This document shows positions 1-32,000 of a stretch of 32,000 bases of DNA, in pieces (positions within the stretch are counted from its first letter, which is position 1; every line of letters starts with the position of its first letter). The position numbers and the translations under genes are program-made. The notes beneath the pieces were generated by a model. The model did no database searches. It saw only the letters and a program-made list of their open reading frames with translations, and had not been told where the DNA came from. Origin of the DNA: Geotalea daltonii FRC-32 (GTDB taxonomy: Bacteria > Desulfobacterota > Desulfuromonadia > Geobacterales > Geobacteraceae); NCBI RefSeq assembly GCF_000022265.1, contig NC_011979.1:930001-962000 (forward strand). The letters are read 5' to 3'.

Positions 1-85
1 GAAACTTCAATCGCCGGAAGATGACTACGGTAACCAGTGCCAGTCCAAAGAGAATTTCGATGTCGCGCAGGGCCTCGTATGCCAT
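1..85 (-). CDS. 5' end of a probable CPA2/Kef-type cation:proton antiporter (partial, runs off the left edge)
   Basis: Not in the ORF track; only 28 codons are visible. The reverse strand reads GGAG-N9-ATG(85) then MAYEALRDIEILFGLALVTVVIFRRLKF. This is a hydrophobic first helix followed by RRLK, which resembles Kef/CPA2 N-termini from memory. It lies just downstream of the hairpin at 147-182. Confidence 0.35.
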   Translation of the reverse strand, partial: MAYEALRDIEILFGLALVTVVIFRRLKF

Positions 86-143
86 ATGCCGTTTCTCCGT
101 GATTGCTGAGGAAATCGTGTCGCCGGGAATGCATATGGTTTAT

Positions 144-185
144 AACACAAGCAGGGCCGCCTGGCAAAGCGGCCCTGCTTGTGTT
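144..185. terminator. Strong GC-rich hairpin, probable bidirectional intrinsic terminator ending the minus-strand envelope operon
   Basis: Perfect 14-bp stem ACAAGCAGGGCCGC (147-160) / GCGGCCCTGCTTGT (169-182) with an 8-nt loop, extendable to 17 bp. A/T-rich TTATAA-type sequence flanks both sides. It sits about 40 nt after the stop of the lipoprotein gene. Confidence 0.7.
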
Positions 186-221
186 TATAAAAGGTGCTCA
201 TGATGTTTTGGGAAAGGGCTG

Positions 222-1115
222 TCAGCGACCCATCATGCCCCCACCCATGGAGCCGCTCATGGGCTGCATCCTGCCGCCGCTGTAGTTCCAGAAATAGTTA
301 TAGCTGGTCATATTGCGGAAGGCTGAGGAGAAATTCCTGAAGCTGGTAGTTGGTATTCCTGCCAGTTGGGTCTGCATCTGGCTCTGCATGGAAATCATGA
401 AGTCGCTGTTCATGCCGAATCCCCGACTGGCGTTATCGCTGATCTGGGGCAGATTCTCGTTGATCTGGCCCATCATGCCGCGGAAGCGGGTGCCGTTGGC
501 GCTGGTGGTGCCGTTCATGACCAGCCCCGACTGGCTTGCCATCAGTCCGGCCATCTGCCGGGCTACCTGGTGCATGGCCTGATAATTTGTCTGGTATTGT
601 CCGGCTCTGGCGCCGGCCACATAATCGCCTAGAATGTTCATGCCGACAGGCATGCCAAGCTGGTTGCGCAACTGGGTGGTGGCTTCGGCCAGGGTCATGC
701 CCGGATTGGCCTCAAGCTTTTCCCTGAGCAGGGTGGAGATGGGGCTGATGAAGTTGCTGACTGTTCCCGAGACCCCGGCGCCCGGGGTGCAGAGCACATA
801 GGTTTTGTCGATGGTCACGCCGGGATTATCCTGGTCGATGGTCTGTCCCGCCACGGCAATGGCCACAATCGGATATTTCCCCACGTCCTCTGGAGCAATG
901 GTCAGTGTGTAAGCGCCGGTGGCATCGGTGGTGGCGGATGGCTCGCCGCTGTCCAGCTGGTAGTTACTGTTCTTGTCCATGAAGACCAGGGCATTCTGCA
1001 GGTATCCGTCGGCGACTACCCCTGCCACCGGGGTGCCTTCAACACTGCTGCTGCCGCCACAGGCGGCGATTAACCCCATGCTTGTCGCTACGAGAATCGC
1101 ACATATCTTTTTCAT
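222..1115 (-). CDS. Met-rich lipoprotein (297 aa), function unknown
   Basis: The ORF-track call 222-1451 is over-extended. The internal ATG at 1115 is preceded by AAGGAG and gives MKKICAILVATSMGLIAAC with lipobox IAAC. The N-terminal part looks like an Ig/carboxypeptidase-regulatory-type beta domain (ADGYLQNALVFMDKNSNYQLDSGEPSATTDATGAYTL). The C-terminal half is Gln/Met/Asn-rich and ends GGRMQPMSGSMGGGMMGR. Confidence 0.75.
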   Translation of the reverse strand: MKKICAILVATSMGLIAACGGSSSVEGTPVAGVVADGYLQNALVFMDKNSNYQLDSGEPSATTDATGAYTLTIAPEDVGKYPIVAIAVAGQTIDQDNPGVTIDKTYVLCTPGAGVSGTVSNFISPISTLLREKLEANPGMTLAEATTQLRNQLGMPVGMNILGDYVAGARAGQYQTNYQAMHQVARQMAGLMASQSGLVMNGTTSANGTRFRGMMGQINENLPQISDNASRGFGMNSDFMISMQSQMQTQLAGIPTTSFRNFSSAFRNMTSYNYFWNYSGGRMQPMSGSMGGGMMGR

Positions 1116-1138
1116 TTTGCTTGCTCCTTTTTTGTTGG

Positions 1139-2020
1139 CTACAGATCGTAGAAAACGGAGAATCCGGTACTGTAATCTGCGGTTGAGGATGTTATTCCTT
1201 TGGCTGCGTAAAATTCGATGCCTATCTTTGATGTTACCTGGTAGATCAGCTTCAGGCGTGCTTCCAGCAATGCCGTTGCATCTTCGGTGAGAGCCGTAGA
1301 GCTTTTGAGGATGAAGGCCGGCATGAAGTTGTCGGTAACCTGGTAGCCGAGGCCGCCGTTCAGGCTGAAGTAGTTTTTCAAGGAGAGGCCGTCTACCTTG
1401 CCCTGAAAGGTGTAGCCCGGTTCGACGACGGTCTGCCAGTCGCCGAACCATTTGAAGAATTCAATGGCAAAGCCCTCGTCGAACTTGCCGGTTCCCAGGC
1501 CCCTGTCGCTGTCGGCAGTGGGGATCTTCACCGACAGGTGAGGGCGGATCTGCGGCAGTATCGCCCCTTCTTTGGCCATGATGTAGCCGGCGCGCAGGGT
1601 GATGTCGCCGAGGCCGCTCTGGGCCCTGCCGGTGTCGCTGGTGGTCATTGCTGTGGCGCCGCTTCCGGTCATGCCCGATCCGGAGCCTGGTGTCCCCATG
1701 GCTTCGGTTGCCTTGGCCATCCCTGACTGCTGTCCCAGCATCTGCCGGAACTGGCCTGCAACCACGTTGCTGTTGCTCTGTCGCACCCAGGGAAATTCCA
1801 CGGAGAAGGCTGCGCGCTCCCCGGGGGTTACGGTGACCGTCAGGGGAACGACGATGGAGTCGGTGCGGACCGGGCTACCGTAGCTTCCCGATGTGAATTC
1901 CATTCCGAGCCCCAGTGAAAGCAACCGGTCGGAAGCTTCTGCTGTTGATGCTGCAACAATGGATACAACAGTTAACGCCATTACCTTAAACAGTACTTTT
2001 GTCGTCACTTTTTTTCCCAT
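1139..2020 (-). CDS. Outer-membrane beta-barrel protein, MetA-pathway/transporter-like family (PF13557-like), with a Met/Gly-rich loop
   Basis: Signal peptide ends AEA-SD. Alternating beta-strand pattern, GLGDITLRAGY motif and C-terminal FSVFYDL are as recalled for this barrel family. A loop at aa 94-128 reads MLGQQSGMAKATEAMGTPGSGSGMTGSGATAMTTSD. The start is uncertain, either ATG 2020 or the GTG 12 nt downstream. Confidence 0.7.
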   Translation of the reverse strand: MGKKVTTKVLFKVMALTVVSIVAASTAEASDRLLSLGLGMEFTSGSYGSPVRTDSIVVPLTVTVTPGERAAFSVEFPWVRQSNSNVVAGQFRQMLGQQSGMAKATEAMGTPGSGSGMTGSGATAMTTSDTGRAQSGLGDITLRAGYIMAKEGAILPQIRPHLSVKIPTADSDRGLGTGKFDEGFAIEFFKWFGDWQTVVEPGYTFQGKVDGLSLKNYFSLNGGLGYQVTDNFMPAFILKSSTALTEDATALLEARLKLIYQVTSKIGIEFYAAKGITSSTADYSTGFSVFYDL

Positions 2021-2042
2021 TCTCCTTGAATCTCCCGATTTA

Positions 2043-2573
2043 TTACCGCCGCATCATGCCGCCACCGCCACGCATCATGCCGCCTCGGAAGCCCATGCTC
2101 CGTTCGGTGCGATTCAAGCGCATTTCCCCCATGCCCCGTCCCGACCAGAGACCGATACCCTTCTCGTCGCGAAGCTCCACCCGGCTGCCGCGGGTCTTGT
2201 CGGTAAGCTTCTGGGCCATGAGATAACTCTTGCCATCCTGCCCCTGGGCCAGTGAGCCCTTGGCGGTCACTTCGTCGTTGACGTTTATGGCGATGCCCTT
2301 TGTTTCCCAGAACGATGACGGACCGACGCAAATATTGATGATTTCGTCGCTGCTTTTGACCGTGATCGTGACCTGTTTTTCCGGGGAATTGCGGGGAGGG
2401 CCGATGACTGTACCGTTAATGGTGGTGACGGTATTGATATCGTAGCCGCCGTTCAGGTCAAGACCGCTCCTGGTGGAGTCGCTGCCGAAACCAAAACCGG
2501 CCCATGCAGCTCCGGTCAAAACCGGGCACAGGATGGTTGCGGCAATCAAGATGAAGACATGGCGGCTGGGCAT
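2043..2573 (-). CDS. Secreted OB-fold-like protein (MamS/MamX-like or BOF-like) with a Gly/Met/Arg tail
   Basis: Signal peptide MPSRHVFILIAATILCPVLTGAAWA-GF. The core reads ITVKSSDEIINICVGPSSFWETKGIAINVNDEVTAKGS...LRDEKGIGLWSG, which matches my recollection of small periplasmic OB-fold proteins common in Geobacter and Desulfovibrio. The C-terminus is GRGMGEMRLNRTERSMGFRGGMMRGGGGMMRR. Confidence 0.7.
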   Translation of the reverse strand: MPSRHVFILIAATILCPVLTGAAWAGFGFGSDSTRSGLDLNGGYDINTVTTINGTVIGPPRNSPEKQVTITVKSSDEIINICVGPSSFWETKGIAINVNDEVTAKGSLAQGQDGKSYLMAQKLTDKTRGSRVELRDEKGIGLWSGRGMGEMRLNRTERSMGFRGGMMRGGGGMMRR

Positions 2574-2587
2574 GGGGTGTTACCTTT

Positions 2588-2878
2588 TCAATTGTTCGGT
2601 GGTGGCGCCTGTTCGGTCTGTGCAGGTGCCGGTTGCGATACGGTTGCATCTCTCTGATACTGCTTGCCGCGGCCGTCCATGGGGCGTTGATTTCCTGTCC
2701 CCTGTCCCTTCGGACCGGTGCCGTCGCAGGCAGGCTTGGTTGCAGCTGCTCTGTTCTGGCAGTTGGCACAACCGCCGTTGCCGTTGCCCCGTGATCCGTT
2801 GCTTCCCTTGGCAAACGCGGGGAAGGCACCGGCAAGGACGACAATTGCCGTGACCGTATAGATCAATGTTTTTTTCAT
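2588..2878 (-). CDS. Small secreted Gly/Asn/Gln/Pro-rich protein with CxxC (96 aa)
   Basis: Strong RBS GAAGGAGGAA lies before ATG 2878. Sec signal is MKKTLIYTVTAIVVLAGAFPAFA. The mature part is low complexity with GGCANCQ plus a third Cys. Only 14 nt separate it from the next gene. Confidence 0.6.
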   Translation of the reverse strand: MKKTLIYTVTAIVVLAGAFPAFAKGSNGSRGNGNGGCANCQNRAAATKPACDGTGPKGQGTGNQRPMDGRGKQYQRDATVSQPAPAQTEQAPPPNN

Positions 2879-2916
2879 GGTTCCTCCTTCTCTGGGATGT
2901 TTTGCTGAAGGAGTTA

Positions 2917-2933
2917 TTCCATGTTCTATGCCA
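2917..2933 (-). promoter_or_regulatory. Weak candidate sigma-54-like promoter (non-canonical -12) for the envelope operon
   Basis: The minus strand reads TTGGCAT-AGAAC-ATGGAA about 50 nt upstream of ATG 2878. The -24 element TGGCAT is good, but the -12 position has GG instead of the conserved GC. A sigma-70 alternative is TTGCAG-N18-TAGAAC. Confidence 0.25.
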
Positions 2934-2999
2934 AGGGGACTATTCCCTGCAACATTGCGAAATCATTGCTTAAGACAATGGGCAGCCTTGATGGATGTG

Positions 3000-3035
3000 G
3001 TGCAGAAAATTGCACTAGTGGTGAAAGGATTGCAC
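3000..3035. promoter_or_regulatory. Candidate enhancer (UAS) half-sites for the adjacent NtrC-type activator
   Basis: Palindrome GTGCA(3000-3004)-N6-TGCAC(3011-3015), with a further TGCAC at 3031-3035, 20 bp (two helical turns) away. These lie 70-105 bp upstream of the TGGCAT element, a geometry typical of activator binding sites. Confidence 0.3.
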
Positions 3036-3039
3036 CATC

Positions 3040-4398
3040 CTATGTCTCGCCAATGAGGTCGTATTCCCTGAGCCTGTATTGCAGGGTCCGACGGGAAATT
3101 CCCAGCTCGTCGGCCGTCAGTCTGCGGTTGCCACGGTTTTTCTGCAAGGCCTTGACGATCATTTCCCGCTCCATGCTGCGCAGCATATCTCTGCTGCCTC
3201 CTGGCTTTTCCTGGACTTGGCGGTTGAAAAGCGATTCGGGCAGATGTTCAGGTCTGATACAGTCGTGGGCAAGGATAGCTGCTCGTTCCATGACGTTCTG
3301 CAACTCCCGCACGTTGCCTGGCCAAGGATGGGAGCGCATGGCCCTGAGTACCTCCGGCTCTATTCGCTGCAGCTTCTTATTGAGTTGACGGCAGAAACGT
3401 TGCAGGAAGAAATCCACCAGGGCCGGCAAGGCATCTAGCCGCTCACGTAGCGGTGGGAGCAGCAGCGGGAAGACATTCAGGCGGTAATACAGATCTTCGC
3501 GGAAGCGCCTCGCGGCAACTTCATCCTCCAGGTGGCGGTTGGTAGCGGCTATGATACGCACGTCGACCTTGATTTCTTTTCGCCCGCCAACCCGTTCGAA
3601 GACGCGTTCCTGGATAACGCGCAGCATCTTTGCCTGGACAGCCGGCGGCATTTCCCCCACCTCGTCGAGGAAGATGGTTCCCCCAGCTGCCAGCTCGAAT
3701 TTCCCCTGTCGCGCCTGCAATGCTCCGGTGAATGCTCCCCGTTCATGGCCGAAAAGTTCGCTTTCCAGGAGATTTTCCGGGATTGCTGCACAGTTGAGAG
3801 CGACAAAAGGCAACCTGCTTCTTGGGCTGAGGAGGTGTACGGTCCTGGCAACCAGCTCCTTACCGGTGCCGCTTTCTCCACAGACAAGGACGTTGGCGGT
3901 CGTTGCCGCCACATCGTAAACCATCTTTCGTAGCGTCTGCATGACTTGCCCGGCAAAGACAAGTTCTTCGGGGGGAAGGCCTGCCGCTTCTGCTTCCTTC
4001 AGGGAAAGAAAAGCCCGGTTTCTAGTCTGGCTCTCCATGGTCCTGGCAACCAGGGAGAGGAGCGCTTCCGGAGCGGCAAGGGGCTTGGTGAGAAAATCGA
4101 CAGCCCCTTCCTTCATGGCGGCCACTGCCTCATCCACCGTGCCGAAGGCGGTCAAAAAGATGAATGGGGGCGAGCCAGGATCCTGTCTCGTTTCCCGAAA
4201 CAGCTCAAGGCCGCTTTTGCCCGGCATTTTCAGATCGGTAATGACCAAATCGAAGCTCTCCCTCGCAAGCACCCGGTCCCCCTCACGGCCATCACCTGCC
4301 AGACGCACTTCATAACCTTCGTCCTCCAGTATGGTCTGGAGAAAGCTCCTGAAGGTTTCGTCATCCTCGATCAACAGAATGCAACCTTTTGTTAACAC
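3040..4398 (-). CDS. Sigma-54-dependent response regulator (REC, AAA+ activator, Fis-type HTH; NtrC/ZraR family)
   Basis: Motifs seen: ILLIEDDE...ITDLKMPG receiver, Walker A GESGTGKE, GAFTGA loop (GHERGAFTGA), ESELFGHE, and C-terminal HTH LTADELGISRRTLQYRLREY. The start is trimmed from the ORF-track 4515 to GTG 4398, which is preceded by GGGAGG and lies 11 nt after the kinase stop. Confidence 0.9.
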   Translation of the reverse strand: MLTKGCILLIEDDETFRSFLQTILEDEGYEVRLAGDGREGDRVLARESFDLVITDLKMPGKSGLELFRETRQDPGSPPFIFLTAFGTVDEAVAAMKEGAVDFLTKPLAAPEALLSLVARTMESQTRNRAFLSLKEAEAAGLPPEELVFAGQVMQTLRKMVYDVAATTANVLVCGESGTGKELVARTVHLLSPRSRLPFVALNCAAIPENLLESELFGHERGAFTGALQARQGKFELAAGGTIFLDEVGEMPPAVQAKMLRVIQERVFERVGGRKEIKVDVRIIAATNRHLEDEVAARRFREDLYYRLNVFPLLLPPLRERLDALPALVDFFLQRFCRQLNKKLQRIEPEVLRAMRSHPWPGNVRELQNVMERAAILAHDCIRPEHLPESLFNRQVQEKPGGSRDMLRSMEREMIVKALQKNRGNRRLTADELGISRRTLQYRLREYDLIGET

Positions 4399-4409
4399 TC
4401 GAAGCCTCC

Positions 4410-5630
4410 CTACGCCGCCATGGCGGCGGGAAAAGTCAAGGTAATCGCGGCGCCCCGGCCGGGTTTGCCGGCCACGCCGATGGTGCCGCCGTGTTCCTCG
4501 ACGATCTTTTTGCAAATGGCGAGCCCGAGGCCTGTCCCTCTGGCTTTGGTGGTAAAAAACGGTTCAAAGATCCGCTCTGCTACTTCTTTGCCGATACCTG
4601 CTCCATTGTCGGTAATGACCATGGTCACCCCTGCCTGTGACCGATCGGCAACGATATCGACCATTCCCCCATGGGAAACGGCCTGTACAGCGTTCTGCAG
4701 CAGATTGAGCATCACCTGTCCAAGACGATCCCGGTCGCCACTTAGCCTCAAGTCTTCCGGGCATTTAATGGATATGATAACTCCTTTTGCTTCCACCTCT
4801 CCCCTGACCAGGGCAACAGCCCCTTCGATAAGGCCACATACCACGAAATCAGTTGCAGAAATCGGTCCACTGCGGGCATAGGAGAGGAGATTGAAGACCA
4901 GGCTTTCCAGTCGCAACGTTTCTGCGACGATCTTTCCGGCAAAGGCACTGTTTCGTTCATCCATCGGCTTTTTCCCGATCACCTGGGCGAAACCCTTGAT
5001 TCCTGCCAGGGGGTTTCTGATTTCGTGGGCGAGCATGGCGCCCATTTCTCCCAGCCTGGCAAGGTCTTTCCGGTGGGCCATTTCTCGCTGGTGTTGTTTT
5101 TCCCTGAGGGCGAAGCGGTAGATGACAGCGGAGAGGATCCAGCCGGCCATTAGCAGCGAAAAGAGGATCGCCATGTTGAGTTTCGCCTTGCGGATAACGG
5201 TGTCTGCCCGATAGGTATGGAGGGTGAGGTGCAGTTTAAGGGTGCTGCTCGGGAGGTGGATTGGGGTAATGTATTGGTAGGCTTTTTCTCCGGTGCCGAG
5301 GGTGACGCGGCTCTCACCGGTCTCGCCGGCTGCTGCGGGGCGAGGGGCTTCGACCGGTTGGCCGATCAGATCGGGGTTGGAGTGAAAGCGATAGATGCCT
5401 TTGTCGTCGGTCAGGGCGAGAAAGGCCATATCGGCAGGGTGGAGCCCCTCAAGCGTCTCCAGAGAGGGATCATGATAGACGATATTTTCCACGGCCGAGG
5501 TTATGGAGAGGGCGACGCCGCGAAGATTTTCTTCGGCAATGGCAGAAGCATCGTGATAATTGCGTACTGCAAACCAGCATAGTGACGTGGTCAAGACTAT
5601 ACCGACAAGCAGAACAACTCTTTTCAGCAT
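4410..5630 (-). CDS. Membrane sensor histidine kinase (two TM segments, ~150-aa periplasmic loop, HisKA and HATPase_c; ZraS/AtoS-like H-box)
   Basis: H-box is LAHEIRNPLAGIKGF, N-box is LLQNAVQA, G-boxes are DNGAGI and GTGLGL. N-terminal TM is VVLLVGIVLTTSLCWFAV and the second TM is AILFSLLMAGWILSAVIY. Confidence 0.9.
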   Translation of the reverse strand: MLKRVVLLVGIVLTTSLCWFAVRNYHDASAIAEENLRGVALSITSAVENIVYHDPSLETLEGLHPADMAFLALTDDKGIYRFHSNPDLIGQPVEAPRPAAAGETGESRVTLGTGEKAYQYITPIHLPSSTLKLHLTLHTYRADTVIRKAKLNMAILFSLLMAGWILSAVIYRFALREKQHQREMAHRKDLARLGEMGAMLAHEIRNPLAGIKGFAQVIGKKPMDERNSAFAGKIVAETLRLESLVFNLLSYARSGPISATDFVVCGLIEGAVALVRGEVEAKGVIISIKCPEDLRLSGDRDRLGQVMLNLLQNAVQAVSHGGMVDIVADRSQAGVTMVITDNGAGIGKEVAERIFEPFFTTKARGTGLGLAICKKIVEEHGGTIGVAGKPGRGAAITLTFPAAMAA

Positions 5631-5637
5631 CAGTTTC

Positions 5638-6036
5638 TCACAGTACCGACAGCACCCGCTCCATTTTCTCCCTGACCTTTCCGGCCAGCTGGGATATTTC
5701 CGGATTGCCGATCAGGGCCAGGGCTGCCACCGGGTCCATTATCATGACGGCGGTGCTGCCGTCATCCGTCTCGTAAACAACCACATTGCAGGGGAGCAGG
5801 GTGCCGATATTCAGCTCCCTGGCGAATGCCTCCCAGGCCATTGCCGGGTTGCATGCCCCTAAAATGACATATTTGCGAAAATTCCTGTCCAGCTTCTCCT
5901 TGAACTTGCGGGAGACATCGATTTCGGTGAGAATACCGAAACCCTCCTGGAGCAGCTCTTTTCGTACTTTCGTTTCCGTTTCCTCGAATGAAGACTGCAC
6001 TGTTTTACCGAAAGCATATGGTGTCTGCAGGTCCAT
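5638..6036 (-). CDS. DUF302 domain protein (132 aa)
   Basis: Trimmed to ATG 6036, preceded by AAGGAG. The sequence is MDLQTPYAFGKTVQSSFEETETKVRKELLQEGFGILTEIDVSRKFKEKL...YVILGACNP...LLPCNVVVYE, which matches the DUF302 pattern as I recall it. Its stop lies 7 nt before the kinase start. Confidence 0.75.
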   Translation of the reverse strand: MDLQTPYAFGKTVQSSFEETETKVRKELLQEGFGILTEIDVSRKFKEKLDRNFRKYVILGACNPAMAWEAFARELNIGTLLPCNVVVYETDDGSTAVMIMDPVAALALIGNPEISQLAGKVREKMERVLSVL

Positions 6037-6233
6037 GGCGAGCTCCTTGCTGAAAGGTAGTGAAGGTCCCTCGCAACTCAGGACCAAAACAGCATGCCAC
6101 AGGAGGTGGGAGAAAGTCGATGGATTTTGTGGCTGGTCACTGAATGGCGGGTACTTCCATGGTACCAGATTTAGCCCCTTGAGCAAGGTGAGCGCATGAA
6201 AGCGAATATGGATGATAAGACCCGGCTAATTTC

Positions 6234-6262
6234 TTGACATTCTACAACCGACCCACTATAAA
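6234..6262 (+). promoter_or_regulatory. Near-consensus sigma-70 promoter placing the transcription start at or next to the ATG of the Cys/His-rich gene
   Basis: TTGACA (6234-6239), 17-nt spacer, TATAAA (6257-6262). The ATG at 6269 is only 6 nt downstream of the -10 element, and there is no Shine-Dalgarno sequence. Confidence 0.55.
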
Positions 6263-6268
6263 AGTCCC

Positions 6269-6631
6269 ATGGGTAAAACAGCGGCTGTTAAATTCATTTC
6301 CTGGATTCTTCTTCTGGTCGTAATGACCGTGACGCTGCATTGCGTCACGGAAAACGCCCATGCCGTGCAAAACTGCCTGCCCATGGCCGGCGACCCTACC
6401 TCCTGTCAAAAGATACAATCTCACCAGTGCCCTTGTTCCCCCCCGGAACAGGACCAGAACCACAATGATTGCGACGCCTGCATCAATTGCGTTTGCCATG
6501 CACCTCTTACGGTCCAGCAATTCCACCTCAGTTACAAGCCAATCATCATTAGTTTTAGCTCGTCTGATCCCTTCAAGCACTTACCCGAAGTCTATCTTTC
6601 CAAGTTTGTTCCTCCTCAGAATCAAGCCTGA
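6269..6631 (+). CDS. Secreted Cys/His-rich small protein (120 aa), putative metal-binding accessory of the efflux operon
   Basis: Signal peptide MGKTAAVKFISWILLLVVMTVTLHCVTENAHA-VQ. The mature part has 8 Cys and several His (CQKIQSHQCPCSPP...HNDCDACINCVCH). It sits directly upstream of and co-oriented with the RND operon. Confidence 0.6.
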   Translation: MGKTAAVKFISWILLLVVMTVTLHCVTENAHAVQNCLPMAGDPTSCQKIQSHQCPCSPPEQDQNHNDCDACINCVCHAPLTVQQFHLSYKPIIISFSSSDPFKHLPEVYLSKFVPPQNQA

Positions 6632-6760
6632 CCAGCTTCGACGGGAGTAGTTCGCCCTTGTTCAGGGATAGTTGCTCCGCGTCTTCAGTCGTGGTATTTC
6701 CCCGTATCCTTTAGTATTGTCGCACCAAAACGAATAAACAGAATAAAGGAGGTTTTTCCT

Positions 6761-8047
6761 TTGGGAACAACTGTATTTGGAAAAGGAGCTTGGCTCTTTG
6801 TGCCCGGCATCCTCTGTTTTCTGACTTCTGCACCGGTATTCGCCGAGACACAGAAGCTGGCGTTGCCGCAGGTAATCGAAATTTCGTTACAGAACAACGG
6901 TGATCTCAAATCGTTCCGTGAAGAGAAAGGCATTCGCGATGCCGGTAAAAACCGTGCGGGACTGCTGCCCAATCCTACCCTCGAACTGAACGGAGGCACC
7001 GGTGCCCTGACCGGCAGCAGCGCCGAAAACAGCCTGTCGCTAGGGATTTCCCAGGAGTTCCTGCTGGCCGGAAAACGCCATAAACGGCTCGTCATCGCTG
7101 AACAGGAACTGGCAGCGTACCGGTGGCAACTGGCTGATCGTGAACGAGCGCTCCGCGAAGAGGTCAAGATGGCATTCTATGACGCCATACTGGCTGAACA
7201 GCGGCTTAACCTGACGGACCGTTCCATTGCACTCAATAGACAACTCCTTGATGTGACAAAGGAGCGTCTGGCCGCCGGAGACATTCCGGAGCTGGAAATG
7301 AATCTGGTCAAAGTGGAATTGACGCGCAGTGAAGGTACACGAATCGAGGTCGAGCGTGCGCTGCTGCAAAACCGCGCCAGACTTTTCACGCTGATGGGGT
7401 TGCCGGCCATTGAATCTCCGGCGATTGCAGGGAATCTGGATAATGACCTGCCTACGGCAAAGAGTCTGGTCGATCTGAAACAGCTGGCGCTCGTGAAACG
7501 TCCTGATCTGAAAGTATTGGAGGCGGAAAAATCAAAGGGGGAAGCGGATATTGCCCTTGCCAAGTCGGAAGCCATCCCGAACCTTACCGCCGGCTTCACG
7601 GTAACACGCGAGGCAACGACCATAGAGGTGGGCGGAGTGGAAGGCAAGGACACGGACTATATCGTCGGCGTGAAGCTGTCGATCCCCATTCCGGTGTTCG
7701 ATAAAAATCAGGCCGGTATTCAAGAAGCCAGGGCCAAGCGGAGTACTACCGACAGCCGTTTTACTGCAGCCACAAGGAGAGCTGAACGGGAAGTAGAGAC
7801 TGCCCATGCCAGCTATCTCAATGCCGATAAGATCCTCTCACTCTACAAATCGAACATCATTCCCCAGCTTGAAGAAAACCTGAAGCTGACCCAGGAAGCA
7901 TATCGCCTCGGTGAAGTCGGCATTCTGGCCGTCATCCAGGAACAAAAGAAATTCTTCGAAAGCAATGAAGCTTACCTTACGGCGCTTCACAGCCGGCAGC
8001 TGGCGCTGACAAAGCTGGAGGCGGCGGTGGGTGTGTCATTTGATTAA
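6761..8047 (+). CDS. TolC-family outer membrane efflux factor (CzcC/CusC-like)
   Basis: TTG start is preceded by AAAGGAGG. Signal peptide ends FAETQ. Two coiled-coil/barrel repeats with LPNPTLELNGG and typical OEP helices. It is the first gene of an OMF-MFP-RND triad. Confidence 0.85.
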   Translation: MGTTVFGKGAWLFVPGILCFLTSAPVFAETQKLALPQVIEISLQNNGDLKSFREEKGIRDAGKNRAGLLPNPTLELNGGTGALTGSSAENSLSLGISQEFLLAGKRHKRLVIAEQELAAYRWQLADRERALREEVKMAFYDAILAEQRLNLTDRSIALNRQLLDVTKERLAAGDIPELEMNLVKVELTRSEGTRIEVERALLQNRARLFTLMGLPAIESPAIAGNLDNDLPTAKSLVDLKQLALVKRPDLKVLEAEKSKGEADIALAKSEAIPNLTAGFTVTREATTIEVGGVEGKDTDYIVGVKLSIPIPVFDKNQAGIQEARAKRSTTDSRFTAATRRAEREVETAHASYLNADKILSLYKSNIIPQLEENLKLTQEAYRLGEVGILAVIQEQKKFFESNEAYLTALHSRQLALTKLEAAVGVSFD

Positions 8048-8053
8048 TCTATC

Positions 8054-8109
8054 GTAGGGGCGATCCTTGTGATCGTCCAGATAAGGGCAAACACAAGGTT
8101 TGCCCCTAC
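8054..8109. repeat. REP/BIME-like inverted pair of ~22-nt hairpin units in the OMF-MFP intergenic gap
   Basis: Unit 1 is GGGGCGATCCTTGTGATCGTCC (8057-8078). Unit 2 is GGGCAAACACAAGGTTTGCCCC (8085-8106), a diverged reverse-complement copy. The outer GTAGGGGC (8054-8061) can alternatively pair with GCCCCTAC (8102-8109). Confidence 0.55.
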
Positions 8110-8134
8110 ACGACCAACGTATTTGGAGGAAACC

Positions 8135-9391
8135 GTGAACAAGAAAGCAATCATCATCGGACTCATCCTTGCCCTGGTCCTGGGGGGGGGCGTCGCCTAC
8201 CAGCTGACCCATTCCGTAACAGGAGGTGACGAGCATGCCGAACATAAGGACGAAAAGGGTGTCCACGAAGAGAAGGAACACAAGGAAGAGAAGGGAGGAC
8301 ATGAGGGCCATGAGGAAAAGAGTGAGGCTGGCAGCGTCAAGATGACCGCCGAGGTACAGAAGGAGAATGGCGTGGTAGTGACCGTTGCGAAGAAGCAGCC
8401 CATTGCCGGTATGATCAGCGCCACCGGTAAGGTTGAGGCCAATGCCGACCGAATCGCTCATGTCTCACCGCGCATCTCAGGCAAGATAGTCGCCGTTAAG
8501 GCCTCTTTAGGGGATAGCGTGGCTTCCGGACAATCCTTGGCGACCCTGGACAGCATCGAACTGGGGGAAGCCCTCAACCGTTACCAACAGTCGAAAACGA
8601 AACTTGCCCTGGCCCAGTCGAATATGGACCGGATCAAGGCCCTTGTGGAAAAGAAGATTGCCGCTCGCAAAGATATCCTCCAGGCGGAAACCGATTACAA
8701 GACCGCCCAAACCGAGCTGCATACCGACGAAGAGCGCTTGTCGCTGTATGGTGTTTCTGCGTCTGACCTCAAAGGAGACGGCCACAAAAAGCCGCGTCTG
8801 CCGGTACGCTCCCCAATCGGCGGCATCATTACCGAAAAACACGCTATCGTCGGCGAACTGGCCGATCCCTCCAAGAGCCTCTACACCGTTGCCGACCTCT
8901 CGTCGGTATGGGTGTTGGTGGACATTCACGAAAAGGACCTGGCCAAGGTGCGTAGGGGACAGCCGGCCATTGTCTCGGTAGGCGCATTTCCCGACCAGAA
9001 GCTGAAAGGTCGTATCACGTACATCGCCGATTTAGTTGACGAGACTACCAGAACTGTTAAAGCGCGGATTGAAGTTCCCAATCCCGGTCGGAAGCTGAAA
9101 CCGGAGATGTTCGCTACTGTCGAATTGGCGCTTTCGGCTGGTGCACCGCCGGTTCTGGCTGTTCCCGAAGATGCCGTGCAGGACCTGGATGGTAAAAAGG
9201 TCGTCTTCATCGCGGAAAGTGATGCAGAGTTCGCCGTGCGCCAGGTTCAGGCAGGCCGGACGGCAGGCGGCATGGTCGAGATTGTCTCCGGCCTGAAAGA
9301 GGGTGATCGCTATGCAATCAAAGGAGCATTCATTCTCAAGTCGGAAATAAAGAAGGGCGAACTCGTCGACGAGCATGGCCACGGAGAGTAA
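8135..9391 (+). CDS. RND efflux periplasmic adaptor (HlyD/CzcB/CusB family) with a His/Glu/Lys-rich N-terminal segment
   Basis: Start trimmed to GTG 8135, after GGAGGAA. TM anchor is AIIIGLILALVLGGG. His-rich stretch is DEHAEHKDEKGVHEEKEHKEEKGGHEGHEEKSE (8225-8326). It has typical barrel-sandwich, lipoyl and beta-barrel regions and a DEHGHGE C-terminus. Confidence 0.85.
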   Translation: MNKKAIIIGLILALVLGGGVAYQLTHSVTGGDEHAEHKDEKGVHEEKEHKEEKGGHEGHEEKSEAGSVKMTAEVQKENGVVVTVAKKQPIAGMISATGKVEANADRIAHVSPRISGKIVAVKASLGDSVASGQSLATLDSIELGEALNRYQQSKTKLALAQSNMDRIKALVEKKIAARKDILQAETDYKTAQTELHTDEERLSLYGVSASDLKGDGHKKPRLPVRSPIGGIITEKHAIVGELADPSKSLYTVADLSSVWVLVDIHEKDLAKVRRGQPAIVSVGAFPDQKLKGRITYIADLVDETTRTVKARIEVPNPGRKLKPEMFATVELALSAGAPPVLAVPEDAVQDLDGKKVVFIAESDAEFAVRQVQAGRTAGGMVEIVSGLKEGDRYAIKGAFILKSEIKKGELVDEHGHGE

Positions 9392-9549
9392 CCCCCCTGT
9401 CCTGAGGGACGTAACGTTGTGACTGGAGCGGAGCATCGATGAAGTCGCCATTTTCGCCCCCTCTTAAGGTAAGAGGACCCACAGGGCCTAAAGGGGACGT
9501 GGGGAATTATGAACCGGTGCTGACTGCACAGCAACAGGAGAAAATACCG

Positions 9550-12500
9550 ATGCTGGAAAAAATAATTGCCTGCACATTACGGCAGAAAGGGATGGTCATC
9601 TTCCTTTCCCTGCTGATTGTTGCCTTGGGATTGTATTCTTATCTGAAATTGCCGATCGATGCATTTCCGGATGTAACGAACATTCAGGTTGAAGTGGTAA
9701 GTCACGCCGACGGACTGTCGGCACTAGAAATTGAGAGGAATGTAACCTACCCGATTGAAATGGCAATGCGGGGCCTGCCCGACATCGAACAAATGCGTTC
9801 GGTGACCAAGTTCGGCCTGTCGATTGTCACCATTGTCTTCAAGGACAATGTGGATATCTATTTTGCACGCCAGCTGGTTTTCGAGCGGTTGGCGGAGGCC
9901 CGTGAAAAGGTCCCCAAGGGGGTTGAGGTAGCCATGGGGCCGATCGGCACGGCCATGGGGGAGATTTACCAATATACCCTCGAAGGAAAGATGCCGGCTG
10001 ACCCACAGCAGAAGCTCGCCTATTTGACCAATCTGAGAACCATTCAGGAGTGGATTGTCACCCCCCAGCTGAAAAGTGTTGCCGGCGTAAACGAGATCAA
10101 CTCCTTCGGCGGGTATTTCAAGCAGTACCAGGTGATCGTGGCCCCGGAAAAGCTGCTCAAATATGCCATAACCGTGGACGATGTCTATTCCGCCATCGGC
10201 AGCAACAACGAGAACGTCGGCGGCAACCTCTTAGAGCGGGGCACCGATCAGTACATCGTCCGCGGGGTCGGTTTGATAAAAGACGTCAGCGACATAGAAA
10301 ATATCGTCCTGAAGTCTGCCGGTGGTACTCCGACGTATATCCGCGATGTGGCCCAGGTCAAGGTCGGCGAGGCGGTCCGCATGGGCGCCGCCATGAAGGA
10401 CGGCAAGGATGAGTGTGTCGGCGGCATCGTCATGATGCTGCGCGGCGAAAACAGCCGTGACGTTGTGCGCCGGGTAGCGGAAAAAGTAAAGGAAATGAAT
10501 GAAAACAATGTGCTTCCGGAGGGGATCAAACTTGTTCCCTATTATGACCGGAGCGACATTGTAAAAGCGAGTGTGGGTACCGTCAACAAAGCGCTGATCG
10601 AGGGCTCAATCCTGGTCCTGATCGTGCTGTACCTCTTGCTGAACAGTTTCCGGGGCAGTTTTGTCGTCCTTATCGCCTTGCCGCTGTCTCTATTGGCGAC
10701 ATTCATCGTCATGAAACTTGTCGGCATAACCGCCAACCTGATGTCCCTCGGCGGTCTGGCCATTTCCATCGGCATGATCATCGATACGACCATTATCCAG
10801 GTGGAAAACGTCCAGCGACATTTGAGCGAAGAGGGAGGAAAGCACCCTGGATTAATGACCGTGCTGAAAGCGGTCATGGAAGTCAGAAAGCCGAGTATCT
10901 TCGGCGAGCTTATCATTGCTCTCACTTTCATCCCCATCCTTTCCCTGGAAGGTCACGAAGGAAAGATGTTCGGCCCATTGGCTATAACGGTGACAATTGC
11001 ACTTCTTGCCTCATTGTTCCTGTCAATATTCGTTATCCCGGTCCTCTGCATCCTGTTTCTGAAACCGCACCCGGAAAAAGAGAGTTTCCTCATGAAGCAT
11101 GCCGGCAGGCTCTATCTGCCGCTGCTCGACTATGCCATGAATACGAAGCGCGTGGTGTTGAGTGTTGCGGGTCTGCTTCTGGTTGTTTCTCTCTTCCTGT
11201 TAACACGGCTGGGAACGGAGTTCATCCCGATCATGGATGAAGGCTCGTTTGACATGGATGTTTCCATGCTCCCCGGTGTTTCCCTGGCCAAGGCTTTGGA
11301 AGTAAACCAAATGGCCGCAGCGAAGCTGAAGCAGTTTCCGGAATTGGACACTGTCGTGGGCCGAACCGGGCAGACCGGGGTCGCCCTGGATACCAGGGGG
11401 GCTGACAAGACCGGCTACGTGGGGATCTTCAAACCGAAGGACGAATGGAAGCGGGATATATCCAAAGAAGAGCTGATCAATGAGATGCGGGAATCTCTTG
11501 AATCGATTGCAGGCATTACTTTCGGCTTCAGTCAGCCGATCCAATGCCGTATTGACGAACTCCTTGCCGGAACACGGGCGCAGCTGATTCTCAAGCTGTT
11601 TGGTGAAGATATCGATGTGCTGAGTGAGAAATCGGCCGAAATCGCCAAAGTTCTGTCCACGGTAAAGGGTGGGACCGATCTGAATGCGGAAAAAGTTACG
11701 GGGCAGCCCTACCTGACGGTCAACATCGACCGGGCAAAGATTGCCCGCTATGGCCTGAATATCAGTGACGTGCAAAAGGTGATCGAAATTGCCGTGGCTG
11801 GTAAAGCAGCATCGCAGCTGTTTGAGGAAAATCGCAGCTTCGATATCTCGGTTCGCCTGCCGGAAGAAAAAAGGAATTCCCTGGAAGCGATCAAGAATCT
11901 GATGATCACTACGAAAACCGGGATCAATGTGCCGCTGGAACAGCTGGCTGAAGTGGAGATGATCGAAGGCCCGGCCCAGATCAGCCGCCAGGACGGAGTG
12001 AGAAGAATCGGCATCGAGATGAACATCACTGGCCGGGATATGGGCGGATTTGTTGCCGAGGCCAAGCAGAAAATCAAGGAGCAGGTCAAGCTGCCGGCCG
12101 GCTATTATCTCACCTGGGGTGGACAATTCGAGAATCAGCAACGGGCCATGAACAAGCTGATGATCATCGGACCGGTAGCCATCGGTTTGATACTGCTGCT
12201 GCTGTACGTCACATTCAGATCGATCCGCCTGGCGTTGCTGGTCATCTGCAATCTGCCGTTCGCCTTGATCGGCGGAGTCTTCGCCCTCTTCATGTCGGGG
12301 CAATATCTGTCGGTTCCGGCATCGGTAGGATTTGTCGTTTTGTTCGGCGTTGCCGTCCTGAACGGGCTGGTTCTGGTATCGCGCATCTCGCAACTGCGTG
12401 ATGAAGGCTTTGGATTGCAGGAGGCCATCAGGAAGGGAAGTCTCGATCGATTGCGTCCGGTACTGATGACCGCATCAATCGCTATTTTCAGTCTGATGCC

Positions 12501-12654
12501 CATGCTGCTGGCAAGCGGAACGGGCTCTGAAATCCAGAAGCCACTGGCAACGGTTGTTGTGGGGGGACTGGTTACCTCGACGCTGCTGACACTGCTGATC
12601 ATCCCGTCGGTGTATGGCTGGTTCGAGAAGAGGAAGGTCGAAATGGAAATGTAA
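9550..12654 (+). CDS. Heavy-metal efflux RND permease (CusA/CzcA family, 1034 aa)
   Basis: Start trimmed to ATG 9550, after AGGAG. N-terminus MLEKIIACTLRQKGMVIFLSLLIVALGLYSYLKLPIDAFPDVTNIQVEV is typical of HME-RND pumps. It has 12 TM segments and two large periplasmic loops. The TM4 motif is NLMSLGGLAISIGMIIDTTIIQVEN (10735-10809). Confidence 0.92.
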   Translation: MLEKIIACTLRQKGMVIFLSLLIVALGLYSYLKLPIDAFPDVTNIQVEVVSHADGLSALEIERNVTYPIEMAMRGLPDIEQMRSVTKFGLSIVTIVFKDNVDIYFARQLVFERLAEAREKVPKGVEVAMGPIGTAMGEIYQYTLEGKMPADPQQKLAYLTNLRTIQEWIVTPQLKSVAGVNEINSFGGYFKQYQVIVAPEKLLKYAITVDDVYSAIGSNNENVGGNLLERGTDQYIVRGVGLIKDVSDIENIVLKSAGGTPTYIRDVAQVKVGEAVRMGAAMKDGKDECVGGIVMMLRGENSRDVVRRVAEKVKEMNENNVLPEGIKLVPYYDRSDIVKASVGTVNKALIEGSILVLIVLYLLLNSFRGSFVVLIALPLSLLATFIVMKLVGITANLMSLGGLAISIGMIIDTTIIQVENVQRHLSEEGGKHPGLMTVLKAVMEVRKPSIFGELIIALTFIPILSLEGHEGKMFGPLAITVTIALLASLFLSIFVIPVLCILFLKPHPEKESFLMKHAGRLYLPLLDYAMNTKRVVLSVAGLLLVVSLFLLTRLGTEFIPIMDEGSFDMDVSMLPGVSLAKALEVNQMAAAKLKQFPELDTVVGRTGQTGVALDTRGADKTGYVGIFKPKDEWKRDISKEELINEMRESLESIAGITFGFSQPIQCRIDELLAGTRAQLILKLFGEDIDVLSEKSAEIAKVLSTVKGGTDLNAEKVTGQPYLTVNIDRAKIARYGLNISDVQKVIEIAVAGKAASQLFEENRSFDISVRLPEEKRNSLEAIKNLMITTKTGINVPLEQLAEVEMIEGPAQISRQDGVRRIGIEMNITGRDMGGFVAEAKQKIKEQVKLPAGYYLTWGGQFENQQRAMNKLMIIGPVAIGLILLLLYVTFRSIRLALLVICNLPFALIGGVFALFMSGQYLSVPASVGFVVLFGVAVLNGLVLVSRISQLRDEGFGLQEAIRKGSLDRLRPVLMTASIAIFSLMPMLLASGTGSEIQKPLATVVVGGLVTSTLLTLLIIPSVYGWFEKRKVEMEM

Positions 12655-12660
12655 TAAAAA

Positions 12661-12740
12661 ACATGTACCGCAGGGTGCGCAGAGGGTGCTGGGGAAAAGA
12701 GAAGAGTTTCTGCCAATCTCTGCGCGCACTGCGGCATGTA
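12661..12740. repeat. Long imperfect inverted repeat (23-nt arms, ~33-nt loop) immediately after the RND stop; a terminator-like or REP-like element
   Basis: Arm ACATGTACCGCAGGGTGCGCAGAG (12661-12684) pairs with CTCTGCGCGCACTGCGGCATGTA (12718-12740). About 20 of 23 positions pair, including G-U. No T-tract follows. Confidence 0.5.
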
Positions 12741-13171
12741 ACTGTAATTGCTGATCTCTATAAAAGAAGGTGTATGTAAGTTTGACCTTTGGCTGGGATG
12801 CTGGTTGGCTATATCCCAAAAAGCGGGGTGGGGTGCGCCTCCGGTCTGATAAGAATGGCTGTGAGAGAGGAAATTACGGGATTTGGCGGAGGATGTTGCT
12901 GCTCTTGATCAGTTAACATCCGGTAACCATAGGGGTTTTTCGCTGACCTCCGGGCTGATTTATCGTGTTTAAGCGATATTTTTTTTCTCTACACTAATAA
13001 ACAGCTTCCTTAAGCATGACCATCCCTTCCGGACTCTTTTTTTTCATTCCTGATAATTCCTTCCCCCTCTAGTCCTGCCTTCTCCACTCACATCCGATGT
13101 TATATCTGGTTATATTTATGGAATGAATCTTGAATTAATGCTGACCAAACTGTCTGCGAAGGGAAAGATTC

Positions 13172-14023
13172 ATGGTACCTGGTGTCAGAATAACAGTTGT
13201 TGTGTCAATTATCCTGTCAATCGTGCTGTCCCTTGCTGAACGCCATCATGCTCTGGCTGGGGAAACCATCCGGATCAATGGTTCCGGTGCAGCTTTGGAC
13301 ATCCTTAAACCGATGATACTGGAGTACAGGAAAAAGCATCCCCAGGTTAATTTCCGGATGGACAGGCCATTGGGAAGTACAGGAGCCATCAAGGCTCTTC
13401 TTGCCGGGGTGGTGGATGTTGCTGTCAGCAGCAAGATTCTTACGCCAGAGGAGTCGGCACAGGGGGCTCTGGCTAGCGATTATGGAAAGATTCCCCTGGC
13501 TGTTGTTTCCACCGCTGGGGTCGGCAAAAAAGAGATAACGACCAGGGAGCTAGAGGATATCTATACCGGAAAGCTGACGAAATGGCCCAATGGTGAGACG
13601 ATCCGCATCATCCTGCGCCCCAGGGAAGACATCGACACGAAAATCCTCGGAGAGCTGTCTCCAGGGATGGGACGCGCGCTGCGGGAGGCACATAAAAAGC
13701 CGGGAATGATTTTTTCCATAACCGACCCGGAAGCCACGGAAAGCATAATCAAAACTCCTGGAGCTATCGGCACGGCAGCCATCTGCTGTGTCATTGACAA
13801 CAAGGGCAGGCTGAATGCCCTCAGCCTCAACGGCAGGAAAGCCTCAGCCAAGGGGGTAGCCGACGGCACTTATCCCCTGGCCAAAGACCTCCGTTTCATC
13901 ACTATCCGCAAAACCCCGCCCGCCGCCCTGGATTTCCTTCGCTTTGTCTACTCTGCCAAAGGGCGTGCCATTGCGGAAAAGGAGGGCATATTGGTTACGG
14001 CAAAGGATGCAGGAAGATCATGA
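13172..14023 (+). CDS. Periplasmic substrate-binding protein, PstS/PBP-like-2 family (orphan; no permease or ATPase nearby)
   Basis: N-terminal signal/anchor is VVVSIILSIVLSLAE. ETIRINGSGAALDILKPMILEYRKKHPQVNFRMDRPLGSTGAIKALLAGVVDVAVSS is the classic type-2 PBP (phosphate-binding-like) pattern. Its stop overlaps the next start (ATGA). Confidence 0.75.
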   Translation: MVPGVRITVVVSIILSIVLSLAERHHALAGETIRINGSGAALDILKPMILEYRKKHPQVNFRMDRPLGSTGAIKALLAGVVDVAVSSKILTPEESAQGALASDYGKIPLAVVSTAGVGKKEITTRELEDIYTGKLTKWPNGETIRIILRPREDIDTKILGELSPGMGRALREAHKKPGMIFSITDPEATESIIKTPGAIGTAAICCVIDNKGRLNALSLNGRKASAKGVADGTYPLAKDLRFITIRKTPPAALDFLRFVYSAKGRAIAEKEGILVTAKDAGRS

Positions 14024-16269
14024 GGCGCAGCGACAGAATAAGCCGCTTGACGACTACCCTTGCCATGCTCCTGTCACTGGCCATAACCGTTGTCGTTCCA
14101 GCAGGCTATTTTGCCGTCTCTTACCATTACATGCAGGGTTCGCTCGATGCCGAAGCGGCAACAGGTGCGGCAGCCGTGAGCGCTTTGGTCAATTCAAATC
14201 CTTCCATGTGGCAGTTCGAGCAGATCAGGCTTTCCGAACTGTTGGATCGGCGCCCTCACAACCGTACGCCTGAACAGAGGCGGGTCGTTGATGTCACAGA
14301 CAACCCCGTGGCCGAAAGTTCGGACTTCTTGCAGAAGCCGATTCTCACCGGGACTCATGAAATCTACGATGCGGGGACAAGTGTCGGGAAGATCCTGGTT
14401 TCCCGTTCCCTGGCGCCTCTTCTTTGGAAGACTTCCTCTGTTGCAGTCGCTGCACTGGCGGCAGGTTTGCTCTTCTACACGGTCTTGCGCATTCTGCCGC
14501 TGCGAGCAGTGAGGCGAGCCTATTCCTCCCTTGAGGAAAGCGAAAAAAAATACCGTTCCCTTTACGAAAGCATGAAGGAAGGGGTGGCGTTGCACCGCAT
14601 CAACTATGATGAGTATGGTGTTCCCGTATCCTTTACCATAGTCGATGTCAATCCCTCATGTCAGCTGCTTCTCGGCTTGAGCAGTGAAGAGTTGATCGGC
14701 AAGGACGGCTCTGAATTGTTCGGCGGGGCTGTGGCCGGCTATTTTCCGGAGATTCTCCGTGCCGCCTCCACCGGCGAGGCATTTTCCTTCGATTTCGTCC
14801 AGCAGGCAGATAAGCAGCGTATTCATGTGGCTGTCTTTTTTCCCGAGACCGGGTATTTCGCCTTTCTCATGGAGGATGTGACCCAGCGCAAGGTCAATGA
14901 AGAGCAGATCAGGCGGCTGGCCTATTATGACAATCTGACCGGACTGCCCAACCGCGCCCTTCTCATGGACAGGCTGGAGCAGATGCTGACCAAGGCCCGC
15001 CGGGACAAAACCAGAGTTGTCCTGCTTTTTCTCGATCTTGACCGGTTCAAGGTGATCAACGATACCATGGGACATGCCCACGGCGACCAGTTGCTGGTCC
15101 AGGTGGCCAATCGCCTGCGTCAGGCGCTGAGGAGCAGTGATACCCTTGCCCGCATCGGTGGTGACGAATTTGTCGTCCTTTTTACCCTTGAGGGGCCACA
15201 GCTGAACGTTTCCCCCCTTGCCCAGCACCTGATCGACAGCATTACCTCGGTCTATCCCATAAGCGGCAGAGATGTGTATGCATCCACCAGCATCGGCATT
15301 GCCACTTTCCCTGATGATGGCGGCGATTGCAACAGCCTCCTCAGGTGTGCCGACATGGCCATGTACGCGGCAAAGGAGGGGGGAGGCAAAGGTTACCATT
15401 TCTATTCGCCGGAGATGAACCTCAAGGCACACGCCAGGATGGAGATGGAGACAAACCTTCGTCATGCACTGGAGCGTGAGGAATTCTTTCTGGAATTTCA
15501 GCCGATCGTCAATGCCAGAGACGGCCGGTTGGTCGGTGCAGAAGCGCTGCTGCGCTGGAGCGATCCGGAGAAGGGACTGATTATGCCGGACATGTTCATC
15601 CAGGTGGCGGAAGAATCGGGATTCATCGTCCCTCTAGGGGAGTGGGTGCTGAGGACCGCCTGCAGGAAGATGAAGGACTGGCGCGAAGCCGGACTGCCGC
15701 CGTTCCGCATTTCGGTCAATGTTTCCGGCCGCCAGTTCTGCCAGGCGAACTTTACCGATACCGTTTGCTCCATCATCCGTGAAACCGGCATGGACCCAAG
15801 TTTTCTGGCTCTTGAAATGACCGAGACCAGCCTCATGGTCGATGTGGAAGCCACGGCCAAGGCCCTGATGCAGTTGAAGGAACTGGATATCTCAATCGTT
15901 ATCGATGATTTTGGCGCCGGATACTCCTCCCTTGGCTATCTGCAGAAATTCCCCATAGATCGGATCAAGATCGACCGCTCATTTATCAGGGACCTCAGTT
16001 CCCATGCCAATGATAAAGCCATTGTCGAAGCCATAATTGCCATGGCCGCCCGTCTTAAGCTGCAGGTGGTCGCCGAAGGGGTTGAAACCTCAGAGCAGCT
16101 CGATTTTCTCAAGGAACAGGGCTGCCATGAGATCCAGGGCTTCTATTTCCATCGTCCCCTGTCCGAAGAGCTTTTCAAGACGCTTCTATGGGAGATCAAG
16201 GATCATCCCGTCCCTCTTTTTGCTTCCCCGGAAGGTGAGACGGTCGTCATTTCCCTAGCCACCTGCTGA
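14020..16269 (+). CDS. Membrane-bound PAS-GGDEF-EAL c-di-GMP signalling protein
   Basis: Two TM segments flank a ~100-aa periplasmic loop. PAS region is YRSLYESMKEGVALHR.... GGDEF is intact (ARIGGDEF) with an RSSD I-site 5 residues upstream. EAL is intact (GAEALLRW, DDFGAGYSSL, KIDRSF, EGVETSEQ, QGFYF). Confidence 0.92.
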   Translation: MRRSDRISRLTTTLAMLLSLAITVVVPAGYFAVSYHYMQGSLDAEAATGAAAVSALVNSNPSMWQFEQIRLSELLDRRPHNRTPEQRRVVDVTDNPVAESSDFLQKPILTGTHEIYDAGTSVGKILVSRSLAPLLWKTSSVAVAALAAGLLFYTVLRILPLRAVRRAYSSLEESEKKYRSLYESMKEGVALHRINYDEYGVPVSFTIVDVNPSCQLLLGLSSEELIGKDGSELFGGAVAGYFPEILRAASTGEAFSFDFVQQADKQRIHVAVFFPETGYFAFLMEDVTQRKVNEEQIRRLAYYDNLTGLPNRALLMDRLEQMLTKARRDKTRVVLLFLDLDRFKVINDTMGHAHGDQLLVQVANRLRQALRSSDTLARIGGDEFVVLFTLEGPQLNVSPLAQHLIDSITSVYPISGRDVYASTSIGIATFPDDGGDCNSLLRCADMAMYAAKEGGGKGYHFYSPEMNLKAHARMEMETNLRHALEREEFFLEFQPIVNARDGRLVGAEALLRWSDPEKGLIMPDMFIQVAEESGFIVPLGEWVLRTACRKMKDWREAGLPPFRISVNVSGRQFCQANFTDTVCSIIRETGMDPSFLALEMTETSLMVDVEATAKALMQLKELDISIVIDDFGAGYSSLGYLQKFPIDRIKIDRSFIRDLSSHANDKAIVEAIIAMAARLKLQVVAEGVETSEQLDFLKEQGCHEIQGFYFHRPLSEELFKTLLWEIKDHPVPLFASPEGETVVISLATC

Positions 16270-16355
16270 GGATCAATCTGCAGCGCCGTTTTCGCCTCCT
16301 TGCCGGTTCTTCAGGGATCGGTTTCCACTGTCGAATACTTTCCTTTCACCATTCC

Positions 16356-17366
16356 TTACTCCTGAAACCTGCTTTTCATGGAAAGGGCAAGTGCCGTGCT
16401 GATGCCTGTTGCCAGCAGTCCCAGCCCCAGCCACTTGTTTTTTGCCAGCCACAGCTGATCGCACTGGTAACTTGCCTGTGCATCGAACCTGCCATGGGCG
16501 CTGAAGTCTCCTTCCACCGGGTGCCACATGTTGTTCGGACGATCCCGTTCTTCAAGTTCATCGGTCTGCTGCCCGGAATAGCCTTTTTTCGCCAGGTACA
16601 GGTCCAGTATGCCGGCAATGAACTTGTTGCCCCACATTGCTTTGACCGTCGGCATTCCCACATAGAGTTCCCGGCGACGATGATGGGAGGACCAGACTAT
16701 GGCGTCGGCGGCAACCTCCGGTTGGAAGATGGGGGGGACCGGCTGCGGCTTGAAAGGCATTCTCGATTTCGTCCAGTTGAACTGGGGGGTGTTCATGGCC
16801 GGCAACTGGACCATGGTGATGTGAACCTTGCTCCGGTCATGGATGAGCTCGCAGCGAATGGAGTCGGTGAAGCCCCTGATGGCATGTTTGGCACCGCAAT
16901 AAGCGGACTGCAGCGGAATGCTCCGTTCTGCGAGGGCAGAGCCGACCTGGATGACCGTCCCCCGGTTGCGGGGAATCATCCGGCTCATGGCTGCCGAGGT
17001 ACCATAGACCACTCCCAGGTAGGTCACCTCGGTCACACGCCGGAACTCGTCCGAGGTCATGTCCTTGAAGGCGGAAAAGACCGAGACCATGGCATTGTTG
17101 ACCCAGACGTCGATTGGCCCAAACTGCTCCTCCACCCTGGCGGCCGCCAGTTCCACCTGGTCGGCATCGGCCACGTCGGCGACGAGAATGATAGCCTCAC
17201 CACCTCTTTCCTCCACCTCCTGCCGGACCGCTTCCAGCCGCTCCTGGTCCCTGGCCAGCAGGCCGATCCTGGCGCCTTCACGGGCAAAGGCCCGGGCAGT
17301 GGCGCGACCGACCCCTGCCGATGCTCCGGTAATCACCACGGTCCGTTTTGTGCCACCAGGTTTCAT
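16356..17366 (-). CDS. Short-chain dehydrogenase/reductase with a C-terminal membrane helix
   Basis: Rossmann motif VVITGASAGVGRA, NNAM, and catalytic YCGAKHA (YxxxK). C-terminal hydrophobic segment is WLGLGLLATGISTALAL. RBS GGAGGG precedes ATG 17366. Confidence 0.85.
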   Translation of the reverse strand: MKPGGTKRTVVITGASAGVGRATARAFAREGARIGLLARDQERLEAVRQEVEERGGEAIILVADVADADQVELAAARVEEQFGPIDVWVNNAMVSVFSAFKDMTSDEFRRVTEVTYLGVVYGTSAAMSRMIPRNRGTVIQVGSALAERSIPLQSAYCGAKHAIRGFTDSIRCELIHDRSKVHITMVQLPAMNTPQFNWTKSRMPFKPQPVPPIFQPEVAADAIVWSSHHRRRELYVGMPTVKAMWGNKFIAGILDLYLAKKGYSGQQTDELEERDRPNNMWHPVEGDFSAHGRFDAQASYQCDQLWLAKNKWLGLGLLATGISTALALSMKSRFQE

Positions 17367-17377
17367 GCTCCCTCCAT

Positions 17378-17821
17378 TTACAATTTATGTCGGCAGGCCG
17401 GATCAACCCCTGTCCCGTACACGTAGACCATTTCTCCTCCAAGCCAGCCGGAAATGGCGAGGAGCAGCACCGCCATCACCGATAGGGCAAACTGCCCGAT
17501 GTTCCCCGGATCGGCACGCCGCCACAGGAACTCGATCACGTAGATGATGACAATGGTCAGATTTATCGCCATGTGCCAGATCCCGAGCTTTTTTTCCGGT
17601 GAGGCATGGAGAGTGAACAGATCGACGAAACCCGGCAGTGCCGCAATCAGTGCGCCGATAACACCTCCGCCGATGGCGTAGAGGGAGGTCGTCCGCCAGG
17701 TTACGTCCCCTGTGGCAAAGAAGATGATGTCGCAGGCCAGTGAAAAGATCCATAGCCCAATGGCCAAAGGTATGAGCATGGGGTGGAGAGGATGTTTGGC
17801 AATGTTTGCTGTGGCAATCAT
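17378..17821 (-). CDS. DUF2231-type integral membrane protein (4 TM)
   Basis: KHPLHPMLIPLAIGLWIFSLACDIIFF and four hydrophobic helices fit DUF2231 as I recall it. Its ATG overlaps the stop of the upstream dehydrogenase (ATGA). Confidence 0.7.
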   Translation of the reverse strand: MIATANIAKHPLHPMLIPLAIGLWIFSLACDIIFFATGDVTWRTTSLYAIGGGVIGALIAALPGFVDLFTLHASPEKKLGIWHMAINLTIVIIYVIEFLWRRADPGNIGQFALSVMAVLLLAISGWLGGEMVYVYGTGVDPACRHKL

Positions 17822-20733
17822 GATCGGGCTCCTTTCTCCCTTTTCAGGGCAAGCTGCAGCAGCTCCGCCGTGTGCAGCGCCTTTCTCCCTGCCCCTCCCA
17901 TGATCTGCATCCGGCAGCTGAAGCCGTCGGCGACGATATAGGCGGGTAGCCCGGCCTTGCGGATGGAGGGGAGCAGTGCGGCTTCGGCGATCTTCATGGA
18001 AATTTCATATTTGCCCTTCTCGAAGCCGAAGGATCCGGCCATGCCACAGCACCCTGGCTGGGGCTCCTGGACCTCAAGCTCCATTTTCTTCAGCATCTGC
18101 CGTGCGTCATCGATCCTCAGCACTGCCTTCTGATGGCAATGGCCGTGAAAGACAGCCTTGCCTGATAATTTCGGCGGTGCGAACTGCTCCCGTTCCATAA
18201 ACTCGCTGAACAGAAAAGTCAGTTGTGTCAGCCTCTGCCCGTCCTGATGCTGGGGCATCAGCTCCGGCAGTTCGTCCCGGAAGACGGCAGCGCTGCTCGG
18301 CTCAAGAAAGATCACCGGCATCCCTTGGCGTACATAGGGGCTGAGAAGTTCAACCGCCTTGAGAATCTCCCTTTTTGCGTGGTCAAGCATGCCGTAGTCG
18401 ATGGGCGGGCGCACCGTAGGCGGAGCAGGCAGTATCCGTACGCTGCAGCCGTAATGTTCCAAAACCTCCAGGGCCGCTTTAAGGATCTCGGGAAAAAAGC
18501 AGTCATTGAACAGGTCTGGGTAGATGACCACCGGGCGACCTTTGCCGGGCTGCTTTCGGGTGCGTCGGTACCAATCGGTAAAGGTCTCATCGGCAAATCT
18601 GGGCATGGTCCTCTCCTGGGCGATTCCGCCCAGGGCCTTGGTAATGGTGCGCAGGAACGGCGCATGGGAGAGGAAATTGGCCATCCCCGGCATCCGGGCG
18701 CCGATCCTGCCCCAGATGCCGATCAGCCCCATGGAGTAGGCGGGTAGTGGCCGGAGTCTTCGCCGGTAATAGTGGGAGAGGAATTCCGCCTTGTAGGTGG
18801 CCATGTCCACGTTAACGGGGCAGTCACTCTTGCAGGCCTTGCAGGAGAGGCAGAACTCCAGCGCCTCCAGCACTTCCCTGCTGCGCCAGCCATCCTTGAT
18901 GAAGTCGCCGCGGAACATCTCGAAGAGGAGATGGGCCCGCCCACGTGTGGTGTGCTTTTCCTCCCTGGTGGCGAGAAAACTGGGACACATGAAAGCATCG
19001 TGGGTGCGGCGGCATTTGCCAACCCCCACACAGCGCAGGGTGGCACGGGGAAAACTCCCCTCGTCCCGTGGGAACTGGAAATGGGTCAAGGGCTGCCAGG
19101 GATTGTAGCCGGTGCCGAGTCTCAGGTTCTGGTCCGGCAGATAGGGATCGATCACCTTGCCGGGATTCATCTTCCATTCCGGGTCCCAGAGGGTCTTGAA
19201 CTGGCGGAACGCCTCCACCAGCTCGTCGCCATACATCTTGCCCAGAAAAATGGCTTTCGACTGGCCGTCGCCATGTTCGGCGGAGAACGAGCCGCCATAT
19301 TTGACCACCAGGTCAGAGGCCTTATGGATAAAGGCCATGTAGTTCCTGATACCCTCATGGCTGAAAACGTCGAAGGAAATGCGGCAGTGGATGCAGCCGT
19401 CGCCGAAGTGGCCATAGAGGGAGGCCGCAAGCCGGTGATCGTCCAGGAGCTTCCTGAATTCCCTGAGGTAGTTGCCGATCCTCGCCGGGTCCACGGCGGC
19501 GTCCTCCCAGCCTGGCCAGCTGAGGGTCATGCCGGGCACGTTTGCCGTCGCCCCGAGCCCCGATTCCCGGATCTCCCAGATTTTCTTCTCCTCCCTTTCG
19601 TCGGTAAACAATTTCATGGATGGCGGATTCTTCACCTTTTTCAGCTCATCCATGGCGCGGCGGGCCTTTTGGTTCGACTCCTCCTTGCTGTCGCCGCCGA
19701 ATTCCGCAAGCAGCCAGCCGTTCCCTTCGGGCAGCAGGGCCAGGTCATGGGTGTGGAGCCCCTTTTTCCGGGCCAACTTGATCAAGAGGTCGTCGAGCCC
19801 CTCCAACCCCACCGGCTCGAAGGCGAGGATATCGGGGATGTGATCGCCGGCGGCAAAGATATCCGGATAGCCCAAAAGCAGGATGGAGCGGGCCGGCGGG
19901 CTATGGATCAAGCGTATTTTGGCTTCAAGTACGGTGACGCAGGTACCTTCTGTTCCCACCAGCGCCCGGGCCACGTGGAAGCCGTTCTCCGGCAGCAGGT
20001 CGTCCAGGTTGTAGCCGGAAACACGGCGGGGGATCTTTGGATAGCGGCTGCGGATCAGATCGCCGTAGCGGTCGCGGATGTCACGCATGCCCCGATAGAT
20101 TTCCCCCCGGCGCCCGCCTTCGTTGATGATCGCCTGCAGCTCCTCCTCGTTGGTGGGCCCCACCTTCATCCTGATGCCGTCATAGGTGACCACATCCAGT
20201 TCCAGGATGTTATCGACGGTGCGGCCGGCCATGACCGAGTGGATGCCGCAGGAGTTGTTGCCGATCATGCCGCCGAAGGTGTTGTAGTTGTGGGTGGCCG
20301 GATCGGGTCCGAAGGTCAGGTGGTAATTCTCCGCCTGGTCCCGAAGATGGTCGAGGATGACTCCCGGCTCCACCCTGGCATAGCGGTTTTTCTGGTCCAG
20401 CTCCAGGATGCGGTTCAGGTATTTTGAATGGTCGATGACCACGGCGAGATTGCAGGTCTGGCCGCAGAGGCCGGTTCCTCCCCCACGGGAAACGATGGGA
20501 GCGCCGTGACGGCGGCAGATCTCCAAGGTCTTGACAACGGCTGCTACAGATTTGGGGACGACGACGCCGATGGGAATCTGCCGATAGTTGGAGGCATCAG
20601 TGGCATAAAGAGCGCGACTTGCCGTATCGAAACGGACCTCCCCCTCCACCTGATAACGCAGGTCTGCTTCCAAAGCACCAGGATTGAGGGTGGTGCGGAC
20701 GAACTCCTCGCTCTTCTGGGGTTGCGGCATCAA
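17818..20733 (-). CDS. Fused FAD-binding oxidase, 4Fe-4S and CCG-domain dehydrogenase (GlcD-GlcF-like; D-lactate/2-hydroxyacid dehydrogenase type)
   Basis: N-terminal FAD_binding_4 region is YATDASNYRQIPIGVVVPKSVAAVVKTLEICRRHGAPIVSRGGGTGLCGQ. Ferredoxin-type Cys clusters are CVGVGKCRR and CLSCKACKSDCPV. C-terminal CCG-type motifs include CCGMAGSFG. Length is 971 aa. Confidence 0.85.
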   Translation of the reverse strand: MMPQPQKSEEFVRTTLNPGALEADLRYQVEGEVRFDTASRALYATDASNYRQIPIGVVVPKSVAAVVKTLEICRRHGAPIVSRGGGTGLCGQTCNLAVVIDHSKYLNRILELDQKNRYARVEPGVILDHLRDQAENYHLTFGPDPATHNYNTFGGMIGNNSCGIHSVMAGRTVDNILELDVVTYDGIRMKVGPTNEEELQAIINEGGRRGEIYRGMRDIRDRYGDLIRSRYPKIPRRVSGYNLDDLLPENGFHVARALVGTEGTCVTVLEAKIRLIHSPPARSILLLGYPDIFAAGDHIPDILAFEPVGLEGLDDLLIKLARKKGLHTHDLALLPEGNGWLLAEFGGDSKEESNQKARRAMDELKKVKNPPSMKLFTDEREEKKIWEIRESGLGATANVPGMTLSWPGWEDAAVDPARIGNYLREFRKLLDDHRLAASLYGHFGDGCIHCRISFDVFSHEGIRNYMAFIHKASDLVVKYGGSFSAEHGDGQSKAIFLGKMYGDELVEAFRQFKTLWDPEWKMNPGKVIDPYLPDQNLRLGTGYNPWQPLTHFQFPRDEGSFPRATLRCVGVGKCRRTHDAFMCPSFLATREEKHTTRGRAHLLFEMFRGDFIKDGWRSREVLEALEFCLSCKACKSDCPVNVDMATYKAEFLSHYYRRRLRPLPAYSMGLIGIWGRIGARMPGMANFLSHAPFLRTITKALGGIAQERTMPRFADETFTDWYRRTRKQPGKGRPVVIYPDLFNDCFFPEILKAALEVLEHYGCSVRILPAPPTVRPPIDYGMLDHAKREILKAVELLSPYVRQGMPVIFLEPSSAAVFRDELPELMPQHQDGQRLTQLTFLFSEFMEREQFAPPKLSGKAVFHGHCHQKAVLRIDDARQMLKKMELEVQEPQPGCCGMAGSFGFEKGKYEISMKIAEAALLPSIRKAGLPAYIVADGFSCRMQIMGGAGRKALHTAELLQLALKREKGARS

Positions 20734-20794
20734 GTCCCTCCGAAGGCAATATCCAGCAATTCAAGCCCAGAGCAACAGCAACAATCCGCGGTGT

Positions 20795-22588
20795 TTATTT
20801 TTCGCTGCGGGACAGCATATTGGCCATCATCTGCTTCGCCGACTGCTTGACCATTCCACCTAGATTGGGGTCACCCTTGAAGATGGAGAACATGTAGCCC
20901 TTTGCCTGCTCGAAGGTTATGTGCGGTGGCAGTGGCGGGACCTCCGGATCGCAGTGGGCGTCGATCACCACCGGCTTGCCGGCCTTGAGAGCTGCGTCCC
21001 AGGCGGCGCCGATCTCATTGGGATGCCGGAGCTCGATCCCTTCCAGTCCCAGCATTTGTGCATAACGGGCATAGGGAAAGGCCGGAATGTCCTGGGAGCC
21101 CATGAACTTAGGGTCACCGTTCATCACCCGCTGTTCCCAGGTGACTTGATTCAGATCCTCATTGTTCAGCACCATGATCACCAGACGCGGGTCGCACCAT
21201 TCCCGCCAGTATTTGGCGATGGTGATCAGACCGTTCAGGCCGAGCATCTGTACTGCTCCGTCTCCGACCAGAGAAATTACCACCCGCTCCGGGTTATTGA
21301 TCTTTGCCGCCAGGGCGTAGGGGATACCGGGGCACATGGTGGATAGTGTTCCGGAGAGGGAGGCCATCATGCCGCGGCGAATTTTGAGGTCCCTGGCGTA
21401 CCAGTTGGCAGCTGAGCCGGAGTCGCAGGTGATGATGGCGTGATCCGGAAGCCTTGAAGAGAGTTCCCAGAACAGCCGTTGAGGGTTGATCGGGGTGGCT
21501 GAAACATTGGCCCGTGCCTCCATTACCTGCCACCATTCGCGCACATTTGCTTCCACTCCGTCTTGCCAGCTGCGATCGGTCTTCTTTTCCAGCAGCGGCA
21601 GCAGTGCCCGCAGGGTCAGTGCTGTATCCCCCTGCAGGTTCACTTCCATCGGGTAGCGCAGGCTCAGCATGCGTGGGTCAATGTCGATCTGCACCCCTCT
21701 TGCCTGCCCTTCCCTGGGAAGAAACTCTGAATAGGGAAAGCCGCTGCCAATCATGAGGAAGGTGTCACAGTTCATCATCAGCTCATAGCTGGGTTTGGTC
21801 CCCAAGAGGCCGATTGAGCCGGTGACGTAGGGAAGATCATCCGGCAGCGCCGCCTTGCCCAGCAACGCCTTGGCGACTCCGGCACCCACTTTTTCCGCTG
21901 TTTCCACGACCTCTTCCGTGGCATGGAGGGCACCGGCACCGACCAAAATTGCTATTTTCCTGCCGGCGTTCAATACATCGGCCGCCTTTCGCAGATCATC
22001 CTTTTTCGGCACTACTTCCGGTCTGCTGAAACCGATTCCGGTGAAGGTGGCGCCATGCTTCCGGGGTGGCGATTCTACAGCTTCCAGTTCCTGGACATCG
22101 TTCGGCAGGATAATACAGGTGACGGTACGTTCGGCCAAGGCGATCCTGACTGCCCGGTCGACCAGATGTCTGATCTGGGCAGGATTGGTTGCCATCTGTA
22201 CAAAATGGTGGGCCACATCCTTGAACAGGGAGATCAGGTCCACCTCCTGCTGGTAATCGGCTCCCAGGGAAGTGGTGGCTTGCTGCCCGACGATGGCCAC
22301 CACCGGCTGATGGTCCATCTTGGCATCGTAGAGGCCATTGAGAAGATGAATGGCTCCCGGTCCGGAGGTGGCGATGCAGATCCCGACTTCACCGGTGAAT
22401 TTGGCGTGACCGCAGGCCATGAATGCAGCCTCTTCCTCATGCCGTGCCTGATAAAAGCGGATCTTTTCCTGTGCCCGATTCAATGCTCCCATTACTCCAT
22501 TTATGCCGTCCCCAGGATAACCGTAGACCCTGCGCACGCCCCAGTCCATGAGACGCTGCACCAGATAATCGCTGGTAGTTATAGCCAT
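20795..22588 (-). CDS. Thiamine-diphosphate enzyme of the pyruvate oxidase / pyruvate:quinone dehydrogenase (PoxB) family
   Basis: The N-terminal pattern YLVQRLMDWGVRRVYGYPGDGINGVMGAL...RHEEEAAFMA...TSGPGAIHLLNGLYDAKMDHQPVVAIVGQ...YQQEVD parallels E. coli PoxB as I recall it. TPP-binding region is GDGAVQMLGLNGLIT...NNEDLNQVTWE. RBS GGAGGA precedes ATG 22588. Confidence 0.8.
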   Translation of the reverse strand: MAITTSDYLVQRLMDWGVRRVYGYPGDGINGVMGALNRAQEKIRFYQARHEEEAAFMACGHAKFTGEVGICIATSGPGAIHLLNGLYDAKMDHQPVVAIVGQQATTSLGADYQQEVDLISLFKDVAHHFVQMATNPAQIRHLVDRAVRIALAERTVTCIILPNDVQELEAVESPPRKHGATFTGIGFSRPEVVPKKDDLRKAADVLNAGRKIAILVGAGALHATEEVVETAEKVGAGVAKALLGKAALPDDLPYVTGSIGLLGTKPSYELMMNCDTFLMIGSGFPYSEFLPREGQARGVQIDIDPRMLSLRYPMEVNLQGDTALTLRALLPLLEKKTDRSWQDGVEANVREWWQVMEARANVSATPINPQRLFWELSSRLPDHAIITCDSGSAANWYARDLKIRRGMMASLSGTLSTMCPGIPYALAAKINNPERVVISLVGDGAVQMLGLNGLITIAKYWREWCDPRLVIMVLNNEDLNQVTWEQRVMNGDPKFMGSQDIPAFPYARYAQMLGLEGIELRHPNEIGAAWDAALKAGKPVVIDAHCDPEVPPLPPHITFEQAKGYMFSIFKGDPNLGGMVKQSAKQMMANMLSRSEK

Positions 22589-22683
22589 CTGGGTATTCCT
22601 CCATGTAAATTAGTTATGTCTCATAAAAAGAAGTCTAAGGCCACATCCCCCCTTGTCAACAGAAATCCTGGATATTTGCAGTC

Positions 22684-22711
22684 TTGACTTGTAGGTGTGT
22701 CTTGCTACAAA
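22684..22711 (+). promoter_or_regulatory. Candidate sigma-70 promoter for the ACIII-cbb3 operon
   Basis: TTGACT (22684-22689), 16-nt spacer, TACAAA (22706-22711). It lies in the AT-rich 191-bp divergent intergenic region. An 11-nt palindrome TTAATGATTAA (22731-22741) lies just downstream. Confidence 0.35.
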
Positions 22712-22779
22712 TAAATAGTATTGGTTTAATTTAATGATTAATGTGCACATTCACCGCTGCTCCAGGAGGATGCTACAAG

Positions 22780-25701
22780 ATGCCGAAGATGACCAGGCGC
22801 AACTTTCTCTGGCTTACCGGCGGAACCGGCGTGGCGCTGGCCGTCGATCCTCCGCGCAAGCTGGTCAACAAGCTGATTCCTCAAGTCATCCCTCCAGAAA
22901 ATATAAAACCGGGCGAATGGGCCTTTTTTGCCACCACTTGCCGTGAATGCCCGGCCGGGTGCGGTATGCACCTCTGGCACCGGGATGGCCGGATCACCAA
23001 GGCGGAAGGCAACCCGGACCATCCGGTGAACCGGGGAGGCCTTTGCCCCCGGGGGCAGTCGGCGCTGCAGGGACTGTATGATCCGGACCGGCTGCAGAAA
23101 ATCAGCTTTCGTCCCCAGAGGTCCGGCAATGAAGCTGTCGGCTGGCATGACGCCATTGCCGCCATCGGCAGCCGGCTGAAAGCAGGGGGCCGGGTTGCCT
23201 TGATGAGCAGCCTGCAGACCGGGTCATTGGCCGAGGTGATGAAGCATTTTGCCGCCGCCTTCGGTTCGGACCGGCTGTTATTTTACGAAGCGTTCAGCTA
23301 TGAGCCGCTGAAAGCCGCCCACGGCGAAGTGTTTGGCTTGCCGCTGGTACCGCGGTACCAGATACAGGAATGTGAGTTGATCGTCAGTTTCGCTGCCGAC
23401 TTCCTGGAATCATGGATCTCTCCGGTCTCCTTTGCCTCGCAATTTGGGGAGATGCATGGCTACCGCAACAACAGAGTCATGAACCGCATGGTTTATATCG
23501 GGCCGCGTCTTTCCATGACCGCTGCCAACGCCGACGAGTTCATGCAGGTGCCACCGGGGGCCGAGCGGCTGGTGGCGCTGAAGATGCTCCGGATAATCCT
23601 GGAAAAGGACTTGGGGAAGAATAACCTCTCCTCCATCAGCCGCACCATCGAGCGCCTGGTCGCCGAAGCGCCCGAACTGCCCGGAGTGGAGGATGCCAGG
23701 CTTGTTGATCTTTGCCGCACCTTCTGCTCGGCACGATCAAGCGTCGCCCTGGCCGCACCGGTGGGAAGCACAGGGCCTATGGCTACGGAAACGGCAATTG
23801 TTGCCGCCTTGCTTAATTATGCCGCCGGCCGTATCGGCCAGACCGTGGATTTCAGCCGGCATCACGCTCTATCAGATGTTGCCGGTGATGGCCAGGTCCG
23901 CCGTTTCCTCGCCTCTCTCGGTCCTGACGACACACTCTTTATCCACGACACCAATCCCTTGTTCAGCAGGGGGGATGCGGCGCTTCCCATCAGTCGTGCC
24001 GGGATGATCGTCTATCTTGGGACGCTGGAAAATGAAACGGCTGCGGCCTCGGACTGGATCTTGCCCATTGATTGCCCTCTTGAAACGTGGGGTGACTATG
24101 AGCCGGAGCAGGGAATTCGGGGCCTCATGCAGCCCACCATGCCGCGTCTTTACGATACCCGTGCCGTCGGCGACATCTTTCTCACCCTTGCCCAGGCAGC
24201 AGGGCGGCCGCTGGCCAAACGGGAAGGGGGGGCTCCTGTCGCTTCCTTCAGGGAATGGCTTACTCTGCGCTGGCAGGAGTTGCACCATAAAATCAGCCCG
24301 GCCCAGCCTTTCGAAAACTTCTGGAAAAGTGCCCTCAGCCGGGGCGGGGTGTGGAGCAGGAAAGAGCCGGCGCCAAATGCGCAATTCAGTGCCACCGCTG
24401 TCGGTCGCCTGAGCCCGGAGGCAAAACAGCCGCGAGCGGAGGCAGGGGAGGTCCAGGTCTGGCCATGGGGATCCATAATGCTCTTTGACGGTCGGACTGC
24501 AAATCGGGGCTGGATTCAGGAGGCACCGGACCCGGTTACCTTTATTGCCTGGGGCAATTGGATCGATATCAATGGCCGCACAGCAGCTGATCTGGAGATA
24601 CAAGACGGCGAGATGGCCGAATTGAAGACCGGGACAGGGGCCATCCGCGCCCCGGTCAGGATTACCGATGAGGTAGCGGGGCAGACGGCGGCAATCGCCT
24701 TTGGCCAAGGGCACACCGCCATGGGCAGGATCGCCGGGGGCATCGGCGCCAATCCATTTCTGCTCCTGGGGGCTGGGGAGCGGGATGTTTCCTTTGCCAG
24801 GGGAACCTTGCGCAAGGTGGGAGGAAAACGGGTCAACGATCCCACCTACACGACCCTGACCCGGCAACAGTGGCATCGGGAGCTTGTCCAATGGATACCC
24901 CTGTCCCAGGTGAGCCGCATGGAGCCCGGGGACGGGGAAGAGCTGATCATGCCTCTTCCGGAGGGCTACAAACCGGAGCGGGACCTGTATCCCAAGCGGG
25001 AATATCTGACGCACCGTTGGGCAATGGTCATTGACCTGCAGCGTTGCATCGGCTGCGGCGCCTGCGCCGTTGCCTGTTACGCGGAAAATAATATTGCCGT
25101 CATCGGCAAGGGCAAGGTTGGCGAAGGCCGGGAGATGGCCTGGCTGCGGGTGGCTCCCTACCATAAGCCGGGAGCCACCCGCCGTCTCGGCTGGTTGCCC
25201 CTCCTTTGTCAACATTGCGACGCCGCCCCCTGCGAGCCGGTCTGTCCTGTCTTCGCCGCCATGCACAACGAAGAGGGACTCAACGCCCAGATCTACAACC
25301 GCTGCATCGGCACCCGTTACTGCTCCAATAACTGCCCCTACAAGGTGCGGCGCTTCAACTGGGTCAACATAAACTGGCGCAAACCGCTGGACATGCAGCT
25401 GAATCCGGAGGTGACGGTGCGCAGCCGCGGAGTGATGGAGAAGTGTACCTTTTGCGTCCAGCGGATCCGCAACGCCGAGGCCCATGCAGCACGGGAAAAC
25501 CGGAAGATCCTGGACGGGGAAATCCAGCCGGCATGCGCACAAAGCTGCCCCACCAGAGTCTATACCTTCGGCGACCTCCTGGATCCTGCATCGGAAGTGA
25601 GCAGGCTGACCCGCGAGGATCCCCGTCGCTATCATTTGCTGGAGGAACTGAACACCAAGCCGGCAGTGACCTTTCTGCGCCGGGTGGATGGTGATTGGTG
25701 A
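22780..25701 (+). CDS. actB: Alternative Complex III subunit ActB (Tat-exported molybdopterin-like domain fused to a 4-cluster ferredoxin domain)
   Basis: Start trimmed to ATG 22780, after AGGAGGA. Twin-arginine signal is MTRRNFLWLTGGTGVALAV. The N-terminal domain is MopB-like with CRECPAGC...GGLCPRG. C-terminal Fe-S motifs are CIGCGACAVAC, CQHCDAAPCEPVCP, CIGTRYCSNNCP and CTFC...CAQSCP. ActC/D/F/A genes follow. Confidence 0.85.
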   Translation: MPKMTRRNFLWLTGGTGVALAVDPPRKLVNKLIPQVIPPENIKPGEWAFFATTCRECPAGCGMHLWHRDGRITKAEGNPDHPVNRGGLCPRGQSALQGLYDPDRLQKISFRPQRSGNEAVGWHDAIAAIGSRLKAGGRVALMSSLQTGSLAEVMKHFAAAFGSDRLLFYEAFSYEPLKAAHGEVFGLPLVPRYQIQECELIVSFAADFLESWISPVSFASQFGEMHGYRNNRVMNRMVYIGPRLSMTAANADEFMQVPPGAERLVALKMLRIILEKDLGKNNLSSISRTIERLVAEAPELPGVEDARLVDLCRTFCSARSSVALAAPVGSTGPMATETAIVAALLNYAAGRIGQTVDFSRHHALSDVAGDGQVRRFLASLGPDDTLFIHDTNPLFSRGDAALPISRAGMIVYLGTLENETAAASDWILPIDCPLETWGDYEPEQGIRGLMQPTMPRLYDTRAVGDIFLTLAQAAGRPLAKREGGAPVASFREWLTLRWQELHHKISPAQPFENFWKSALSRGGVWSRKEPAPNAQFSATAVGRLSPEAKQPRAEAGEVQVWPWGSIMLFDGRTANRGWIQEAPDPVTFIAWGNWIDINGRTAADLEIQDGEMAELKTGTGAIRAPVRITDEVAGQTAAIAFGQGHTAMGRIAGGIGANPFLLLGAGERDVSFARGTLRKVGGKRVNDPTYTTLTRQQWHRELVQWIPLSQVSRMEPGDGEELIMPLPEGYKPERDLYPKREYLTHRWAMVIDLQRCIGCGACAVACYAENNIAVIGKGKVGEGREMAWLRVAPYHKPGATRRLGWLPLLCQHCDAAPCEPVCPVFAAMHNEEGLNAQIYNRCIGTRYCSNNCPYKVRRFNWVNINWRKPLDMQLNPEVTVRSRGVMEKCTFCVQRIRNAEAHAARENRKILDGEIQPACAQSCPTRVYTFGDLLDPASEVSRLTREDPRRYHLLEELNTKPAVTFLRRVDGDW

Positions 25702-25759
25702 TTGGTGATTGGTGGGGAGTGAGGAGTGAGGAGTGAGGAGTGAGGAGTGAGGAGTGAGG
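25690..25759 (+). repeat. Two adjacent heptanucleotide tandem arrays: (GGTGATT)x3 then (AGTGAGG)x6
   Basis: GGTGATT units start at 25690, 25697 and 25704, followed by a degenerate GGTGGGG. AGTGAGG units start at 25718, 25725, 25732, 25739, 25746 and 25753. The actB stop (25699-25701) lies in the first array. The second array ends about 15 nt before the probable actC start. Confidence 0.95.
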
Positions 25760-25774
25760 GGGTCTGGAGGTACT

Positions 25775-27649
25775 GTGGCCGATCTGAAGTACGGTGACAT
25801 AAACGATGATGTGCTGAACGCCATGCAGACGCCCCGGGCGCCTTATTTTGCCGCAGTTGCCCTGCTGGCGGCGGGCATCGGCTGGGGCGCGCTGGTCTGG
25901 CTTTACCAGATGCAGGCGGGGATGGGGGTCACCGGGCTGAACCGTCCGGTGGGCTGGGCCGTCTATATCGGCAATTTCGTCTTCTGGGTGGGAATAGCCC
26001 ACTCGGGGACGCTCATCTCGGCTATCCTGTACCTGTTGCGGGCCAACTGGCGGGATGCGGTCTCCCGCTCCTCCGAGGCCATGACCATCTTCGCCATCAT
26101 GACCGCCGGCCTGTTTCCTCTCATTCACCTGGGCAGGGTCTGGGTCCTTTACTACATCATTCCCTACCCGTCCCAGCGGCAGCTCTGGCCGAACTTCCTC
26201 AGCCCTCTCGTCTGGGACGTCTGCGCCGTTGGCACCTATTTCACCGTCAGTCTTATCTTCTGGCTGGTGGGTATGATTCCCGACCTGGCTGCTGCCCGGG
26301 ACCGTTACGAAGAAAAATACGGTCCTCAGAACATCCGTGCCAGTATCTACCGGATCATGGCCCTCGGCTGGTCGGGGACGGGAAACCAATGGCGCCATTA
26401 CGGCCGGTCCTATCTCTATTTTGCCGCCCTGGCCACCCCCCTGGTGATCTCGGTACACTCGGTCGTTTCCTGGGATTTCGCCATGAGCCTCCTCCCTGGC
26501 TGGCACTCCACAATATTTCCCCCCTATTTCGTGGCCGGGGCGATCCATTCCGGGCTGGCCATGGTGCTGACGCTCCTCATACCCATGCGCAAGCTGCTGC
26601 ATCTGGAGCGGCTGATCCAGCGCCACCATTTCGAGATGGTGGCCAAGACTATCATTCTCACTGCTGCCATCGTCGGCTATTCCTATGCCTGCGAGGTCTT
26701 CATCGCCTGGTACTCGGGCAATCCCTTCGAATGGCAATTCTACAAGTGGCGGATGACCGGGCCCGCAGCCTGGATCTTCTGGCTGATCATTCCCCTCAAT
26801 GTCCTCATCCCCCTGACGTTCGTCTTCAAAAAGGTGAGGACCAATTTCATTCTACTCTTCGTCATCTCGCTCCTTATCAACCTGGGAATGTGGCTGGAGC
26901 GCCTTTTCATCGTCTATACCTCCACTGCCCACGATTTTATTCCCCATAACTGGGGCGGTTATATCCCAACCTGGGTGGAAATAAGTATAACGGCGGCCTC
27001 GGCGGCCTTTTTCTTTTTCTGGTTTTTTGGTTTCAGCAAGATTCTGCCCACCGTTCCCCTGAGCGATCTCAAAGGGCGGATCGCCGACGAGGAGATCGAA
27101 CCGACCGGCTGCTGCGAAACCAAGGTCAGACAGAAAGTGCAGGGGGGAAGCTCGTCGGTGCTGGCGGTATTCTCCAACGCCGGAAGACTCGTGAAAGCGG
27201 TAAAGCTGGTCTGCGATGCGGGATACAGGGAGATGGAGACCTTTACCCCGGTGAAGGTCGAGGTGGTGGAAAAGGTAATGGGGCACCCGAAAAGCCCGGT
27301 GCGGTTCTGGACGCTGGCCGGGGCGCTGGCCGGTCTTGCCGGCGGATTGTGGCTTGCCGTAGGCACGGCCCTGGTCAATAGCATCATCGTCGGCGGCAAA
27401 CCCCCTGTCGCCATCATCCCCTATTGCGTCATCGCCTTCGAGGGGACGATCCTTCTGGGCAGCATCGCAAATTTGACAGGCCTGGTCCTGCATTCGCGCC
27501 TCTACCGGCTGAAGGTCAGTCCGTTCTACGACCGGCGCTTCAGTCGGGATAAATTCGGACTGCTGGTAAGCTGCGGCGAAGGGAATATCCAAAGTTTGCA
27601 GGGGATGCTTTCCAGCGCTGCAGCGGAGGAGATTCATGTCCACCACTGA
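25775..27649 (+). CDS. actCD: Fused ACIII subunits ActC (NrfD/PsrC-like quinol-interacting membrane subunit) and ActD (DUF3341)
   Basis: The NrfD-like multi-TM body begins ADLKYGDINDDVLNAM. The C-terminal ~170 aa match the ActD/DUF3341 pattern: VLAVFSNAGRLVKAVKLVCDAGYREMETFTPVKVE...GGKPPVAIIPYCVIAFEGTILLGS...RDKFGLLV. Start is uncertain: GTG 25775 after GGAGG is preferred, and the ORF-track GTG 25754 lies inside the repeat. Confidence 0.8.
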   Translation: MADLKYGDINDDVLNAMQTPRAPYFAAVALLAAGIGWGALVWLYQMQAGMGVTGLNRPVGWAVYIGNFVFWVGIAHSGTLISAILYLLRANWRDAVSRSSEAMTIFAIMTAGLFPLIHLGRVWVLYYIIPYPSQRQLWPNFLSPLVWDVCAVGTYFTVSLIFWLVGMIPDLAAARDRYEEKYGPQNIRASIYRIMALGWSGTGNQWRHYGRSYLYFAALATPLVISVHSVVSWDFAMSLLPGWHSTIFPPYFVAGAIHSGLAMVLTLLIPMRKLLHLERLIQRHHFEMVAKTIILTAAIVGYSYACEVFIAWYSGNPFEWQFYKWRMTGPAAWIFWLIIPLNVLIPLTFVFKKVRTNFILLFVISLLINLGMWLERLFIVYTSTAHDFIPHNWGGYIPTWVEISITAASAAFFFFWFFGFSKILPTVPLSDLKGRIADEEIEPTGCCETKVRQKVQGGSSSVLAVFSNAGRLVKAVKLVCDAGYREMETFTPVKVEVVEKVMGHPKSPVRFWTLAGALAGLAGGLWLAVGTALVNSIIVGGKPPVAIIPYCVIAFEGTILLGSIANLTGLVLHSRLYRLKVSPFYDRRFSRDKFGLLVSCGEGNIQSLQGMLSSAAAEEIHVHH

Positions 27650-28718
27650 CCGGCCAGGACAAAGCTTTGGTTATGCCTCCTTCTTCTGGGGGGGGCTTGC
27701 CATATGTGGTATCGGCCTCTGGGTGTTCTCAATCAATACGGCAGCGGCGCCCCAAGGCTGGCGGGCACTGCTTATCAATTTCCTCTTTTTCAGTTCCCTT
27801 GCCGGTGGGCTCACCACCTGGCCGGCGGTGGTGCGGGCCTGCAATGGACGGTGGCCCGGGGAGCTGGAGCGGGTGGCTTTCTCCGCCATTGCCTTTGCCG
27901 TTCCTTCGCTGCTGGCGTTGGTGCTGCTCTGGGTCGGCAGCAACAGGTGGTCTCCCTGGTACGACATCGAATATCACCAGGGTGGCTGGCTGAACAACTC
28001 CTTCGTCTTCGGCCGGGATCTGGCGGGGCTGGCGGTGTTCTGGCTGACCGCGGTCCGCTATCTCGTTGCCCGCCGCAACGGTCAGGGGAGTGTTTGGGGC
28101 GGCCTCCTCATTGTCACTTACAGCCTGGTTTTCTCCCTGCTCGGCTTTGATCTGGTGATGGCCCTTGATCCCGAATGGTACAGCACCCTGCTTGGGGGAT
28201 ATTTTTTCATCTCCGGCCTTTATATTGCCTCTGCCGCCTGGGCCTTTCTGGCCGTCTGGCAGCGGGAGACCCGGGAAGAGCAGCTGATGGACCTGGGGCG
28301 GCTGATAGTCGCCTTCAGCCTCATGGCCACCTATCTCATGTATGCCCATCTTCTCCCCATCTGGTACGAGAACCTGCCTGACGAAACCAGATTCCTGGCG
28401 CCAAGGCTCAATTTCCAACCCTGGCTGGGGGTGAGCTACCTCCTCCTGGGGCTTGTCTACCTGGGGCCGCTGGTGCTGCTTCTTACGGAGCGATCCAAGC
28501 GCAACCGCTGGTCCCTTGGGGGCATTTCCCTCCTTGTCCTCTGTGGCATGTGGATCGAACGCTGGTGGCTGGTAACCCCCGTTTTCGATAAAAACCTCAA
28601 TCTCGGCCTGGCTGAGCTTTCCGTGGCCATGGCCTTCGCCGGTCTGCTGGGTATGGGCATGGAGCAGTTCCAGCGTCGACTCCCGGCGAACTGTTTCCGG
28701 TCCGAGGATGAAAAGTGA
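27636..28718 (+). CDS. actF: ACIII second NrfD-like membrane subunit (ActF-like)
   Basis: 360-aa polytopic membrane protein. Its ATG follows GGAGGAG and overlaps the actCD end by 14 nt. Position and topology fit the second quinol-oxidoreductase membrane subunit of ACIII clusters. Confidence 0.7.
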   Translation: MSTTDRPGQSFGYASFFWGGLAICGIGLWVFSINTAAAPQGWRALLINFLFFSSLAGGLTTWPAVVRACNGRWPGELERVAFSAIAFAVPSLLALVLLWVGSNRWSPWYDIEYHQGGWLNNSFVFGRDLAGLAVFWLTAVRYLVARRNGQGSVWGGLLIVTYSLVFSLLGFDLVMALDPEWYSTLLGGYFFISGLYIASAAWAFLAVWQRETREEQLMDLGRLIVAFSLMATYLMYAHLLPIWYENLPDETRFLAPRLNFQPWLGVSYLLLGLVYLGPLVLLLTERSKRNRWSLGGISLLVLCGMWIERWWLVTPVFDKNLNLGLAELSVAMAFAGLLGMGMEQFQRRLPANCFRSEDEK

Positions 28719-29260
28719 GAATGCCGTGGCAGACGGAGAGAACCAGGAAACGAACCGGCCTGGCATCGGCATTGGCCGCAGTGGTAGTGCTGCTGCTGAC
28801 GGCGATCATGCTGGTGCTTTTCCATGTCGTGTACCCGGCCGGGCTCGGGCCGCGGCAGCCGATACCCTTCAGTCACCGGGTTCATGTGCATGTGAAAAAG
28901 ATCAGTTGCCTGATGTGCCATACGACGGTGATGGAAGGGCGACACGCCGGCATTCCGCCCCTGCAGACTTGCATGTTATGCCACCAGCGGATCATCAAGA
29001 CTTATCCGTACATTCTGGAGCTGCGGCAGACCTTTGCTAAAGGCAAGCCGGTCATTTGGCAGCGGGTCAACTGGGTGTCCGAATTCGTCTATTTCGATCA
29101 CTCGATGCATCTGCGCCAGGGGATCGACTGTAGTTACTGCCACGGCAATGTGACGATGATGGACCGGGTGGTGGCTGCGAGGAAGTTCGAGATGGGTTTC
29201 TGTATCGATTGTCATCGCCGGAAGAATGCTACGCACGACTGTTTTACCTGTCATAGGTGA
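28715..29260 (+). CDS. actA: Membrane-anchored pentahaem cytochrome c (ActA-like)
   Basis: Five CxxCH motifs: CLMCH, CMLCH, CSYCH, CIDCH, CFTCH. N-terminal anchor is LASALAAVVVLLLTAIMLVLF. GTG 28715 overlaps the actF stop; ATG 28721 is an alternative start. Confidence 0.85.
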   Translation: MRMPWQTERTRKRTGLASALAAVVVLLLTAIMLVLFHVVYPAGLGPRQPIPFSHRVHVHVKKISCLMCHTTVMEGRHAGIPPLQTCMLCHQRIIKTYPYILELRQTFAKGKPVIWQRVNWVSEFVYFDHSMHLRQGIDCSYCHGNVTMMDRVVAARKFEMGFCIDCHRRKNATHDCFTCHR

Positions 29261-29283
29261 TGATTAGCTAACCTTCCCCCCGG

Positions 29284-29306
29284 CCCCCTCCCATAAAGGA
29301 AGGGGG
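29284..29306 (+). promoter_or_regulatory. Intercistronic stem-loop between actA and ccoN
   Basis: CCCCCTCCC (29284-29292), ATAAA loop, GGAAGGGGG (29298-29306). That is 8 of 9 pairs. No T-tract follows, so it is more likely a processing, stability or attenuation element than a full terminator. Confidence 0.35.
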
Positions 29307-29329
29307 AGAGAAAATACAAAGGTTGTACG

Positions 29330-30721
29330 ATGCCCAAATTCTTCGACAAACCCCAGAGCGCTTCACTGGCCTTCATGGTTGCCGGCGCCTTCTGGTTCGT
29401 GGTGGGGGCGCTCTACGGCATGATTTCGGCCATTCACCTGGTCTCGCCCGAGTTCTTGCCCAACGTTTCCTGGCTGGTTTTCGGCCGTGAGCGGCCGGTG
29501 CATGTGAACACCATGCTCTATGGTTTTGTCGGCACCATGCTTATCGGCTGCGGTCTCTATTATACCCCTGCTCTTTTGCGCACCAGGCTGTGGTCGGAGC
29601 GGCTGGCCTGGGCCAGCTTCTTCCTCTGGAACATCACCATCCTGAGTGGACCGTTGGGCTTTTCCTTCGGCCATACCCAGGGGCGGGAGTACAACGAATA
29701 TATCTGGAGCGCCGACATGATCCTGATGGTGGCGGTGCTGCTCCTCATCTGCAATGTGGTGATGACCATCGCCAACCGCACAGAAGAGCAGCTCTATGTT
29801 TCGGTCTGGTATTTCATGGCCACCTTTCTCTGGACGGCCGGCAATTATCCCTTGGGCAATGTCATGTGGCGTCCGGCTACAGGCGCCATGCCGGGGTTGA
29901 TCGACTCCCTTTTCCTCTGGTTCTGGGGGCACAATCTGCCGGGGCTCCTCATCACGCCTCTTGCCACCGGAGCAGCCTATTTCGTCATCCCGCGCATGGC
30001 CAGGACGCCGCTCAACTCCCATACCCTCTCACTGCTGGGCTTCTGGCTGCTCATCGCCCTCTATAGCCATATCGGCGGTCATCATGTGCTGCAGTCCCCC
30101 ATTCCCAACTGGCTGAAGGCGGTCTCGATTGTCGATTCGGTGGCCATGGTGGTTCCGGTCTCCATAGTGGTTCTCAATCTGTGGCTGACCGCCCGCCAGC
30201 GGGGAAGGCTCATCTGGGGAGACCCTGCAGCCCGGCTGATCATGGCGGGTATCGCCTGGTATCTCATCACCTGCATCCAGGGGCCGGTGCAGTCGCTTCC
30301 CTATCTGCAGCGGGTCACCCACTTCAATAATTGGACCGTCGGCCATGCCCATATTGCCATGCTCGGCTTCGGCGGCTATATCGCCCTCGGCGCCATGTAC
30401 CACATCCTGCCACTGGTGACGGGCCGCTGTATCTACTCGAACAGGCTGGTAAACCTCCAGTTCGGCCTCATCACCTTCGGCCTGACCGGCTTTTTCATCG
30501 TCCTCACCATCGCCGGCCTGATCCAGGGCAACGCCTGGAACAACGGCGAGACCGTCTATCGGGTGCTGCCCCAATTGGCCCCATACTTCATCTCACGGGC
30601 CGCACTGGGTGTGTTCATCCTGACCGGCGCCAGCGTCGGCTTTTACAACGTGGTGATGAGCATCCGAGCCGGTCGGGAGCTTTCAGTCGGTGAGCTGCAG
30701 CGGGCGGAGGAAGCGGCATGA
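29330..30721 (+). CDS. ccoN: cbb3-type cytochrome c oxidase subunit I (CcoN)
   Basis: 12-TM haem-copper oxidase pattern with WFWGHNLPG, HIGGHH and NWTVGHAHIAMLGFGG, as in C-family oxidases. A CcoO-type gene follows directly with an ATGA overlap. Confidence 0.85.
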   Translation: MPKFFDKPQSASLAFMVAGAFWFVVGALYGMISAIHLVSPEFLPNVSWLVFGRERPVHVNTMLYGFVGTMLIGCGLYYTPALLRTRLWSERLAWASFFLWNITILSGPLGFSFGHTQGREYNEYIWSADMILMVAVLLLICNVVMTIANRTEEQLYVSVWYFMATFLWTAGNYPLGNVMWRPATGAMPGLIDSLFLWFWGHNLPGLLITPLATGAAYFVIPRMARTPLNSHTLSLLGFWLLIALYSHIGGHHVLQSPIPNWLKAVSIVDSVAMVVPVSIVVLNLWLTARQRGRLIWGDPAARLIMAGIAWYLITCIQGPVQSLPYLQRVTHFNNWTVGHAHIAMLGFGGYIALGAMYHILPLVTGRCIYSNRLVNLQFGLITFGLTGFFIVLTIAGLIQGNAWNNGETVYRVLPQLAPYFISRAALGVFILTGASVGFYNVVMSIRAGRELSVGELQRAEEAA

Positions 30722-31704
30722 AGATGACCCCGGCCTTGCTCATCGTTGGGGCGCTGATGGTCTTCTGGGCCTCCACCTTCGTCATCATCGGCCTGCCGGT
30801 CATGACCATGAGCGATAAGCCTTCGGAGATCTGGCGGCCGATGACTTCGGCAGAGCGGGAAGGGCACCGCCTCTATGTGCAGAATGGCTGCAGTTACTGC
30901 CATTCTCTCTTTATCCGCATCAACGACTGGGACATTGGCGCTGAACGGATCGCCGAGAGCGGTGACTACGTAGCCCAGGAGCCTGCCATTCTCGGTAGTG
31001 AGCGCACCGGCCCCGATCTTTCTCAAGAAGGGGGGGAGCATTCCGATGACTGGCACAAGGCCCACTTCATCAATCCCCGTTACACCAGCCCCATTTCATT
31101 GATGCCGTCATGGGAGTTTCTTGGCGAGGAGAAGATCCGCAAACTGACGGCCTATATTCAGGCACTGGGGTGGAAGATGGCTGATGTGCGGGTCGCCCGC
31201 CAGCAACAGTGGAAGCAGCAGGCAGTTACCGCTTATGAATCCGGCGCCGATGCCAACATCAAGTGGCTGCACGGCCAGGTTCCCGTCGTCTGGCGACCGA
31301 TGCCCAACCCTTACCCAGCTTCGCCGGCGGCCCTGTTGCGGGGTAAACGGATCTACCAGGAGTTCTGCATCAACTGCCATGGTCCCATCGGTGACGGTAA
31401 GGGGCCTGCCGCCTCCCACCTCTACCCGCCGCCGCTGGATTTTACGACATTGAGGAGGCACCTGGAGGCCAACCGTTACATCGGCGGCATCTTCTACTAC
31501 CAGATCATGAACGGCATCACCGGCACCGCCATGCCCTACTTCAAGAAGCACCTGGAGTCGGAAAAGATCTGGGACCTGGCCAATTACCTGGGGGTGAGCT
31601 TTCTCGGCTATACGGATGCCAACATCGGGCCGCGGGGGATCGATGCCTCCTTTGAAGAGTTGTGGCGCAATCAATACCGTCCGCCGAGCAAAACGGGAGA
31701 GTGA
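30718..31704 (+). CDS. ccoO: cbb3 oxidase subunit II (CcoO) fused to an extra C-terminal monohaem cytochrome c domain (CcoP-like)
   Basis: The CcoO core is EREGHRLYVQNGCSYCHSLFIR...GPDLSQEGGEHSDDWHKAHFINPRYTSPISLMPSW. A second haem site CINCHGPIGDGKGPAA, with distal MPYF, lies in the C-terminal ~130 aa. Confidence 0.8.
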   Translation: MKMTPALLIVGALMVFWASTFVIIGLPVMTMSDKPSEIWRPMTSAEREGHRLYVQNGCSYCHSLFIRINDWDIGAERIAESGDYVAQEPAILGSERTGPDLSQEGGEHSDDWHKAHFINPRYTSPISLMPSWEFLGEEKIRKLTAYIQALGWKMADVRVARQQQWKQQAVTAYESGADANIKWLHGQVPVVWRPMPNPYPASPAALLRGKRIYQEFCINCHGPIGDGKGPAASHLYPPPLDFTTLRRHLEANRYIGGIFYYQIMNGITGTAMPYFKKHLESEKIWDLANYLGVSFLGYTDANIGPRGIDASFEELWRNQYRPPSKTGE

Positions 31705-31706
31705 TC

Positions 31707-31907
31707 ATGTGCAGCCTGGGATTCAATGCCTTTCTTGCCATGTGGCTCGGCTTTCTGGCGGTGATGATTACGGCCATCACCTTGGCGCTTGTCTGGGCGG
31801 TCCGGTCGAGGCAATTCTCCGATCAGGACCGGGCCCGCTACCTGCCGCTGGAAAGCGGTATTCCCGCTAAGGAGGAATTGAAACGACACAAGGGGAAAAC
31901 ACGATGA
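31707..31907 (+). CDS. ccoS: cbb3 oxidase maturation protein CcoS/FixS-like (66 aa)
   Basis: Trimmed to ATG 31707, after GGGAGAG. It has a single TM, then WAVRSRQFSDQDRARYLPL, which resembles the CcoS signature WAxxSGQ(F/Y)DD. Confidence 0.65.
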   Translation: MCSLGFNAFLAMWLGFLAVMITAITLALVWAVRSRQFSDQDRARYLPLESGIPAKEELKRHKGKTR

Positions 31908-32000
31908 TGACTTTCAACCTTTATGTGCAGCAGAACCAGTGGGTTGTGGTGACTCTCCTTGCGGGAGCCACCCTGATGATCCTTGTCTGCCTCACTTACC
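31904..32000 (+). CDS. 5' end of a membrane protein gene (partial, runs off the right edge)
   Basis: ATG 31904 overlaps the ccoS stop (ATGA) and is preceded by AAGGGG. It reads MMTFNLYVQQNQWVVVTLLAGATLMILVCLTY. Function cannot be assigned from 32 residues. Confidence 0.4.
   Translation, partial: MMTFNLYVQQNQWVVVTLLAGATLMILVCLTY

Follow-up and report, generated by a model that had tools for sequence, protein, structure and literature searches.

The locus Geob_0848-0854 of Geotalea (Geobacter) daltonii FRC-32, an iron reducer, occupies positions 222-6036 of the window, which here means the whole 32,000-nucleotide stretch of DNA that was analyzed, and all of the features described below are on its minus strand. 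Successive genes, taken in 5'->3' order, are separated by exactly 7, 11, 161, 14, 22, and 23 nt. Recomputed coordinates thus reproduce the spacings given in the initial annotation of this DNA, and its domain and fold assignments were upheld by Pfam, sequence motifs, AF2 models, and Foldseek. The first gene ends 7 nt before the kinase gene and encodes a 132-aa DUF302 protein without a signal peptide (Geob_0854, 5638-6036; PF03625, 1e-23), whose nearest structure is TT1751 (1j3m). Of 36 core loci, 12 carry a DUF302 gene, which is therefore a variable accessory; it was also found beside lone lipoprotein genes in four further loci. Geob_0853 (4410-5630) is a membrane sensor histidine kinase of 406 aa with HisKA and HATPase_c domains and the H-box AHEIRNPL. 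Its periplasmic domain of ~130 aa matches sCache_3_2 weakly and carries the motifs YRFHxNxDLxG, TGE, and LHTxRAD, which are conserved in 30 orthologues; the same alignment contained no conserved metal-ligand constellation in the sensor. The best NCBIfam model for the kinase is ZraS, at 211 bits against a cut-off of 479, and ZraS (9jfj) is also the closest solved structure for the transmitter, in agreement with the resemblance to ZraSR noted previously. The 452-aa response regulator (Geob_0852, 3040-4398) belongs to the NtrC family of sigma-54-dependent activators, with Response_reg, Sigma54_activat (1.6e-71), AAA_lid_14, and HTH_8 domains. GAFTGA and Walker A motifs are visible in the sequence, completing the set of sigma-54 activator parts, and the protein falls under every NCBIfam equivalog cut-off (AtoC, 444 against 714; ZraR, 359 against 760).

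The 161-nt gap downstream of the activator gene was aligned across 33 related intergenic regions. The most conserved columns, GGTGCAA...GTGCAA.....TGCAC, correspond to putative activator-binding sites at 3000-3036, where a palindrome GTGCAA-N5-TGCAC (family form GTGCAA-N5-TTGCAC) lies at 3000-3015 and a GGTGCAA half-site lies upstream at 3030-3036. TGCA(A/C) repeats of a similar kind occur in the distant loci L086 and L087. Between these sites and the promoter, a conserved column block at 2949-2967 has the family consensus ATAnCnGnnnGTTA, which matches the textbook consensus WATCARnnnnTTR and suggests an IHF site. The sigma-54 promoter-like element TTGGCATAGAACATGGAATA (2915-2934) is the single match in the window, with a canonical -24 TGGCAY and a -12 that has GG where GC is expected. 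TGGCAY-N6-TGGA aligns across the intergenic regions, is at the same distance from the response regulator stop in 25 of 33 related loci, and is found in L087 too. The gap therefore combines an upstream activator sequence, an IHF-like site, and -24/-12 elements in fixed positions that are kept in ~25-30 related loci. This architecture, along with the near-perfect co-conservation described below, argues that the four genes downstream are probably controlled by the adjacent sigma-54 two-component system, as had been proposed. At its other end the operon is closed by a GC-rich hairpin (147-182) with a 17-18 bp stem, A/U-rich on both flanks. The folding energy (dG -40.2 kcal/mol, z = -6.9), which was equaled by none of 200 shuffles, confirms that this hairpin is strong. 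It was missed by a simple terminator scan because it has no classical T-run, and is possibly a bidirectional terminator.

All four operon products had been described as exported, and N-terminal signal peptides, judged by eye from the sequence, were found in four of four. The first gene encodes a 96-aa secreted low-complexity protein rich in Gly, Asn, and Gln (Geob_0851, 2588-2878), for which no family assignment was found in Pfam or NCBIfam. It contains the weakly conserved motif [PV]M[DN]G[TSR]G, and the mature form has only one Met. A small secreted ORF rich in Gly, Met, Thr, Ser, and His is present at the equivalent position in 28 loci, with 7-16% Met in 20 of these. The picture of a Met-rich module therefore holds for the lipoprotein, the OB tail, and the barrel loop, but not for the small protein of the window, although most of its orthologues are Met-rich. 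CxxC, previously listed as a trait of this protein, is limited to its closest relatives and is not a family feature.

Geob_0850 (2043-2573) is an exported OB-fold protein of 176 aa with a MamS_MamX domain (PF26390, precomputed). The OB-like fold suggested earlier was borne out by an AF2 model of the core (pLDDT >90) and by Foldseek matches to OB folds at ~1e-4. Its disordered C-terminal tail ends in GGMMRGGGGMMRR, and an almost invariant GGGMMRGGGGMMRR tail terminates the OB proteins (80 homologues), being found in 34 of 34 loci. Measured against a background of 2.8%, Met makes up 17% of the Geob_0850 tail (P = 1e-4). Met is scarce in the OB tail and the small protein of the two most distant relatives, where both are Gly/Arg/Thr-rich, so a high Met content may mark a lineage instead of being essential to the system. 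The homologue alignment showed no conserved Met or His in the OB core that resembles the CusF site. Geob_0850 shares the PF26390 domain with MamS and MamX, and the AF2 model shows this domain to be an OB fold. Unlike them, Geob_0850 is a soluble secreted protein with a Gly/Met tail, has no magnetosome island and no magnetochrome heme motifs, and scores far under the NCBIfam MamS equivalog cut-off (18.9 against 200).

Geob_0849 (1139-2020), annotated as an outer-membrane barrel, is a 293-aa beta-barrel of the COG4313 / Phenol_MetA_deg type whose match to PF13557 (4.7e-10, 40.4 bits) is above the gathering cut-off of 22 and spans only the C-terminal two thirds of the protein. Its orthologues conserve KxPTADKxxxLGTGxFD and a terminal aromatic residue. 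A long Gly/Ser/Thr/Met-rich segment at residues ~83-135 (Met 9.4%, P = 0.015), presumably a loop by topology, is variable among them, yet contains Met.

The 297-aa protein Geob_0848 (222-1115) is a lipoprotein as annotated, with the lipobox LIAAC and Gly at +2. It has no family in Pfam or NCBIfam and no relative among solved structures, and its 535 close homologues are nearly all from Geobacterales. The AF2 model (pLDDT 86, pTM 0.82) has a Ca-site-like beta-sandwich at residues 28-124, followed by a Met-rich helical domain at 125-266 and a disordered tail, GGMMGR. Met accounts for 11% of the C-terminal half (P = 4e-7), and 11 Met positions are conserved at a level of at least 90%. Members end in GGMM[RK], with Met within the last 8 residues in 80 of 92 homologues. 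The reported clustering of Met in tails and loops is thus significant in three places, but the lipoprotein Met residues lie mostly in confidently predicted helices, and many of the conserved ones, being in well-packed parts of the model, could be structural. One homologue of the lipoprotein is fused to a c-type heme domain.

The small-protein, OB, and barrel genes are co-conserved with the kinase/activator pair: of 32 related loci that offered enough DNA, 31 have the pair directly upstream of the OB and barrel genes. Two distant loci also pair these regulators with OB and barrel genes, with a permuted gene order in one or both. Even barrels of 32-39% identity are accompanied by an OB protein, a small secreted protein, a kinase, and a sigma-54 response regulator, and OB and barrel genes are always adjacent in the loci compared. 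The related loci are phylogenetically non-independent. What persists of the proposed seven-gene block is a core of kinase, activator, small-protein, OB, and barrel genes, while the lipoprotein and DUF302 genes come and go. The lipoprotein is a looser accessory, as it also occurs solo or in tandem copies, behind true CusA-type pumps, or together with ZraP-like proteins, and the kinase/activator pair was present in 0 of 43 lipoprotein-only loci.

The divergent RND operon next to the locus had been called Cus-like. This did not hold, since ZneA scores above CusA and the CusA triad M573/M623/M672 reads D/K/E, and by its sequence the pump is of the ZneA/CzcA-like, divalent-cation type. Because the adjacent pump is not Cus-like, the local pump argument for a soft metal fails. 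The suggested link to metal is backed instead by gene neighborhoods in other genomes. In 10 related loci the module or the lipoprotein is beside RND pumps that do have the triad and share ~50% identity with the CusA segment of E. coli. At least 20 loci encode Met/His-rich periplasmic proteins and at least 12 encode cytochrome c', and in four loci ZraP-like proteins (NCBIfam ZraP, 6.9e-8) are joined by a two-component system of the OmpR type and a CDF transporter. No experiment or paper tying the Geob_0848-0854 genes to any metal was found in the literature.

In E. coli, ZraP has a Gly/Met/His tail and is under the control of ZraSR. Similar to the ZraSR-ZraP system of E. coli and Salmonella, the locus pairs a membrane kinase, whose transmitter is ZraS-like and whose H-box reads HEIRNPL, with an NtrC-type sigma-54 activator. 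In both systems a sigma-54 promoter lies between the regulator and exported-effector genes, and effector segments are rich in Gly and Met; ZraP-like genes are also linked to the protein family in related genomes. The locus differs in having four unrelated exported proteins, in the periplasm and outer membrane, and no effector with a ZraP/Spy/CpxP fold. Furthermore, its regulators are far under the ZraS and ZraR equivalog cut-offs, its sensor domain is unrelated in sequence, and its regulators and effectors are co-directional rather than divergent. Among the accessory proteins of CusCFBA / CusRS and Sil/Pco, functional analogies can be drawn to CusF (a small periplasmic OB-fold protein), to SilE/PcoE (periplasmic, disordered, and in most orthologues here Met/His-rich), and to PcoB (an outer-membrane barrel with a Met-rich segment), and the family adjoins true CusA-type pumps in the 10 loci above. 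However, neither CusF nor SilE nor PcoB shows sequence homology to the proteins of the locus, the OB core lacks the CusF ligand set, regulation is by an NtrC-type activator rather than the OmpR-type CusR, and the adjacent G. daltonii pump has no Met triad.

We give about an even chance to the reading that the locus is an envelope regulon for metal stress, ZraPSR-like but with new effectors, and that it probably deals with Cu(I)/Ag(I). Geob_0853 would sense a periplasmic cue via its small conserved sensor domain and phosphorylate Geob_0852, which would bind the GTGCAA-N5-TTGCAC sites that closely follow the activator gene and, with DNA bending at the IHF-like site, open the sigma-54 promoter driving Geob_0848-0851. 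The small effector would be disordered and Gly-rich, with Met and His abundant in most species, and the OB-fold protein would be periplasmic, with an invariant tail of Gly, Met, and Arg. The other two would reside at the outer membrane, one as a COG4313-type barrel whose long loop bears Met and one as a lipoprotein that combines a Met-rich helical domain with a GGMMR tail. The likeliest role of the four effectors would be to buffer soft metal ions or hand them over, both in the periplasm and at the level of the outer membrane, alongside RND efflux pumps, with Cu(I)/Ag(I) preferred and Zn/Cd less likely. The module may then bind or conduct metal across the outer envelope, as first suggested; we infer what induces the system, that the Met/Gly segments bind metal, how the barrel loop is placed, and any complex that the proteins might form.

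It seems unlikely that the regulon is instead a general envelope-stress or chaperone system that senses envelope damage and not metal, with Gly/Met-rich disordered segments that are holdase-like or membrane-interacting, as has been proposed for ZraP, Spy, and CpxP. The ZraS-like transmitter, the linkage of ZraP-like proteins to the family, the retention of Gly/Arg-rich tails in distant relatives that have lost most Met, and the lack of a conserved metal-ligand constellation in OB core and kinase sensor are consistent with such a role, but none of the four proteins matches the Spy/CpxP/ZraP fold or Metal_resist, and the linkage recurs specifically to CusA-type pumps and Met/His-rich proteins. 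A role in export or display, in which the barrel, with help from the OB protein, threads the small protein to the surface, where it (perhaps with the GGMMR tails) forms an extracellular coat or metal sponge, is rather improbable. The nearest structural relative of COG4313 barrels is FapF, an exporter of unfolded amyloid subunits (PMC5557850). The secreted, disordered small protein is first in the operon and kept with the always adjacent OB and barrel genes even in distant relatives. Nevertheless, other Fap or curli components are absent, the barrel matches PF13557 rather than a FapF model, and GGMMR tails persist in lipoprotein paralogues without a nearby barrel.

G. daltonii degrades aromatics, and the barrel might be an uptake channel for a hydrophobic organic (aromatic or lipid) sensed by the two-component system, although we consider this improbable. 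Geob_0849 passes the PF13557 threshold and has the family length and PT(A/G)...GTG-type motif of Pput2725, TcpY, and SphA, and characterized COG4313 members import hydrophobic organics such as trichlorophenol or sphingosine, which counts against the metal reading (PMC4493636). Unlike for these channels, the gene context is not catabolic, with linked catabolic genes in 0 of ~38 loci, and the barrel gene instead keeps company with genes for Met/Gly-rich exported proteins and with metal genes. Where Pput2725 has an N-terminal plug, Geob_0849 has a 50-residue low-complexity Met-bearing loop, and the short N-terminus outside the Pfam match leaves no room for such a plug. Very improbable is a role as a sacrificial Met sink for oxidants or as a module that handles iron minerals, the latter idea being raised because the MamS/MamX domain is known from magnetite biomineralization: exposed Met-rich segments, PF26390 in an iron-reducing, magnetite-forming lineage, cytochrome c' neighbors, and the heme fusion speak for it, but no msrPQ or msrAB was seen among genes that were called or annotated by Pfam in the examined loci, magnetosome genes are absent, the NCBIfam MamS score is low, and the PF26390 domain is simply an OB fold.

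No paper describing a system of the Geob_0848-0854 type was found, in agreement with the earlier view that this composition is uncharacterized. The regulon is conserved, restricted to Geobacterales, and frequently adjoined by copper/silver pumps; it is probably of the envelope-stress type, with a probable role in protecting the cell envelope against soft metals.

The seven genes on the minus strand at 222-6036 of the window correspond by exact look-up to Geob_0848 to Geob_0854. In order of transcription, the ORF listing and translations give a DUF302 protein (Geob_0854, 5638-6036), a histidine kinase (Geob_0853, 4410-5630), a response regulator (Geob_0852, 3040-4398), and four effectors: a small protein of 96 aa (Geob_0851, 2588-2878), an OB-fold protein of 176 aa (Geob_0850, 2043-2573), a barrel of 293 aa (Geob_0849, 1139-2020) and a lipoprotein of 297 aa (Geob_0848, 222-1115). 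The last is 100% identical to a protein annotated "lipoprotein, putative" in Geotalea daltonii FRC-32, a species formerly placed in Geobacter. All gaps reported in the initial annotation (7, 11, 161, 14, 22 and 23 nt) agree exactly with the ORF coordinates, and the strong hairpin it placed at 147-182 folds at -40.2 kcal/mol (z = -6.9). A simple sigma-70 promoter and terminator scan of the window was uninformative. Pfam matches were obtained for DUF302, for HisKA and HATPase_c in the kinase, for a complete NtrC-type activator and for PF13557 in the barrel; the small protein and the lipoprotein matched no family in Pfam or NCBIfam. For two of the four effectors no family has been described, and about the families of the other two little or nothing is known functionally. 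Literature searches on the Geob locus tags, on MamS/MamX with Geobacter, on Geobacter CusA and on Geobacter Met-rich proteins returned nothing on the module, and those on DUF302 with copper mentioned DUF302 incidentally. The claim that the system lacks precedent is consistent with the searchable literature, where we found no paper on these genes or their combination.

The response regulator contains Response_reg (1.3e-27), Sigma54_activat (1.6e-71) and HTH_8 (1.6e-14) domains in Pfam, and GAFTGA and GESGTGKE can be read in its sequence. With a receiver, an AAA+ domain carrying GAFTGA, a Fis-type helix-turn-helix and a kinase encoded beside it, the pair can be classed by predicted domains as an NtrC-family sigma-54-dependent two-component system. 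The transmitter of the kinase is ZraS-like; both proteins score below the NCBIfam cut-offs for their ZraPSR counterparts (211 vs 479 bits for ZraS, 359 vs 760 for ZraR), and the AtoC and NtrC models outscore ZraR for the regulator. Unlike the ZraPSR system, the module has no effector with a match to PF13801 or to the ZraP model, and its predicted folds are not of the Spy/CpxP-like helical type; ZraP-like genes occur only in other loci.

An alignment of the region 3' of the activator gene in 33 loci revealed four conserved blocks, here located on the minus strand. The first comprises GGTGCAA (3030-3036) and, about 14 nt on, a palindrome GTGCAA-N5-TTGCAC (3000-3015), both putative activator-binding sites. 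The second, ATAnCnGnnnGTTA (2949-2967), fits the IHF consensus, and the third, TTGGCAYG-N4-nTGGAATA (2915-2934), is a sigma-54 promoter-like element with TGGCAT-N6-TGGA at 2918-2933. The fourth is a GGAGG ribosome-binding site with the start codon. Together the blocks read as a classical enhancer, IHF and sigma-54 promoter arrangement, which is found again in a far more remote relative. A canonical sigma-54 promoter has GG at -24 and GC at -12; TGGCAY-N6-TGGA is kept in 25 of the 33 related loci, with GG as the -12 dinucleotide. These loci fall within L009-L076 (L-numbers designate the related genomic loci compared with the window), and the distant relative L087 shows the same replacement of GC by GG. 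Because the deviation at -12 is family-wide, it suggests altered promoter behavior, possibly leakiness or a change in activator dependence. Sigma-54 regulation of the four-gene unit, as originally proposed, is supported by this conserved architecture together with co-conservation, and predicted sigma-54- and activator-dependent expression of the four effector genes is well supported.

A genome scan with a lipoprotein profile yielded at least 79 loci, onto which the window proteins were mapped by tblastn. Their labels are almost all Geobacteraceae, Desulfuromonadales or "Deltaproteobacteria"; one MAG bears the label Dongiaceae. Of the loci listed, 36 contain the OB gene, the barrel gene or both. 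Co-conservation of the four genes with the two-component system, set beforehand as a check, was evident in relatives: the orthologous kinase and activator lie directly upstream in 31 of the 32 loci with enough upstream DNA. The orthologous activator was found in none of 43 lipoprotein-only loci. In four loci the order is kinase, activator, small protein, lipoprotein, OB protein, barrel. Even where barrel identity drops to 32-39% (L086, L087/L088), the neighbors still include a MamS_MamX OB protein, a small secreted protein rich in Gly/Thr, a kinase and a sigma-54 activator; L086 lacks the lipoprotein and has its regulators after the effectors. DUF302 is present in 12 of the 36 core loci. Kinase, activator, small protein, OB protein and barrel therefore make up the conserved core, with the lipoprotein and DUF302 as accessories. 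In Geotalea toluenoxydans JCM 15764 (BBCJ01; L002/L008), five genes (barrel, lipoprotein, RND, purA and hisS) are broken into pieces that a newer assembly of that species (GCA_054653375.1; L001) shows intact; the split genes in BBCJ01 are probably sequencing frameshifts, not pseudogenes.

The effectors had been described as Met/Gly-rich. Against a background of 2.8% Met in the other window genes, Met is enriched in the C-terminal half of the lipoprotein (11%, P = 4e-7), the OB tail (17%, P = 1e-4) and the barrel loop 83-135 (9.4%, P = 0.015); the OB core, the lipoprotein N-domain and the rest of the barrel each have about 1% and are not enriched. As to Met, the description holds for these three effectors; the window small protein is an exception, with one Met in its mature chain. 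Small secreted proteins at orthologous positions contain 7-16% Met and up to 8% His in 20 of 28 cases, and a [PV]M[DN]G[TS]G motif recurs among them (exact in 13 of 28). The CxxC of the small protein is confined to its closest relatives and, being non-conserved, was rejected as a redox or metal site. Conservation of Met is more telling than composition: across 77 homologues of the lipoprotein, 11 Met positions reach 90% conservation or more.

The lipoprotein signal peptide ends in MKKICAILVATSMGLIAAC-GG, and Cys19 is invariant in the 77 homologues, as expected of a bacterial lipoprotein. A model built on the 77-sequence alignment (pLDDT 86, pTM 0.82) has a beta-sandwich (28-124), a helical domain (125-266) and a disordered tail. 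Foldseek gave no PDB match for it better than E = 0.15; the sandwich alone shows a weak likeness to Ig-like, transthyretin or C2 domains. PDB sequence searches with the OB protein, lipoprotein, barrel and a Met/His-rich neighbor protein gave nothing usable. A GGMM[RK]-like C-terminal end occurs in 80 of 92 family members; the idea that the GGMMR tail docks to the barrel is weakened because lipoprotein paralogues without a nearby barrel retain it. Searched against 1.84 billion representatives, the lipoprotein profile matched 6857 proteins at E <= 1e-3 and 287 at E <= 1e-30. Many are proteins of 400-1000 aa that share only the N-terminal 200-250 residues, comprising the lipobox, a VADGYL...FLDxNxNxxxDxxEP sandwich and the first helices. 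Eight of these scanned with Pfam contained no informative domain, and the two whose sequences were read are not Met-rich. As the longer relatives share only this N-terminal module, the Met-rich half and tail define a Geobacterales subfamily. One homologue (P0270) has a C-terminal c-type haem domain (CAGCH) instead of the Met tail, a link to redox.

The "OB-fold-like" assignment of Geob_0850 was correct because its model (core 48-132 at pLDDT > 90, C-terminal 30 residues disordered) matches canonical OB folds at about 1e-4 in Foldseek, including the LysRS anticodon domain, RPA and Stn1; by sequence, it matched no PDB chain. The recently defined PF26390 (MamS_MamX) is assigned by precomputed Pfam to this protein and all 120 listed homologues, and the local Pfam copy gave no PF26390 match. 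Unlike MamS/MamX, the protein falls far short of the MamS equivalog cut-off (NCBIfam 18.9 vs 200 bits) and has no magnetosome context, with mam genes absent from every locus examined. Judged from the model, the "MamS/MamX domain" here is simply a periplasmic OB fold, a non-magnetotactic use of that domain. The protein also shares the fold of CusF but lacks its Cu(I) site: the core has no Met or His conserved among homologues (CusF uses His/Met/Met/Trp), and the invariant residues are G, P, W, D, K, A, Q, Y and R. Its tail, ending in ...GGGMMRGGGGMMRR, hardly varies among 80 homologues, occurs in all of the 34 genomic loci compared, and constitutes a new C-terminal element. The barrel matches PF13557 (Phenol_MetA_deg / COG4313) over residues 127-291 at 40.4 bits, above the gathering score of 22, and its homologues carry PF13557 in precomputed assignments. 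A plug like that of Pput2725 is unlikely since signal-peptide cleavage leaves only about 3 residues ahead of the first predicted strand.

The divergent RND operon had been called Cus-like, which did not hold: the pump (8114-12654, plus strand) scores higher against ZneA (722 bits) than CusA (639 bits) and has Asp, Lys and Glu at the CusA Met-triad positions M573/M623/M672. After this test the operon was rejected as evidence for Cu/Ag. The membrane-fusion protein of the operon starts with a long stretch rich in His/Glu/Lys and carries DEHGHGE at its C-terminus, and the ZneA/CzcA-like features suggest a divalent-cation (Zn/Co/Cd/Ni) exporter. The gene that heads the operon, upstream of the one for the outer-membrane factor (at 6761), encodes a small protein rich in Cys and His (6326-6631, plus strand; about 101 aa, 9% Cys, 7% His; CPC, CDAC and CVCH motifs), which matches no Pfam or NCBIfam family and has homologues of 42-53% identity near metal genes in L024, L037 and L038.

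In contrast to the window pump, the RND next to the module or lipoprotein in ten other loci keeps all three triad Met and shares about 50% identity with the corresponding segment of E. coli CusA. A Met/His-rich periplasmic protein is a neighbor in at least 20 loci, cytochrome c' (PF01322) occurs in at least 12, often directly upstream of DUF302 or the kinase, and in at least 15 a DUF6502 protein precedes lipoprotein genes in tandem. Four loci, and the distant L087, combine an OmpR-type two-component system with a PepSY-like protein and a ZraP-like one (NCBIfam ZraP 6.9e-8, Metal_resist below threshold); three of the four add a CDF transporter. The genomes behind these loci are related, and the loci do not count as independent samples; their predicted gene contents support a metal-homeostasis setting independently of the window's own RND.

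Cytochrome c' was seen at 9430-9867 in L074 and also in L021, L025, L029, L061 and L063. A second module, in which cytoplasmic DUF6502 (PF20112) is followed by two tandem Met-rich lipoprotein paralogues, often 3' of CusCBA and the Met/His-rich protein, was observed in L042, L045, L046, L051, L053, L054, L059, L071, L073, L075, L077, L080 and others. In L037 and L038, a unit of some 6.2 kb is duplicated exactly and in tandem (about 6300-17050), with an ArsR-like regulator between the copies; the unit encodes a CDF transporter, an OmpR-type response regulator, a HAMP kinase, ZraP-like and PepSY-like proteins and a Met-rich lipoprotein. Elsewhere in the window, an alternative-complex-III-like cluster with a molybdopterin/Fe4S4 subunit and an NrfD/ActD fusion precedes genes for haem-copper oxidase subunit I and a FixO/cytochrome c subunit (22741-31704, plus strand), which places a respiratory enzyme that requires copper some 20 kb from the module. 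A periplasmic-binding-protein-like gene and a GGDEF-EAL gene (13172-16269, plus strand), unrelated to the module, are probably a sensory pair because the former overlaps the start of the latter by 4 nt.

Overall, the unit, its regulation and its lack of precedent stood from the original reading, and the Cus-like neighbor and CxxC fell. That the module is a sigma-54 envelope/metal stress regulon of classical regulatory logic with a new effector set is partly supported. We give about an even chance to an inducible ZraSR-ZraP-style envelope regulon whose Met/Gly segments capture or pass soft metals, most likely Cu(I)/Ag(I), near efflux pumps. The small disordered protein and the OB protein would reside in the periplasm, and the barrel and the lipoprotein, with Gly at +2, in the outer membrane.

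An envelope-stress or chaperone regulon with no metal specificity, favored by the ZraS-like transmitter and because distant relatives have lost Met, is a less likely alternative. A FapF-like device that exports or displays the disordered small protein, suggested by the structural kinship of COG4313 barrels with the amyloid exporter FapF (PMC5557850) and by the strict OB-barrel-small linkage, is unlikely. It is distinctly unlikely that the OB protein and FapF-like barrel form a previously undescribed sigma-54-switched outer-membrane translocation device threading disordered Gly/Met-rich polypeptides to the surface; its cargo would be the small first-gene product and possibly GGMMR tails. If so, Geobacterales would gain an inducible extracellular soft-metal sponge or coat, and the C-terminal GGMMR[R] would be a new recognition or sorting tag in two unrelated families. 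Uptake of hydrophobic substrates, as by the COG4313-type channels TcpY and SphA (PMC4493636), is quite improbable, with no linked catabolic genes in the loci, and an oxidant sink or iron-mineral role is very improbable.

Geobacterales, often living in metal-laden sediments, drive metal cycling, bioremediation and electroactive biofilms, and their envelope metal defenses are poorly charted. The module adds two unannotated families, the Met-rich lipoprotein and the small disordered protein, and offers a conserved, directly testable sigma-54 regulatory architecture. If the Cu/Ag reading is true, it would match CusF, SilE and PcoB in function while being built from unrelated folds, and would extend the ZraSR paradigm past one chaperone effector.

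What the first reader, a model, noticed from the sequence alone, without database searches (positions are those of the whole stretch)
25690..25759. Heptanucleotide tandem arrays exactly at the actB stop / actC start junction
(GGTGATT)x3 is followed by (AGTGAGG)x6. Several properties stand out:
- The unit length is not a multiple of 3, so each array presents TGA in all three frames.
- The actB stop is the TGA of the second GGTGATT unit, so gain or loss of a unit would change the ActB C-terminus (currently ...VDGDW).
- The AGTGAGG array reads as five overlapping AGGAG Shine-Dalgarno-like sites at 7-nt spacing, each followed by a GTG.
- These create nested five-codon mini-ORFs (GTG AGG AGT GAG GAG TGA).
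- Only the last GTG (25754) is in frame with actC.
- A separate GGAGG-N4-GTG (25775) is the likely genuine start.

Such a perfect microsatellite inside an essential-looking respiratory operon is unusual. It could act as a ribosome standby or re-initiation platform setting ActB:ActC stoichiometry. It could also be a slippage-prone, phase-variable switch.
Basis: seen in the sequence. Interest (0 to 1): 0.65.

Follow-up and report, generated by a model that had tools for sequence, protein, structure and literature searches.

The report
Hypervariable heptamer repeat between actB and actC
The 7-base repeats between two respiratory-complex genes are real and change copy number between near-identical strains, but they are an ordinary bacterial heptamer microsatellite placed where length changes alter neither protein, not a demonstrated gene switch.

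Summary
Window 25683-25759 is one continuous 11-unit, period-7 array in a single register: GGTGGAT, (GGTGATT)x3, GGTGGGG, (AGTGAGG)x6. It overlaps the actB stop (TGA 25699-25701) and ends 15 nt before the actC start (GGAGG 25766-25770, GTG 25775).

The array is slippage-prone:
- A 99.5%-identical strain has x2 and x5 units plus a 33-nt palindromic insert.
- Geotalea toluenoxydans (97% identical) has about x5 GGTGATT-type units, then an octamer (GGTGACCG)x6, in a 451-nt gap.
- Geotalea sp. SG265 (79%) has a degenerate RGTGARG array.
- More distant Geobacteraceae carry unrelated palindromes at the same junction.

It is not a coding switch. With two or more GGTGATT units the ActB tail is always VDGDW*. 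TGA occurs in every frame. actC keeps its own Shine-Dalgarno site and start codon outside the array. The Shine-Dalgarno-like sequence is not conserved in G. toluenoxydans, which argues against a required ribosome platform.

AGTGAGG arrays are common across many phyla (120 or more loci found). Heptameric repeats that sit on stop codons between co-directional genes are already described (STRR, Rehm 2015, MacGregor 2015, Aklujkar 2009).

Verdict: a new member of a known kind, most likely near-neutral, with a possible weak effect on translation. Interest is low to moderate.

The parts
22780..25701 (+). actB. Encodes the fused molybdopterin-like and 4Fe-4S subunit of alternative complex III. The longest ORF starts at 22741; the database protein P0001 (973 aa) starts at 22780.
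   Evidence: Pfam domains found: Molybdop_Fe4S4, Fer4_11 and Molydop_binding. P0001 is 100% identical.
25683..25689 (+). Unit 0, GGTGGAT. A degenerate first unit made of the conserved codons (G)GTG GAT (V-D) at the ActB C-terminus; the likely seed of the array.
   Evidence: The ActB consensus ends ...FLRRVD in 40 homologues.
25690..25710 (+). (GGTGATT)x3. A perfect heptamer array that encodes G-D-W and holds the actB stop.
   Evidence: There are 2 copies in L215 and about 5 in G. toluenoxydans.
25699..25701 (+). actB stop codon TGA, inside the second GGTGATT unit.
   Evidence: It does not move when copy number changes, as long as two or more units remain.
25711..25717 (+). Bridging unit GGTGGGG, in the same 7-nt register.
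   Evidence: Also present in L215.
25718..25759 (+). (AGTGAGG)x6. A perfect heptamer array with five AGGAG motifs, six GTGs, and TGA in all three frames.
   Evidence: L215 has x5. G. toluenoxydans has (GGTGACCG)x6 in its place. SG265 has degenerate RGTGARG units. Predicted unpaired in the mRNA.
25766..25770 (+). Shine-Dalgarno site GGAGG of actC, 4 nt upstream of the start and outside the array.
   Evidence: An equivalent GGAGG or GGGGG at N4-5 before the start is present in all Geobacteraceae orthologues.
25775..27649 (+). actC-actD fusion gene (an NrfD-like membrane subunit joined to ActD). Starts at GTG 25775.
   Evidence: Pfam NrfD plus ActD. The start aligns with the orthologous starts, which read V/M-[AS]-D-L-K-Y-G-D.

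Best explanation
This is a compound heptanucleotide microsatellite, a simple-sequence repeat of the heptameric, STRR-like class.

**Origin and turnover (inferred).** It grew by replication slippage out of the last conserved codons of actB (..GTG GAT GG..) and the stop/Shine-Dalgarno region. It now turns over quickly in the actB-actC intercistronic spacer of the Geotalea lineage.

**Why it persists (partly shown).** The position is almost immune to its instability.
- Each unit carries TGA and 7 is not a multiple of 3, so any three units stop all three frames. ActB therefore always terminates within a few non-conserved residues.
- actC has its own Shine-Dalgarno site and start codon downstream of the array.
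- Expansion, contraction and even unit replacement therefore change only the length and sequence of an untranslated spacer.

**Shown versus inferred.**
- Shown: the anatomy, the strain-to-strain variation, the invariance of both ORFs, and the wide occurrence of the same repeat elsewhere.
- Inferred: the slippage origin and near-neutrality. In this allele the unstructured, purine-rich AGGAG tract may modestly raise or buffer actC initiation (ribosome standby or retention), but that is not its reason for being there.
For: **Anatomy.**

**Variation among relatives**
- L215: 99.46% nucleotide identity over 8.9 kb. It carries (GGTGATT)2 GGTGGGG (AGTGAGG)5 plus a 33-nt palindromic insert.
- G. toluenoxydans, two assemblies, 97% identity: about five GGTGATT-type units, then (GGTGACCG)x6, in a 451-nt gap.
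- Geotalea sp. SG265, 79% nucleotide identity: AGTGAAG, AGTGAGGx2, GGTGAGGx2, in a 37-nt gap.

**The junction is permissive.** More distant Geobacteraceae have 70-327-nt gaps filled with unrelated palindromes. Most other ACIII operons have gaps of 0-50 nt.

**The coding sequences are protected.**
- In the simulation the ActB tail stays VDGDW* for every allele with two or more first-array units, and the actC frame is unaffected.
- The ActB tails actually seen are VDGDW, VDGDL and VDGEE, following the conserved RRVD.

**No sign of a structured or transcriptional element.** There is no hairpin, terminator, strong promoter, G-quadruplex or Rfam family.

**The repeat is generic.**
- The same AGTGAGG array is found in at least 120 loci in many phyla, often compound with other heptamers and often abutting the stop of an upstream same-strand ORF.
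[quoted passage not shown] Seven-bp STRRs lie between hupS and hupL (PMC2670836). Tandem heptanucleotide families exist in G. metallireducens (PMC2700814).
Against: - An array has been kept at exactly this junction since SG265 diverged from the window lineage (79% nucleotide identity), although the sequence turns over. It is the only period-7 or period-8 array of three or more units in about 94 kb of Geobacteraceae sequence examined. That persistence could reflect selection rather than neutrality.
- All unit types share an RGTGA core. They rank in the top 0.1-3% of heptamer arrays for complementarity to the generic 16S 3' tail, except AGTGAAG at about 10%. This is compatible with a ribosome-related role.
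- No expression or read-level data could be examined.
- The source genome could not be scanned for further copies.
Confidence: 0.7

Rival explanations
1. Translational tuning element. The unstructured tract of Shine-Dalgarno-like units complementary to the 16S tail (GGUGAU, AGGAG) holds post-termination or free 30S subunits near the actC start, acting as a standby or re-initiation platform. Copy number would then set the ActB:ActC(D) ratio quantitatively, making this a tunable contingency locus rather than an on/off switch.
For: - There are five AGGAG motifs, each 6 nt before a GTG.
- The array is predicted to be single-stranded.
- Predicted duplex energies with the generic anti-Shine-Dalgarno tail are -10 to -16 kcal/mol. 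This puts the window's units in the top 0.1-3% of all heptamer arrays.
- In SG265 the last unit itself supplies the Shine-Dalgarno site (GAGGGGG-cacc-GTG).
- An array has persisted at this junction across the Geotalea clade.
- A translational role has been proposed for other heptamer repeats (PMC4679880, PMC2670836).
Against: - The Shine-Dalgarno-like sequence is not conserved. G. toluenoxydans has (GGTGACCG)x6, which lacks AGGAG, and 451 nt between the actB stop and the actC start, including palindromes.
- L215 has a 33-nt palindrome between the array and the Shine-Dalgarno site.
- Every orthologue keeps an independent canonical Shine-Dalgarno site and start.
- The complementarity argument is post hoc, and the 16S tail of this organism was not checked.
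- No functional data are available.
Confidence: 0.17
2. Classical phase-variable (on/off) contingency switch. Slippage would change the reading frame or the Shine-Dalgarno/promoter spacing, turning ActB or ActC on and off.
For: - Copy number does vary between near-identical strains.
- The unit length is not a multiple of 3.
Against: - In the simulation of all alleles, the ActB tail is invariant when two or more first-array units remain. ActB still ends within the array whenever the second array keeps three or more units; with no GGTGATT unit left, a single AGTGAGG unit already suffices.
- The actC Shine-Dalgarno site and start lie outside the array and are untouched.
- No promoter hexamers flank the array.
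- All natural alleles keep both ORFs intact.
Confidence: 0.02
3. Binding array for a sequence-specific DNA- or RNA-binding protein (for example a global regulator, CsrA, a cold-shock protein or an S1-type protein). Such roles were proposed for tandem heptanucleotide families in G. metallireducens and for TAACTGA repeats in Beggiatoaceae. The array would be one site in a regulon.
For: - Precedents exist as proposals (PMC2700814, PMC4679880).
- The GGA motifs are regularly spaced.
- Across other genomes the same heptamer lies on the sense strand of its neighbouring genes about 90 times against 50 antisense.
Against: - Only one such array is present in the 32-kb window and in about 94 kb of related loci.
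- The unit sequence is replaced between strains that are 97% identical, which is hard to reconcile with a specific binding site.
- No binding protein is known.
- The source genome could not be scanned.
Confidence: 0.06
4. mRNA stability or processing element. On this view the array works as intercistronic REP hairpins do, or as proposed for the hairpin-forming STRRs between hupS and hupL, protecting the upstream actB message or marking a processing site.
For: - The relatives carry real palindromes at this junction (L204, L205, L208, L210, L212, L215).
- In other genomes AGTGAGG arrays often sit just before terminator-like hairpins.
Against: In the window the array has no inverted partner, is predicted unpaired, and the region folds no better than shuffled sequence (z = +0.86). 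No terminator was found.
Confidence: 0.05

Closest known systems
Heptameric simple-sequence repeats of bacteria, as characterised by Rehm et al. 2015 (GGGAATC in Xanthomonas; GGGGA(C/T)T in Nostoc). PMC4692102.
   Same: - The unit is 7 nt.
- Copy number runs from 2 to 26 and is variable.
- The repeats are over-represented between co-directional ORFs.
[quoted passage not shown]
- One example lies inside an operon, between pecE and pecF.
- They are transcribed.
   Different: - The unit sequence differs.
- The G tracts here are only two Gs long, and no G-quadruplex is predicted, so the G4 rationale of that class does not apply.
- Whether the repeat is dispersed within this genome is unknown.
Cyanobacterial STRR (short tandemly repeated repetitive) heptamers, for example in the hupS-hupL intergenic region. 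PMC2670836 and the references cited there.
   Same: - Seven-bp tandem units sit in the spacer between two subunit genes of one redox-enzyme operon.
- Their function is unknown.
- Transcript stability or translational coupling has been proposed.
   Different: - The hupS-hupL STRRs can form a hairpin; this array cannot.
- The phylum is different.
- The unit sequences are different.
Tandem heptanucleotide families of Geobacter metallireducens: GGGACCG x4 at 49 loci and MTYCTGA x5. Aklujkar 2009, PMC2700814.
   Same: - The bacterial family is the same (Geobacteraceae).
- They are short tandem heptamer arrays lying between or within genes.
- A regulatory role has been proposed but not tested.
   Different: - The consensus sequences are different.
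- Those are fixed-number (4-5 units) multicopy elements.
- This one is a single, length-variable locus as far as could be seen.
TAACTGA direct repeats of Beggiatoaceae, cyanobacteria and Bacteroidetes. MacGregor 2015, PMC4679880.
   Same: - The heptamer contains TGA, so it gives stops in all three forward frames and can overlap the end of a gene only slightly.
- It lies in forward orientation between genes, close to the downstream start codon.
- It is not predicted to fold.
   Different: - The sequence is different.
- TAACTGA repeats replace the ribosome-binding site and have no complementarity to 16S rRNA.
- Here a canonical Shine-Dalgarno site follows the array, and the units themselves are Shine-Dalgarno-like.
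SSR-based phase-variation (contingency) loci of Haemophilus and Neisseria.
   Same: It is a hypermutable tandem repeat whose unit length is not a multiple of 3, and copy number differs between strains.
   Different: The repeat lies neither inside the body of an ORF nor between promoter or Shine-Dalgarno elements. Changing its length has no on/off consequence.

Membership tests
Bacterial heptameric SSR / STRR-like tandem repeats | Head-to-tail tandem copies of a 7-nt unit, three or more copies | tested here: met
   Tandem Repeats Finder reports period 7 with 3.7 and 6.9 copies at 97-100% match. There are 11 units in one register.
Bacterial heptameric SSR / STRR-like tandem repeats | [quoted passage not shown] | tested here: met
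   The array overlaps the actB stop at 25699-25701 and ends 15 nt before the actC start, on the sense strand.
Bacterial heptameric SSR / STRR-like tandem repeats | Copy number variable between related genomes | tested here: met
   Copy numbers are 3/6 in the window, 2/5 in L215, and about 5 plus an octamer x6 in G. toluenoxydans.
Bacterial heptameric SSR / STRR-like tandem repeats | Same unit dispersed at many loci of the same genome | not testable with these tools
   Only this one array is present in the 32-kb window. The same unit is dispersed across many other genomes.
G-quadruplex-forming heptamer repeats (Rehm 2015 subclass) | Four or more G tracts of at least 3 Gs; predicted or measured G4 | tested here: not met
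   The G tracts are GG only. ViennaRNA with the G-quadruplex option finds no G4 in the array (-0.4 kcal/mol).
Hairpin-forming STRR / REP-type intercistronic palindromes | Inverted repeat able to form a stable stem-loop | tested here: not met
   There is no complementary arm within 400 nt. The array is unpaired in the minimum-energy fold, with z = +0.86 against shuffles.
Phase-variation contingency locus | Unit gain or loss shifts an ORF, or changes promoter or Shine-Dalgarno spacing, so that expression switches on or off | tested here: not met
   The simulation of alleles shows the ActB tail and the actC frame and Shine-Dalgarno spacing unchanged. No promoter flanks the array.
Phase-variation contingency locus | Copy-number heterogeneity within one population | not testable with these tools
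Two assemblies of G. toluenoxydans agree with each other. Short-read contigs break inside the array.
Ribosome standby site / translational enhancer | Unstructured tract next to the ribosome-binding site | tested here: met
   The array is predicted single-stranded and ends 6 nt before GGAGG.
Ribosome standby site / translational enhancer | Feature conserved in orthologues and required for downstream translation | tested here: inconclusive
   An array is kept in four Geotalea genomes. However, its Shine-Dalgarno-like sequence is lost in G. toluenoxydans, and palindromes are inserted between the array and the Shine-Dalgarno site. Whether it is required cannot be tested here.

The most novel reading that the evidence does not exclude
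The Geotalea junction array could be a tunable ribosome-tethering tract.

- Every unit type found there (GGTGATT, GGTGGGG, AGTGAGG, GGTGAGG, GGTGACCG) keeps an RGTGA core complementary to the UCAC(C)/CCUCC end of 16S rRNA.
- Terminating or free small subunits would therefore be held between actB and actC.
- Slippage-driven copy number would then act as a heritable, quantitative dial on expression of the membrane subunit of alternative complex III.
- More broadly, the pan-bacterial AGTGAGG-type arrays that sit on stop codons would share this ribosome-related role.
Probability: 0.08. Interest if true: 0.6.

Novelty: new member of a known kind. Interest (0 to 1): 0.3.

Why it matters
- It removes a tempting but unsupported story, phase variation of a respiratory complex, and replaces it with a documented case of how a hypermutable repeat can live harmlessly inside an operon. 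Stop codons in all three frames protect the upstream protein, and a separate Shine-Dalgarno site protects the downstream one.
- The four-genome allelic series (2/5, 3/6, about 5 plus an octamer x6, and a degenerate array) is a ready-made natural experiment. It could test whether heptamer repeats at stop codons, which are over-represented in many bacteria and still lack a known function, affect translation of the next gene.
- Practically, the locus breaks short-read assemblies. It could also serve as a strain marker for Geotalea daltonii and G. toluenoxydans.

Tried and rejected
- **Exact look-up of the 986-aa ORF.** Nothing was found. The catalogued protein starts 13 codons later (P0001).
- **Genome-collection scan for the AGTGAGG array.** None of those loci is an actB-actC junction.
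- **Short-read Logan contigs.** L001, L002, L209, L211, L213 and L214 end inside the junction repeats, so they give no copy number.
- **Hairpin, terminator, promoter, Rfam family and G-quadruplex.** All negative.
- **REP-like palindromes of the relatives.** They are absent from the window.
- **Programmed frameshift or read-through at the actB UGA.** Considered and rejected: every frame meets another TGA within two units, so no extended product is possible.
- **Antisense ORFs across the array (23872-25824 and 25364-26737 on the minus strand).** Rejected as spurious, because they overlap the well-supported actB and actC genes.
- **Orientation statistics of AGTGAGG arrays in other genomes.** Only indicative: ORFs were called crudely, and sense-strand ORFs are ended by the array by construction.
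Full report
**What is in the sequence**

Reading 25500-25950 shows ...CGG GTG GAT GGT GAT TGG TGA, followed by the repeats. In a single 7-nt register starting at 25683 the units are:
- GGTGGAT (25683-25689)
- GGTGATT x3 (25690-25710)
- GGTGGGG (25711-25717)
- AGTGAGG x6 (25718-25759)

After the array come GGGTCT, GGAGG (25766-25770), TACT and GTG (25775). Tandem Repeats Finder reports the two perfect blocks as the strongest tandem repeats in the window (scores 52 and 89). Two-unit probes match only here, against 0.01-0.03 matches expected by chance.

**Gene context**

- ORF 22741/22780-25701 is ActB, the fused molybdopterin-like and 4Fe-4S subunit.
- ORF 25775-27649 is an ActC-ActD fusion (Pfam NrfD plus ActD).
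- Downstream lie a 360-aa ORF with no family hit, a QrcA-like multihaem cytochrome, and the cbb3 oxidase genes ccoN and ccoO/P.
- The source is a Geobacteraceae genome. The window's ActB is P0001, which lies on a 4,304,501-bp contig. Its 90%-identity cluster holds Geotalea toluenoxydans proteins, and the next named relative is Geotalea sp. SG265 at 81%.

**Start and stop assignments**

- The actB stop is the TGA in the second GGTGATT unit.
- The conserved ActB C-terminus ends ...FLRRVD in 40 homologues. Only the last 3-4 non-conserved residues are therefore encoded by the array.
- actC starts at GTG 25775. The orthologues start at the aligned codon, with N-termini V/M-[AS]-D-L-K-Y-G-D and an ATG in L204. 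Each has GGAGG or GGGGG 4-5 nt upstream.

**Comparison with relatives (the main result)**

| Genome | Identity to window | Junction content | Gap (nt) |
|---|---|---|---|
| Window | n/a | GGTGGAT (GGTGATT)3 GGTGGGG (AGTGAGG)6 | 73 |
| L215, metagenome contig | 99.46% nt over 8.9 kb | GGTGGAT (GGTGATT)2 GGTGGGG (AGTGAGG)5, then a 33-nt palindromic insert before the Shine-Dalgarno site | 92 |
| G. toluenoxydans, two assemblies (L212, L216) | 97% nt | ActB tail VDGDL*; about five GGTGATT-type units; an octamer (GGTGACCG)x6; one GGTGAGG; REP-like palindromes; a duplicated copy of the first ~70 nt of actC | 451 |
| Geotalea sp. SG265 | 79% nt, 81% ActB | ActB tail VDGEE*; AGTGAAG, AGTGAGGx2, GGTGAGGx2, with the last unit serving as the Shine-Dalgarno site | 37 |
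| More distant Geobacteraceae (L204, L205-7, L208, L210, L124) | lower | No heptamer array; unrelated GC-rich palindromes | 70-327 |
| 80 metagenomic ACIII loci | distant | Mostly plain spacers; two carry unrelated tandem repeats (L142, L197) | mostly 0-50 |

The junction is thus a permissive hot spot for repeats in Geobacteraceae. The heptamer array is a Geotalea-specific occupant that turns over fast. Between the window and L215, the junction holds the only length differences larger than 1 nt in 8.9 kb.

**Consequences of slippage**

I rebuilt the junction with 0-6 GGTGATT units and 0-9 AGTGAGG units.
- With two or more first-array units, ActB always ends VDGDW*.
- With one or none, it still ends inside the array whenever three or more second-array units remain (with none, one second-array unit is already enough).
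- The actC Shine-Dalgarno site, start and frame are never touched. Only the stop-to-start distance changes, in steps of 7 nt.

An on/off phase switch is not supported. Frameshifting or read-through at the UGA cannot give a longer product, because every frame meets another TGA within two units.

**Structure and signals**

- The mRNA fold leaves the AGTGAGG tract fully unpaired, and the region folds no better than shuffled sequence (z = +0.86).
- There is no inverted partner, no terminator and only one weak promoter-like match.
- No Rfam family matches, and no G-quadruplex is predicted.
- The tract is Shine-Dalgarno-like. Arrays of GGUGAUU, AGUGAGG, GGUGAGG and GGUGGGG rank in the top 3.0%, 1.6%, 0.4% and 0.1% of all heptamer arrays for predicted pairing with a generic 16S 3' tail. 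This observation is post hoc, and the tail sequence comes from general knowledge rather than from this genome.

**How common the repeat is**

The hits span Planctomycetota, cyanobacteria, Campylobacterota, Bacteroidota, Clostridia, Gemmatimonadota, Proteobacteria and several Desulfuromonadales.
- The arrays have 3-17 units. They are often compound with other heptamers: for example (GGTGAAT)n followed by (GTGAGGA)4 in L051, the same architecture as here. They are often followed by reverse-complement heptamers or by terminator-like hairpins.
- About a third begin within 20 nt of the end of an upstream same-strand ORF, and sense orientation outnumbers antisense by about 90 to 50. This is a crude ORF-based count, partly biased because the array itself ends sense ORFs.
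- Within about 94 kb of Geobacteraceae sequence in hand, the actB-actC junction holds the only period-7 or period-8 arrays of three or more units.

**Literature**

- Heptameric SSRs are over-represented in many bacterial genomes. In Xanthomonas and Nostoc they vary from 2 to 26 units, lie mostly between aligned ORFs, and on the coding strand lie within 50 bp of or over the stop codon. One example sits between pecE and pecF (PMC4692102).
- Seven-bp STRRs lie between hupS and hupL in cyanobacteria. Roles in transcript stability or translational coupling have been proposed but not shown (PMC2670836).
- TAACTGA repeats share the property of stopping all three forward frames and lie just upstream of start codons (PMC4679880).
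- G. metallireducens has its own tandem heptanucleotide families (PMC2700814).

**Interpretation**

The best-supported reading (confidence about 0.7) is a compound heptanucleotide microsatellite. It was seeded from the terminal actB codons and the stop/Shine-Dalgarno region, and it persists because the site buffers its instability. Any effect on actC translation is secondary and not conserved.

The main rival (about 0.17) is a quantitative translational tuning tract. On/off phase variation (about 0.02), a protein-binding array (about 0.06) and an mRNA stability element (about 0.05) are less likely, for the reasons given under each.

The feature is a new member of a known kind.

Noticed in passing
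L212 5922-6374 (and L216 5193-5640): The G. toluenoxydans actB-actC gap is 451 nt. It holds an octamer array (GGTGACCG)x6 and two copies of a ~200-nt block made of GC-rich palindromes. The first copy is followed by a duplicate of the first ~70 nt of actC, and the second by actC itself.
   Followed up: partly
L215 5960-5992: A strain 99.5% identical to the window has a 33-nt palindromic insert (cccctctcccctatggaataggggggattgagg) between the heptamer array and the actC Shine-Dalgarno site. The core CCCCTATGGAATAGGGGGG also occurs twice in L212 and is absent from the window.
   Followed up: partly
L026, L037, L100, L106, L121, L032 (array positions as listed): In gut Firmicutes and Bacteroidota MAGs, AGTGAGG arrays are followed within about 10 nt by a GC-rich hairpin with a similar A/T-rich loop (..GGTGCGCCGC atcaattcatata GCGGCGC..). 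No Rfam family matches.
   Followed up: no
L051 7660-7720 (minus strand); also L054 and L064: These are compound arrays in which (GGTGAAT)n or (GTGGATA)n directly adjoin (GTGAGGA)n. The architecture is the same as the window's GGTGATT plus AGTGAGG pair, but the bacteria are unrelated.
   Followed up: no
L142 and L197, actB-actC junctions: Distant ACIII operons carry unrelated tandem repeats at the same junction: GCATTTAAG-like x5 in L142 and TGGAAAN x4 in L197.
   Followed up: no
window 25775-27649 and 27636-29260: - ActC and ActD are fused in one 624-aa protein (631 aa when read from the upstream in-frame GTG 25754).
- The next ORF (360 aa, 27636-28718) has no Pfam or NCBIfam hit.
- The only multihaem cytochrome (QrcA-like, 28715-29260) lies downstream, and there is no actA upstream of actB.
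- The cluster runs straight into the cbb3 oxidase genes (29330-31704).
   Followed up: partly
L001/L002 (end at 5466), L209, L211, L213/L214: Short-read (Logan) contigs of three different species all stop 26-44 nt after the actB stop. The junction repeats systematically break de Bruijn assemblies.
   Followed up: yes
window 25683-25759; L003, L212, L215 junctions: All unit types at the Geotalea junction share an RGTGA core. Most rank in the top 0.1-3% of heptamer arrays for predicted pairing with a generic 16S rRNA 3' tail. This is a post hoc observation, and the 16S tail of the organism was not checked.
   Followed up: partly
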